Below are positions 1 to 64,000 of a DNA stretch of 64,000 nucleotides, piece by piece. Source of the DNA: Selaginella moellendorffii (taxonomy: Eukaryota; Plantae; Lycopodiophyta); the NCBI RefSeq assembly GCF_000143415.4, contig NW_003314274.1:2710623-2774622 (forward strand), in the 5' to 3' direction. A program made the position numbers and the translations under genes. Below the pieces are notes generated by a model, which ran no database searches, was not told where the DNA came from, and was given only the letters and a program-made list of their open reading frames with translations. Each line of letters starts with the position of its first letter. Position 1 is the first letter of the stretch.

Positions 1-3000
1 AACTATATGAGAATAACCTTGTAACTCCTTTATTATTTTGGAGTCTCTATCCTTCCCGTGGTTCCAATTATAGTTGTTTACCAAAACTACATTAGCCAGT
101 TTGCTAAATCAAATGCTCATTTAGATCATATCCTCAACCCTTTAAGGAAAACTTTATACTGTTCCCAAGATGCCAAAGTCATTCCATTATTGACCTTTTT
201 CTATCCACCACCTTGCCTACAAGTTCACACATGAACTGTAGTGGAGAGCCATGTCTTCCCGACTTGCTACTCCCCAAGGATAGGCACACTCCTAGGACCT
301 TCCAATGCCAACACTAGTGGTGATATACTTGAGCACTAATAAAAGTCAGACTAAGGAACAGCTCTGATACCAAATTGCAAAAGACTAATTTTTCCATTCT
401 ACTTTAGTCATTTAACCACACATCTGACCACTTGGAGGAGTCTTATTCACAACCTTCTTAAGTTAAATTCGGGACATGGGACTTGCTAGCCCCGAGAATG
501 GCATCCATGCCACTCATCCCTTGCACTTGGTCCAAGTGCTCCACGTGTCCGGTCCCAAGACCGACACCCCAAGGTACCACTGACATACTAGCCCATTACG
601 CTAAGGCCATGCCCCTTCACCTAGGTCACACCGGTGGTCCAACATGATCTACATCGCAGTCTCGTCTCTCAATGATTGGGCCATCCATTCAGGAATGACC
701 ATCCAAGATCCACTGCTTAGCATCCTTAAGATGCCCGCAGACATGGGGAACCACCTTCCCCAATATCCCCTTTACGGTCCCCACCAAGTCCCTTTTCTAT
801 CCATGGCTGTGTTCGCCAACACTGCCACTGGGACAAGGCCCACGAGGCCAACCACTAAGTCCTATTGTCCTTTGGGACTTCCTCACCATGTGACCATATC
901 CTTAGCCACTACACTATGAGACACAAAATCCCTAGGCCCCAAAGTGGAGCCGGAAGGGCGCCACGTGGTAGTGGCCGAAGTGAAACCCAAATAAGCGTAA
1001 CACGTTTGGACTAAAAAGCTCCAACTTGATAGGTCGAGAGTGGGAGTGGAACTCTCAACAAAGTGCTTGAGGAATGAGCATGAAGCGAGCAATAAGCGAG
1101 GCTCTAAAAAGGGACCCAAAAAGGACTAAAACATGACATGTGGAAGTGTCCGAGATGGACCCAAGATGGAGTCTGAGATGGAGTCCGAGGTGGACCCGAG
1201 GTGGAGTCCGAGATGGACCCGAGATGGAGTTCGAGATGGAGTCCAAGATGGAGTCCGAGATGGACTCAAGATGGAGTCCGAGATGGACCGAGATAGAGTC
1301 TGAGATGGACCCGAGATGAAGTCCAAGATGGAGTCCGAGATGGACCCGAGATGGAGTCCGAGATGGACCGAGACGGAGTCCAAGATGGACCCGAGATGGA
1401 GTCTGAGATGGAGTCCGAGAAGGACCCAAGATGGAGTCCGAGGTCAAGATCGAGACCGGCACTAAGACCGAGACCGAGACTGAGACCGAGACCGAGACCG
1501 GGACTGGGACCGAGACCGGGACCGAGACCGAGGCCAAGGCCGAGACTGAGCCCGAGTCCGAGTCCAAGTCCGAGTTCGAGTCTGAGAGGGTGAAAGCCCA
1601 AAGCGTTCGTCTCCCAGACCTGGGGGGTTTGGTGAGCTCCAAAAGTATAGTAAGTGGGAGGACTGCAGTGGAGCCAGTTTGGCCAGGAAAGGCCAGTTTG
1701 GCCCAGGAAGGCCAAACTCAGTGTTGGGTGATGAACTGACCACTGGGAAGTCCAAGACTAGAGTGAATACAGACCGACAAGCGGGGTAGCTTGGTGAAGT
1801 GTTCAAGAGTGAGCTCTAGTTCCCCCAGGAGATCGACTGGCCGATGCTCCCAGTCCAAGTGTGGGTGGCACTACCTACTTGGATATCTGGCATGGCTCAA
1901 CGGAGCCTCGCTCTAAGCCCATGGCTAGAGCACCCAAAAGCGGAAGGCAGGGAGAGTACCCACGAGGCTTGCGTAAGGCCACGGTGTTCCGAAATGTTGC
2001 CCCAAAGTCCCAGACTGTGAAAAGGAGGAGGAACCGTCCTCTAGTGTAGAGACCAAGGATACGGTCACATGGTGAGGAAGTCCTAGAGGCCAATGGGACT
2101 TAGTGGCTAGGCCTGCGGGCCTTGATCTTGGCAGTGTTGGTGAACATAGCCATGGACAGAAAAAAGACTTGGCAGGAACTGACAAAGGGATGTTGGGGAA
2201 GGTTATTCCCTATGTCTATGGGCATCCTAAGGATGCTAAGGACTGGATCTGGGATTACCACTCGTGGACAGACGGCCTAGTCTTGGAGAGACGGGATTGC
2301 AATGCAGGTGGTGTTAGACCACTGATGTGACCAAGGTGAATGAGTGTGGCCTAGCGTAACGGGCTCATATGTCGGTGGTACCTTGGGGTGTTGGTCATTG
2401 GATAGGACATGTGGAGCACTTGGACCAAGTGCAAAGATTGAGTGGCATGGATGCCATTCTTGAGGCTAGCAAGCCCCAAGTCCTGAATGGGACTTATGGA
2501 GGTTGTGAATGAGACTCCTCCAAGTGGTTGGAGGTGCGGTTAAGTGACTAAAGTAGAATGGAAAATTTAGTCGCTTACATACACTAGAGGACTTCTCCTC
2601 TTCCTTTTCATAGTTCGGGACTTAGAGACAGCATTTTGGAACACCGTGGCCTTATGCGAGCCTCATGGGTACTCTCCCCACCTTCTGCCTTTTGGTGCTC
2701 TAGCCGTGGGCTTAGAGCGAGGTTCTGTTGAGCCACACCAGGTATCCACATAGGTAATGCCACCCACACTTGGACTGGGAGCATCAGCCATTCGATCTCC
2801 CAGGGGAACTAGAGCTAGCTCTTGAACACTTCACCAAGCTACCCCGCTTGTTTGTCCATATTCACTCTAGCCTTGGACTTCCTAGTGGTTATCCATCACC
2901 CAATATCTGGGCACAGCCTCTTGGGACAAATTGGCCTTTCCTAGCCAAACTGGCTCCACTGGAGTCCTCCCCCTACTATACTTTTGGAGCTCACCAAACC

Positions 3001-3748
3001 CCCTAGGGTCTGGGAGATGAACGCTTTGGGCTTTCACCCTCTCAAACTCGAACTCGGACTTGGACTCAGACTCGGGCTTGGGCTCGGTCTCAGCCTCAGC
3101 CTCGGTCTCGGTCTCGGTCCCAGTCTCGGTCCTGGTTTCGGTCTCGATCTCGACTTCAAACTCCATCTTGGGTCCTTCTCGGACTCCATCTCTTATTCCA
3201 TCTTGTGTCCATCTCAGACTCCATCTCGGGTCCATCTCGGACTCCATCTCGGTCCATCTTGGAACCATCTCGGACTCCATCTCGAGTCCATCTCAAACTC
3301 CATCTCAGTCCATCTCAGACTCCATCTTGGGTCGATCTTGGACTCGATCTCGGGTCCATCTCGGACTCCATCTTGGGTCCATCTCAGATTCCATCTCGGA
3401 TTCCATCTCAGGTCCATCTCGGACTCCATTTCGGTCCATCGCAGACTCCATCTCGGACTCCATCTTGGACTCCATCTTGGACTCCATCTCGGACTCCATC
3501 TCGGGTCCATCTCGAACTCCATCTCAGTCCATCTCGGACTCCATCTCAGTTTCTTTTCTAGAGACTCTCTTATGGCTCGCTTCATGCTCATTCCTTGAGC
3601 ACTCCGTTGGGAGTTCCACTCCCGCTCTTGACCTTTCAAGTTGGAGCTTTTAGTTCAAACATGTTACACTTGTTTGGCTTTCGTTTCGGCCACTAACACG
3701 TGGCACCCTTTCAGCTCCACTTTGGGGCTTAGGGATTTGTGTCTCACA
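1..3748 (-). mobile_element. Family A non-autonomous LTR element, 5' part: 5' LTR 3748->376 (split by a solo LTR), PBS 372->361, internal region running off the window
   Basis: Reverse complement of LTR start TGTGAGACACAAAT ends at 3748. Decayed LTR end at 376 abuts GCTCTGATACCA (tRNA-iMet PBS, reverse). 1-360 matches the family A internal at about 57500-57870. It interrupts the integrase of the element to its right. Confidence 0.9.
915..2579 (+). mobile_element. Family A solo LTR inserted in opposite orientation into another family A LTR
   Basis: TATGAGACAC...CGCTTACA termini; 5-bp TSD TACAC at 910-914 and 2580-2584; no adjacent PBS or PPT. Confidence 0.92.
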
Positions 3749-6700
3749 GAAATGTGTTATTATAACAGATTTCTGTTGTATCTAAATGCTCAACCCAGTC
3801 GTTTTGGTCCACTGCAACATAGTACTGCAGATAATCCTCAACTTGAGCATTCATGCGTTCAATCTGCCCATCAATTTGAGGATGATAAGTTGTACTAAAC
3901 TTCAACTTAGTACCAAACAACTGGAACAGTGTGTCCCAAAACTTCCCCGTAAACCTCGAATCTCTATCTGAGATCATCTCTTCAGGAAGACCACAAACCC
4001 ACACTACTTCATGGAAAAAGAGCTTTGCTGCTTGTTTCGCATTTATTGTTCCCACAGTTGGAATGAAGTGTGCAATCTTCGACAACCGATCCACAACCAC
4101 CATCAAGGTATCATAACCCTTAGACTTCGACAAGCAAGTGACGAAATCAAGTGTCACACTTTGAAATAGCTATATTAGTGCTGGAATGCACTGCAACTCT
4201 CTAACCTGCTTCTCAGTTCTATGCTTACATTACTGGCATATAGGGCAGGAATGGATATAATCCACTACATCACCTTCCATACTAGATCAGAAAAATCCCT
4301 TTTTCAATGAAGCCAAAGTCTTCCGCTTTCCACCATATCTTGCTGCTAGAACATCATGATGTTCCTGTAGAAACAACTGCTACAGATCCTTAGAGGGAAG
4401 ATACAATCTTTGTTGCTTATAGAATATAAGCTCATCCCGAACTGAGAAGTGAAGTTTCACATTGGTTTGACTAGCAACTTTTGCCACTTTGCTACCAAGG
4501 TTTTGCTTCGACAACTCCACACGGTGCAAGATTGCCTTCGCCAATGGATCACTTCCATACGAAGCCCAAACATCCTCCAACCAATCTGAACTAACTGCTG
4601 ATATTGCCCGGAATTGAGCCTGAAGACTCAATGCATCTGGAACAATATTGTCTTTTCCAGGTATATATATATGATTTCAATATCATATCTAGCAAGCTTT
4701 TATTGCCAATGAGCTTGCTTTGGCGTAAGCTTAGGCTGCGTAGCAAAGTAGCTCAGTGTGTTACTATTTGTATAAACCTTGGTGTGTCCACCCAAGTAGT
4801 GTCTCTAATGTTCCAGGGCCAACACTATAGCAAACATTTCTTTCTCATGTGTTGGCCATCTTCATTGAGTTTTACCCAATTTCTTGGAATAGGATGCAAC
4901 AGGACAACCATTTCGCCTTAGCATAACACCAACTGCTTTGTCACAATCTTGTTGTAACATGCCACCAATAGCATAGCCAAATGCATCACAATGCACTTCG
5001 AAGGGTATATCAAGATCTGGGATCCTAAGAACAGGAACCGTAATCAAGATCTCCTTCAACTGTACAAAGCACACTGACAAGTTAGTGTCCAATGAAACGG
5101 TATACTACCTTTTTTCAACTCAGTCAATAGAAGAGCAATTCTTGCAAAATTGCAGACAAACTTACTGTAGTATCTCGCTAAACCAAGAAAAGAACGAACG
5201 TCTGATACAGTGGTCGGGACTTCCCAGAACTTCACCACTTCCACCTTCTTTGGATCTACCTTAATTACGCCACCACCAACTATATGTCTGAGAAAGTTTA
5301 TGTGCAATTGTCCAAAAGCGCATTTACTTTCCTTAGCATACAGTTTGTGTTTGCATAACTTCTGAAACACCAGCTCCAAGTGTTTCAAATGATCCTCCAA
5401 TGTTTCACTAAAGACTAGAACATCGTTGATATACAGGACAACAAATACATCCAAATAATCTCTGAATATTCTATCCATCATAGTGTTGAACGTTGCTAGA
5501 GCATTGTATAACCTGAACAACACGACAAGGAACTCATAAGATCCGTACCGATTCTTAAAGGCTGTCTTCTATACATTCTGATCCGCCACCCATATCTGAT
5601 GATACCCAGACTGCAAATCAAGTCACATAAAATACTTGGCCTTTAAGAGTTGGTCAAACAAGTCATTAATGTGAGGCAAAGGATAACTGTTTTTAACAGT
5701 GATTTTGTTGAGTGCCTGATAGTCAATACACATCCTCATGGTTCCATCCTTTTTCATAATAAAAAGGACTGGCACTCCATAAGATGACTTGCTTGGTCAG
5801 ATATGACCTTTGTCAAGAAGCTCTGTGAGTTGCTTCTTAAGTTCAGCCATCTCCTTGATGTTCAATCGATATGGAGCTTTTGTTGGGGGTTTAGAACCTA
5901 GAATCACCTCAATCCGATGATCAACCTTATGGCTAGGAGGTAGCCCTGGCAGTAAATCCTTTGGGAAGATATCCTGATTCCATGCCAACAACTCCAATAT
6001 CTTCTTTGGTACAAGATCACCTTCATCACCAATTCGAACAGAGTCACCCACACCCTCAGCTTCCATCAGTTGAACCCAAAAGGTCCGACATCCCCTCTTA
6101 GTTGCTTTTTGAGCGGCCCTCACAGTCAAGAACTTTGCATCCCAATCTTTTAAGGATCACTTTTGCAATTGGAAGGACACATTAGGACGTCTTTCAGACT
6201 TCAATGTGAGCACCATAAATCCCTTTTATGTATTTGTTGAAGAAATCCATACCAAACACCATCTGAAAATCTGGTATTCTCAACACTACCAAATCCACTC
6301 TTTCTTTCCACTTGGATATGTTTATTAGAACATCACTCATAAATTTTCTAGCTACTTGCCCACCTTCCGCAAATCGGAAGTGCATGGGCGACATTTGCTC
6401 AACATTCAATCCTAACAACTTAACTAAGTCTTTGGATATCACGCTGTGCATAGTTCCCATGTCAATCATCACTCGGATTCGGTGTCCACAGACAAAGCCA
6501 TCAACGGATCAGTGCTTGCATTGACTGTAAGAAAAGCTTAAGGAAAGTAACGAAAGTAACTCACCTCTTGTTCCTCATAGTCTGCATTGACCAACTCGTC
6601 AACCCCTTCAGCTTCACCACCACTGTCTTCCCTCATGACATTAACACGAAACCTTGTCTTATGCTTGTTGAGACATTCCAAGGACCTATATCCTGACTCT

Positions 6701-7556
6701 CCACAATAGAAGCAATGACCCACACTACCCGTTCCGCTAGGAGCAAGTTTTGCAGGTTGCTACTACTTGGACCCACTAGGAGGAGGAATAGAGGGCTTAG
6801 AACTAGAAGAAAAGAGGGCTTAGGACCAGAAAAAGCTACTGGTGGTCTCCAACCACCACCATCTTTGTTAACCATAGCTTGTGAGCCTCTAGGGCAGTAC
6901 CTGCCTTCCACCCTTTGTTTCCGGTCACCTTGCTTATTCCCAGAAATTTTATTCTTATCCGAGTTATCAACATACGGTTGCTAATATTGTTCCATGAGTG
7001 ATTGACTAAAGGCAACTTGTTGCGCTGCCTCCTTACACTCTAGGTACGTCTTTGGCTTAAACTTCAAAATCTCATTGTGAGAAAGTGAACTTAAACCCTC
7101 CAGAAAATAACTCCGAGCATCTTCAACACTCATATTTGGAATCATAATGCGCTTCTCAGCAAACTCATTAATGTAATGCATGAGGTCCCCTCGCTGCTTT
7201 AACCACTGCAGCTCTGTGCGAAGTCTTAGACCAAGATCATCAGGCAAGTATTCCTTATGGATATGAGACTGCATCTTGGTCCAACTTCTAGTCTACCCTT
7301 TTTCAGCACACACCTGGCGCCATTAGCACGGTTTCAACTTCATTAGCACGGTTCTGTTTCACCACCCCACTAACTGTATACATGCCTCTATCAGTAACTG
7401 AACATGCATACATCATTCTTACTGAATGGTGCAATCCAACTAATCCTACATATGTTGCTTTAGATCTACTAGAAAAGTCTCTGCGTATGCAACTTGAGTC
7501 AGAAAATCTGACAAAAGTTGGATAGAAATCACTAAGACAATTTCTCTGATACCAAA
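3749..7556 (-). pseudogene. Decayed Ty3/Gypsy gag-pol (gag with Zn knuckle, protease, RT, RNase H, integrase), related to the chromovirus at 13893-17679
   Basis: Fragments in Gypsy order: gag 6981-7274, CFYCGESG knuckle 6538-6723, protease IDMGTMHS 6194-6472, RT YINDVLVF 5056-5523, RNase H HCDAFGYAIG 4862-5092, integrase LDFVT..VVVDRLSK..ISDRDSRF 3744-4157. Many stops and frameshifts. PBS CTCTGATACCA at 7544-7554. Confidence 0.92.
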
Positions 7557-8453
7557 TTTAGCGCACCTGAATTTGGAGCCGAACTCCAAGCCTGTTGCAC
7601 TATGGAACGAGGGTCTGGTACAATCCCACGAGCACCAGCTCCCTGTATCCAGCACCTACACGCAAAATGGTGTCAGACAGAGTCTGGCACAATTTTGGCA
7701 TACTAGTGGCCTAACATGAGGAGGAGGGTACCCCCACCGATTAGAGCAGCGTGGAGTTTGGGCTTACACCCAAGCTAGACACAGAACAAAGAGCAACACA
7801 GCCTAGCGGGAGCCAAACTAATGTCTCAGGTGGTCGGACATGCATTCCAACCATTATCCCCCCCCCCCCCTTCTTGAGGAACACACAGTTTGGGCTTTCA
7901 CCCCAAGCCTCCCTTAGTACCAGGAGTTAGCCTCTGGGAGAAGCTCAAAACTTACTAAATATGGAATAGCACTAGATTGCAAATTTGGACACGAGATGAA
8001 CACCATTGTGTTCAGGTCAATCTCTACATTCCGTAGATATGCCAAATGAGTAAATCTAGACACTTTCCATAAATAGCATTTGGGACCGAAATGAGACCAA
8101 CACAAAAGGTATGATAGTGAGGGTGTTTGGCAGATATGGTAAACTATTATCTAGCGATATTGAGGGACTAGTCTCAATACGCGAGGGTTCTTTCCAAGCC
8201 AATGCAAGACAGAACAAAAGAGAACTAAAAAGCCGGGCCAACTATACTTGGCCAAATAGACATTTAGGAATTCTGTCCTTATGCTCATTTGGCCAAATAC
8301 AAATACTAAGTCCAGTTTACTAACACTTGGACAAGAGATGCTAATAAAGGGAACCAGCAGTACCGACCTCCTACCGTCATGGCAGTAAGGAAAGAGTGCT
8401 CGTAAGGACTGGACGACAAGTATCTTTTGATACCCAAGGTCACATTTGCGACA
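7557..8453 (-). mobile_element. 5' LTR (family D variant) of the decayed gypsy at 3749-7556
   Basis: Adjacent to the PBS. TGTCGCAAATGTGACC start (reverse) at 8453. Most of its length is homologous to the LTRs at 31956-33243 and 38959-40103. Confidence 0.8.
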
Positions 8454-11400
8454 CCTAAGCCACAGAGTATGGGATGAGTCTAAAATTAAAGTTTCGTATA
8501 TATTGCCAAGAAACTCAAGTTTAAATTGTTTCGCAAGTAATTTCTTGAGAAAAGTTTAAAAGAAGAAGGAATAGAGTTTGTTTGATGTGGGAAACACAAT
8601 TAACTATTCTAAAATTTTTTTTCCTTCTAAGCAAGTTTTTATTTGGGTTTTTAGAGGATATATATTTCAACAGTATGTCACAATTTTTCTAGGCATATAC
8701 AAGTAGAAAAATTATACACCTCTAACTCTTGTCTTCAACACCAACTTATAAAGAGCTAAAGCCAACCTTAGTGAAGAACAAATTAAGGAATTATTCATCT
8801 AAAACTTATGAAGCTTTGACAGATGTAAAATTATAATTAGAACATTGTGTTATCTCAAGGGTTTGATCCAAGGTTCTTTAGCTTGAACTACTATTCAAAC
8901 ATGGTTTGAAAGTAGATTTATCTTCAATTTAAGTCTTTTACACATATTCATAATAGAACATTGTGTTGTCTTAAGGCTTTAATCCAAAGTCCTTTATCTT
9001 GGACAACTACTTGGACATGGTTTGAGAGTAGACTTGTCCCAAGTTTAAGTTTCCTATGTATATTGTAAGAGCCTATGAGACTTGAACAAGACTCACAAGT
9101 CGAAAATTCAGAAATGTTTATTATGAACCGCTCAAATTGCTCAAACTACTCTACGCTTAGTACATCTAGGCAAATTAATCAAAGATCATCTTTTATACAT
9201 AGACTACTTGCAAACACACACCGCTCAGTGTGAAAGATGTTATTCTTTTATAGATTTTGAGAGCATTCACATCACATCTAGCCCCATAAGGAGGAATCAA
9301 AGGCAATCACATGAAACATGCTTCATATCCTCTAAAGTGAAATATAGACAAAGAGCAAATATACAAGTGAATAGACGTGGAAATTTGCCCTTCAGACCAA
9401 TTGAGTGACGCTCAATTACTAGGAGAAATACTCACCACTCTAGACATGAAACACCCTTTGCATGTGTGAACCACCCTTTAAAAGACATGATCCATAAATG
9501 TACGTACCTCCTTATAAGAGAGAATTATCACCTAGTGAATATTTTCCATATATATAAAATTATACAACTACTCTAGAAAAAGTTATAGCTCAATTTTTAA
9601 CTAATGTATAGATCAGCCTATATGTTAATTGAGTTTTTGCCAAATGAAGCAATTAAGAGGTTTCATACCATAAATGTGGAACAAAGAGCTACAGAGCTTG
9701 TTACTAGGTGTAGGCATCAATTTTAGAGACACTACTCCCATCACTTTGATGTCAAAAGAACTAAAACAAGCTTAGGGATATTAAAAAGGTTTTGTCTAAA
9801 AAGGTGTCTATATAGCCTCAAACACTCTTAAAAATTCTAAAATACATTGCAAAGCTCATAAATTTGTCATACAAGCTTAAGTAGAGACTTGTATTAACCA
9901 ATATCACCCATTACTGAAGAGGCTAAAGAAAAATTTACTTTGCAAAACAATTTTTATCTAGATTTGAAGCAAAGTATTCAACGAATTAGCTATCATATAT
10001 TTGAAAAACTACTTAATGTCATTCCACAAACAAATTAATCTAGAATAGATTATTATACACTCAAAATTTTGACTTTTGTGTTGATTCCAAAGGACAATTT
10101 CACAGAATGGTCTCCATGCCCTATTCAAATTAGTCCCTAGCGTTGATCCATTTAAAAAAGGTTTACTTAAAATTTGCAAAGAGCAATAAGCCATTTTTCT
10201 AATTCTATAGTTATAAGGGCAAGGTTGACTATAAATCAAAGTGTAAGACCCATTGTACAGCAAGCAAGCTACTCTGGAATTGATTATCACATGCCAAAGA
10301 CCTTGCACTAAATTAATCTTAACAACACTAGGTATGAGTAAAAAGGGAAGGTCCTCTTGTGCACTTAGATGCAAAGATTAAGGATTGATGACCCTCCACA
10401 ATCCTTATAGAAGCTGAATGGGGGAATTGGGGTAGTCAAAATAAGAATATTTATTAGCGATCCACCATACTTATCAAAAAATATGTTTTCCTCATAGATT
10501 CAGATGGAAGTTGGTTGATTCCCACTCTATATGACTAGGCAAAAGTATAAAACAGAAAAAACCAAACCATCTTGTATGCTTAACTAGGCCAACGAATGAT
10601 AGATTTAATGAAATTTCTTAAATAGGTTGACAAATTATAAAGAAACATACTTAATAATATTCTACTCAAGGTATACAGAAATTTGACTCTTGATACCTTT
10701 AGTATTATTAAAGAAGGTGTGATAATATACTTAGATTACTTTGTAGACACACAGTGCAAACAAGATTTATATATGTGGAGTTACCTATACAAAAAGAAAA
10801 TAGTACCAAGATTCTTTCTAAACAGAGAGATAATTTGCCTATCTAAGCTAAATGCAAATCCTGAGTATTATAACTTGCAAAGGATTTATAAAATTTTGCC
10901 TACTAAATAATTGTTAAAATTTAATACAATCTTAGGTAAAGAAGCTATTATGGGAATTTTAACAGTTCATAATAAAGCTTAGATACCCATAGGTAAAAAT
11001 ACACTTGCTGATAATTGAGCTCATAGACGTTGGATCATTCCCGAATCTGGCAACAAAATTTTGTAAAGTAAAAATCTCTTAAGGTGCACCACACTTGAGC
11101 AAGAAAGATACTCTCTAAAAAAATAATATTTGATTTCTAGGACTTTTTTATAAAAAATATTTTGTACATTTGACATCAAGAGAAAAGCCATCCCCATTTT
11201 AAAATTGATTAGGATGCTAAATGTTTATTCCTAAGAGTGACTAATAGGCCAATATATAAAGGGATATATTGCATACCAAAACCTTATACCACACTCATTC
11301 CATGAATAAGGCATAATAATTAGGCTTGCAATAGTAGCAAAGCCAATAGAGCTCAAAATATATATGCATAAACCAATAATTAATCTTATCTAAAATGTTT

Positions 11401-11981
11401 AAGAGAGCATTGTCCTTATGTATAAAATTGTCATTGTTTATACCAAACAAGGTAATATATATAGAACATTTCCCTCATAATCTGATGAGGGGAAGGAAGT
11501 TTGAAAAAAAAAAATTCACAATATTTAGAATGAGATTACAAAGCACTTACTCATGATATTCATGATTTTAACCTCGCTTCAGAACAAATTAAATCATTGT
11601 TCAATCAAGCTAAAGAAAAGTTTGAAAGAGAGAGAACTGAAAAACATATTAGGTACACATTAATGAAGAGATTAAAAATCCCAATATGACTTTGATGGTT
11701 ATCTAAAATACGTAAATCCATACGCTACTCCTCCTTGGCAGCATTAATACATAGAAAATGCCTCTGCTTTATTTTAATGTAGTGGAACACAAAACAACTA
11801 GATTGATTCCCCACAAAAGGAAAAAGTGCTAAATTTATAGCTCTTACTCTTTGATGGTGATTTAGGTTCCCCTACAAACGAAACACCTATTTTGCATATA
11901 CTAATTGCAAAATAGAGTATTTCTTATCAAATTATAATGAGCACAATGGCAATTGCAGAAATGGCATGGGATCTTGTAAAA
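8454..11981 (-). mobile_element. AT-rich 3' region of an ancient non-chromovirus Ty3/Gypsy element (continues at 17933)
   Basis: Joined to 17933+ by the TAAAA TSD of the insertion between them, and lies downstream of the integrase remnant at 17990-19500. No recognisable domain; ~115-bp tandem duplication at about 8839-9055. Extent uncertain. Confidence 0.45.
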
Positions 11982-12175
11982 TGTAAGCTCCTGAATTTGG
12001 ACTTCCCGGGAGGTCACCCAGCCCAGTACTATTCAAACCCAAGGACGCTTAACCCCAAGTATCCCAAGACCCTTAACCGATTGGAAAAGGGGGTGCACTC
12101 TTTTTTATGGGCCCTTTCCCTCTATATTTGAACCCCATGGATCGTCTCTCAAGTCGTTCCCTTTGGTTGCTTACA
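11982..12175 (-). mobile_element. 3' LTR, Cassandra-type (LTR B)
   Basis: TGTAAGC...GCTTACA inverted termini; contains the 5S-derived domain; preceded on the minus strand by PPT GGGAAGCGTGGTGGAT. Confidence 0.92.
11999..12053 (-). promoter_or_regulatory. 5S rRNA-derived domain (Pol III type-1 internal control region: A box, IE, C box) in the 3' LTR
   Basis: Minus strand GTTAAGCGTCCTTGGGTTTGAATAGTACTGGGCTGGGTGACCTCCCGGGAAGTCC aligns without gaps to the 3' half of plant 5S rRNA (GTTAAGCGTGCTTGGGCGAGAGTAGTACTAGGATGGGTGACCTCCTGGGAAGTCC, recalled consensus), 47/55 identical. The 5' half of 5S is absent. Confidence 0.93.
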
Positions 12176-12381
12176 ATCCACCACGCTTCCCTGCAAGTTC
12201 ACGCCCTCGTGAACGGAAGCTGAGAGCCGCAGCTCTCCCGAGAGCTCCGCTCTCTTGACACCCTACCCCTCGGGTCGAGCCCAGCGGGAACAAACTGGAC
12301 CAGCCAGATGTCAATCAACATGTGGTGTGATTCCCCTAGCCAACTAACAGAGTCGGACCCAAGACCGCTCCGATACCAAAT
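12176..12381 (-). mobile_element. Cassandra/TRIM non-coding internal domain (206 bp) with PBS and PPT
   Basis: TGGTATCGGAGC PBS (12378->12367); hairpins GAGAGC-gga-GCTCTC, GAGAGC-tgcg-GCTCTC and GTTCACG-aggg-CGTGAAC; purine-rich tract abutting LTR B. Confidence 0.85.
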
Positions 12382-13530
12382 TGTAAGCCACAAATTTTTC
12401 CTTTCCAATTTGCCAGCTTACCTCGTCTATCCGTCCAACACTGCCTTGGCTTTTGCTAAGTTCCCTTGCCAAGTTTTTCGCCTATGGTACCAGCTCCTAC
12501 TTGGTTTCAGCTACTCACTGCACGAGCAACGGAGTGTTAGCCATCCTTCCACGGATTCCCAAATCACTCTCAATCCCCCTCCCCGGGTTAGACTGGACTT
12601 AAGGTTCGGCTACACTCCCCGCAAGCACAAGCAGCCAAGCACACCAAGCTTCCAGGTTCCTAACATCCCTTGGTACCACAAGACTTGATCATGGGACCCT
12701 CTAAATCCCAAGTCTTGAGTGCAACACTTGCTTCGGGACGCCGGGGCGAAACACCGTGGCCTAGCGGCCCGGTATGGGTACCTCTTGCCCCCCACTTCCA
12801 TCCCGAAGGAAGGCCCAAGCCCCTAGGAAGGGTGAGGACCAATGAGCCGCATGGTACTCAAGTGGGGCACCACTCCACATGAGCCGGGAGCACCGCAATC
12901 GGTTTCCCTTTCGGGAGTGGGAGCTGCTCTTGAGCACTTCCTTGGATGGCCCCTCCGGCACCAGCCAAGTCCATGCTCACTCCCACCCAAGGCCCCTCGG
13001 TCCCAGTCCCAACCTCAAGTCGGTTTAGAAGCCCAACTGGAGAGTCCCTTCAAAAGTGGTTCCTAGACCTCACTATCCCTACTATACTTTTGGAACCCCC
13101 TGCAGCCCCCCCCCCCCCGGGAGACGCACGCTTTGGGCTTTCACCCCTTGACCCGTATTAGTATTTGGACTTAGTCTCTGGCTCGATCTCGGACCCGATT
13201 TCGGATCCGACTTTGGATTCGGGTTCGGACTCGATCACGGACTCGATCTCGGACCCGATCTCGGACCTGACCTCGGACTCGACCTCGGACTCGGTCTCAG
13301 ACCCGATTTCGGATCTCGGACTTCGTCTCGAACTCGGTCTCGAACTCGGACTTGAACTCGGTCCCTGAGTCGGTCTCGGACTCGATTCCGGACTCTATCT
13401 TGAACTCGGTCCTAGAGTCGGTCTTGGACTCGATCCTCGACTTGGTCCCATCCGATAAACTCCTTGTCATTTCGGTCAAGCTTTTGGGGATCCTTTAGCC
13501 TACGACATCTCGGGGAGTCGGTTCCTTACA
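12382..13530 (-). mobile_element. Internal LTR C (1149 bp), native LTR of the chromovirus
   Basis: TGTAAGGAAC...GGCTTACA termini. Preceded by a PPT and followed by a PBS rather than by a TSD. An independent solo copy lies at 37750-38843. Confidence 0.9.
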
Positions 13531-13810
13531 ACTCCACCACCCATAGAAGAAGTTCGATGCCCACATCGAACGTCTCGTTTTATCCTACGACTTGTTGACC
13601 ATGTCTCCGGGGGCATCCCCCCACTTACAACGGAATATAGGTGTCCCTATACTCCTCACCTCACCACGCCCTAGTATGGGGTCGGGACTTGAACCCAGCC
13701 TTGCTTTACTAGGGGGTTGGGACTCGAACCCAACCTCCGTAGAATACGTCTACGGATTCGACATCCCCGCGGGGAGTCGGGCGTAGTGCCCTACGCCTGG
13801 TCGACCTATC
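13531..13810 (-). other. Structured 3' UTR (hairpin array with two T-loop/B-box-like hairpins) plus PPT
   Basis: About eight consecutive stem-loops on the minus strand, e.g. GGTTGGG-TTCGAGT-CCCAACC (13735->13715), TCCGTAG-acgtatt-CTACGGA, GAGTATAGG-gaca-CCTATATTC and GTTCGATG-tggg-CATCGAAC; PPT ATGGGTGGTGGAGT. Confidence 0.75.
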
Positions 13811-13892
13811 CAACCCATGCTAATTAGCTTACCTTTGGCGCGCCTTCGGGTCCCAACATATTGCACTTGCTCAACTTTGCAAATTGATATTT

Positions 13893-16800
13893 TTAATTGA
13901 ATTTTGCATAAGTACATAGAGTTCTGCCTTGCAGAAATTCCTCCACTAGTTCTCGAGCGTTCACTAGGTTCTCCTCCGGTTCCCATGTTGCTTCGCAGTG
14001 TGGAAATCCTTTCCACTTCACATGGAACTCTCTCACCTCGCGTCCTTGTCGCTTGCTGCGGGGGGAGTCCCGTGATGAAGTCCATCGTAAGACATTTCCA
14101 CGGGCGATCTCGAATTGGGATGCTTTGCAACAAGCCCCCACTAGCCTTAGTCACGGCTTTTACCTGCTGACATGTTGGACATGTCTTTAGATAGTCTTGG
14201 ACGTCCTTAGCCATATCTGGCCAATGGTACTTCCTTTTGAGTAAGCCCATCGTCTTGGGCACTCCACCGTGTCCCGCAAGAGGTCCGTCATGACACTCTT
14301 CTAAGGCCACCTTCCTTAGTTCCCCTTCTGGAACATACACCCTCGTTTGCTTGTAATAAATGAGTCCGTTGCGTTCCGCATAGCCCGTTTTCTCTTCCGT
14401 TGGCAGCTCACCTCTCTGGTGAGCTTCCCGCGCCTCTAGATTCCTCAGCAACACTTCCTGTGCTAGACCATCGTTCTCATATGCTGTCCGCACATCGTCC
14501 CAGAAGGTTGCTGTTGCGCTGGATATTGCCAACTTCAAGCTCGCTTTTCGACTTAGCGCATCCGCCACGATGTTGCTCTTCCCAGGCTTGTACAGAATTT
14601 CACAATCAAACTCGGCCAAGGCATTGGCCCACCGACCTTGTTTCCCTCTTAGGTCGGGCTGTGACAAGAAGTGTTTCGTTGCCACATTGTCCGTGTAAAC
14701 CTTGAAGTGTCTCCCAAGGTAGTGTCGCCACTCCTTGAGTGCCTTGACCACCGCAAACAATTCCTTCTCGTGGGCAGGCCACTTCCGTTGAGCCTTGTCC
14801 AGCTTCTTCGAGAAGAACGCTACCGGATGGTTGTCTTGCTTCAGAACTGCACCCAATGCAAAGTCCGAAGCATCCGTTTCTACCTCAAAGTCCTTACCAA
14901 AGTCTGGTAATGCCAATACGGGAGCCTTCCTCAACTTCCCTTTGAGGTGGACGAATGCCGCCTCGCATTCTGCTGTCCATACCATCTTCCCTTTTCCTGT
15001 TTGGTCCGTTAAGGGCAGGGCTACTCTCGAATAGTGTTTGATAAACTTTTGATAGTAGTTGCATAGCCCCAGGAACGCCCTCAACTCATGTACATTCGAT
15101 GGTCACTCCCATTCCTAGATCGCTTGGACCTTATCCGGGTCCACCTTGAGCCCGTCCTGGCCCACCACATGCCCGAGAAACTTTACCTCTTGTTGAGCAA
15201 AGTCACATTTGCTCTCTTTAGCATACAGCTTGTGTTCCCTTAGTTTCTCAAACACCTTCGCCAAGTGTTCGGCATGCTCTTCTAGCGTCTCGCTATAGAT
15301 CAGGATGTCGTCGATATAGACGACCACGAAGTGATCCAGATAGGGTACAAAGACGTGGTTCATTAGTGCCGAAAACGTTGCCGGTGCATTACATAGCCCG
15401 AAGGGCATCACCAGAAACTCAAAGCTCCCATACCTCGTTCGACAGGTTGTCTTCTCGACATCTTCCTCGGCTACCCTGATCTGGTAGTATCCTGACCTTA
15501 GGTCAATCCTCGAGAAGTATTTTGCCTTTCCCAACCTATCGAACAGGTCCTCAATCCTTGGCAAAGGGTACTTGTTCTTCTTTGTATACTTGTTGAGCAA
15601 GCGGTAGTCTATGCACATGCGCATAGTTCCATCTTTCTTTTTCACAAATAACACCGGCGCCCCATACGGCGACTTGCTCAACCTAACATACCCTTTGTCC
15701 ACCAACTCCTCTAGTTGGCACTTGAGCTCCTTGAGTTCTTTTTCGTTCAAACGATAAGGGGAACGAACCACTGCCTCAGCACCCTCGACCAGCTCAATCT
15801 TATGTTCTATCGGTCGTGCTGGGGGCAGCCCCGCCGGTAGCTCCTCCGGCATGGTATCCTGGAATTGGTCCAACACCCGTTGGATCACTAAAGGTACTTC
15901 TTCCATTCCTGTCTTTCTGTCACTCTTCACCGAGAGTAAGCACAAAAAGGCCGCCTTAGTTCCCTTAGTGAGTTGTCCTCTCGTGGACACCAGGTTTAAG
16001 CAGGAATCTTTGGCCTTGCTTTGCCCTACCTTTAGATCTTGGGCCTCCACCCTAGATCTTCTTCCTTGGGCATTCGCTAGTACCACAAGGTTTCTACCTT
16101 GTCCATGCAGGGCTACCACGAATCGATTGAACCAGTCCATTCCGAAGATCACGTCAAATCCCGCCATGTCCAACACGGTGAAGTCCATGTCCACCTTCCA
16201 AGTCCCCACTTCGACTCTCGCTTGTCGAAGTACCTCATCGGTGCTTTGGCTACCTTGAACAAACTCTATAGTCCTTGGTTCGCCTAGCCGCTGCACCGTT
16301 AGTCCGGCTTGCCGGACTATGTCTGCAGCCACAAAATTATCTGAAGCACCCGTGTCAATAAGGATTTTAACAAAGCTACCTCCGAGCTTCCCTCGGAGGG
16401 CTAGTAGATGTCGCGAACGACTCTCTACCAAAGTTGCTCGTGTAATGAGTAACTTTGAGTTAGGGGCTGGATCACATACCTCTGTTTGGACTTCACCTGA
16501 CTTGATGGCCATATTGGCTCTGGCCTTCTTCGGGTAGGGACATTCCCTCGAGAAGTGTCCCGCTTCACCGCAGTTGTAGCATACGTTGTTTCCCACGCTG
16601 CTATATGACTTGACCTTCTTATTCGTGGGTTTGTCTCTTTTCACCTGACTCCCCCACGTACTCGCTCGCTGGCCACCGGATTTGCCTTTCCGGAACCCCG
16701 AGGACTCATTCTTAGAGAAACTCTTCTTGAATTTCCCTCTGCTAAACGTTCCCCTTGGTTTGGCCCCTTTGCTAAATGTGGATCCCGACCCCGTCGTGTT

Positions 16801-17679
16801 CCCCTTTCGCAGGTTATCGTTGAAATGCACCTTGATGGCCGCATCCAACGCTTCTTTGTAGTTGGTCGGGTTCCACCGCATTACTTCGCCGCGAGCCCCG
16901 GTTTGCAAACCTGATATGAAGGCATGGAACGCATCCATATCCCCCATGTCCGTGACAAGTATCCTCTTTGCCATAAACCCATTCACATACTCCTGAATGG
17001 TTCCGGTCTGTTTCAGCCTACTCAACTCGTCCCTTAGATGCAGAGTAGCATTCGGAGGAACGTAAGTTGCGCGGATCCTCGCCTTCATCATTTCCCAAGT
17101 GGCCACCGGTCCTTCGTTGGCCTCTGTCGTTCTCCACCAAGACTTGGCATTATCTGCCAAGTATGGTTTTGCACATGAGACCTTCTCCGAGCTTGGTAAT
17201 CGCAACGCTCGGAAGTAGTCCTCCATATTGTAGAACCAATCCTCCACCACCTTATAGTCGTTCACTCCCTTGAAGACCGGTGGGGGCTTTGGTTTGTACT
17301 TGGGAACTGCCTGAGGGACCGATTCCACTTCGGTCTGTTCGACCTTGTCTGGTTTTGCCTCAGTCCTTGCCGAAGGGTCCGCACCTTCTGCGCTGCCAGC
17401 ATCTACAGTCTTTCGCTTTTTCTTCCGCTTCTCGTCACGCTTTAGCTTGCGTACGAGAGTCTCTAGCAGGGCATTGGTCTGTGCCAATTGTCCTTCTAGA
17501 ACATCCAATCGAGCCTTGGACGACCGAACCTCACCACCAGACTCCTGTTTGGAAGTTGCTTCACTGGAGTCCTCCTCATGCAAGGATTCCTCATCCATCG
17601 CCTCCTGTTCGACCGGAGGCTCCAGCTCTGGAGGAGGTTCCGTCTCTGCCTGGGTTCGCTTACGTCCTGCCCTTGCCAT
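13893..17679 (-). pseudogene. Chromovirus (Ty3/Gypsy) single-frame gag-pol: gag, CCHC knuckle, aspartic protease, RT, RNase H, integrase HHCC, chromodomain; two nonsense codons and the integrase core deleted
   Basis: [14 protein letters not shown]; LIDTGAS; YIDDILIY; TDASDFALGAVL; CHDGPLAGH..CPTC. After MDFITGLP (about 14065) the sequence jumps to FHVKWKGFPHCEATWEPEENL (chromodomain, ORF 13893-14141). In-frame TAG at 15115-15117 and TGA at 15103-15105 join ORFs 15115-17679 and 13750-15084. Confidence 0.95.
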
Positions 17680-17738
17680 CTCCCAGCAATCCGCCTCTAT
17701 CCTTCGCTAGAACTGAGGAAGAGGCTCCGATACCAAAT

Positions 17739-17932
17739 TGTAAGCTCCTGAATTTGGACTTCCCGGGAGGTCACCCAGCCCAGTACTATTCAAACCCAAG
17801 GACGCTTAACCCCAAGTATCCCAAGACCCTTAACTAATTGGAAAAGGGGGTGCACTCTTTTTCATGGGCCCTTTCCCTCTATATTTGAACCCCATGGATC
17901 GTCTCTCAAGTCGTTCCCTTTGGTTGTTTACA
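17739..17932 (-). mobile_element. 5' LTR, Cassandra-type (LTR B)
   Basis: Near-identical to 11982-12175. Followed on the minus strand by ATT-TGGTATCGGAGC (PBS) and the gag ATG at 17679. Confidence 0.92.
17756..17810 (-). promoter_or_regulatory. 5S rRNA-derived domain in the 5' LTR
   Basis: Identical to 11999-12053. Confidence 0.93.
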
Positions 17933-20075
17933 TAAAATTAGCTTTCAAAATGGATGGAAAGGATATTAAAATCACTTAGGATCTTATTTCTAGGCTTTTA
18001 ATTGAAGAGTCAGTCTACCTTCCTGTGGTTTTACAAAGTCTGATGTAGTTTTATAAAAAATTTCAAGACCCCCATTCTTCATCCAATTGGCCACACTATT
18101 TGTGCACTCAAGTAATTCATCATGATGAATCCTTGCAAGGGCTTCATTCAAAAGCTTATCCATAGTTTTGTACCTTAAAATATAGACAATATTTATGCTT
18201 ATATCTTTATAGTACTTTGTTAAATGATTTAAATTTACTATTACAATATTGTCCCCATTTAAGGTATGCACTTTAGCCATTTCTTGAGCAGATATCTTAG
18301 ATAAAATAAATGGACCATTCCATTTTCTCTTGAATTTATTTTCAAGAGCATTTATTTTCCCTTGATATCAAAGAACGTTCTCTTGGCTTAAACTTGCAAG
18401 AGATTTTCAATTTTTTGTCATGCCTAACTTTTTTGGTTTTTTAAATTGCATATAGGGTCTAAATTGCTCTAACCTTAAACACATTTAAGTTTTCTATTTT
18501 AGCACATTTTTGCTTAAGAGCTTCTTTATTGTCTAAGCCATTTTTAATTACAATACAAAAAGAGGGAATTATAAATTCCATAGACCTTAAAGCTTCTTAG
18601 CCATAAGTAAAATAAAATGGTGTTATGCATATAAATACTTTATATGTAGTCCTATAAGCCTATAAAGCATCTAAGATTTTTCTTATCCCAGTCTTTTTTA
18701 TTGTCTTTTACAATCTTTTTCAAAATATTTGTAAACACTTTATTAGTAGATTCAGTATAAGCATTCCCTTGTAGGTAATATGGCATGGACATTTGGGCTA
18801 AAGGATAAATTTTTGTATTAAAATTTTTATTATTTCATTGATGAAATGGGTGCCTCTATCTATAACAATCTCTTTATGCAAACTAAATATTATAATGATG
18901 TTTTTATTGAGGAATTTGGTAGTGTTAACATCTGAGGCATGTTTCATAAGTAAAGCTTTTGTCCATTTAGTCACATAATTAGTGGCAACTAAAATATATT
19001 TGTTCCTCTTACTGCTTGTCACCACATGACTTACAAAATCCAATCCTCATTTAGGAAATACATCATATGAATAGGTAGGATTTAATTTATGGATTACCTT
19101 TTTATGCAATAATTTATGCTTTTGGCAAATGTCACAATTTTTGCCAAAAATTTCTTTATCTTTCTAAAGCATAGGTCACCATAACCCTATTTGTAAAACT
19201 TTTTTAGCAGTGATTTTGTCTGCAAAATAGCCTTCTGATGGACCTAAGTGAGATTTCTTTAGGATTTTATTTATTGTTTTTTGCCTATTAACACATCTCT
19301 TTAGTGTTCCATCAATGCTGAATTTATACAGGTATTGCCCTACGATAGAGTAATGTCATATCCTCAGGATAAACAACTTCTTTTTCTCTGGCAAGTTATA
19401 ATGGGGTGGAATGATGCCTATAGAAAAATAGATTTGTATATCTTTCAACCAAGTGGTAGGCAAAAAGATTGTAAATAAGTAAGCAACTGAGAATTCATGT
19501 ACCTTAGTATTAGGTGAATCTTCTATAGTGATGCTGTTTAGACAATCAACATATTCATGAAATTTTCTAGGTCTATATCCTATTTCAAGATTATAGTCAA
19601 GCAGATATACACAGTTTGTTGATGAGATATAAAAAGAACCTTATGGTCAGCAAAGACAATTACTTTTGTTACCAAAAGATAATGCCTAAATTTTTGTAAA
19701 ACATAAATTACAGTTAAAACTTCTTTTTCAGTCGTTGTTTAGTTATGCTCAGTAGAATTTAAGCATCTACTGGCATAGTACATAGGATGATCTTTTTGAT
19801 CACCTTGTGTCTAGGACAATATTGCACCTGTGGCAATATTACAAGTATCCACCTGTAAGTGAAACTCTTTTGTTTAGTTGAGCTTAACAAGTATAGATGC
19901 TTCTTTGAGGCATTATTTATTAAAAATGTTTGTTGACAATTTTTGTCTTATATAAATGGAGTAAGTGGCTTGATAGTACTAAAGCCTTTATATTTAGTAG
20001 TTAGAAACTTTTTCACATTTGCTAATTAAGCTGAAAAAAGTTGGAATCTTAAGTCTACTAAAAATGTTTTATTTA
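17933..20075 (-). pseudogene. Ancient non-chromovirus (Athila/Tat-like) pol remnant: RNase H and integrase
   Basis: DFVSHV..NKYILVATNYVTKWTKA..EIVIDRGTHFINE (18798-19043); RNase H-like EFHLQVDTCNIATGAIL..HPMYYASR near 19770-19870; heavily decayed and AT-rich. Confidence 0.8.
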
Positions 20076-20182
20076 GAGCATCATCACCTAACCTTGAATT
20101 TCAACACACCCACACATCATATCCCCAGAAGGATGTACCTTAAGTGACAAAGCAGAGCGTGATATAAAATGCCACGTGGCAC

Positions 20183-20186
<4 letters not shown>

Positions 20187-20218
<32 letters not shown>
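20187..20218. repeat. (AG)n microsatellite
   Basis: About 16 AG units, just downstream of a GCCACGTGGC G-box palindrome at 20171-20180. Confidence 0.95.
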
Positions 20219-20220
<2 letters not shown>

Positions 20221-20599
20221 CTCTCTAACTTTGCAAGGGACTAACAATGCCATCCTCTATGTCACAAGCTTCAACCTCTTAAATCCAAGGTCTCTCAGGC
20301 CGTGCACGTCCTCGAAATGGAATATGGAACCCATGGCAGCGTGATGGTATAGCCAAGACCGAATCTTGTGCTTGACAAACACCCAAGTTTTAGCTCCAAA
20401 CGGACGGATTGCAGTTGCCAGAATGGTGGCTGAATGCTACTCCCCAGACGGGTGATCATTCGTTCACAGAGCCCTGTGCTCCAAACACGAACAAGCAAGT
20501 GTGGAGGCGGCTTGGGTGATCCAGGCATTGGAATCTTGAGAAATATCACCTGGAATGTCACTGATAGTAATCTTCCACAGTCAATTCGAAGCAAAAAAA

Positions 20600-21560
20600 A
20601 TTATCTGGGAGTGATCGCTGGGGTAGCAAGCGCTGTGGCGGGGTGGAGAGGCAACCAGGAAGTGGAGAAGATCTCGGAGGAGGCGAATGGAAAAGCAAGT
20701 GCTCATCGAAGGAATGAAGCTCGATGAGATACTTCTGCACCAGTTTAGCTATGACGACTTGAAGATGGCAACTAGAAATCCCGAGCTTGAGGATTTGGAT
20801 CCGTCTTCAAAGGAGAGTTTGCGGACGTTGCTGTGAAGAAGATGGACGTAGAGATCCAAGGCTCGTCGAAAGGACACTCGCAGTTCAAGGCCGAGGTGAT
20901 GCACTTCAACCTGGTAAAGCTCCGGGGCTTTTGCATCCAGGGACCAGCCGGATTGCTTGTCTACGAGTTCATGCTCAATGGATCACTGGACAAGTTGAGG
21001 CTTGACATCCAGGTGATCCCGGCAATCCTTCGTGGAGGTAAATGAGTCCTCGAGCAACATCTATCACGGCAGATTTGCTGATCCGCCACCTTTGTTATCA
21101 CCGTTCTTGGTGAAGATCCACCTGGACGAGAACTATTTTGGCCTGAGCAAGCTCGAGCCAGGTGGTGACTGTCATGTGAGGAACTCCCGGATACATGGCA
21201 CCCGAGTTGATCCACACCAAAGTCACGGACAAGACCGACGCCTACAGCTTTGGAATCGTGCTGCTCGAGCTCGTCAACACCAAGCGCACCGTCCAGTTCC
21301 ATCCTCAATCATCTTCTTCCTCCTCATCCCCCTCACAACCGCGGTTCCTGGGCGAAACCGCTCTGAGCATGTTTCACAGTGGTATCGTCGTCGAGCTCAT
21401 TGACGAAAAGCTCCTGGACGATGATCTCGCCAGCACTAGTAGTGGCTTGGAGCTCAAGGACGCCGAGAGGTACGTGAAAATCGCATCTGAGCCGAGGCTG
21501 CAATCCGCCCCTCTATGAGAAGCGATATGCTCGGAAGTAGCGTCGACGTTCTAGACTTGC
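20600..21560 (+). pseudogene. Receptor-like Ser/Thr kinase (RLK/Pelle) fragment with deletions and frameshifts
   Basis: TM-like LGVIAGVASAVAGW; QFSYDDLKMAT; GFGSVFKG; VAVKK; HFNLVKLRGFC..LLVYEFMLNGSLD; [23 protein letters not shown]. Confidence 0.88.
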
Positions 21561-21946
21561 ACCTTCAAGTGATGGTAGCTCCAGAAGCTTCAGGATCCTA
21601 CTTCAGCTCCACTAGTCTGTGATGTTACCCTCTAGATACCACCATGATCATCAAGACCGAGATAGGGTCTCGCAAGTGTTGACGTTATATTGGCAGAGTA
21701 GAGGCACTCCCTTCTTCCAATTTCTCTCTACTTCTAGCCAGCGGGAACGAGGAAGCATACCTATATATTTCAAAGAATCAAGGGTCTTCGTCCGCACCAC
21801 CATCAGCCTCACAAAATCTGAAGTTGGGCTCTACGTTCATTGCCCACGGGAATTTGGCCAGCAATGACTTATTAAAAACCTGTGATCCAAATCTCCTGCC
21901 TCAGTCAGAGAAATAAAAGAAATGAAAGTAATAAGTGCCTGGTTAC

Positions 21947-22514
21947 CTTCTCAATGGGAATTTCGTGACGCTTGCACCAAGCAACTGTTATTCGAGGATC
22001 CATGTATTTGATCTTTGACGTTCCCAGCGCCACGGTTTTGAGATCTTCTTTAACGGACAGATCCAAGGTCATCTTCGCTATCCTTGCATCAGTTTGAGCC
22101 AACTTCTTTTCCAACCTGGATTTTACATGAATATTATAAAAGTAGAAACATAAAAATCATCTACTTACTGTTCTGTGGTTGGAGGCCTTTTAGCCGTGCT
22201 GTGGACTGGGGGTTTGCCCTTTTTAACTTTCCCCAAGTCTGTTGCAAGTTCCTCACGCCATGTCTGCCAATAGAAAAGCGTCAGCCTCAAACAAACCATA
22301 AAGAAAAACAGACCTTTAACTCTGCAATCTTTGCCCAATCTTTCCATCTAAGCACTATGGCCTTTGGATACTGTCCGTTGATGATTACATAGAATCGCGA
22401 CGTGTCAACAAGATTCACAAGTGCTAACCAAACAGAATGTTCTCTTACCTCCTTATTTGCTCGGGAGTATTCTGCAGTTTTCTCGTTAAGAGTCGCACCA
22501 AGCATCTCCTTCAA
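21947..22514 (-). pseudogene. TOP1: DNA topoisomerase IB C-terminal fragment, 4 exons with introns retained
   Basis: EKTAEYSRANKE|gtaag; ILCNHQRTVSK (frameshifted); ag|TWREELATDLGKVKKGKPP|gtaag; ag|[41 protein letters not shown]|gtaac, which includes the catalytic Tyr motif (canonical SKINY). Confidence 0.92.
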
Positions 22515-22549
22515 CTGTAACAAGTAATGTAATTGACGTCGAGAGCCCG

Positions 22550-23080
22550 ATCAATAGCTGCAGCCTCGAATCCTCTCCTGGTGATGCTCGCTCACCATCA
22601 TGGCACTTCCTTCCCGGGACCATCATCGTGCTGTTCTTGAGACAGTCATCGAGCACGGACGAGGGTCTTGAGACGAACCTGTAGACGTTTGAAATGGGCT
22701 GCAAGCTCGCGCTCTTGTTGGCGAGCATGGTATTATAGCTGGGCGACAGCGTAAAAACTCGTCCAGGATTGCTGTTCGTTGGCATGAGCTGGAGCTCGTG
22801 GCGTTGTTCTGGACAGCGGTCTGGGAGGCGGAGGTGGACTACGGCTACTGCTCGATGGCTCGAAGAGATATCTGGTGCTCATAACGCTAGCGCTGCCTGG
22901 ATGGTGAAGATCTGGCGAGCTGGGCGTGAAGGTGGGAGGAGGATAGTGGCCACCGCCGGGAGTGGTGGCGGTGGTAACACCGCTGCTACCGGTGCTCTGG
23001 CCGCCCAGGAGCAGGAAATGCCTTGACGGACTCGCGCTCACATCGCTGTCACCCAGTAACGCTTTTTCTTTGGCCACCAT
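22550..23080 (-). pseudogene. GC-rich 5' fragment of an unidentified host gene
   Basis: ATG at 23080 in GCC/ACC-rich coding-like sequence; ORFs 22733-23080 and 22486-22785 overlap as if frameshifted; no domain recognised. Confidence 0.4.
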
Positions 23081-23458
23081 GCAAGTGTCCTGATGCTCTA
23101 TGAAGCTCTCGACCCTGCAAGATCAAAAATTAAGCTCGTCAGCCACAGATCATCGAGCATCAATTCCAAAAAACTCCAGAGGACTCGATCAAGAGAGAGA
23201 AAGAAGAAAGCTTGCGGATGATCCATGCTGCGAGTGAGAACTAGCAGCCATGAAACCAGGAGGCGAGGCCGAGGATATGGAATGGAGATAGGGATCCACA
23301 ATTCAGATTCCCCCCTTTGAAAAGCTAGCGGTTCTAACTGCTAGCATATACTATATGCTGTGCATGATTTAATCTATGGCTCCGATGCAGCCCTGGGTTC
23401 AAGGTCAGAGTCCCCTGAACCTTGTTTTTGGTTGAGACACTCTGCTCCCTTGACAGAA

Positions 23459-25444
23459 CTAGACACTGTCCTTGGTGCGAACATAGTCAGTCTCCATTTC
23501 TTGTTGCTGCTTCTGCTCCAGTCGATAGAGGCGACGTTTTTTCTGTGGGAGTGTAAGCTCGTGGTTGGGGACACTGTCTGGTGGATCTGTCCCATCTTCC
23601 TGGAGGTGAGCTACCTCAGCCAGGAGGGCGGTATGATCATCCTCGAGCTTCCAGTAGCGGGTGTTGAGCTCTTCGTATTTGAATTCATAGGTGAATTCAT
23701 GAGCTGCTGATGGGGTTGATGGCTGCTTGGGGACGATCTTCCTGATGTCCCAGAGGTCAGTGCAGATTTGATTCATCTCCTTGAGCTGAGTGTCTAGTCG
23801 GTGGTTTAAAGGCTCGTAAAACTCCTCCTTGACTGCTCCCCAGGTGTATATGAAGGAATCTTGCTTGAGAAGATGCTGTGCGATGTCAGATGGTGTTGGG
23901 AAGTGGTTCGCTTGCTCGCGGTACATGCGTTGATCAAGGGCTTCGAACAACTTGCAGGTGCAGTAGCTTGAGTCGTAGAGTTTATCCTCGTATTCCTTCC
24001 TGATCTCATCGTAATCACAGTGTACCTGACTCTGTGGCTGAGGCATGGCTGCTGCTCCTGCTCCTACTCTGTGATCCTGGTGTATCTCGCTAGGGTTCGC
24101 TGTGTTCTTGCCGGGAGTTGAAGTTGCTGGAGGCTTAATCTGCTTGGTTGGATGTGGGTGATGTGGTCGGGCCAGATTCTTTGAGGTGGGTGGAGAGGAG
24201 CTTTTTGGTTTGATGCTAGATGAACGGCCCAGATGTGGCGCTGAAATTAATGTATCCGTTGGCAAATTTTTCTCTTGGAATTTTGTTGAAGGGGCAGAAG
24301 TTTTGTTAATGCTGGTCGTGGCATTTGCTGGAGCAGGCATGGTTCCGTGTTCTGCAAGTGATTGGCAAAGGTAGTCGATGTTTTCTTTTGTGGAACGTGT
24401 TGAGGAGGTCGGGGCGGTGAGAATGTTGTTCTCAGCTGGTGGAGAAACTGAGTTCTGGGCGAGCAGCTGATGTTTTGCTTTGGCAATGTTGATGTGTTTG
24501 TGAGAAGTTGTTGGTTTTGGGGCTGATGCGAGTGGATTTGGGCTCTGGGGTGAGTGTGGAAACTGGTGTGAGTTGTCTTCATTGTCGCTGATGATGAGGT
24601 GCTCTCGGATCAGCGGTTTTGGAGCTGGATTCGTTGGTGTTTTGTGTGTGAGGCGGCAGCAAAGGGGAGTTGAATCATTGGAGTGTTTGTTGCTGGAGCT
24701 GGTGTTGTTGGAGTGAGTTGAGCCTGATTGTTGAGATGCTGGCTTTGGTTTCTTGCTGGGAGTTGCTCCTTCTGATTCTGAGTGTTCTTTGGAGCTGTCG
24801 CTTTGTTCTGTGGAGTTCGTTTGGGTTGTCCATGGTTGCTTGTTGGGAAGAGCTTGGTGTAGAGCGATCAGCAGTGGGAAGATTACTGTCCGCATGGTCT
24901 TCTGGTTGAGTGTGGCGAGGATGGCATGGTCGAGAAGCTTGAGAAGGAGCTCGTGGAGATGATGAGCCACGTTCCCGTCAAGTAGAGCTCCGTAGACTTC
25001 TGCTGTGCGCTTGCTGATGGTGCGATCTGTTGGGCAAAGTTCGTAGTAGAGGAGGAGGGCTTTGAGGCGATCCATATGCTGCTCCTCGATATCCTCCCAT
25101 GTGAGCTCACTGGTAATTTCTCGATTGGCCTTGATGATTTGCTGTGGAACTTCTCCTGAAAATTTGAGCAGCCCCTTGTTGGAGATTTTGAAAACGGAGG
25201 CAATTCTTGCTGGGCTGAGGGTGATCTCGTTGGTGCCATCAGTTATGGTGCTGTTCTTGGGGTTGAACGAGGCGGCTAGCTTCCTCACCAGTTTTTGGTC
25301 TGGGTGTGTTGAAAAGGCCTTGTGGAGGAGCTCGAATCCATGGTTCTTGAGCCAGGTGGTTGTGTCGTTGCTAGGAAGTCTAGGAATATGGTGTATGACG
25401 TATCTGAGGTGCCGGGGTGGATGAGCTGGCATCTTTCTCTTCAT
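23459..25444 (-). CDS. 661-aa uncharacterised protein, probably a transposon accessory protein (plant-mobile-domain-like N-terminus, Ser/Pro/Thr linker, helical or coiled-coil C-terminus)
   Basis: Uninterrupted ATG-initiated ORF. LVRKLAASFNPKNSTITDGTNEITLSPARIASVFKISNKG resembles the pattern of PMD/MULE-associated domains (by eye only). Confidence 0.6.
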   Translation of the reverse strand: MKRKMPAHPPRHLRYVIHHIPRLPSNDTTTWLKNHGFELLHKAFSTHPDQKLVRKLAASFNPKNSTITDGTNEITLSPARIASVFKISNKGLLKFSGEVPQQIIKANREITSELTWEDIEEQHMDRLKALLLYYELCPTDRTISKRTAEVYGALLDGNVAHHLHELLLKLLDHAILATLNQKTMRTVIFPLLIALHQALPNKQPWTTQTNSTEQSDSSKEHSESEGATPSKKPKPASQQSGSTHSNNTSSSNKHSNDSTPLCCRLTHKTPTNPAPKPLIREHLIISDNEDNSHQFPHSPQSPNPLASAPKPTTSHKHINIAKAKHQLLAQNSVSPPAENNILTAPTSSTRSTKENIDYLCQSLAEHGTMPAPANATTSINKTSAPSTKFQEKNLPTDTLISAPHLGRSSSIKPKSSSPPTSKNLARPHHPHPTKQIKPPATSTPGKNTANPSEIHQDHRVGAGAAAMPQPQSQVHCDYDEIRKEYEDKLYDSSYCTCKLFEALDQRMYREQANHFPTPSDIAQHLLKQDSFIYTWGAVKEEFYEPLNHRLDTQLKEMNQICTDLWDIRKIVPKQPSTPSAAHEFTYEFKYEELNTRYWKLEDDHTALLAEVAHLQEDGTDPPDSVPNHELTLPQKKRRLYRLEQKQQQEMETDYVRTKDSV

Positions 25445-25629
25445 TTTCTGTGATCGAAGTGCTCACCCCATTAGGGTTCTTGAGACCCGTAACAGTTGGT
25501 TGGCTGATCATGTGGCGCTCGATTGCTGGTGATGAACGGTAGAGATTTGTTGACGAAATTGATGTGGTTTGATTTGGCTTGATTGCAAATCAATGGTGGA
25601 TATTGGTGATGAAGTTAACTCAAGTTCAA

Positions 25630-28450
25630 CTATGCTTGAATTTACAAAGAAAGTATAGTTCTTTGGATTAAGAGAAATGCTATTTTCTTTGCATTTTTGA
25701 AAAGATTTTTGCAAGTAAATTAAATGGTCTATTTAGAGTTGAAAACACTAAAATCATCCATGAAGACTTTTATAAAATCAATGAAATATTCTTTGAAAGA
25801 GTCTGCAACAACTCTTTATAATGTGAAAGAAGCATTATATAGGCTAAAAGGCATTTTGTAATAGGCATAAACTTCCCATGGGCTTATAAAAGATGTTTTG
25901 TGTTGATCTTCAGGTGTTATTTCCACCTTGTTATAAGTAAAAAATCCATTTAAAAATGAATACCTTTCATGACCTGCTACTGAATCCAAAATTTCATTTG
26001 TGAAAGGAATCAAGAACATATCCGATTTTGCCGCATCATCTAGCTTTTTGTAATTCATACAAACTCATAATTTACCATTTCTTTTAGACATAAGTACAAG
26101 TAGTGAAAGCCATTGAGCATTTTGGATTAGATAGACAAATCTTGGTTGGAGGAGTTTATCAATTTCTTCCCTGACTTTACTTTGGTGATTGGGATTCATC
26201 CCATAGAGCATCTTCTTTTTAGGCATATATCTCAAGAGTATTTGAATACAATGCTTATAAAGTTTTGGCGGGTTGCCTTTGTATAAGACTAGGCAAAAAT
26301 GTCTTTATAGTCTTTTAGTAAATTTATGGCTTGATTGTGAAATTTATTTTGCAATCCTTGTGTAATTGTGATAGTATGCAAATTATTTTCATCAGCTAAA
26401 TTGATTTGCTCAAATGGTTAATTACAAAAAATATGCAAAACATAGTTTCTTTGTTAATCAATTTTAGGCAAGATCCTCATTTAGGGATAAATCTTTTATC
26501 CTCAAACCAATTTTTAGTCTAGGGGCTTCTTGCTTAGGTACTTCATTGAGTATTGAATAAAGATCAACTATTGAAATTGGCTTAATTTCAAGGAACTTCT
26601 AATTTCAGGAAAACTTCTAAAATTTATTATTCTTGGAAATTGTCTAAGCCTTCCTCTTAATCATAAGATTGAATTTTGAGGGGTTGATCTTTCCTTTCCA
26701 ACTATATGGTAGAAGTAATGGGTATGGACCTTTCCTAGTTCTCCTGCTCTATATACAAAAAACCATTTTTCTAGTCTTGGTTTGTGCAAGCAATTTTTAG
26801 CTAATGTTTGTCTAATAGAGTTTTATAAACAGGAACTCATTGTGTTATTTTAAGAATGACATAATTGAGTTTGTATTTTATGCCAGCTACATTGGTTAAA
26901 ACATTTTTAATAATTCCAATGGGCTTGACACTTTGGTCATTAGCCATTTGTACATTAAATGGGGTTAGTTGTATTGAGCATAGGCTTAATTCTTTACAAA
27001 TTCTCTTTTTTAGAATATTTACACTTGAGCCACCATAGATAAGAGTTCTTGATAATAGATTCTTGCCAATCTTTATATTAATTATAGAAACTTCATCATC
27101 ACAATCCCCTAACTTAATTACAATGGCTATATATAGAATTAAAGTTTCTTCCTTCTTAAGCGAAAGCTCTCTGAGTAATGCAACTCTAAATTAAAGTGTT
27201 ATAGTGAGAAATTGGCTTAGAGTGAGTGTAATTTCAGCATTTAAAATGCGTTTCACTGCCATCTTCTCATCCTTGCCATCTAGCTTTAGTATAGGATTTT
27301 CCTTTTGCGCTAGTGGTAAATTTATGTCAATCTATAAAGGCATAAGACTCTTTGTGTTAAAATCACTATTCTGCAAATCGACTTATGGTTGTAAGTCTTG
27401 GAGTTATTAAATGATTTCTGCGTTGATCTTTTTCTTTTGGTGCTATTAAGAGTTGAGGATAATTTCTACTTCATCATCACTCCCTTCATCTTAGCTTTTA
27501 CATTATGCCCTTCTTCGTTGGGCTTTAGTCATGACATAAACACTAAGTAGTTCTTTTGTATCTAACCATTTTACCTTAATATATCTAGCTATAGGTTGCA
27601 TATCCTTAAGAGGCTTATCATTCTTGCTTGATGATTCAACTTAATTCTATAGCCTAGGATAGCGAGTAACTGTAATTGTTTCTCTTGGGATAACTTTTAT
27701 TGTGAAGTGAATAGCTTTGCCTACATATTGTTTTATCAAGTTAGGCTGCTTATTGGCATCTTGGTTATTTAAACAAGGTTTTACATTCCTCAATTGAATA
27801 CCCCTCTTTTCACAAATTTAGCATTTAATTAGTTAGAGTTTGCATTCTTCCTTGCTATAGCCTTCATTTTTGCATTTAATATACCAAATCCTTTGTTTAA
27901 GATTGGTTTGCAATTTAAAGCTTCTTACATGATTGATTTCCTTATCTATAAGAGTTGTTCTTTTATCTGACTTTACCATATTTACCATGTCATATTGTTT
28001 TATAAAATCCTGGTAAACAATTATGACTTTTTTCAAGTCATTGAAATCTACATAAACTTTCTTTATTGCATGTTCATGATAAATTTCCTTAAGTTTTTTT
28101 ATGTATAAGCGTAGGTACATTTTGTCTGATACTAAGTCTTTACAATGTTTATAACACTTGTTAAATCAAGTTGTATATTCCTCGATTGTCTCAAACTTTC
28201 TTTGATGAAGCTTTTGCAACTCATCATAGTTTTCTCTTGGATTTATTTCCATAGAGAAAGCTTTGAGAAAAAACTTTGTTTGCTCATCAGATATGCCAAG
28301 TTTTTTGACATCATTGTTGTAGTATCAATCTTTGGCTTTATTTCTAAGTATATAAGGGAAAAGACTCTCTTTCTGCCCATCTACTTGATTGAGTTTAATT
28401 ACTTCTATGTATTGCTTAATATAGAATAAACCCTAAATCTTAAACCTCTC
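25630..28450 (-). pseudogene. Ancient non-chromovirus gypsy gag-protease-RT remnant (upstream part of 17933-20075)
   Basis: RT NYKKLD..FTNEILDSVAGHERYSFL..PEDQHKTSF and FIKVFMDDFSVF (about 25740-26058); protease-like LIYGGSSVNIL near 27020-27050; decayed knuckle CKNEGYSKEEC near 27840-27880. Confidence 0.8.
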
Positions 28451-30269
28451 TGTTATTTCTAGAAAAGGATGGATATGTAATAACGGTTATCTCTTCATAG
28501 AGCTAGATCAGTAGAATTGGATAGAAGGAGTAGTCTTTCCTAATAAGCTCAAATAAATATATATTCATCTATAACAAAGGAAAATACATGTCCCCTAGGA
28601 AATATTTATCTTTATACTAGAGAAACCCTCATATATCTAAGTGCTTTCTTTAATGGGGAAGTTCCAAGAAAAGAAATCAAGGGAAATATTAGACAGATAT
28701 TCCTTTCTTTGGAGTAGGCCTTCCCTCAAAATTTTGCTAGTATGGCCTATAAAAATTTTCTCCAAGCAATGCAAGACATAGAGGAAAAGAAAAGAAGGGG
28801 TGGATACTGTAAGAGTAATGTATATATTTTTCTTGCCCCATTCTATAAACTTTGCCAGCAAACCACAAAGATTAATTAGTAGAAATTACTAGGCTAACAA
28901 GGAAAAAAGAATTCCATAATACATTTGCATATAAAAGAAAACAAAGGTAAGAGGACAAAGCTTAGGGCTAACGCATTAAGGCAAGTGACCTAGGTCATTT
29001 AGAAGCAACTAGGGAGCTTCTTTTTCTATGTCATTCTTTCCCTCTCACTCACTCCACACCTACACCTCTGCCAAAATGCATTGACACCCCAAGCTTAGCT
29101 CTAAAGCAATGTACGACAGCTCAAATGCCACCTAAAGCCACACAAGAGCAAATGCCATCATTGCCATTCACTGGATTGAGCACATCTTCGATTGAGTCAA
29201 GTGCTTTTGTCCTCATGCCACTGTTATAAGCTGTCAACTCCACTCTCGAACCATTGTTAAAGCAAGATCTCTCTTAGGCACCTTCATTGGCACTACACTA
29301 CATCTCCCAATCACCTAATGCCTTAAAGCAAAACAATAAGCAAGAAGGATTATATGCTTGATCAATATGTTTTCTCTAACTACACATTTAAATGAGGAGG
29401 CAACTTCACCTATTTGAAGCCTTATTATCATGCTAGGCTTAAAGTGTTGTGTGCTATCATTGATGGGAGGACAATTGTGAAAAATACTAGCATCAAAAGA
29501 GCTCGCCTATTGGAAGCCATCGAGATTGAATGGCAAATAAACATAGTTCATTTCACTTACAATAGATTTGTGGTGGAAATGAAGAATGTTGCCTATTGAT
29601 AAGCAAGGGAAGTCAAGTGAAAATGGGAGTCTTCATCTTTTTGCAGCACATCTATGAGCATTACACTGCTCAAGAGAATCCTACACCTCACTTTGCCATT
29701 GAGCCACCACCTTTAGTATCTCCTTTGGTTAAGATAGCAAGGGATGTGGATGTGGAGAAAAATCCTGATGATACGGATTTAAGTGAGGAAAATTCTTCCC
29801 TCAAAAAGAAACATCTAGATCCAAAAATCTAAGCTACAAAACCTCCATAGTTCATTCTATAGAAATCTAGTGGTAGATTAGGCAAAATGGAGTTACCTCT
29901 AAAGAAGAAAGACCCAACCTAGGCAACACTCATCATAAACAAAAGAGAAGCAGTTAAAAATGGTTATAAAATCATGTAGTTTATAAGTAGCATTTAGACG
30001 TGTTGAAAAATAATCCCCACTTACTGTTGTATGCATTTGCATTGAATTAACTATCTTTTCTTCTGTCTATGATTGTTTGTGTAAAATAGAGTTGAAAAAA
30101 TGATATATACTTATCCTTACTCACGCCTTTAGAGTTTAAAGTTGAGTTTTTTTCTATTCTCTTCTTATTGTTTTTCTCTTATTCTCTTCTTTATATTTTT
30201 GTATTTTTTTGTTTGTCACTATTTTTCATACAAGGGCAAGAACGCAAGTATACGTAAAAAAAAGTCTTA

Positions 30270-31955
30270 CTTAAACCTTCTTATGCGAGCAAAAACTCTT
30301 GTTAGGATAACTTCCACCAATCCAATTAATTATGTTACACCTTTTACTTGGTTGCCTTATAGTTGTTAAGTCCTACAACTTATTGTTGGTGCTTCCACAC
30401 CTCCATCATTATTTGGGTCACCGCACTCAAATCACATGCTTTTCAACATAGACTTTGCCATTCCCATTTCTATTAGAATTCCTTTGGCAAGGGGTTCTCA
30501 TGAACCAACTAACTTAACCTCAAAGCATTACACCTTAGAATATTTAGTGTCTCCCCTCCTCAACTCTATAAGCCTACCCTTATGACACTACTCACTTGTG
30601 TCTTTGCCAAGATAATAATAATTGTTTTTTATGTCAACTATCAATTAACATTACAATATAGTATTTATACACAACACAACTCCTCACTAAAGCTACTTTC
30701 TTCCATAAACAATTTTCCATAACTTTAGTATGGCACGTTCTACCATCAATGAGATACCCATTATTCTCATATTTGGATAGTATTGTCCTCTTAGTCTTTT
30801 GTAAGGTACAACATACCTCCATCTAAACAAAATTCCTTCAAGCCTTTAGGACCATCCCTTGACTTTACTAAGTCATCAACCTTTTGGACTTTATTAATCC
30901 AATATCCCATAAGGTCTTATCCTCCTCACTACTTTTAATGTGCTATTACACTTGAATACAACCTTTTTGAATTCACATCCTATTTATAAGGACTATTTTT
31001 GCAAATGTTACCTCAACACTTGATTATCCTTTATTTTATATAGGCTACTTTTACCCCTTAAAATTATCCTCTATATGAGGAGAATACCAACTCATCCTCT
31101 GAGTACACCCTCTAACTCCTTGGGTTGTTCCAGCCTTTATTAAAGGTAGCCCTAAAAACCATTTTAAGGACATATGTCCTCATCTGTATTTGACCTCTCA
31201 CAGTTATTAACTTTAGTCTCAAATTCATGAGTCCCATCTTCAACTATATCAAGATAATCTTGCAAGTCATTTATTATTTCGGAGTCTCTATCTTTCCTAT
31301 GATCCCAAATATGGTTGTTTACCACAACCATATTAGCCAGTTTACTAAGTCAAATGTTTATATTGATCACATCCTCAACTCTCTAAGGAAAAATTTCTAC
31401 TATTCCCAAGATCCCAAAATTATTCTTTTATTGCCCCCTTCTATCCACCACTTTGCCAACATTTTTACCTTTGAAGTAAGATGTAAAGTCATATTTCAAC
31501 ATGTTACTTTTCGGGGATAGGCCCACTTCTAGGACCTTCCAATGCCAATATAAATGGTGATATACTTAACCATCAATAAAAGTCAGACTAAGGAACAATT
31601 TTGATACCAAGTTGTAAACAATTAATTTTTCCATTCTACTTTAGTCACTTAACCACACCTCTGACCATTTAGAAGAGTCTCACTCACAACTGCCATAAGT
31701 CCTATTCTCAAGTTAGGGACTTGCTAGTCCCATAAATGGCATCTATACCACTCAGCCTTTGCACTTAATCTTAGTGCTCCACGTGTTTAATTCCATAATA
31801 GACACCCCAAAGGTATTACCGACAAATCAGCCTATTATGCTAAGGCCATAGTCATTTACCTTTGTCTCATTGATAGTCCTAGACCACTCATGCCGTAATC
31901 TTGTCTCTCAAAGACTACGCCATCTGTCCATGAGTGGTCATCCCAAAACCACACC
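30270..31955 (-). mobile_element. Old family A element: internal 5' region, PBS (about 31598-31609) and U5 part of the 5' LTR (31613-31955)
   Basis: Degenerate homology to 57130-58830; TGATACCA-AGT-TGTAAA junction. Confidence 0.8.
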
Positions 31956-34900
31956 TGTCGCGAATATGATTTCGGGTATCGAAAGTTACCTATCGGCCAG
32001 TCCTTACGGACACTCTTTCCTTATTGCCATAACGGCAGGAGGTCAATATTGCTGGTTCCCTTTATCAACCCCTCTTGTTCAAGTGTTAGTAAACTGAGTT
32101 TAGCATCTATACTTGGCTGGAAGAGCATAAGGAAGGAATTCCTAAGTGTCTATTTAGCTGAGTAAACTCGACTCAGCTTGTTAGTTCTCTTTTGCTCTGT
32201 CTTGCACTGGCTTGACAACAACCCTTGCGTATTCAAACTAGTACCTCAATATCGCTAGATGATAACTTACCGTGTCTGCCAAACACCCTCGCTATCATAC
32301 CCTTTGTGTTAGTCTCATTTCGGTCCTAAATGCTATTTATGGAAAGTGTCTAGATTTCCTTATTTGGCATATCTACGAAATGTAAAGATTGGCCTGAACA
32401 CAATGGTGTTCATCCCGTGTCCAAATTCACATTCTAGCGCCATTCCATGCCATTCCATATTTAGTAAGTTTTGAACTTGTCCCAGAGACTAACTCCTAAT
32501 ATTAAAGGAGGCTTGGGGTGAAAGCCCAAAGCATGTGTTTCTCGAGGGGGGGGGGCTATGAGGGGTTCCAAAAGTATAGTAGGGATAGTGGGTAGGTTGG
32601 GCATGGCCGACCAACTTGAGGCATAATTTAGCTCCCGCTTGCATGTCTGTCCTTGTTCTGTGTCCGGCTTAGGTCTAAGCCCAAGTTCCATTCTATGCTA
32701 GCTGGTGGAGTACCCATGTCCAGTATGCCGAAATAGCACCAAACTCTGTTTAGCTCCATTTTGTGTGCTAGTCCTAGCATTGGGATGCTGGTTACTCTAG
32801 GACTGTTTCAAGTAGCTCCGGGCTCCTGTCCCTTTGCTCCGTGGGCTGTATGCTCAAGAGATGCTCCGTGGTCCAGTTCCATCACTCCTTGGCTCCACAC
32901 TCCCTCAATTGTGCTAGGCCCACACTCCCTCAAGGTTCACAGCCTCTGATTTGTGCCCTTCTAGTATCACAATAAACTGGCAGCTCTGTACAAGTAAGTT
33001 TCAATTTTTTCTCTGAGCACAAGATAGATCTTCTCTTTGTCTTATGCTTGGGGGTTTGGCACCGTTTCTTCGTTCAATGGCCCAAGGCCTTGAACCTCGA
33101 GTTCCACACCACTGTTCTATGGACATGTGGCATGTGACATGTGGCATCTGACATGTGGCACATAAAGGGTTTAGGTTCTGCTTCGTGGTGTTATCCTATG
33201 GTAAATCACCATATAATAAAGGGTAAAAACCACATGCGCTACATTTGGTATCAGAGGATGAGTCTCCGCAAGTACTATCCAATGAGATTGGGCAACTAGT
33301 CTCATTGCATATGCAGAAATGCAATCGATGATCTGAGTGGGTACACGTTTGGGTGCAAAAGCTTCACAATGGTTCGTTGGGTATGGATTCAGTTACCTTT
33401 TGTACCATAATAGTGTGAGCTTGCTCTTGGGCTCATAAGAGGGTTTGAGATGCTCCGTTTGCACAAGTGTGCGCTTGGGCTTGTGAGTGAGGCACATTAG
33501 CACAAGTTTGTGCTTGGGCTCGTGAGTGAGGCACATTAGCAACTCAAGGTTGCACTTTGAGTTGGCAAGATTAATGTTAGCTTATCAGTGGTCCTATGAG
33601 TTGTTCCAATGGTTCTATGAGTTGTTCCATGTACCATAGGTGAAAGTAAACCTTCCTTGGGTTTGCTATAAGTGGCAAATAGGCTGGTCCATAGCTATTT
33701 AGCATGGCACTAGTGGATCCTTCCTACACATGATTATGAGTGAATCAATCAAGATTGTAGGGATTAGTCTATTAGTTCAAGTAGTTATTGCCATGCTCTC
33801 TCATAAACTTTTTTTGGATTGGACTGAAGGTAGTGCGAAAGCAAGCTTGAGGTTTAGTCAAAGATGAGACCGAAAAAAGAGTCATCAGGGACAAAGGATC
33901 AGGGAGTTTGTATGATGCGACTTGAAAGGGATGCTGACTTTTGAAGCTAAGACAATTGAGTTGGATAGAGTCTGGAGTTGGTGTAGAAAAGTGGCCATTG
34001 CACTTTTCTAATAAAGGTGACCCTTGTGCCTTTCTTCTATAGCGTTATGCTTGGTGGCAAGTTGCACCTTGCAATTTGTTAGACTCTATGACAGTAGTGA
34101 GCTCTAACTGATCCTAATTTAGTCTTGGTGGCCTTGCACCTTGGTTAAGGATGGTGATGTCCAACTTAGTTGTTTAAAGTTGAGATGTTAGTACCCATAC
34201 TATAGCTTTGTATATGAGGAGGTTGTGTACCAATATGAGTCCATCTCATGGTCATCACTTTAGTTTTGACTAAGTGTTGATTATGTATAGCTAGCCTCTT
34301 CAAGGCATGTTCGGAGCTATAAGCTAAATGCATTAGTGAGCTTGTCGCAGTTGTGTTAGATTTGAGTGGTCATTTAGTTCGTGCTTGTTCGTGAGCCAAT
34401 ATTTCGTATCTGGGGCATTATGTTCATATTGGAGAAGTATGTGACTCGATGACATGAGTTTAGTGTTCAGGTGTAAAGGCAAGTTGAAGGGTGATTGTTA
34501 GTTGCTTAGTAACTAGTGATTACTTATGACTTTGCTCAAGACTGTTGACACTTGCTTCATTCGATGATGATTTAGCAGTGATGGGCTTGCTTTGCCGGAT
34601 GGTGTTGTAGAGGATCGTGTCATTAGATTTACATGTGTTTTCCATGTTGGCATGTCGACTCTACCTTTATCAGAAGCGTTATTTGTAATTGAGTTTTGCT
34701 GAAGGATTAGTCTTGGATACTAAGAATAGTATCTTCGACTTTGGTTAGCTTGGTTGCAAGAGAGTTTTGAGTGGTGATTCACTCATGCTTTCTTCTAGCT
34801 TTGTCCTGGTGTTGATGGCACTAAAGTGATGCCTTGTCGTTGACAATATTGATATTGAGATTCGAGTGAAATGAGGTGTCTTTCTATAAGATTGATATTG

Positions 34901-34997
34901 AGTTTCATGAAGATAGTGTTGATGATTTGGCTATGGCTTTATGCTATTGGCATTTTGTGTATTGCTAGTTAGCACTATATTGGCGTTCAAATGAGCT
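31956..34997 (+). mobile_element. Family D element, 5' half: LTR 31956-33243, PBS 33246-33256, non-coding or decayed internal
   Basis: TGTCGCGAAT...GCGCTACA-TT-TGGTATCAGAG; left flank ACACC (31951-31955). Confidence 0.85.
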
Positions 34998-35381
34998 GAC
35001 TCCATCTTGGGTCCTTCTCAGACTCCATCTCAGTCCATCTCGGACTCCATCTCAGGTCAACCTCGGACTCCATCTCGGACTCCATTTGGGGTCCACCTTG
35101 GACTCCATCTCGGACTCCAACTCGGGTCCATCTCGGACTCCATCTCGGACACTTCCACGTGTCATGTGTTGGTCCTTTTAGGTCCCTTTTTGGAGCCTCG
35201 CTTATTGCTCGCTTCATGCTCATTCCTTGAGCACTCCGTTGGGAGTTCCACTCCCGCTCTTGACCTTTCAAGTTGGAGCCTTTTAGTCCAAATGTGTTAC
35301 GCTCGTTTGGCTTTTGCTTTGGCCACTACCACATGGCACACTTTCGGCTCCACTTTGGGGCTTAGGGATTTGTGTCTTACA
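34998..35381 (-). mobile_element. First ~380 bp of a family A 5' LTR, separated from its remainder (41627+) by an inversion
   Basis: TGTAAGACAC start (reverse) at 35381; ends inside the 12-bp tandem array; flank CCTGA pairs with CTTGA at 44201-44205. Confidence 0.85.
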
Positions 35382-37025
35382 TCAGGGATTACTTCCCAAA
35401 CCTTGATATCCTGACCTCATGGCAAGCTTGAAGACCATGTTTTTACTGTGCTACTTTGATTTCGCACATTCAATGAGCCATTTATGCTTGTCTGTCTAGG
35501 TACTACTCTACCTAGAATTGCCTTTGGGAACCTTTAAAGCAACTCCATCCTTTAACTTGCTAGGGCCTTTGTTTTCGCAAGCTTTCTAATTGCCATATGG
35601 TCTAACATAGACAATTCCATATTTAGACTTTTCATGGCATCATGGTTGCTAGCAACAACACACTCGAGCACCCACTTGATTCTCCACTCCCAATTTACAT
35701 AACCACCCTTGATTATGCCCTTCGATTCCTATGGTTCAATTCCATCCCTTTACTACTTTGCTTTTTGGCCTCATACGTTTCCTTCATTTATTCTCTTCCA
35801 AAATAGGAGGGTAGCTTTGCACTTTCTACCATGCATTAGCAAGTATTCATAAGGATGAACCTACCTGATAGCATCGGGAGTGGTTCCTCAATCCGGGTAT
35901 GCTCACCTTGTAATCCCGCACACCAGGGTTAACGTTACTTCTCATGGGCCTTTATGTGCCCATCTTTAGCCTTGCCAAAATCCCTTTTTGGCTTTGTCCA
36001 AATCGAGTAAAGAGATTTCTCCCGTCTCTGCAACCTTGGACATTTGGATAGTGCCTTCTATTCATCATTTGCTAGGGACTTAGTCCCTTGGGCTTTATCT
36101 ATTGCCCTTGGGACACTAAACACCACCTCTTGGTATTCTAGAGTGTTTGGGTGTCCCAATTATGGCCTCCTTGACAACGAGCATTTCCTTTTACGACATT
36201 GATTTACTATATCATAACATAAGCAACTTATTGCCGATAAGGGTATACCTAACTTCTTTATGCTATTAAGAAGTCTTGGGTAGCTACCTTCTACTCGTTT
36301 AACCAATTACGTTGCATCTCTTGCTTAGTTGCCCTATAGTTGTCAAGTCTTACAACTCATTGCTTGGTGCTCCCACACCTCCATCATTATCTGGGTCACC
36401 ACATTCTAACTGCATGCCTTCCAGCTTAGGCCATGCCATTCCCATTTCCATTAGGATTCCTCTAGGAAGAGGTTCTAATAAACCCACTAACTTGACCTCA
36501 AGGCAACATGCCTTGGCACATTTGGTGTCTCCACACCCTCGGCTCTACAAGCCTATCTTTACGACACTCCCCACTTGTGTTGGGGTCTTTGCCAAGACCA
36601 GAACAGTCGTTTTTCATGCCAACTATCAGTTAGCACTGCACCATAGTGTTCACACACAACTCTATGCCAAAGGTGCTTTCTTTTGAGAAACACTTTTCCC
36701 ATGACTTTAGTATGGCACATTTTGCCATCGATGAGATACCCTCTATTCTCATACTTGGATCCTATGATCCTCTCCATCCTCCGTGGGGCGCAACACACCT
36801 CAGTCCAAATGCTTCCATCTGTCCTTTAGGACCATTCCTTGACTCTAGTTAGTCATTCAGCCTTTTGGACTTTTCCTAATCCCCCGACCTATAATGTCTT
36901 ACTTTTGAGGTGCCAGCTCATTGGAATACAACTTCTTGTATTCATGTTTTACTCATAAGGACCATTTTTGCAAGTGTTACTCCGACACTTGATTTTGTTC
37001 TCTGGGGCCAACCTTTGCCCCTTTG
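35382..37025 (-). mobile_element. Family A internal region (host of the nested family A element; continues at 44201)
   Basis: Reverse homology to 58050-59692; the sequence resumes at the homologous base at 44206. Confidence 0.85.
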
Positions 37026-37029
37026 CTCC

Positions 37030-38958
37030 GAGAAGGAGTTCGAGATGGAGTCCAAGGAGTCTGAGATAAAATTTGAGATGGACCCAAAATAGAGTTTGAG
37101 ATGGAGTCTTATATGGACTTGAGATAGACCCAAGATGGACTCTAGATGGAGTTTGTTATGGACTTGAGATAGACCTGAGATAGAGTTCGAAATGGATCTA
37201 AGATGGAGTTTGAGGTTGAGTTCAAGGGTGAAAGCCCAAAGCATTTGTCTCTTTGACCCTGGGGCATTTGGTGAGCTCTAAAAGTATAATAGGAGGTCTC
37301 TAGTGGAGCCAATTTGGTTAAGAAAGACTAGTTTGGACAAAAAAGGTTAATATGACCAAGGAAGGTTATACCCACATGGTGGGTGATGATATAACCATTG
37401 AGGAGTTCAAGGCTAGAATGAACATAGATAGACAAGTGGGATAACATAATGAAGTGTTCAAAAGCAAACTTTATCTCCCCTGAGAGATTGAATGGTCAAT
37501 ACTCTCAATCCATGTTTGGGTGGCTCTACCTACTTGTGTGTGGCTTGTTGGAACCAAAGGTGGAAGGTGGGGAGAGTACCCTCAAGGCTTGCATACAACT
37601 GTGGTGTTTCAAAATGCTATCCCAATGTCCTAGACTATGGAAAGGAAGAAAAGCAGTCCTTTTATGTAGTGACCAAAGATACAGTCATGCGGCAAGGAAG
37701 TCTTAAAGGTCAATGGGATATAGTGGTTGGGCCTTTCGGCCCAAACCCATGTAAGCCACAAATTTTTCCTTTCCAATTTGCCAGTTTACTTCGTTTATCC
37801 GACCGACACTGCCTTGGCTTTTGCTAAGTTCCCTCGCCAAGGTTCCCGCCTATTGTACCAGCTCCTACTTGGTTCTACTTGGTTTCAGCTACTCACTGCA
37901 CGAGCAATGGAGCATTAGCCATCCATCCACGGATTCTCAAATCTCTCCCAATCCCCCTCCCTGGGTTAGACTGGACTTAAGGTTTGGCTACACTCCCCGT
38001 AGGCACAAGCAGCCAAGCACACCAAGCCTCTAGGTTTCTGACATCCTTTGGTACAACAAGACTTGATCATGGGACCCTCTAAATCCCAAGTCTTGGGTGC
38101 AACACTTGCTTTGGGACACCAGGGCAAAACACCATGGCCTAACGGCCCGGTATGGGTACCTCTACCCCCCCAGTTCTATCCCGAAGGGAAGGCCCAAGCC
38201 CCTAGGAAGGGTGAAGACCAATGAGCCACAAGGTACTCAAGTGGGGCACCCCTCCACATGAGCTGGGAGCACTGCAGTCGGTTTCCCTTTCGAGAGTGGG
38301 AGCTGCTCTTGAGCACTTCCTTGGGTGGCCCCTTCGGCACCACCCGAGTCCATGCTCACTCCCACCCAAGGCCCCTCGGCCCTAGTCTCAACCTCAAGTT
38401 AGTTTGGAAGCACCACTGGAGAGTTCCTTCAAGACTGGTTCTTGGACCTCACTATCCCTACTATACTTTTGGAACCCTTTGCAGCCCCCCCCCCCCCCCC
38501 CCCTGGGAGACGCACGCTTTGGGCTTTCACCCCTTGACTTGTATTAGTACTCGGACTTAGTCTCGGACTCGATCTCGGACTTGATCTCGGACCCGACTTT
38601 AAACTCGGTCTCGGACTTAATCTTAGACTCGATCTCAGACCTGATCTCGGACTCAACTTTGGACTCGACCTTGGACTTGGTCTCGGACCCGATTCAGATC
38701 TCGGACTCTATCTCGAACTCGGTCTCAGAGTCAGTCTTGGACTCGATCTTCAACTCGGTCACATCTGATGAACTCTTTGTCATTTTGGTCATGCTTTTAG
38801 GGATCCTTTAGCTTACGACACCTCGGGGAGTTGGTTCCTTACAACTTAGTATTGGCGAACATGGCTATTGACAGAGAGGGGATTGGCAGGGACTAAACAA
38901 GGGCTGTTAGAGAAGGTTATTTCCTATGTCTTTGGGCAATTTAATGATGCTAAGGTGT
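37030..38958 (+). mobile_element. Degenerate family A LTR segment (continuation of 31613-31955), interrupted by solo LTR C
   Basis: Decayed GGAGTCCGAGAT array, GGGTGAAAGCCCAAAGC core; ends at ..GATGCTAAGGTGT. Confidence 0.8.
37750..38843 (-). mobile_element. Solo LTR C
   Basis: Colinear with 12382-13530 from TGTAAGCCAC to GGTTCCTTACA; flanks ACCCA and ACTTA (possible decayed TSD). Confidence 0.88.
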
Positions 38959-41626
38959 TGTAGCAGATGTGGTTTTTACCCTTTATCCTATGGTGATTTA
39001 CCATAGGATAACACCATGAAGCGAAACCTAAACCCTCTATGTGACATGTGTCATATGCCACATGTCACATACCACGTGTCCATAGGATAGTGGTGTGGAA
39101 CTCAAGGTTCAAGGCCTTGGCACTGAACAAAAGAACGGTGCCAAACTCCTAAGCATAGAGCTAAGGAGTGATGGAACTAGACCATAGAGCATCTCCCAAG
39201 CATACAACCCAAGGAGCGAAGGGATAGGAGCCTGGAGCGACTTGGAACAGTCCTAGAGCAACCACCATCTTAATGCCAAGACCAGCATACAAAATGGAGC
39301 CAAACAGAGTCTAATGCTATTTCAGCATACCGGTGGCCTAACGTGAGGACATGGGTACTCCACTAGCTAGTATGGAATGGAACTTAGGCTTAGACCCAAG
39401 CCAGACACAGAACAAGGACAGGCACACAAGCGGGAGCTAGACTATACTTTAGGTTGGTCGGCCATGCCCAACCTACCCACTATCCCTACTATAATTTTGG
39501 AACCCCCCATAGCCCCCACCCCCCTGAGGAACACATGCTTTGGGCTTTCATCCCAAGCCTCCCTTAGTATCAGGAGTTAGTCTTTGGGGCAAGTTTGAAA
39601 CTTATTAAATATGGAATGGCGTTAGAATGTGAATTTGGACACAGGATGAACACCGTTGTGTTCAAGCCAATCTTTACATTTCGTAGATATGCCAAATGAG
39701 CAAATCTAGACACTTTCCATAAATAATATTTGGGACCGAAATGAGACTAACACAAAGGGCATGATAGCAAGGGTGTTTGGCAGACACGGTAAGCTATTAT
39801 GTAGCGATATTGAGGGACTAGTCTCAATATGCGAGGGTTCTTGTCAAGCCAGTGCAAGACAGAGCAAAAGAGAACTAATAAGCCAAGTCGAGTTTACTCA
39901 GCTAAATAGACACTTAGGAATTCCTTCCTTATGCTCATCTAGCCAAGTACAGATGCTAAGCACAATTTACTAACACTTGAACAAGAGGGGCTGATAAAGA
40001 GAACCAACAATACTGACCTCCTGCCGTCGTGGCAGTAAGGAAAGAGTGTCTGTAAGGACTGGCCGACAGGTAACTTTCGATACCCGAAGTCACATTCGCG
40101 ACACTCTCCCCCCTAGGGAAGATCGACGCCCTCGTCGATGCATACTCGAGTCTAGAATACCACCAAGGAAACAACTCCAAAAAAAGTTCTCGGTATTCAC
40201 ACTATGTGAGAAATGCACCAACTTAAATGAGTTAGGAAGCAACCTCTGTGTCTAACGAGGACGTGCTATGAGCTCAGACACCTTCCAGCCGTCATCGACA
40301 AGGAAATGACCAATGGAGTCAGCCACCCTTTCTGCTCTGGGTGTCACCCAGCTTACAAAAGTGTAATACGCCCCTACCTGCAAGGACATAGAGAGAGAAG
40401 CTAGAGGCCCCAACCCTCTTGAGCAAAGAAACCAAACCCGTCGGTAAGGTTTAGATAGACTACTATAAACAAGTAGTTAGAGTTGTTTACACGGTCACAC
40501 CCTTTTAATGGAATAAGGATCATCGACAGAGAGGCAGGTGATGTGATCAGTCGACAGTAGCTACCCCATGACTAGAGATTTCAACATGCATATGAAGTGC
40601 CAAAGCTAGTCTGCCTATACGGGCCCAAACGAAAAGATCAATAGATGAACAATATTAAAGTCATAAATAATGATATCTTAGAGACTTAATTATAAGTGAA
40701 TAAAGCTTAGATTAGAACACAAAAGTATTCCAAGTAAGTTATCATCCGATAAACCAATATTATAGGATAGGAACCACCAAGATCACTATAGTTGGAAAAC
40801 ATAGGATTCACCATCCAACAAAATTCAATAGCAAATATATCATCAAGAAAACTCAATGATAAAGCTCAACTACCAAAGATTGTAGACAGTATGCTAAACA
40901 ACTTACCAAAGATAATTCAAAGAACACAAAGTATTTTGACTGGCAAGCAAGAGATTTGCGAATGTATCACCCAAAGGATATAACATCCTAATCTATCAGA
41001 ACTAACTTGAGCAACAATCAACATAACATAATGAAAATGGTAATACTAAAAAACACTTAGTCATGCCAACCATCACACCAACAAATTTGAATAGATCCCA
41101 GTCAACAATACCAAGGAACTGAAGTTGCTTAAGCAAGTGTCAGCAACATCCTACTGATGTTTCAAACCCAAGAGACCAATCCAAAGCAAACCACAAAAAA
41201 TATGTGGTATTGCAAAAAGCCATAAGCCATCAAAGAGAATAACTAACCATCATGAAAAATCATTAATCATCCCATCAATAAAGCAAGGCATAATCATCAT
41301 CAAAGAAAGAATTTACCATCCCATAGAATAGCAAATCATTCTATACCAACAACAATCAAGCAAAACCTTTGATAAGGATAATCAACTATCCTAGATGATA
41401 ATCAATCATCACCAATGATTGCTAGATGCAAAAGCCAAGTTCAACATTGAAACTAATGAGCCAAAATGCCTTCCCCCAACAACTTCTAACAAATGGAACA
41501 ATGAGCATAAAACTCAAGGAACCAAAAGCTCAAAGAAGCCTATAGCTAAGTCTTGCCTAACAAATGATCACGAGTCTCGTAGGAATTAACTTCAATGCTA
41601 AAGAGAAATCGTAGTATAACCCACAA
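38959..41626 (-). mobile_element. Family D element, inverted 3' half: 3' LTR 38959-40103, PPT 40104-40115, internal
   Basis: Minus strand AGGGGGGAGAG-TGTCGCGAAT...CTGCTACA followed by ACACC, the same TSD as at 31951-31955. Confidence 0.85.
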
Positions 41627-44200
41627 GACCCGAGATGGAGTTCGAGATGGACCCGAGACGGAGTCCGAGATGGAGTCCGAGATGGACCCGAGATGGAGTC
41701 CGAGATGGACCGAGATGGAGTCCAAGATTGAGTCCAAGATGGACCCGAGATGGAATCTGAGATGGAGTCCGAGAAGGACCCGAGATAGAGTCCGAGGTCA
41801 AGCCCGAGACCGGGACTGAGACCGAGACTGGGACCAAGACCGAGATCGAGACCGAGACCGAGACCGAAACCAGGACCGAGACCGAGGCCGAGGCCGAGGC
41901 TGAGCCCCCGCCCGAGTCCGAGTCCAAGTCCGAGTCTGAGTCCGAGTCTGAGTCTGAGTCTGAGTCCGAGTTCGAGTCCGAGTTCGAGTCTGAGAGGGTG
42001 AAAGCCCAAAGCGTTCCTCTCCCAGACCCTGGGGGATTTGGTGAGCTCCAAAAGTATAGTAAGGGGGAGGACTGCAGTGGAGCCAGTTTGGCCAGGAAAG
42101 GCCAGTTTGGCCCAAGAAGGCTGTATCCAGTGTTGGGTGATGAGCTGCCCATTGGGAAGTCCAAGACTAGAGTGAACACGGACCAACAAGTGGGGTAGCT
42201 TGGTGAAGTGTTCAAGAGCCAGCTCTAGTTCCCCTAGGAGATCGACTGGCCGATGCTCTCAGTCCATGTGTGGGTAGCACTACCTACTTGGATACCAGGC
42301 GTGGCTCAATGGAACCTCGCTCTAAGCCCATGGCTAGAGCACCTAAAGGCGGAAGGTGGGGAGAGTACCCACGGGGCTCGCGTAGGCCCACGGTGTTCCG
42401 AAATGTTGTCCCGGATTCCCAAATGGGGGAAAGGAGGAGGAGCAGTCCTCTAGTGTAGTGACTAAGGATATAGTCACATGGTGAGGAAGTTCTAGAGGAT
42501 CATGGGACTTAGTGGTCGGGCCTGTGGGCCTTGATCTAGTGGCAGTGTCGGCGAACATGGCCATGGACAGAAAAGGGACTTGGTAGGAACTGACAAAGGG
42601 ATATTGGGGAAGACTATTCCCCATGTTTGTAGGCATCCTAAGGATGCTAAGGAGTGGATCTGGGTTGACCACTCGTGGACGGATGGTCCAGTCTTGGAGA
42701 GACGGGATTGTGATGCAAGTGGTATTGGACCACTAGTGTGGCAAAGGTGAATGGGCATGGCCTTAGTGTAACGGGCCGATATGTCAATGGTACCTTTGAG
42801 TGTCGATCTTGGGACCGGACAAGTGGAGCACTTGGACTAAGTGCAAGGGATGAGTGGCATGGATGCCATTCTCAGGGCTAGCAAGTCCCAAGTCTTGAAT
42901 TGGACTTAAGGAGGTTGTGAATGAGACTCCTCCAAGTGGTCAAAGGTGTGGTTAAGTGACTAAAGTAGAATGGAAAATTTAGTCGCTTACAACTTGGTAT
43001 CAGAGCTGTTCCTTAGTCCGACTTTTATTGGTGCTGAAGTATATCACCACTAGTGTTGGCATCGGAAGGTCCTAGGAATGGGCTTGTCCTTGAGGAGTAG
43101 CAAGTCGGGAAGACATGGCTCTCCACTATAGTTCATGTGTGAACTTGTAGGCAAGGTGGTGGATAAAAAAGGGCCAATGATGGAACGACTTTGGGATCTT
43201 AGGAATAGTGTAAGGCTTTCCTCATTGAGTGAGGATGTGATCCAGATGAGTGTTTGATGTAGTTAACGGGCTAATGTAGTTGTGGTGAACAACTATAGTT
43301 GGGATCACCGGAAAGAGGTAGACTCCAGAACAATAAAGGAGTCACAAGATTACTCTCATGTAATTGAGGCTAGTGCTCATAAGTTTGAGACCGGAATTAA
43401 TGACCGTGGGAGGTCAAATACGGAAGAGGACACAAGTCCTTGAAATGGTAGCCAAGGCTACCTTTAATAAATGCTGGAAAAACCCAAAGGAGTTGCGGTG
43501 TACTTAGAGAATGAGTTGGTATTCTCATCACATGGACAAGTGGTCATAAGGGGCAAAAGGTTGCCCCTAAAGAACAAATTAAGTGTCAGAGTAACACTTG
43601 CAAAGATGGTCCTTGTGAGTAGGACATAAGTACAAGAAGTTGACCTCTTATCAATCCTCTAGTGTAGTGACTAAGGATACAGTCACATGGTGAGGAAGTC
43701 CCAGAGGACCATGGGACTTAGTGGTCGGGCCTATGGGCCTTGATGTAGTGGCAGTGTCGGCGAACATGGCCATGGACAGAAAAGGGACTTGGTAGGAACT
43801 GACAAAGGGATATTGGGGAAGACTATTCCCCATGTTTGTAGGCATCCTAAGGATGCTAAGGAGTGGATCTGGGTTGACCACTCGTGGACGGATGGTCCAG
43901 TCTTGGAGAGACGGGATTGTGATGCAAGTAGTATTGGACCACTAGTGTGGCAAAGGTGAATGGGCATGGCCTTAGTGTAACGGGCCGATATGTCAGTGGT
44001 ACCTTTGGGTGTCGATCTTGGGACCGGACACGTGGAGCACTTGGACTAAGTGCAAGGGATGAGTGGCATGGATGCCATCCTCAGGGCTAGCAAGTCCCAA
44101 GTCTTGAATGGGACTTAAGGAGGTTGTGAATGAGACTCTTCCAAGTGGTCAAAGGTGTGGTTAAGTGACTAAAGTAGAATGGAAAATTTAGTCGCTTACA
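41627..44200 (+). mobile_element. Family A element with internal deletion: rest of the 5' LTR to 42991, PBS 42995-43006, short internal, last ~545 bp of the 3' LTR
   Basis: CGCTTACA-ACT-TGGTATCAGAGC; 43655-44200 is nearly identical to 42445-42991; abrupt internal-to-LTR junction near 43650. Confidence 0.88.
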
Positions 44201-44827
44201 CTTGAGTGTTCAAAGAGATGGCTTTGAACAAAAGTCAATGGTTAAAGACTTTCACGCTTATGCATGAACCATGTTATGCCAATCATGTGACTTGCTAAAT
44301 GGGATTGGCGAGTCAGGGAACAAGGACCCTAGTTAAAGGTGCTGAATTCAAAGAGGGGTGGCCTATGGGGCCAAGCATGGAGGAATCCATGCATGATCAC
44401 AGGCTTATCAAGTGAGAGGACTTGGCAGTTTGGAGGAACTAAGTTCCTGAGCTGTGATCCATAGTGTCAAGAATTCCCCAATTCTTGCCACATTCCTAAC
44501 TCTTGCCAGATTTCTGACCTACAGATCACATTCCTGACTCTCGAGACACTTCCCTATTCCTGACTCTCTGATTTGCTGTACGATTCCTAAGTCTCGAGCC
44601 ACATTCCTGATGATAATGTGGTGCCTCCTCGACCTCAATTATATCTAGGCCGTCCTTGATCCAAGAGTGCTGGAGCTTCATCAACCTATAGTATATATAG
44701 GTTAGCCTTGTTCCATTTCTCCACAATCTGAATCAATGCCAGTCTAAGGCCTCTTCTTTGTTTCCACTAGCTTTTCTCTTTGTCTTTTGCATTTTCTCGT
44801 CTTGATCTTGTTGGGGGTCTTGACAGT

Positions 44828-44842
44828 TTGATTCAGATTGTG
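44828..44842 (+). promoter_or_regulatory. Self-priming primer-binding site complementary to the element's own R region
   Basis: TTGATTCAGATTGTG is the exact reverse complement of CACAATCTGAATCAA (44722-44736), which lies about 23 nt after TATATATA (44692-44699). Confidence 0.85.
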
Positions 44843-44924
44843 TTCTTTTCGTTTTTTGCTTTAGCTCGTTTTGATTGTTTGACTACCTTTGCCTTTTTCC
44901 CCCCTTTTTTCTTTCTTCTTGGCG

Positions 44925-46320
44925 ATGGAGTCTCCAAGCCATCCTAATTTCTTTGCCGAAGTCCTTGCAAAAATCCAGTCTGAGAATACTGAGCTGAAGG
45001 TGACCTTTCTTCGCATGCAGTAGGACCTTGCTTCACTTTTGGCTCAAGGATCCAGCAAAGTTCCTGAACCAAAGGTGAGTTTCCCAGCGAAATTTTCAGG
45101 CAAGCTTTCAAAGCTTTGCGGATTCCTGAACCAAATGGAGCTGATCTTCGCACTTCAACATCGGCAATACCGCACTCCCGAGTCTCAAATTGGCGTGATT
45201 GGGACGTTGCTTGAAGGTGCAGCTTTGTCATGGTTTTCTCCTCTTCTGGAAAAGAGCATGAAAGGGGTTGAGGTTCCGGAGCTGATGGATCAATTGTTCA
45301 AAGAGAAGCTCAAAGCATGTTTTGGCAAGACAGATCGGGTTTGGGCTGCTACCACAAAGATGAGACATCCCTCTTAGGGGTCTTGTCCTACCTCGATCTA
45401 TGCTACAGAGTTCCAACTCCTTGCCTTGGACACTCAGTGGGATGAGCGGGCCCTGATTGACCAATTTCGTTTCGGCCTCAACAATGGTGTCAAGGATTCA
45501 TTGCTCACCATGGAGGATCCCAATGATCTGTCAGACGCCATCAATAAAGCTATTCGATATGACAATCGTCTCTTTGAACGTCATCAGGAAAGTCACCGCG
45601 ACGCTGTTTTTCCGTCCCAGAACTCTGGCCGAAAATCCCGATTCAATCTCTCACTTCCTTCTCCATCCAAATCCTCTCGTTCAAATCCCCGCTCTAAGGC
45701 ATTTGTCTCCAACCTCCAGGAAATCCACAACTCCATCTCCTTCCACCTCCATCGTGCTCAGGAATCTCACAAAACATTTGCCAATGTCCATTGTCCCCCT
45801 TACAATATCAGGGATAAAGTCTGGCTCCTCAGGCAAAAAATCTCCACCACCAGGCCCTGTCCAAAACTTGATTTCAAACGCCTCGGTCCTTTCCCCATCA
45901 CTGCCATCATTAATCTTGTCACTTATCGCCTTGCAATTCCCTCCTCATATCAAATTCACCCCGTTTTTCACTCCTCTCTCCTTGAGCCTTATATTCCTAG
46001 TCCTATTCCAAATCGGGTCATTCCTCCGCCTCCACTAGGGCAGCTCAAGGATGGGTCTGAGTACGAGGTTTAGGACATCCTTGATTCCAAGATTTCATGA
46101 TCTAAACTCTACTATCTGGTCGACTGGAAGGGTTATGGACCTGAGGAACACACTTGGGAACCTACGGACAACCTAATTCATTCTCCTGACCTTGTTCAGG
46201 ACTTCCACCACCACTATCCTTCTCGTCCCAATCCTCATTCTTTTTTTCCATCTCCCATCCCTCGCCACTCATCTCATCCTCCTCTTCATTCTCGTTCACG
46301 TCCTCGTTCTACTCATTCTT
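44925..46320 (+). pseudogene. gag fused to integrase C-terminus (GPY/F) and chromodomain; PR, RT, RNase H and IN core missing
   Basis: EPKVSFPAKFSG..GFLNQMELIF..LEGAALSWF; WDERALIDQFRFGLNNGVKD; KLDFKRLGPFPI..IHPVFHSSLLEPY; EYEV*DILDSK..LYYLVDWKGYGPEEHTWEP. Confidence 0.88.
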
Positions 46321-47845
46321 GAGGACGGGGTGCTGTCAGGAATCCCCCAATTCTTGCCACATTCCTAACTCTCGCTGGATTCCTGACCTACAGACCATAT
46401 TCCTGACTCTCGAGACACTTCCCTATTCCTGACTCTCGAGACACTTCCCTATTCCTGACTCTCTGATTTGCTGTACGATTCCTAAGTTTTGAGCCACATT
46501 CTTGATGATGATGTGGTGCCTCCTCGACCTCAATTATATCTAGGCCGTCCTTGATCCAAGAGTGCTGGAGCTTCATCAACCTATAGTATATATAGGTTAG
46601 CCTTGTTCCATTTCCCCACAATCTAAATCAATGTCAGTCTAAGGCCTTTATTTCCACTAGCTTTTCTCTTTGTCTTTTGCATTTTCCAGTCTTGATTTTG
46701 TTGGGGGTCTTGACACATAGCGTGCTTTGGGTATAAATTGGTGCACCGGTGTGGGGAGTCACGCCAGGCATCTAGGGTGATGCCGTCTGTAGATGCATAT
46801 ATAGAGGTTGGGTTCAAGTCCTGACCCTCTAGTGCTTTGGTTCGAGTCCCAAATCACTAGGGCATGGTGATGGTTTGGAATATGAGGACACTCATATTTC
46901 GGTGGTCATGGACTCTTAGTGAGGAGACTGGCTTGGGCACACTGCTAAGCAGGGGATGCTCCGGAGTCGTGATGCACGGTTAGATTGCTTAGAGTGAAAG
47001 CTCAACATATCTAACTTGAATACCTTGGTGTAAAGGGCACCAAGGACGTGGTGAATGAGATGGGGACACCCAATCTCAGTTGCTATGGATCCTTGGCCGG
47101 AAGGGCTAGCTTGGGCGCACCGCCAAGTGTGAGGGATGCCCCCAGAGTCATAGTCAACAATTTAAAAGGGGTCTGGAAGACTTAATCCCTATTGACAAAC
47201 CTGTTAAGGTGCCAAGGTGTGATCACTAGGTGATCTTATGGCTAAAATAAGGACAAGGTCTTTGTGAGGCTAAGGGATAAAGTTCGTAATTCAAAGTGTT
47301 GGTTTGAACTATTGATGATAGTGTGGCTTGGTCAGGTGACTAAGTGGGAAGAACACCTAAGGAAAATCATTTGTGACTATGCGATGGCATAGTGAGACCA
47401 AAGAAGGTAGTCTCTATAAACGAGCCATGGGAGGGTCACAATGTTGGGCAAGGGATAGAGCCCACAGTAAAAAATCCTAAAGAGACGTACTAGAAGTGAA
47501 CACCCTTTGGACTTGGCAAAGTAAAGTCTTTGCTATGGAACCGAAAGGATACCTCAAGAATAGAGGTAGTGATCCGATGTTGCTAGGTGCAACAATCAAG
47601 GATAGGAGCAAAAGACTAGTGGCTAATAAAAGAGCCATGGGAATAATGGGAAAGAATCCAAAAGGCAAAGTTAGGCCAAGAACACTAATATGTTGGGTGC
47701 TAACGAATTGTGGGAAATGCAATGTGTTTCCAAGGATGGATTCCCAATTACTCTGATTTGGCGGAAGTGGAAGCCCCAAAGGAGGGAGCAGTAAGGTAGC
47801 CAAATGATAGGGCCATGGACAGCTTTAGCACAAATTATGATAATG

Positions 47846-49839
47846 TTATGCTAAGGCCATGCCCATTCACCTTTGCCATACTAGTGGTCCAATACCAGTT
47901 GCATCACAGTCCCATCTCTCCAAAACTGGGCCGTCTGTCCATGAGTGGTTGTCCTAGATCCACTCCTTAAGATGCCCATAGACATGGGGAACAGTCTTCC
48001 CCAATATCCCTTTTATAGTCCCCACCAAGTCCCTTTTCTGTCTATGGCCGTGTTCACCAACACTGCCATCGGGGCAAGGCCCACAGGCCCGACCACTAAG
48101 TCCCACTATCCTCTAGGACTTCCTCACCACATGACTGTATCATTGGTCACCACACTAGAGGACCACTCCTCTTCCTTTCCATGGTCTGGGACTTTAGGTC
48201 AACATTTCGGAACACTGTGGACCTACACGAGCCTCATGGGTACTCTCCCCACCTTCTGCCTTTGGGTGCTCTAACCATGGGCTTAGAGCAAGGTTCCATT
48301 GAGCCACGCCAGGTATCCAAGTAGGCAGTGCCACCCACACTTGGACTGGGAGCATTAGCCATTCAATCTCCCTAGGCAACTAGAGCCGGCTCTTGAACAC
48401 TTCATCAATCTACCCCGCTTGTCGGTCCATATTCACTCTAGCCTTAGACTTCCTTGTGGTTATCCCATCACCCAACACCTAGGTACAGCCTTCTTGGGCC
48501 AAACTGGCCTTTCCTTGCCAAACTAGCTTCACTAGAGTCCTCCCCCTACTATACTTTTGGAGCTCACCAAACTCCCCAGGGTCTGAAAGATGAATGCTTT
48601 GGGTTTTCACCCTTTCTGACTCGAACTTGGACTCAAACTCGGACTCAGACTCAAGCTTGGGTTTGGTCTTGGCCTCAGCCTCAGTCTCGGTCTTGGTATC
48701 GGTCTTGACTTTAGACTCCATCTCGGATCCTTCTCGAACTCCATCTCAAGTTCCATCTCGAGTCCATCTCGGACTCCATCTCAATCCATCTCGGACTCTA
48801 TCTTAGGTCCATCTCAGACTCTATCTTAGGTCCATCTTGGACTCCATCTCAGTCCATCTCGGACTCCATCTCGGGTCCTTCTTGGACTCCATCTCGGATT
48901 CCATCTCGGGTCCATCTTAGACTCCACCTCAGGTCCATCTCAAATTCCATCTTGGGTCCATCTTGGACTCCATCTCAGTCCATCTCGGACTCCATCTCAG
49001 GTCCATCTCGGACTCCATCTCGGGTCCATCTCGAACTCCATCTCGGTCCATCTCAAACTCCATCTTGGGTCCATCTTGGACTCCATCTCATACTCTTCCA
49101 TGTGTCATGTGTCGGTCCTCTTGTATCTCTTTTCTAGAGACTCACTTATTGCTCGCTTCATGCTTGTTCCTCAAGCACTTCATTGGGAGTTCCACTCCCA
49201 CTCTCAACCTTTCAAGTCATAGCTTTTAGTCCAAATGTGTTATGTTCATTTGGTTTTCGCTTCGGCCACTACCACGTGGCACCCTTTTGGCTCCACTTTG
49301 GGGCTTAGGGATTTGTGTCTCACACTTGGACTCCATTTTGGGCTCCATCTCGGACCCAATCTTGGACTCTTTATAGGACACAATCTCAACAATTCTACAT
49401 GTCATGACACTTGCCATATGTTAGTTATTATTTTGTCCTTTTCTTGGGACTTGATTACCAATCACTTTATGCTTATTTCTTGAGCACTTCTTTAGAAATT
49501 CCACTCCCACTTTTGACTTTTCAAGTCAAAGCTTTTGGTCCAAATATGTTGCACTTGTTAGACTTATGCCTCAGCCATTGCCACATAAAACACCTTCAGC
49601 TCCACTTTGGAACTTAGGGATTTATGTCTTACAACTCCACCACCCATAGATAAAGATCGATATCCTCATTAAACAATAATCTATGTTCTAAAATAACTAT
49701 ATCATGGATTAGTATATTATCTTTTACACCAAACCACTACTCGCCAATGGTTTAACACCAAAGGCTCACCATGCTTTACATATCCTTTAAGGAGTATAGA
49801 ACCTCTAATATAGAAGCTCATTGAATAACTTGTGATTGG
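47846..49839 (-). mobile_element. Nested family A pieces: LTR 47846-49324 inserted in an older 3' LTR (49325-49633) with PPT and internal end
   Basis: LTR-start reverse complements end at 49324 and 49633; ACTCCACCACCCATAG (PPT, reverse) at 49634. Confidence 0.8.
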
Positions 49840-52800
49840 TGTAAGCGACTAATTTTTCCATTCTACTTTAGTCACTTAACCACACCTCCGACCACTTGGA
49901 GGAGTCTCACTCAACCTCCATAAGTCCTATTTTGGACTTGGGCTTGCTAGCCCCGAGAAGGGCATCCCTACCACTCAACCTTTGCACTTGGTCCAAGTAC
50001 TCCACATGTTCGATCCCATGACCGACACCCCAAGGTACCACCGACATATGAGCCCGTTACATTAGGCCACGCTCATTCCCCTTGGTCACATTGGTGGTCT
50101 AACACCACTTGCATTGCAATCCCATCTCTCCAAGACTAGGCCATTCGCCCATGAGTGGTCATCCCAGGTCCACTCCTTAGCATCCTTAGGATGCCCGCAG
50201 ACATGGGGAATAGCTTTCCCCAATATCTCCATTCCAGTCTCCACCAAGTCCCTTTCTACTCATGGCCGTGTTCGCCAACACTGCCACTAGGTTGAGGCCC
50301 ACAAGTCCACCCACCAAGTCCTTCGGTCCTCTGGGACATCCTTAGCACCCAACTGTATCCTTGGTCACTACACCAGAGGACTACTACTCTTCCTTTCCAC
50401 AGTCTGGGACTTTGGGACAACATTTCGGAACACTACGGCCTTACACGAGCCTCGTGGGTACTCTCCCTGCCTTCCGTCTTTGGGTGCTCTAGCCATGGGC
50501 TTAGAGCAAGGTTCCATTGAGCCACACTAGGTATCAAGTAGGTAGTGCCACCCACACTTGGACTAGGAGCATCGGCCAGCCGATCTCCCGGGGGAACTAG
50601 AGCCGGCTCTTGAACACTTCACCAAGCTACCCCGCTTGTCGGTCCGTATTCACTCTAGTCTTGGACTTCCCAGTGGTCAGTTCATCACCCAACACTGGGT
50701 CTGGCCTTTCTGGGCCAAATTGGCCTTTCCTGGCCAAACTGGCTCCACTGCAGTCCTCCCCCTACTATACTTTTGGAGCTCACCAAACCCCCCAGGGTCT
50801 GGGAGACGAACTCTTTGGGCTTTCACCCTCTCAGACTCGAACTCGGACTCGGAATCGAACTCGGACTCGGACTCGAACTCGAACTCGGACTTGGACTCAG
50901 GCTCGGTCTCGGCCTCAGCCTCAGCCTCGGTCTTGGTCCCGGTCTTGACTTCGGACTCCATCTCGGGTCCGAGATCGGTCCCGGTCTCGGTCTCGGTCTC
51001 GGTCTCGACTTCAGACTCCATCTCGAGTCCTTCTCGGACTCCATCTCAGGTTCCATTTCGGGTCCATCTCGGACTCCATCTCGGGTCCATCTCGGACTCC
51101 ATCTCAGGTCCATCTCGAACTCCATCTCAGACTCCATCTCGGGTCCATCTCGGACTCCATCTCGAACACTTCCACGTGTCATGTTTTGGTCCTCTTGTGT
51201 CCCCTTTTCTAGAGACTCACTCATGGCTCACCTCGTGCTTGTTCCTCGAGCACTTCGTTGGGAGTTCCACTCCCACTCTTGACTTTTTCAAGTTGGAGCT
51301 TTTAGTCCAAACGTGTGACGCTCGTTTGGCTTTCGCTTTGGCCACTACCACATGGCACCCTTTTGGCTCCACTTTGGGGCCTAGGGATTTTGTCTCTCAC
51401 AACTCCACCACCCATAGACGAACTTTGATGTCCTCATCGAACGGTAAACCCTTTTATAAAGTAATACCCGTATGTATTACCACTTCCATCCTTGGCACCC
51501 AACCAATATTTGTCTATGGTTTGACACTGAAGACTCACCATGCCTTGTCCATCCTCTAAGGAGCATAGCCTCTCCAACTTAGAGCCTCATTCAACCACTT
51601 GTGGTGGTTCTCTCCTTTTATTGGTTTAGTTCTCACTAAATGGGTTAGAGACACCGTCTCTATTTCAACCCCACTACCCCTTCTCGAGTAGTCTCAATTT
51701 CCACTGATATAACCTTTGCACTTTGGAACCTTTATTTTTGACTTCTCAAAGTCAATTTCCTAGGTGTCTCCGACACCCTGCATTGTACATATTGTGCAAC
51801 TCCACTTCCCCATCCTAGAAACTTCTCTACTTAAGGGCACCATCATCCTTTCTTATATTTTGTGCCACCTTGGGCACTAAGTTCCAGTTATCATACTTTG
51901 TGCTAAAGCTGTCCAAGGCTCTATCATTTGGCTACTTTGCCACTCCTTCCTTGGAGCTTTCACCTTTGCCAACTTGGAGCATTTGGGAATCCATCTTTGG
52001 AAGCACACTTCCTTTCTCACCATCCATTACCATCTAACACCTTAGTGTTCCATGCCTAACTTTGCCATTTGGGTTCCCTCCAATGAACTCCATGGCCCAT
52101 ACTTGGCCACTAGTCTTTTGTTCCTATCCTTGATTGTTGTACTTAGCAACATATGATTGCTACCTCCATTCTTGAGGTATCCTTTCAGTTCCATAGCAAA
52201 CACTTTGCTTTGCCAAGTCCAAGGGGTGTTCACCCGTAGTACGTCTCTTTAACATTTTCTGCTATGGGCTCTATCCATGGCCCAACTTTGAGACCTTCCC
52301 ATGGATCTCTTATAGAGACTACTTTCCTCGGACTTACTATGCCATCGCATTGACATAGCTCATTTCCCATAGGTGTTCTTCCCACTTGGTCACCTTGACC
52401 AAGTCCCCACCATCATCAACAATTCCAATCAACATTTTGAACTAGGAACCTTATTCCTTAACTTCACAAGAACCTTGTCCTTGCTTAGCTATAAGACCAC
52501 CTAGTGATCTAACCTTAGCACCTTACCAGGTTTGCCAATAGGTACTAGGTCTTCCAGACCTTTAAGTTGTTCACCATAACCCCGGGGGCATCCCCCACAC
52601 CTGGCGGTGCACCCAAGCTAGCCCTCAATGCCAAGGGTCCATGGCAACTAAGATTAGGTGTCCCCATCTCACTCACCACATCCTTGGTGCCACTTGCACC
52701 AAAGCGTTCAAGTTAGATATGCCGAGCTTTCACCCTAAGCAATCTAACCGTGCATCACGACTCCAAGGCATCCCTCGCTTGGCGGTATGCCCAAACCAGT

Positions 52801-53160
52801 CTCCTCACTGAGAGTCCATGACCACCGAAATATGAATGTCCTCATATTCCAAACCGTCACCATGCCCTAGTGATTTGGGACTCAAACCCAAGCACTAGAG
52901 GGTTGGGACTCGAACCCAACCTCTATATATGCATCTACGGATAGCATCACCCTAGATGCCTAGCGTGACTCCCCACACTGGTGCACCAACATATACTTAA
53001 AGCGCGCTATAGATCACAGCTTAGGAACCTAGTTCTTCCGCACTACCAAGTCCTCTCACTTGACAAGTCTGTGATCATGCATGGACTCCCCCATGCTCGG
53101 CCCCATGGGCCACCCCTTTGAAGTTAGCACCTTCAACTAGGGGATTTGTTCCCTTAACTA
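49840..53160 (-). mobile_element. Family A element 3' part: 3' LTR 49840-51401, PPT 51402-51415, internal truncated near 53160
   Basis: TGTAAGCGACT...TCTCTCACA; reverse homology to 59790-63528. Confidence 0.9.
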
Positions 53161-53549
53161 AGCTCTATTTCGTTAAAGTGGGAATTGTCATTATCCTACT
53201 TGTAAAATAAGGTTTCCAAACCTTTATATAGTATATAAATATAACAAAATTCAACTGCATTGAGGCACATGCCATTTTATTTTAAACAAGGAAATGTCTA
53301 CTCAATCACTTCTCCTCCCCCTGCCACTGCTTCACCTCTCTCTTCTCCTTGTCATCGTCATCCAATTTCTTTCCATCCTTTTAATATTGGCTCAATTGCT
53401 CCGAGTTTAGGTGGAACCCAAGTCCCCATTCAATCTTTACTTTCCCCTTATTAATAAAACAACTTTGTAGACTTCCAATACTTCCAATAAAATGCTGTAA
53501 CACTTCTAGTATAATGCAAATCCTCTCAAAGAATTGTCTTTTAATATTA

Positions 53550-55474
53550 ATACAATGGCATGGAACCCCATGCTCATCTCCGCGGGAAACGATGCTCCTC
53601 CACCTTTGATCCTCATCCAAATTCACGTATACCCGGTAAGGTTCTCGATAGGCCTCTGCTGCGGGGTCGAGCTATTTCTGAAGCCGGCAGTCGACATCCC
53701 TCTTAATGAAATTTCAATACTGATCCAACTTCTCAGCTTTACTTTTCGTGGCATCCCGCAGCAAATCGATGAACTTGGGGGCCCCCTTCACGTACTCGTC
53801 GATGTCTTCATTTGACAACTCCAGCTCTTCCATCATCTCTTACGTGGTGTCGATGCTCACCCTCTCCACGGCCACTTGCTCGAAGATCCAATCCTTCAAT
53901 AGCGCACAAGCTCTCAGAGTCGTGCACAAGTCCTCGTATGTCACAATATGGTCGGGAGTCATTTTGGTCTTGTTGAAGACTACCTCACCACGTAGAAAAG
54001 CATTAGCCACTGTCAGAAGGTCGTCGTCGTCTAGAGACCGCGAGAAACGCAAGGCGTTGAGTTTCAAATCATTGGGCTTCCGGCCGTCCTCCACACCCAT
54101 TGAGTTTAACAACTCCCCGTCATGGTACCTCGTCAGCACATCTACCCATTTGTCAAAAACAACTTTTGTCGTGAGTAGAATGTTATGGATGCTGAGTGTG
54201 TCATTGACCCCCAGTGTTTTCGAGAGAAGACTCGAGAATTCCTGCAATGGAAATGGCGTGAGGCCACATGCTATGCCACATGCAACGAGGCTTACCTGCC
54301 AAGCGCTAGTTGCTAGTGCACGTCCTTGTCCTGGTTTTTGTGGCTTCTTCAGTTGAACCCAGAGCTTCCGTGTTCGTGCCAATGTCTCGTGCAGACTCGA
54401 TTTGTAGCACGTTTCTTGCTTGACATTCTGCGCATGGGAGATGTATATGATAGATCGGAGGGGCAAGTTGCCTTTTATCAGGCGGACAACTCTTGTCTTG
54501 AAGACTTTCTTCACCTCCTCGCCCACCATAATATCCACAACTATCTCTTGCATCGCCAAGCTAGAATGCTGCCCGGAGACGGCATAGAACCGGATGTTCT
54601 GATCGTCCAACACCTTCTTATTGATCAAGTCTGGAAACCTCATCTCGCCCTTCATTGTTCGGTAGTAGGGGATCACGTTTGCGATGTCGGGTGTTACTGG
54701 ACTTGCCAGCATCTTCTGCTTTAGTTTCTCCACCCACTCATCAGATACTAGCCTGTGGTTGTATTTGCTTTGGATGTCGATGTGGCTCACATCGATTGTA
54801 TATACTTTATTGGAATAGTAACAAGTACTATTATCTGCGACGATTTTTGCTACCTCTTCTTGCTCTTTCTGCTCTTTGCGGCTCTTCTTTTTGGTGGGTG
54901 TAGTATTCGAACCCGAGGCAATGGCATCACCGAGTAGCTTCTTTTTTGGAGCAGGAGAGTCGGACGTCGGCTTGAGCTTGACCACCCTTTTCTGCTTTGG
55001 GGTATTTTCCAGATTGACCCCCTTCCCCTTCGCTTCGCGAACTGGAGTCACTCTCAATGGCTCAATGTTGGAATATAGTTTTTGAACATCACCATAGGTG
55101 AGGTCCGTGGATTCCATGTCATCTTCATAGACCCGCAGCGTCTTTGAAATTGTGGGCCTCCTGGACAACCTCTCCCTAGCTCCCTCTAGGAATTCCTCAT
55201 AGCCGCTGCCCCCCTCCGGGAAGCCGCTAGGATGTGCAAGGTGGATCTTGAAGGCGGACGCTGTCTCTATCACAAGTGGCAGTCCATATTCTTGCATGGA
55301 ACTGCATGGAGTGTCTGTCACTTGGATGAGGATCCCCATGCATTCTTTTCTCCCACCATATGTGTTGTACAGCCTCAGATCCTCGCCTTCTATCCTGAAA
55401 GTCCAACTGGTGAGCTCCTCCCCCTTCTCTGCATCCACATTGACAGTGGCTGGAAGAAGAATGCAATTCCTCGC
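53550..55474 (-). pseudogene. Decayed gene with a ParB/Srx-like domain, probably transposon-borne
   Basis: ORF 53840-55495 has YTIDVSHIDI..YNHRLVSDEWVEKLKQKML..FYAVSGQHSSLA. The frame continues past TAA/TGA/TAG stops to about 53550. Acceptor TTTCTGAACAG at about 55475; possible 54-nt GT-AG intron at 54242-54295. Confidence 0.6.
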
Positions 55475-55769
55475 CTGTTCAGAAATGCACAACAATTAGA
55501 GCTGACAGATGAAAAGCTAGCAGCTGGAAATAACGTGAGTGTGAGACACAAAATCCCTAGGCCCCAAAGTGGAGCCGGAAGGGCGCCACATGGTAGTGGC
55601 CGAAGCGAGAGCCAAAAGAGCGTAACACGTTTGGACCAAAAGCTCCGACTTGAAAAGTCAAGAGCGGGAGTGGAACTCCCAACGAAGTGCTCGAGGAACG
55701 AGCACGAAGCGAGCAAAAGGCAAGGCTCCAAAAAGGGACCCAAAAGGACCAACACATGACACGTGGGAG

Positions 55770-56490
55770 TGTCCGAAATGGACTCGAGTTGGAGTCCGAA
55801 GTGGAGTCCGAGATGGACTCGAGTTGGAGTCCGAAGTGGAGTCCGAGATGGACTCGAGTTTGAGTCCGAAGTGGAGTCCGAGATGGACCCGAGTTGGAGT
55901 CCGAAGTGGAGTCCGAGGTGGACCCGAGATGGACCCGAGTTGGAGTCCGAAGTGGAGTCCGAGATGGAGTCCGAGATGGAGTCCGAGATGGAGTCCGAGG
56001 TGGACCCGAGATGGACCCGAGTTGGAGTCCGAAGTGGAGTCCGAGATGGACCCGAGATGGAGTCCGAGATGGGACCCGAGATGGAGTCCGAGGTGGACCC
56101 GAGATGGACCCGAGTTGGAGTCCGAAGTGGAGTCCGAGATGGACCCGAGATGGAGTCCGAGATGGAGTCCGAGGTGGACCCGAGATGGACCCGAAATGGA
56201 GTCCGAGATGGAGTCCGAGATGGACCCGAGATGGAGTCCGAGATGGAGTCCGAGATGGAGTCCGAGATGGACCCGAGATGGACCCGAGATGGAGTCCGAG
56301 ATGGAGTCCGAGATGGAGTCCGAGATGGAGTCCGAAGTCGAGACCGAGACCGAGAAGGGCCAGAGCCCCGAGATCGGGACCGAGACCGAGACCGAGGCCG
56401 AGGCCGAGACCGAGCCCGAGCCTGAGTCCGAGTCCGAATCCGAGTCCGAGTCCGAGTCCGAGTCCGAGTCCGAGTCCGAGTCCGAGTCCG
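55770..56490 (+). repeat. LTR-internal tandem array (GGAGTCCGAGAT / GGACCCGAGAT 11-12-mers, then GAGACC / GAGTCC hexamers)
   Basis: Directly visible; present in the family A LTR copies that retain this region, with a related array in LTR C. Confidence 0.95.
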
Positions 56491-59400
56491 GAGCCTGAGA
56501 GGGTGAAAGCCCAAAGCGTTCGTCTCCCAGACCCTGGGGGGTTTGGTGAGCCCCAAAAGTATAGTAGGGGGAGGACTGCAGTGGAGCCAGTTTGGCCAGG
56601 AAAGGCCAGTTTGGCCCAGGAAGGCCCGACCCAGTGTTGGGTGATGAGCTGCCCACTGGGAAGTCCAAGACTAGAGTGAACACAGACCGACAAGCGGGGT
56701 AGCTTGGTGAAGTGTTCAAGAGCCGGCTCTAGTTCCCCCGGGAGATCGACTGGCCGATGCTCCCAATCCAAGTGTGGGTGGCACTACCTACTTGGATACC
56801 TGGTGTGGCTCAACGGAACCCGCTCTAAGCCCATGGCTAGAGCACCCAAGGGTAGAAGGCGAGGAGAGTACCCAGGTGGCTCGCGTAAGGCCACGGTGTT
56901 CCGAAATGTTGTCCCAAAGGCCCAGACTGTGGAAAGGAAGAGGAGCAGTCCTCTGGGGTAGTGACCAAGGACACAGTCGTGTGGTGAGGAAGTCCTAGAG
57001 GACCGTGGGACTTAGTGGTCGGGCCTGTGGGTCTCGGTCCTGTGGCAGTGTTGGCAAACACGGCCAGGGGCAGAAAGGGACTTAGTGGGGACTGACAGAG
57101 GGATATTGGGGAAGGCTATTCCCCTTGTCGGTGGGCATCCTAAGGATGCTAAGGAGTGGATCTGAGATGACCACTCACGGATGGTTTGCCTAGTCTTGGG
57201 GAGCCAAGACTGTGATGCAAGTGGTATTGGACTACCAGTGTGGCAAAGGTGATTGGGCATGGCCTTAGCGTAACGGGCTGCTATGTCGGTGGTACCTTTG
57301 AGTGTCGGTCATGGGATCGGACACGTGGAGCACTTGGACCAAGTGCAAATGTTGAGTGGCATGGATGCCATTCTCGGGGCTAGCAAGTCCCAAGTCCTGG
57401 ATTGGACTTATGGAGGTTGTGAATGAGACTCCTCCAAGTGGTCGGAGGTGTGGTTAAGTGACTAAAGTAGAATGGAAAATTTAGTCGCTTACAATTTGGT
57501 ATCGGAGCTGTTCCTTAGTCCAACTTTTATTGGTGCTCAAGTATATCACCACTAGTGTTGGCATCGGAAGGTCTAAGGAGTGGGTCTATCCTTGAGGAGT
57601 AGCAAGTCGGGAAGACATGGCTCTCCATTATAGTTCATGTGTGAACTTGTAGACGAGGGTGGATAGAAAAGTGCCAATAATGGAACGACTTTGGGATCTT
57701 GGGAACAGTGCAAGGTTTTCCTCATTGAGTTGAGGATGTGATCCGGATGAGCATTTGTCTCAGCAAATTGGCTAAGGTTGTTGTGGTAAACAACCAAAGT
57801 TGGGATCACGGGAAAGATAGAGACTCCAAAACAATAAAGGAGTCACAAGATTATCCTCATATAGTTGAGGTTGGTGCTCATGAATGTGAGACCAAAGGTA
57901 ATGACCGTGGAAGGTCAAATACGGAAGAGGACTCAAGTCCTTGAAATGGTAGCCGGGGCTACCTCTAATAAATGCTGGAACAACCCAAGGAGTTGGGGGT
58001 GTATTGAGTGGATGAGTTGGTATTCTCATCACATGGACAAGTAGTCCTAAGGGGCAAAGGTTGCCCCCAGAGAACAAAATCAAGTGTCGGAGTAACACTT
58101 GTGAAAATAGTCCTTTTGAGTAGGACAGGAATGCAAGAAGTGTATTCCAGTGAGCTAGTGCCTCACAAGTAGGACCTTATGGGTCTGTGGATTAACCAAG
58201 TCCAAAATTGCTGGATGACTCAAGTAGAGTCAACGGATGGTCCTAAAAGGACTGATGGAAGCATTTGGACTGAGGTGTGTTGTACCCCACAAAGGATGGG
58301 GGGGGGGATCATAGGATCCAAGGATGAGAACAGAGGGTATCTCATCAATGGCAAAATAGGCCATGCTAAAGTTATGGGAAAGGTGTTCCCAGAAGAAAAC
58401 AACTCTGACATAAAGTTGTGTGTGACCTCTATGGTGCAGTGCTAACGGATGGTTGGCATGAGAAAGAGCGGTGTTGGTCTTGGCAAAGACTTAGACACGA
58501 AGGGGAAATGTCATAGAGGTAGGCTCGTGGAGCCGATGGTGTGGAGACACCAAATGTGCCAAGGTGTGATACCTTGAGGCTATGTTGGTGGGTTCATGAG
58601 AACCCCTTGCCAAAGGAATCCCAATGGAAATGGGAATAGCATAGCCTAAGCTGCAGAGCATGCAGTTGGAGTGTGGTGACCCAGATAATGATGGAAGTGT
58701 GAAAGCACCAAGCAATGAGTTGTAGGACTTGACAACTATGAGGCAACTAAGCAAGAGGTGCAAAATAACTGGTTAAACGGGTAGAAGGTAGCTACCCAAG
58801 ACTTCTTAATAGCATAAGGAAGTTGGATATACCCTTACGGGGGATAAGTTGCTTGTGTTGCGATATAGTAAGTCAATGTCATAAAAGGAAATACTCATTG
58901 TCAAGAAAGCCATCATTGGGACACCCGGACACTCTAGAACACCAGAAGGTGGTGTTTGATGTCGCGAGGGCAATGGATAAAGCCCAAGGGACTAAGTCCC
59001 TAGCGAATGATGGATAGAAGGTGCTATCCAAATGTCCAAGGTTGCGGAGACAGGAGAGGACTGTCTACCCGAATTGGACAAAGCCAAAAATGGAATTTTG
59101 GCAAGGCTAGTGATGGGCATGTAAAGGCCCATAAGCAACAATGTAATCCCAGTGTGTGGGATTATAAGGTGAGCATACCCGGATTGAGGAACCACTCCCT
59201 AGGCTATTGGGTAGGTCCATCCCTAAGAATACTTGCTAAAGCAGGACAGAAAGTGCAAAGCTATCCTCCTGGTCTGGAGGAGAATGACCGAAGGAAAGGT
59301 GTGAAGCCAAAAGCAAGTAGTATTGGGATGGAATTGAACCATAGAAATCAAAGGGCATATCCGACAGTGGTTATGAAAGTTGGGAGTGGAGAATCAAGAG

Positions 59401-59994
59401 GGTGCTCGAGGATGTTGTTGCTAGCAACCGTGATGCCATGGAGAGTCTAAAATATGGAATTGTCCATGTTAGACTATATGGCAATTATAAAGCTTGCGAA
59501 AGGGGAGGCCTTAGCAAGCTGAGGGACAGAGTTCCTTCAAGGTTCCCAAAGACGATTCTAGGTAGCGTAGTACCTAGAAAGGCCAAGTGTAAATGGTTCA
59601 TGGAAAGCGCGAAATCAGAGTGGTGCAGCAGAAGTGTGGTCTTGAAGCTTGCCATGAGGCAAGGTTATCAAGGTTAGGGAAGTAGTTCCCGAGTGTTCAA
59701 AGAGAGGGCTTTCAACGAAAGTCGATGGTCAAGGACTTTCACGCTTATGCAGGAACCATGTTACAATGGTCGGAGGACTTGCCAAGTGAGATTGGCACGT
59801 CGGGGGAACAAAGACCCTAGTTGAAGGTGATAACTTCAAAAAGGGTGGGCCATGGGGCCGAGCATGGAGGAGTCCATGCATGATCACAGACATGTCAAGT
59901 GAGAGGACTTGGCAGTGTGGAGGAACTAGGTTCCTAAGCTGTGATCTGTAGAGCGCTTTAAAAATAGGTTGGTGCACCGGCGTGGGGAGTCATG

Positions 59995-60390
59995 CCAGGC
60001 ATCTAGTGTGATGCCGTCCGTAGATGCATATACGGAGGTTGGGTTCGAGTCCCGACCCTCTAGTGCTTGGGTTCGAGTCCCAAATCACTAGGGCGTGGTG
60101 ATGGTTTGGAATATGAGGACACTCATATTTCGGTGGTCATGGACTCTCAGTGGGGAGACTGGTTTGGGCACACCGCCAAGCGAGGGATGCCTCGGAGTCG
60201 TGATGCACGGTTAGATTGCTTAGTGTGAAAGCTCAGCATATCTAACTTGAACACTTTGGTGCAAGTGGCACCAAGGTCGTGGTGAGTGAGATGGGGACAC
60301 CTAATCTCAGTTGCTATGAACCCTTGGCCGTAAGGGCTAGCTTGGGTGCACCGCCAAGTGTGGGGGATGCCCCCGGGGTTATAGTCAACA
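59995..60390 (+). other. Conserved hairpin array homologous to the chromovirus 3' UTR
   Basis: GGTTGGG-TTCGAGT-CCCGACC (60037-60057), CTAGTGCTTGGG-TTCGAGT-CCCAAATCACTAG (60060-60091), AATATGAG-gaca-CTCATATT; further copies at about 46780-47160 and 52570-52970. Confidence 0.75.
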
Positions 60391-61819
60391 ACTTGGAGGT
60401 CTAGAAGACCAAGTACCTCTTGGCAACTCTGTTAAGGTGCCAAGGTGAGATCACTAGGTGATCTTATGGCCAGATAAGGACAAGGTCCTTGGTTGGCTAA
60501 GGAATGAAATTCCTGGTTCAAAATGTTGAAATTGAACTGTTTAAGGTGGTGTGGCTTGGTCGTGATAACCAAGTGGGAAGAGCACCTAAGGGAAATAAAC
60601 TATGTCCGTGCGATGGCATAGTGAGTCCGAGGAAAGTAGTCTCTATAAAAGACCCATGGGAGGGTCACGAAGTTGGGCCGTGGATAGAGCCCATAGCAGA
60701 AGATGCTAAAGAGACGTACTAGGGGTGAACATCCTCCGGACTTGGCAAAGAAGAGTCTTTGCTATGGAACCGAAACAATACCTCAAGGAGGGAGGTAGAG
60801 ATTCGATGTTGCTTGGTGCAACAATCAACGGATAGGAGCAAAAGATGAATGGCCAAGATAGGGCCGTGGAATCCCTTGGAAGGAATCCAAGTGACAAAGT
60901 TAGGCGAGGAACACTAATGTGTTGGACGCTAACAAGTTGCGGGAAAGGAAGTGTGTTTCCAAGGAGGGATTCCGAATTGCTCCGATTTGGCAAAAGTGGA
61001 AGCTCCAAGGGAGGGAGCGGTAAGGTAGCCAAATGATAGGGCCATGAACAGCCCTAGCACAAAGTATGATAACTGGAACTTTGGCACGAAATAGAAGAGA
61101 GGATGATGGTGCCCTCAAGTAGAGAACTTCCTAGGATGGGAAGTGGAGTTGCACAAAAGGTGCAAGGCAAGGTGTCGGAGACACCTAGGAAATTGACTCC
61201 AAGAAGTCAAAATTCAAAGTTCCAAAGTGCAAAGGTTATATCGATGGAAATTGAGACTACTCGAGAAGGAGTAGTGGGTTTGATTTAGAGAAGGGTCTCT
61301 AAGAGGTTTAGCGAGAACTAAACCAATAAAAGGAGAGAACCAATCCTTGTGGTCCAATCAGTCTCTAAGTTGGGGAGACTACCCTCCTTAGAGGATAGGC
61401 AAGGCATGGTGAGCCTTTGGTGTCAAACCATTGAGGCATATGCAAAAGGCATGGTGAGCCTTCAATGTCAAACCATTGACAAATATTGGCTAGGTGCCAA
61501 GGATGGAAATGGTAACACATACGGGTGTTACTTTACAAAATGGTTTACCGTTCGATGAGGACATCAAACTTCGTCTATGGGTGGTGGAGTTGTGAGACAC
61601 AAAATCCCTAGGCCCCAAAGTGGAGCCGGAAGGGCGCCACATGGTAGTGGCCGAAGCGAGAGCCAAAAGAGCGTAACACGTTTGGACCAAAAGCTCCGAC
61701 TTGAAAAGTCAAGAGCGGGAGTGGAACTCCCAACGAAGTGCTCGAGGAACGAGCACGAAGCGAGCAAAAGGCAAGGCTCCAAAAAGGGACCCAAAAGGAC
61801 CAACACATGACACGTGGGA

Positions 61820-62525
61820 GTGTCCGAAATGGACTCGAGTTGGAGTCCGAAGTGGAGTCCGAGATGGACTCGAGTTGGAGTCCGAAGTGGAGTCCGAGAT
61901 GGACTCGAGTTTGAGTCCGAAGTGGAGTCCGAGATGGACCCGAGTTGGAGTCCGAAGTGGAGTCCGAGGTGGACCCGAGATGGACCCGAGTTGGAGTCCG
62001 AAGTGGAGTCCGAGATGGAGTCCGAGATGGAGTCCGAGATGGAGTCCGAGGTGGACCCGAGATGGACCCGAGTTGGAGTCCGAAGTGGAGTCCGAGATGG
62101 ACCCGAGATGGAGTCCGAGATGGAGTCCGAGATGGAGTCCGAGGTGGACCCGAGATGGACCCGAAATGGAGTCCGAGATGGAGTCCGAGATGGACCCGAG
62201 ATGGAGTCCGAGATGGAGTCCGAGATGGAGTCCGAGATGGAGCCCGAGATGGACCCGAGATGGAGTCCGAGATGGAGTCCGAGATGGAGTCCGAGATGGA
62301 CCCGAGATGGACCCAAGATGGAGTCCGAGATGGAGTCCGAGATGGAGTCCGAAGTCAAGACCGAGACCGGGACCGAGACCGAGACCGAGACCGAGATCGG
62401 GACTGAGACCGAGACCGAGGCCGAGGCCGAGGCCGAGACCGAGCCCGAGCCCGAGTCCGAGTCCGAATCCGAGTCCGAGTCCGAGTCTGAGTCCGAGTCC
62501 GAGTCCGAGTCCGAGTCCGAGTCCG
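61820..62525 (+). repeat. LTR-internal tandem array of the 3' LTR
   Basis: Same units as 55770-56490 with a different count and order. Confidence 0.95.
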
Positions 62526-64000
62526 GAGCCTGAGAGGGTGAAAGCCCAAAGCGTTCGTCTCCCAGACCCTGGGGGTTTTGGTGAGCCCCAAAAGTATAGT
62601 AGGGGGAGGACTGCAGTGGAGCCAGTTTGGCCAGGAAAGGCCAGTTTGGCCCAGGAAGGCCGGACCCAGTGTTGGGTGATGAGCTGCCCACTGGGAAGTC
62701 CAAGACTAGAGTGAACACAGACCGACAAGCGGGGTAGCTTGGTGAAGTGTTCAAGAGCCGGCTCTAGTTCCCCCGGGAGATCGACTGGCCGATGCTCCCA
62801 GTCCAAGTGTGGGTGGCACTACCTACTTGGATACCTGGTGTGGCTCAACGGAACCCGCTCTAAGCCCATGGCTAGAGCACCCAAGGGCAGAAGGCGAGGA
62901 GAGTACCCAGGTGGCTCGCGTAAGGCCACGGTGTTCCGAAATGTTGTCCCAAAGGCCCAGACTGTGGAAAGGAAGAGGAGCAGTCCTCTGGGGTAGTGAC
63001 CAAGGACACAGTCGTGTGGTGAGGAAGTCCCAGAGGACCGTGGGACTTAGTGGTCGGGCCTGTGGGTCTCGGTCCTGTGGCAGTGTTGGCAAACACGGCC
63101 AGGGGCAGAAAGGGACTTAGTGGGGACTGACAGAGGGATATTGGGGAAGGCTATTCCCCTTGTCGGTGGGCATCCTAAGGATGCTAAGCAGTGGATCTGA
63201 GATGACCACTCACGGATGGTTTGCCTAGTCTTGGGGAGCCAAGACTGTGATGCAAGTGGTATTGGACTACCAGTGTGGCAAAGGTGATTGGGCATGGCCT
63301 TAGCGTAACGGGCTGCTATGTCGGTGGTACCTTTGAGTGTTGGTCATGGGATCGGACACGTGGAGCACTTGGACCAAGTGCAAATGTTGAGTGGCATGGA
63401 TGCCATTCTCGGGGCTAGCAAGTCCCAAGTCCTGGATTGGACTTATGGAGGTTGTGAATGAGACTCCTCCAAGTGGTCGGAGGTGTGGTTAAGTGACTAA
63501 AGTAGAATGGAAAATTTAGTCGCTTACAGTGAGGCCACACGCCATTCACCACTGCATCAGATGTCTTGAGGTTGCATCCTAAGATGGCGTGAGGCTACAC
63601 GCCATCTGTAACCGGACTGCACTCGAGAGCCCAATCGGTGCATGCCAATGTTGCTACTGAATGGCATGTGGCCTCATGCCATTTTCTACTTGGCCTAAAA
63701 GACTTACCATTTGAAGCCGAATGGAGGCGTGACAATCGAGGCCGGACTCGCTGGCGAATGTGCACTGTGTGTGCAGCGGATCGTAGCAGCAAGGCTACTC
63801 TGCCACTTACAGTTGGAGAGTGGCGCTGAAATCTCCCAGGACGCCAAGTGGGCTGCGTGTGGGTGGCGGAGTTGGCGGCGAAGTTACACACTGGGTGTGT
63901 CTTGAAGTGGACGCCGATGCACACAAGCGCGATGCGAGTGCAAGTGTGATGCAAGCACGAGTGGACGCCGATGCACACGAGAAACCTGTAGAGAAGGTAG

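Follow-up and report, generated by a model that had tools for sequence, protein, structure and literature searches.

A three-LTR insertion in Selaginella moellendorffii joins Cassandra-type 5S LTRs to a chromovirus gag-pol and provides a lead toward the Cassandra helper

Within a window of 64,000 nucleotides of the lycophyte Selaginella moellendorffii (contig NW_003314274.1, positions 2,710,623 to 2,774,622), the minus-strand unit at 11982-17932 is a single insertion bounded by a perfect 5-bp target-site duplication (TSD). It comprises three LTRs from two families and two internal domains, arranged in the order LTR-B, primer-binding site (PBS), gag-pol, PPT, LTR-C, PBS, internal domain, PPT and LTR-B (Table 1). 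The outer LTRs (LTR-B) are of the Cassandra type, and LTR-C is the LTR of a chromovirus with a sister family, D, in the same window. The composite is a heterologous variant of the known template-switch “complex” insertions. With a probability of roughly one half, it originated by PBS strand transfer between co-packaged Cassandra and chromovirus RNAs, followed by one integration event. Template switching, co-packaging and hence the use of C/D chromovirus particles and enzymes by Cassandra are what we infer from a single copy, and judged from its sequence the composite is a lead, not proof, toward a Cassandra helper.

Cassandra elements are found across vascular plants and encode no protein. They are very short TRIMs (565-860 bp) without coding capacity, which are transcribed by Pol III from a 5S promoter, the transcript ending in the 3' LTR. 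Their autonomous partner is still called unknown in papers from 2020 and 2024 (PMC7215508, PMC10886601), in agreement with the original prediction for this stretch of DNA.

Table 1. Features of the composite insertion and of related elements in the window.
Feature	Position	Strand	Remark
Target-site duplication, 5' side (TTTTA)	17933..17937	-	identical to 11977-11981
5' LTR-B, Cassandra-type, 194 nt, TG...CA	17739..17932	-	190/194 identical to 3' copy
5S rRNA-derived domain, 5' LTR-B	17742..17829	-	Rfam RF00001
PBS 1, TGGTATCGGAGC, initiator-Met type with G variant	17724..17735	-	3 nt (ATT) past LTR-B
Chromovirus gag-pol, broken	13893..17679	-	interrupted by an in-frame stop and a large internal deletion
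Gag capsid domain (Retrotrans_gag)	16903..17163	-	Pfam PF03732, E 5e-13
CCHC zinc knuckle	16537..16587	-	Pfam PF00098, E 1e-7
Aspartic protease	16084..16377	-	Pfam PF08284, E 7.5e-15
Reverse transcriptase	15166..15645	-	Pfam PF00078, E 3e-39
RNase H	14608..14979	-	Pfam PF17919 and PF17917, E ~1e-32
Integrase zinc-binding domain (H2C2)	14155..14322	-	Pfam PF17921, E 6e-21
Chromodomain remnant, profile positions 11-51 of 53	13932..14054	-	Pfam PF00385 Chromo, E 4.3e-13
PPT-like tract of chromovirus, ATGGGTGGTGGAGT	13531..13544	-	immediately upstream of LTR-C
LTR-C, chromovirus LTR, 1,149 nt, TGTAAGG...GGCTTACA	12382..13530	-	second copy has same ends
12-nt tandem array within LTR-C	13156..13450	-	repeat detection
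PBS 2, identical to PBS 1	12367..12378	-	3 nt (ATT) past LTR-C
191-nt non-coding internal domain, read as Cassandra's	12176..12366	-	ends in PPT GCAGGGAAGCGTGGTGGAT
PPT GCAGGGAAGCGTGGTGGAT	12176-12194	-	abuts 3' LTR-B
3' LTR-B, Cassandra-type, 194 nt	11982..12175	-	4 differences from 5' copy
5S rRNA-derived domain, 3' LTR-B	11985..12072	-	Rfam 5S_rRNA
Target-site duplication, 3' side (TTTTA)	11977..11981	-	read directly
Second LTR-C copy, solitary	37750..38843	-	87-89% identical to middle LTR
Family D, complete non-coding (LARD-like) element	55540..63528	+	TSD GTGAG

The target duplication (TAAAA on the plus strand) has an estimated probability of ~0.002 to occur at random in the AT-rich flanks, and the outer direct repeats (11978-12175 versus 17735-17932) are 97% identical. 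The original prediction had named this duplication, outer LTRs matching at 190 of 194 positions and the minus-strand order of all parts, and each of these items was located; its second internal region of 206 bp corresponds to spacer, PBS and non-coding stretch taken together (12176-12381, 206 nt). Sabot and Schulman (2007) recognised template-switch complexes by one TSD and near-identical outer LTRs (PMC1950507). Like the composite, those complexes harbour three LTRs, two internal domains, one 5-bp TSD and near-identical outer LTRs, and an abnormal strand transfer between two RNAs was proposed as their origin, as it is here. The published examples (Angela-like, Squiq, Opie; PMC1950507) join two members of the same family via long LTR homology, whereas the composite unites a protein-less 5S TRIM with a chromovirus, its middle LTR is different and the common stretch amounts to 22 nt. 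Its two halves do not stem from one family, as LTR-B and LTR-C are related at their tips only, and one half is coding, the other non-coding. The composite extends template-switch complexes from within-family cases to a TRIM combined with a coding element.

A nested element would comprise two inner LTRs and a TSD of its own. The composite has a single middle LTR, which lies between a PPT and a PBS and lacks a TSD of its own; it is thus not nested, as had been anticipated. More elaborately, an element might have inserted at the LTR-B/PBS border and subsequently lost its 5' LTR by short-repeat recombination. Insertions within insertions and deletions are common in the window, yet this course of events demands one exact insertion base plus a deletion with exact ends, and the locus shows neither an inner TSD nor any trace of another LTR-C, which renders it very improbable.

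Each LTR-B contains a 5S-derived domain with boxA and boxC. Both copies match the Rfam 5S_rRNA model with 37.9 bits (E 3.4e-5), i.e., 0.1 bit under the gathering score of 38, and they are the only matches to this model in the window. The domain is internally shortened by ~32 nt and retains boxA and boxC at a spacing of 18 nt. This is the published Cassandra pattern (PMC7215508), and in the window it was found only in the LTR-B copies (2 mismatches, chance expectation 0), in the 5' LTR-B at 17769-17811. An initiator-Met PBS lies on the inner side of the 5' LTR and a PPT precedes the 3' LTR; the PBS, TGGTATCGGAGC, corresponds to the published Cassandra PBS, TGGTATCAGAGC, in a G-variant form. Two LTR-B copies and the 206-nt second internal region would add up to 594 bp, and the sole copy seen encloses gag-pol.

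The enclosed coding region follows the chromovirus domain order of gag, protease, reverse transcriptase (RT), RNase H and integrase, with a chromodomain (Pfam Chromo) at the integrase C-terminus. The predicted gag-pol with chromodomain is thus present, but it is broken by a stop and a deletion, and the chromodomain is a remnant. The deletion changes the frame and removes the integrase catalytic core together with the SH3-like domain; the integrase is represented by its zinc finger only. Because the integrase core is missing, the present copy is not itself a helper, and it can at most indicate a family but no functional helper. The absence of this core from the gag-pol copy also counts against a template switch. 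Instead of two LTRs of its own family, the chromovirus has LTR-C on the 3' side only and LTR-B on the 5' side. Its closest database relative (P0001) is aligned over residues 100-890 of 1188, and the alignment to gag-pol ends ~15 residues into the rve domain of P0001. In the protein search the best match of the 854-aa ORF reached only 42% identity, and hence a close relative is absent from that search; the N-terminal 200 aa of gag had no match there. Neither the 854-aa ORF nor the neighbouring 661-aa ORF had an exact match on record, a comparison of gag-pol with viral contigs found no relative, and the contig of the best protein match (L002, GCA_030012885.1) is too distant for a useful comparison.

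The chromovirus side is linked to other sequences of the window. The second copy of LTR-C is solitary: neither a PBS or PPT nor any piece of Cassandra adjoins it, and its flanks (TAAGT versus TGGGT) do not form a clean TSD. Family D has LTRs of 1,954 nt, which are 96.5% identical to each other and contain arrays related to the 12-nt array of LTR-C; parts of LTR-C share ~70% identity with the LTR of family D. The chromovirus PPT tract also precedes family D LTRs (61579-61593, 51399-51413, 49631-49645), and over a 48-nt stretch from the 3' internal end through the PPT to the LTR start, the C side and family D share 90% identity. The C side is therefore considered native, given this agreement of 3' internal end and PPT with the sister family and the occurrence of LTR-C elsewhere without any Cassandra part. 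A G-run inside LTR-C was rejected as PPT, since the second copy and family D set the LTR start 420 nt further up. The idea of gag-pol remnants within family D was likewise rejected.

Several cis-acting signals are common to the two sides of the composite. LTR-B and LTR-C agree at 12 of their first 14 nt and at all of their last 7 nt, their PPT cores are similar (GTGGTGGAT in B, GGTGGTGGAGT in C), and the G-variant PBS is common to B, C and one D copy. Family D has a PPT and a 22-nt block of U5 end, spacer and PBS identical to those of the composite. The LTR ends of two further gypsy families of the window are different, and the LTR tips of pear Cassandra differ from those of LTR-B (PMC4079214). 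An overall homology of LTR-B to LTR-C or LTR-D was rejected (z <2); that LTR-B and the chromovirus have no LTR body in common agrees with Kojima's prediction for Pol III TRIMs. Likewise, the idea that the D leaders hold a remnant of 5S was rejected, as the search of the window confined 5S to LTR-B. Beyond what the original prediction had drawn on, Cassandra thus resembles the C/D chromovirus lineage of the window in its LTR tips, its spacer, its PBS variant and its PPT, and probably in its internal domain, too.

The 191-nt internal domain has no blastn match within the window, and it is collinear with D-type leaders: its last 65 nt yield z ~11 with each of two leaders and z 3.5 with a third. 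Over its full length it aligns to four D-type leaders at ~60% identity with an invariant GGTGGAT, and this whole-length alignment raises the question of whether the domain is a native C/D-type leader. In that case, Cassandra LTRs would surround more than one unit of chromovirus sequence, derived from three templates. However, the leader match runs ~26 nt on into LTR-B, and in the 5' LTR-B these ~26 nt lie outermost, bordering host DNA. Moreover, the PPT of the domain abuts LTR-B in a TRIM-like manner, the leader behind PBS 1 differs and more events are required, so we judge a native leader to be quite improbable. The leader of gag-pol, 44 nt long and situated after PBS 1, does not resemble the leader of D and Cassandra, an observation that counts against a template switch.

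Both family switches of the composite lie inside a 22-nt block, made up of the U5 end (final 7 bases), the spacer ATT and the PBS (12 bases); the shared PBS had been predicted to be the switch site. The block is identical at both junctions (the PBS 2-side copy is at 12367-12388), and its flanks diverge immediately on either side. The U5-end/PBS block is the usual place of strand transfers. Two different RNAs in one particle could give rise to a three-LTR cDNA in a single round of reverse transcription, if the template jumped at the PBS via the 22 identical bases common to both families. Template 1 would be a Cassandra TRIM RNA, and template 2 the RNA of a C/D-lineage chromovirus, possibly without integrase core already. 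Cassandra-copied minus-strand DNA at the PBS would pair with the chromovirus PBS and continue through U5 and R of LTR-C; a normal R-mediated jump would then lead to the U3 of LTR-C, and PPT and gag-pol would be copied back to the chromovirus PBS. Finally, plus-strand strong-stop DNA from the Cassandra PPT would land on the chromovirus PBS, and the 5' Cassandra LTR would be completed. The product would have Cassandra tips on both ends, and integrase would insert it once, thus generating the 5-bp duplication.

A template switch is supported by the one TSD and matching outer LTRs, the middle LTR with PPT and PBS but no own TSD, the identical 22-nt block with diverging flanks at both junctions, and the native C side. 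Further support comes from the cis signals common to B and C (tips, PPT cores, G-variant PBS), the differing ends in the two other gypsy families and pear Cassandra, and the collinearity of the internal domain with D-type leaders. If co-packaging is true, the C/D chromovirus lineage would be the first candidate helper lineage for Cassandra. Free B-int-B or C-gagpol-C elements were not found in the 64-kb window, and the occurrence of one composite copy without free parental elements therein counts against a template switch.

The 22-mer is also present in family D, and a search of metagenome contigs gave one match, a distant chromovirus from another source (L001); accordingly, the 22-mer marks a clade rather than a single partner. 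Viral contigs searched with the 22-mer gave no match, nor did the Cassandra LTR-plus-PBS pattern in metagenome or viral contigs. A repeat that is common to at least three families in the window might have caused two false joins during assembly. Yet the contig passes through numerous repeats of 1-2 kb with 80-97% identity, suggesting that long reads or clones underlie it, and the false joins would need to create a perfect TSD-flanked unit by accident; we give an assembly artefact hardly any credence.

The 22-mer could equally guide recombination at the DNA level, and this counts against a template switch. In such a scenario, which the original prediction had itself listed as an alternative, a resident Cassandra made the TSD, and a one-LTR circle or cDNA of the chromovirus crossed over once in the 22-nt block. 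Because both junctions lie in the 22-mer, the product and its order of parts would be identical, and co-packaging would be dispensable. However, 22 bp are very short for a homologous crossover, while RT routinely transfers strands on a PBS of such length, and no intermediate was seen. The missing integrase core fits a cDNA unable to integrate alone, provided that the deletion predates the event, but the deletion may equally postdate the insertion. Integrase-independent entry of cDNA into existing elements is known in yeast (work cited in PMC11899658); it forms LTR-internal-LTR-internal-LTR arrays and keeps the TSD of the resident element. The yeast process involves long within-family homology and is not known from plants or for a 22-bp overlap. 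Overall, we regard DNA-level recombination as a rather unlikely source of the composite.

Multi-LTR Cassandra elements (3- to 5-LTR types in pear, PMC4079214; long arrays, PMC7215508) also have internal LTRs between PBS and PPT, and some have TSDs; unlike the composite, they are made of Cassandra only, with neither a coding region nor a foreign LTR. For the pairs OsajRetroS10/OsajLTRA10 (PMC4717578) and LTR-1_PTrit/Copia-9_PGr (PMC10886601), the partner was inferred from tips, PBS, PPT and internal similarity, as in the present case. Those pairs feature many copies and clear identity, whereas here the tips are short, the internal identity is ~60% and there is one chimera. The combination of a TSD-flanked chimera with both joins placed precisely in the common U5-end/PBS block, matching tips and PPT, and a related internal domain makes the question of the Cassandra partner concrete, and it can be checked by counts of junction types in one genome and by a comparison of tips across species.

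The composite might also belong to a propagating family, either a “coding Cassandra” or a chromovirus with adopted Cassandra LTRs, and the composite would then have arisen earlier by either route, with the locus as one daughter copy made from an RNA of the entire unit. Its outer LTRs match, and since LTRs, PBS and PPT are correctly placed, it is formally competent as a template. Family D, which is abundant in the window, has a Cassandra-like leader behind a chromovirus-type LTR, and this mixed make-up shows that such mixtures can spread. Against propagation, the 64 kb contain no second LTR-B unit, internal domain or gag-pol copy despite abundant C and D pieces, and copying would tend to resolve an internal LTR-C that has a PBS and a PPT of its own. 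Transcription is a further obstacle. The only T4 run in LTR-B is 13 nt upstream of the 5S start, and none occurs from the 5S start to PBS 1. The sense strand of the composite holds five T4+ runs, the first of them 1.5 kb past the start of the 5S domain. Pol III would thus be unable to transcribe the composite in full, and this speaks for a cDNA product that arose only once. We consider a propagating family unlikely.

Returning to the template switch, we tentatively suggest, at somewhat less than even odds, that Cassandra RNA is packaged and reverse-transcribed in C/D chromovirus particles, that the locus is a physical record of this process, and that family D is an older, amplified product of a reciprocal-type exchange. 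If family D is indeed related in this way, it suggests a route by which new non-autonomous families arise.

The composite, a three-LTR insertion on the minus strand with Cassandra-type outer LTRs and a chromovirus gag-pol, was located with the structure and coordinates of the original prediction, including its terminal repeats, the TTTTA duplication and the 5S domains. The direct repeats at 11978-12175 and 17735-17932 share 97% identity, and the two trimmed, 5S-carrying outer LTRs (LTR-B) differ at four positions, every one within the 5' half. At the rate commonly applied to rice, four differences in 194 nt correspond, very roughly, to 0.8 million years. Each LTR-B harbours an internally shortened, 5S-derived domain (Rfam 5S_rRNA, 37.9 bits, 0.1 bit under the gathering score, E 3.4e-5), and these are the only two 5S_rRNA matches within the window. 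Matches to the published Cassandra pattern boxA-18nt-boxC (PMC7215508), queried with two mismatches, are likewise confined to both LTR-B, with 0 expected by chance.

Features of the composite and of related sequences
Feature	Position	Strand	Details
LTR-B copies	11982-12175 and 17739-17932	-	194 nt each, trimmed to TG...CA
TTTTA at either end of the composite	17933-17937 and 11977-11981	-	
First PBS		-	TGGTATCGGAGC, 3 bases past 5' LTR-B
Chromovirus PPT-like tract	13531-13544	-	ATGGGTGGTGGAGT
LTR-C (middle chromovirus LTR)	12382-13530	-	1,149 nt, start TGTAAGG, end GGCTTACA
12-nt tandem array within LTR-C	13156-13450	-	
PPT ending the 191-nt non-coding domain		-	GCAGGGAAGCGTGGTGGAT, then 3' LTR-B
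Second LTR-C copy	37750-38843		87-89% identity, ends alike
Complete family D element	55540-63528		TSD GTGAG; 1,954-nt LTRs, 96.5% identity
D leaders aligning over the whole 191-nt domain	57494-57690; 42992-43190 (+); 375-150 (-); 31612-31385 (-)		
22-nt block in metagenome contig Ga0228711_1018676	1783-1804		

A 44-nt leader, which is unlike the leader of family D (a non-coding, LARD-like sister family of the chromovirus side), separates the first PBS from a coding region whose two open reading frames measure 854 and 444 aa. These comprise gag, zinc knuckle, protease, RT, RNase H and integrase zinc finger domains, and a chromodomain remnant lies on an additional open piece (Pfam Chromo, E 4.3e-13). 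The gag-pol is broken at two places, by one in-frame stop and by one large internal deletion with a frame change; the alignment to its best database relative ends approximately 15 residues inside the relative's own rve domain. Since the deletion took the integrase catalytic core along with the SH3-like domain, and Pfam found no rve domain in the composite gag-pol, this copy could not supply integrase.

Downstream of LTR-C follow ATT, a PBS identical to the first (12367-12378), 191 non-coding bases read as the internal domain of Cassandra, and the 3' LTR-B. The identity predicted for the two PBS extends to an entire 22-nt block, composed of the last 7 U5 bases (GCTTACA), the ATT spacer and the 12-base PBS, which is equal behind LTR-B and LTR-C. 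As sequence divergence begins immediately at both sides of this block, both exchanges between the families lie inside it. The claim that the structure is not nested also holds: a single LTR-C is flanked by a PPT on one side and a PBS on the other, and an inner TSD is absent, which excludes a nested insertion for the structure as it stands.

Strand transfer at the PBS between Cassandra and chromovirus templates in one particle would yield the order B-PBS-gagpol-PPT-C-PBS-int-PPT-B, where int denotes the 191-nt domain. In one path, a minus-strand switch at the PBS would come first, then the usual R-mediated jump along the chromovirus RNA, and finally a plus-strand transfer starting from the Cassandra PPT; the path originally proposed would involve two intermolecular plus-strand transfers. 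By either path the cDNA would bear Cassandra tips and integrate once, which fits the lone TSD and the near-identical outer LTRs, the criteria used by Sabot and Schulman (PMC1950507). An identical product would result from a crossover of a free cDNA or a one-LTR circle with a resident Cassandra inside the 22-nt block, and this one copy, from one window, fits either origin. We rate the crossover lower, because 22 bp are short for a DNA crossover, yet normal for PBS-mediated transfer. An integrase-independent cDNA route of such kind is known in yeast (cited in PMC11899658). A propagating “coding Cassandra”, copied as a unit, is mildly disfavoured, since five T4+ runs on the composite sense strand, the nearest of them 1.5 kb away from the 5S start, argue against whole-unit copying by Pol III. 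TSD-flanked complexes of three LTRs have precedents inside single families (PMC1950507), and multi-LTR Cassandras have been described (PMC4079214, PMC7215508). No report of a Cassandra-chromovirus composite was found in the literature searched, and Kalendar et al. (2020) refer to “(unknown) autonomous retrotransposon partners” of Cassandra (PMC7215508).

LTR-C is an independent LTR family, since its second copy has the same ends and stands there without an adjoining PBS, PPT or Cassandra part. Family D, which is abundant and accounts for much of the window, has related but longer LTRs (1,954 nt). The 48 nt spanning the internal end of gag-pol, the PPT-like tract and the start of LTR-C are 90% identical to the equivalent family D site, and the stretch right behind the composite chromodomain has matches in D-type interiors as well, from which it follows that the gag-pol/PPT/LTR-C side is native. 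The flanks of the second LTR-C copy, TAAGT and TGGGT, match at 3 of 5 bases and are two transitions apart, and this copy either represents a solo LTR whose TSD has decayed or arose by inter-element recombination. A D-LTR-related fragment adjoins it at 37206-37741. Both LTR-C copies contain a homopolymer G-run that is easily mistaken for a PPT (13 nt at 13100-13112; 17 nt at 38482-38498), and the 77-nt stretch surrounding it is found again in other LTR families (32515-32590, 39478-39554).

Going beyond the original prediction, we find that Cassandra and the chromovirus lineage share cis signals. Overall relatedness between LTR-B and LTR-C was not found (z below 2 against shuffles); their tips match at 12 of the first 14 nt (TGTAAGCAACCAAA versus TGTAAGGAACCAAC) and at all of the last 7, the PPT cores of the two parts are similar, and a G-variant PBS is common to B, C and one D copy. 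Other gypsy LTRs in the window, from two families, end in GCGCTAAA and GCGCTACA, and the tips of pear Cassandra are different again (PMC4079214); the composite's Cassandra tips thus follow the chromovirus lineage found locally. Over their first 160-185 nt, four D-type leaders align collinearly with the 191-nt domain (approximately 60% identity, GGTGGAT invariant). Against shuffles, the domain's last 65 nt including the PPT reach z 11-12 with two leaders and 3.5 with a third, its first part z 0.5-4.5, and the match extends about 26 nt into LTR-B, an extension that is weak when taken alone. Shared tips and internal domain with unrelated LTR bodies fit Kojima's Pol III TRIM prediction (PMC10886601). 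The 22-nt block, with the usual A-variant PBS, is also present in a metagenome contig carrying a chromovirus with only 34% protein identity (gag-PR-RT), and is thus the mark of a clade, not of one family. This element possesses a Chromo domain, and its 5' LTR ends in GCTTACA, followed by the ATT spacer and an initiator-Met PBS; the U5-end/spacer/PBS arrangement is thus conserved across a chromovirus clade.

The LTRs of the complete family D element abound in 12- and 23-nt tandem arrays, and its interior of 4.1 kb contains ORFs of at most 147 aa, without gag-pol similarity; no gag-pol remnant was found in family D. The region behind a chromodomain at 46113-46205 shows a match to the D 3' interior. 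From the leader and 3'-interior matches, D appears to be a non-coding derivative in which a Cassandra-like 5' leader is combined with a 3' end and LTR of chromovirus type. A reciprocal chimera (chromovirus LTR-PBS-Cassandra interior) may have been its ancestor, or the Cassandra interior may come from D's lineage. In the D leaders, a PPT-like GGTGGAT stands ahead of sequence that matches the initial 26 nt of LTR-B. The D-type copy at 41630-44459 is another rearranged or complex structure located at a PBS: the 3' 550 nt of the LTR and the PBS start are repeated 1,209 nt downstream (42443-42996 versus 43652-44204, 97% identity), followed by a jump to the late D interior.

A further chromovirus at 45426-46205 (+), with an integrase SH3-like domain and a chromodomain-like stretch, is followed by about 1.6 kb of non-coding sequence with 84-87% identity to the family D 3' interior and is the probable coding relative of D. 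Another Ty3/gypsy element (4050-7555, minus strand), whose RT shares 57% protein identity with that of the composite, has the PBS TGGTATCAGAG at 7544-7555 behind an LTR ending in GCGCTAAA, and a short leader motif, TCCAACTTTT, common to D leaders. Finally, a Ser/Pro/Thr-rich, ATG-started ORF of 661 aa at 23459-25444 (minus strand), for which no Pfam family was found and which an exact look-up did not find on record, is probably TE-associated.
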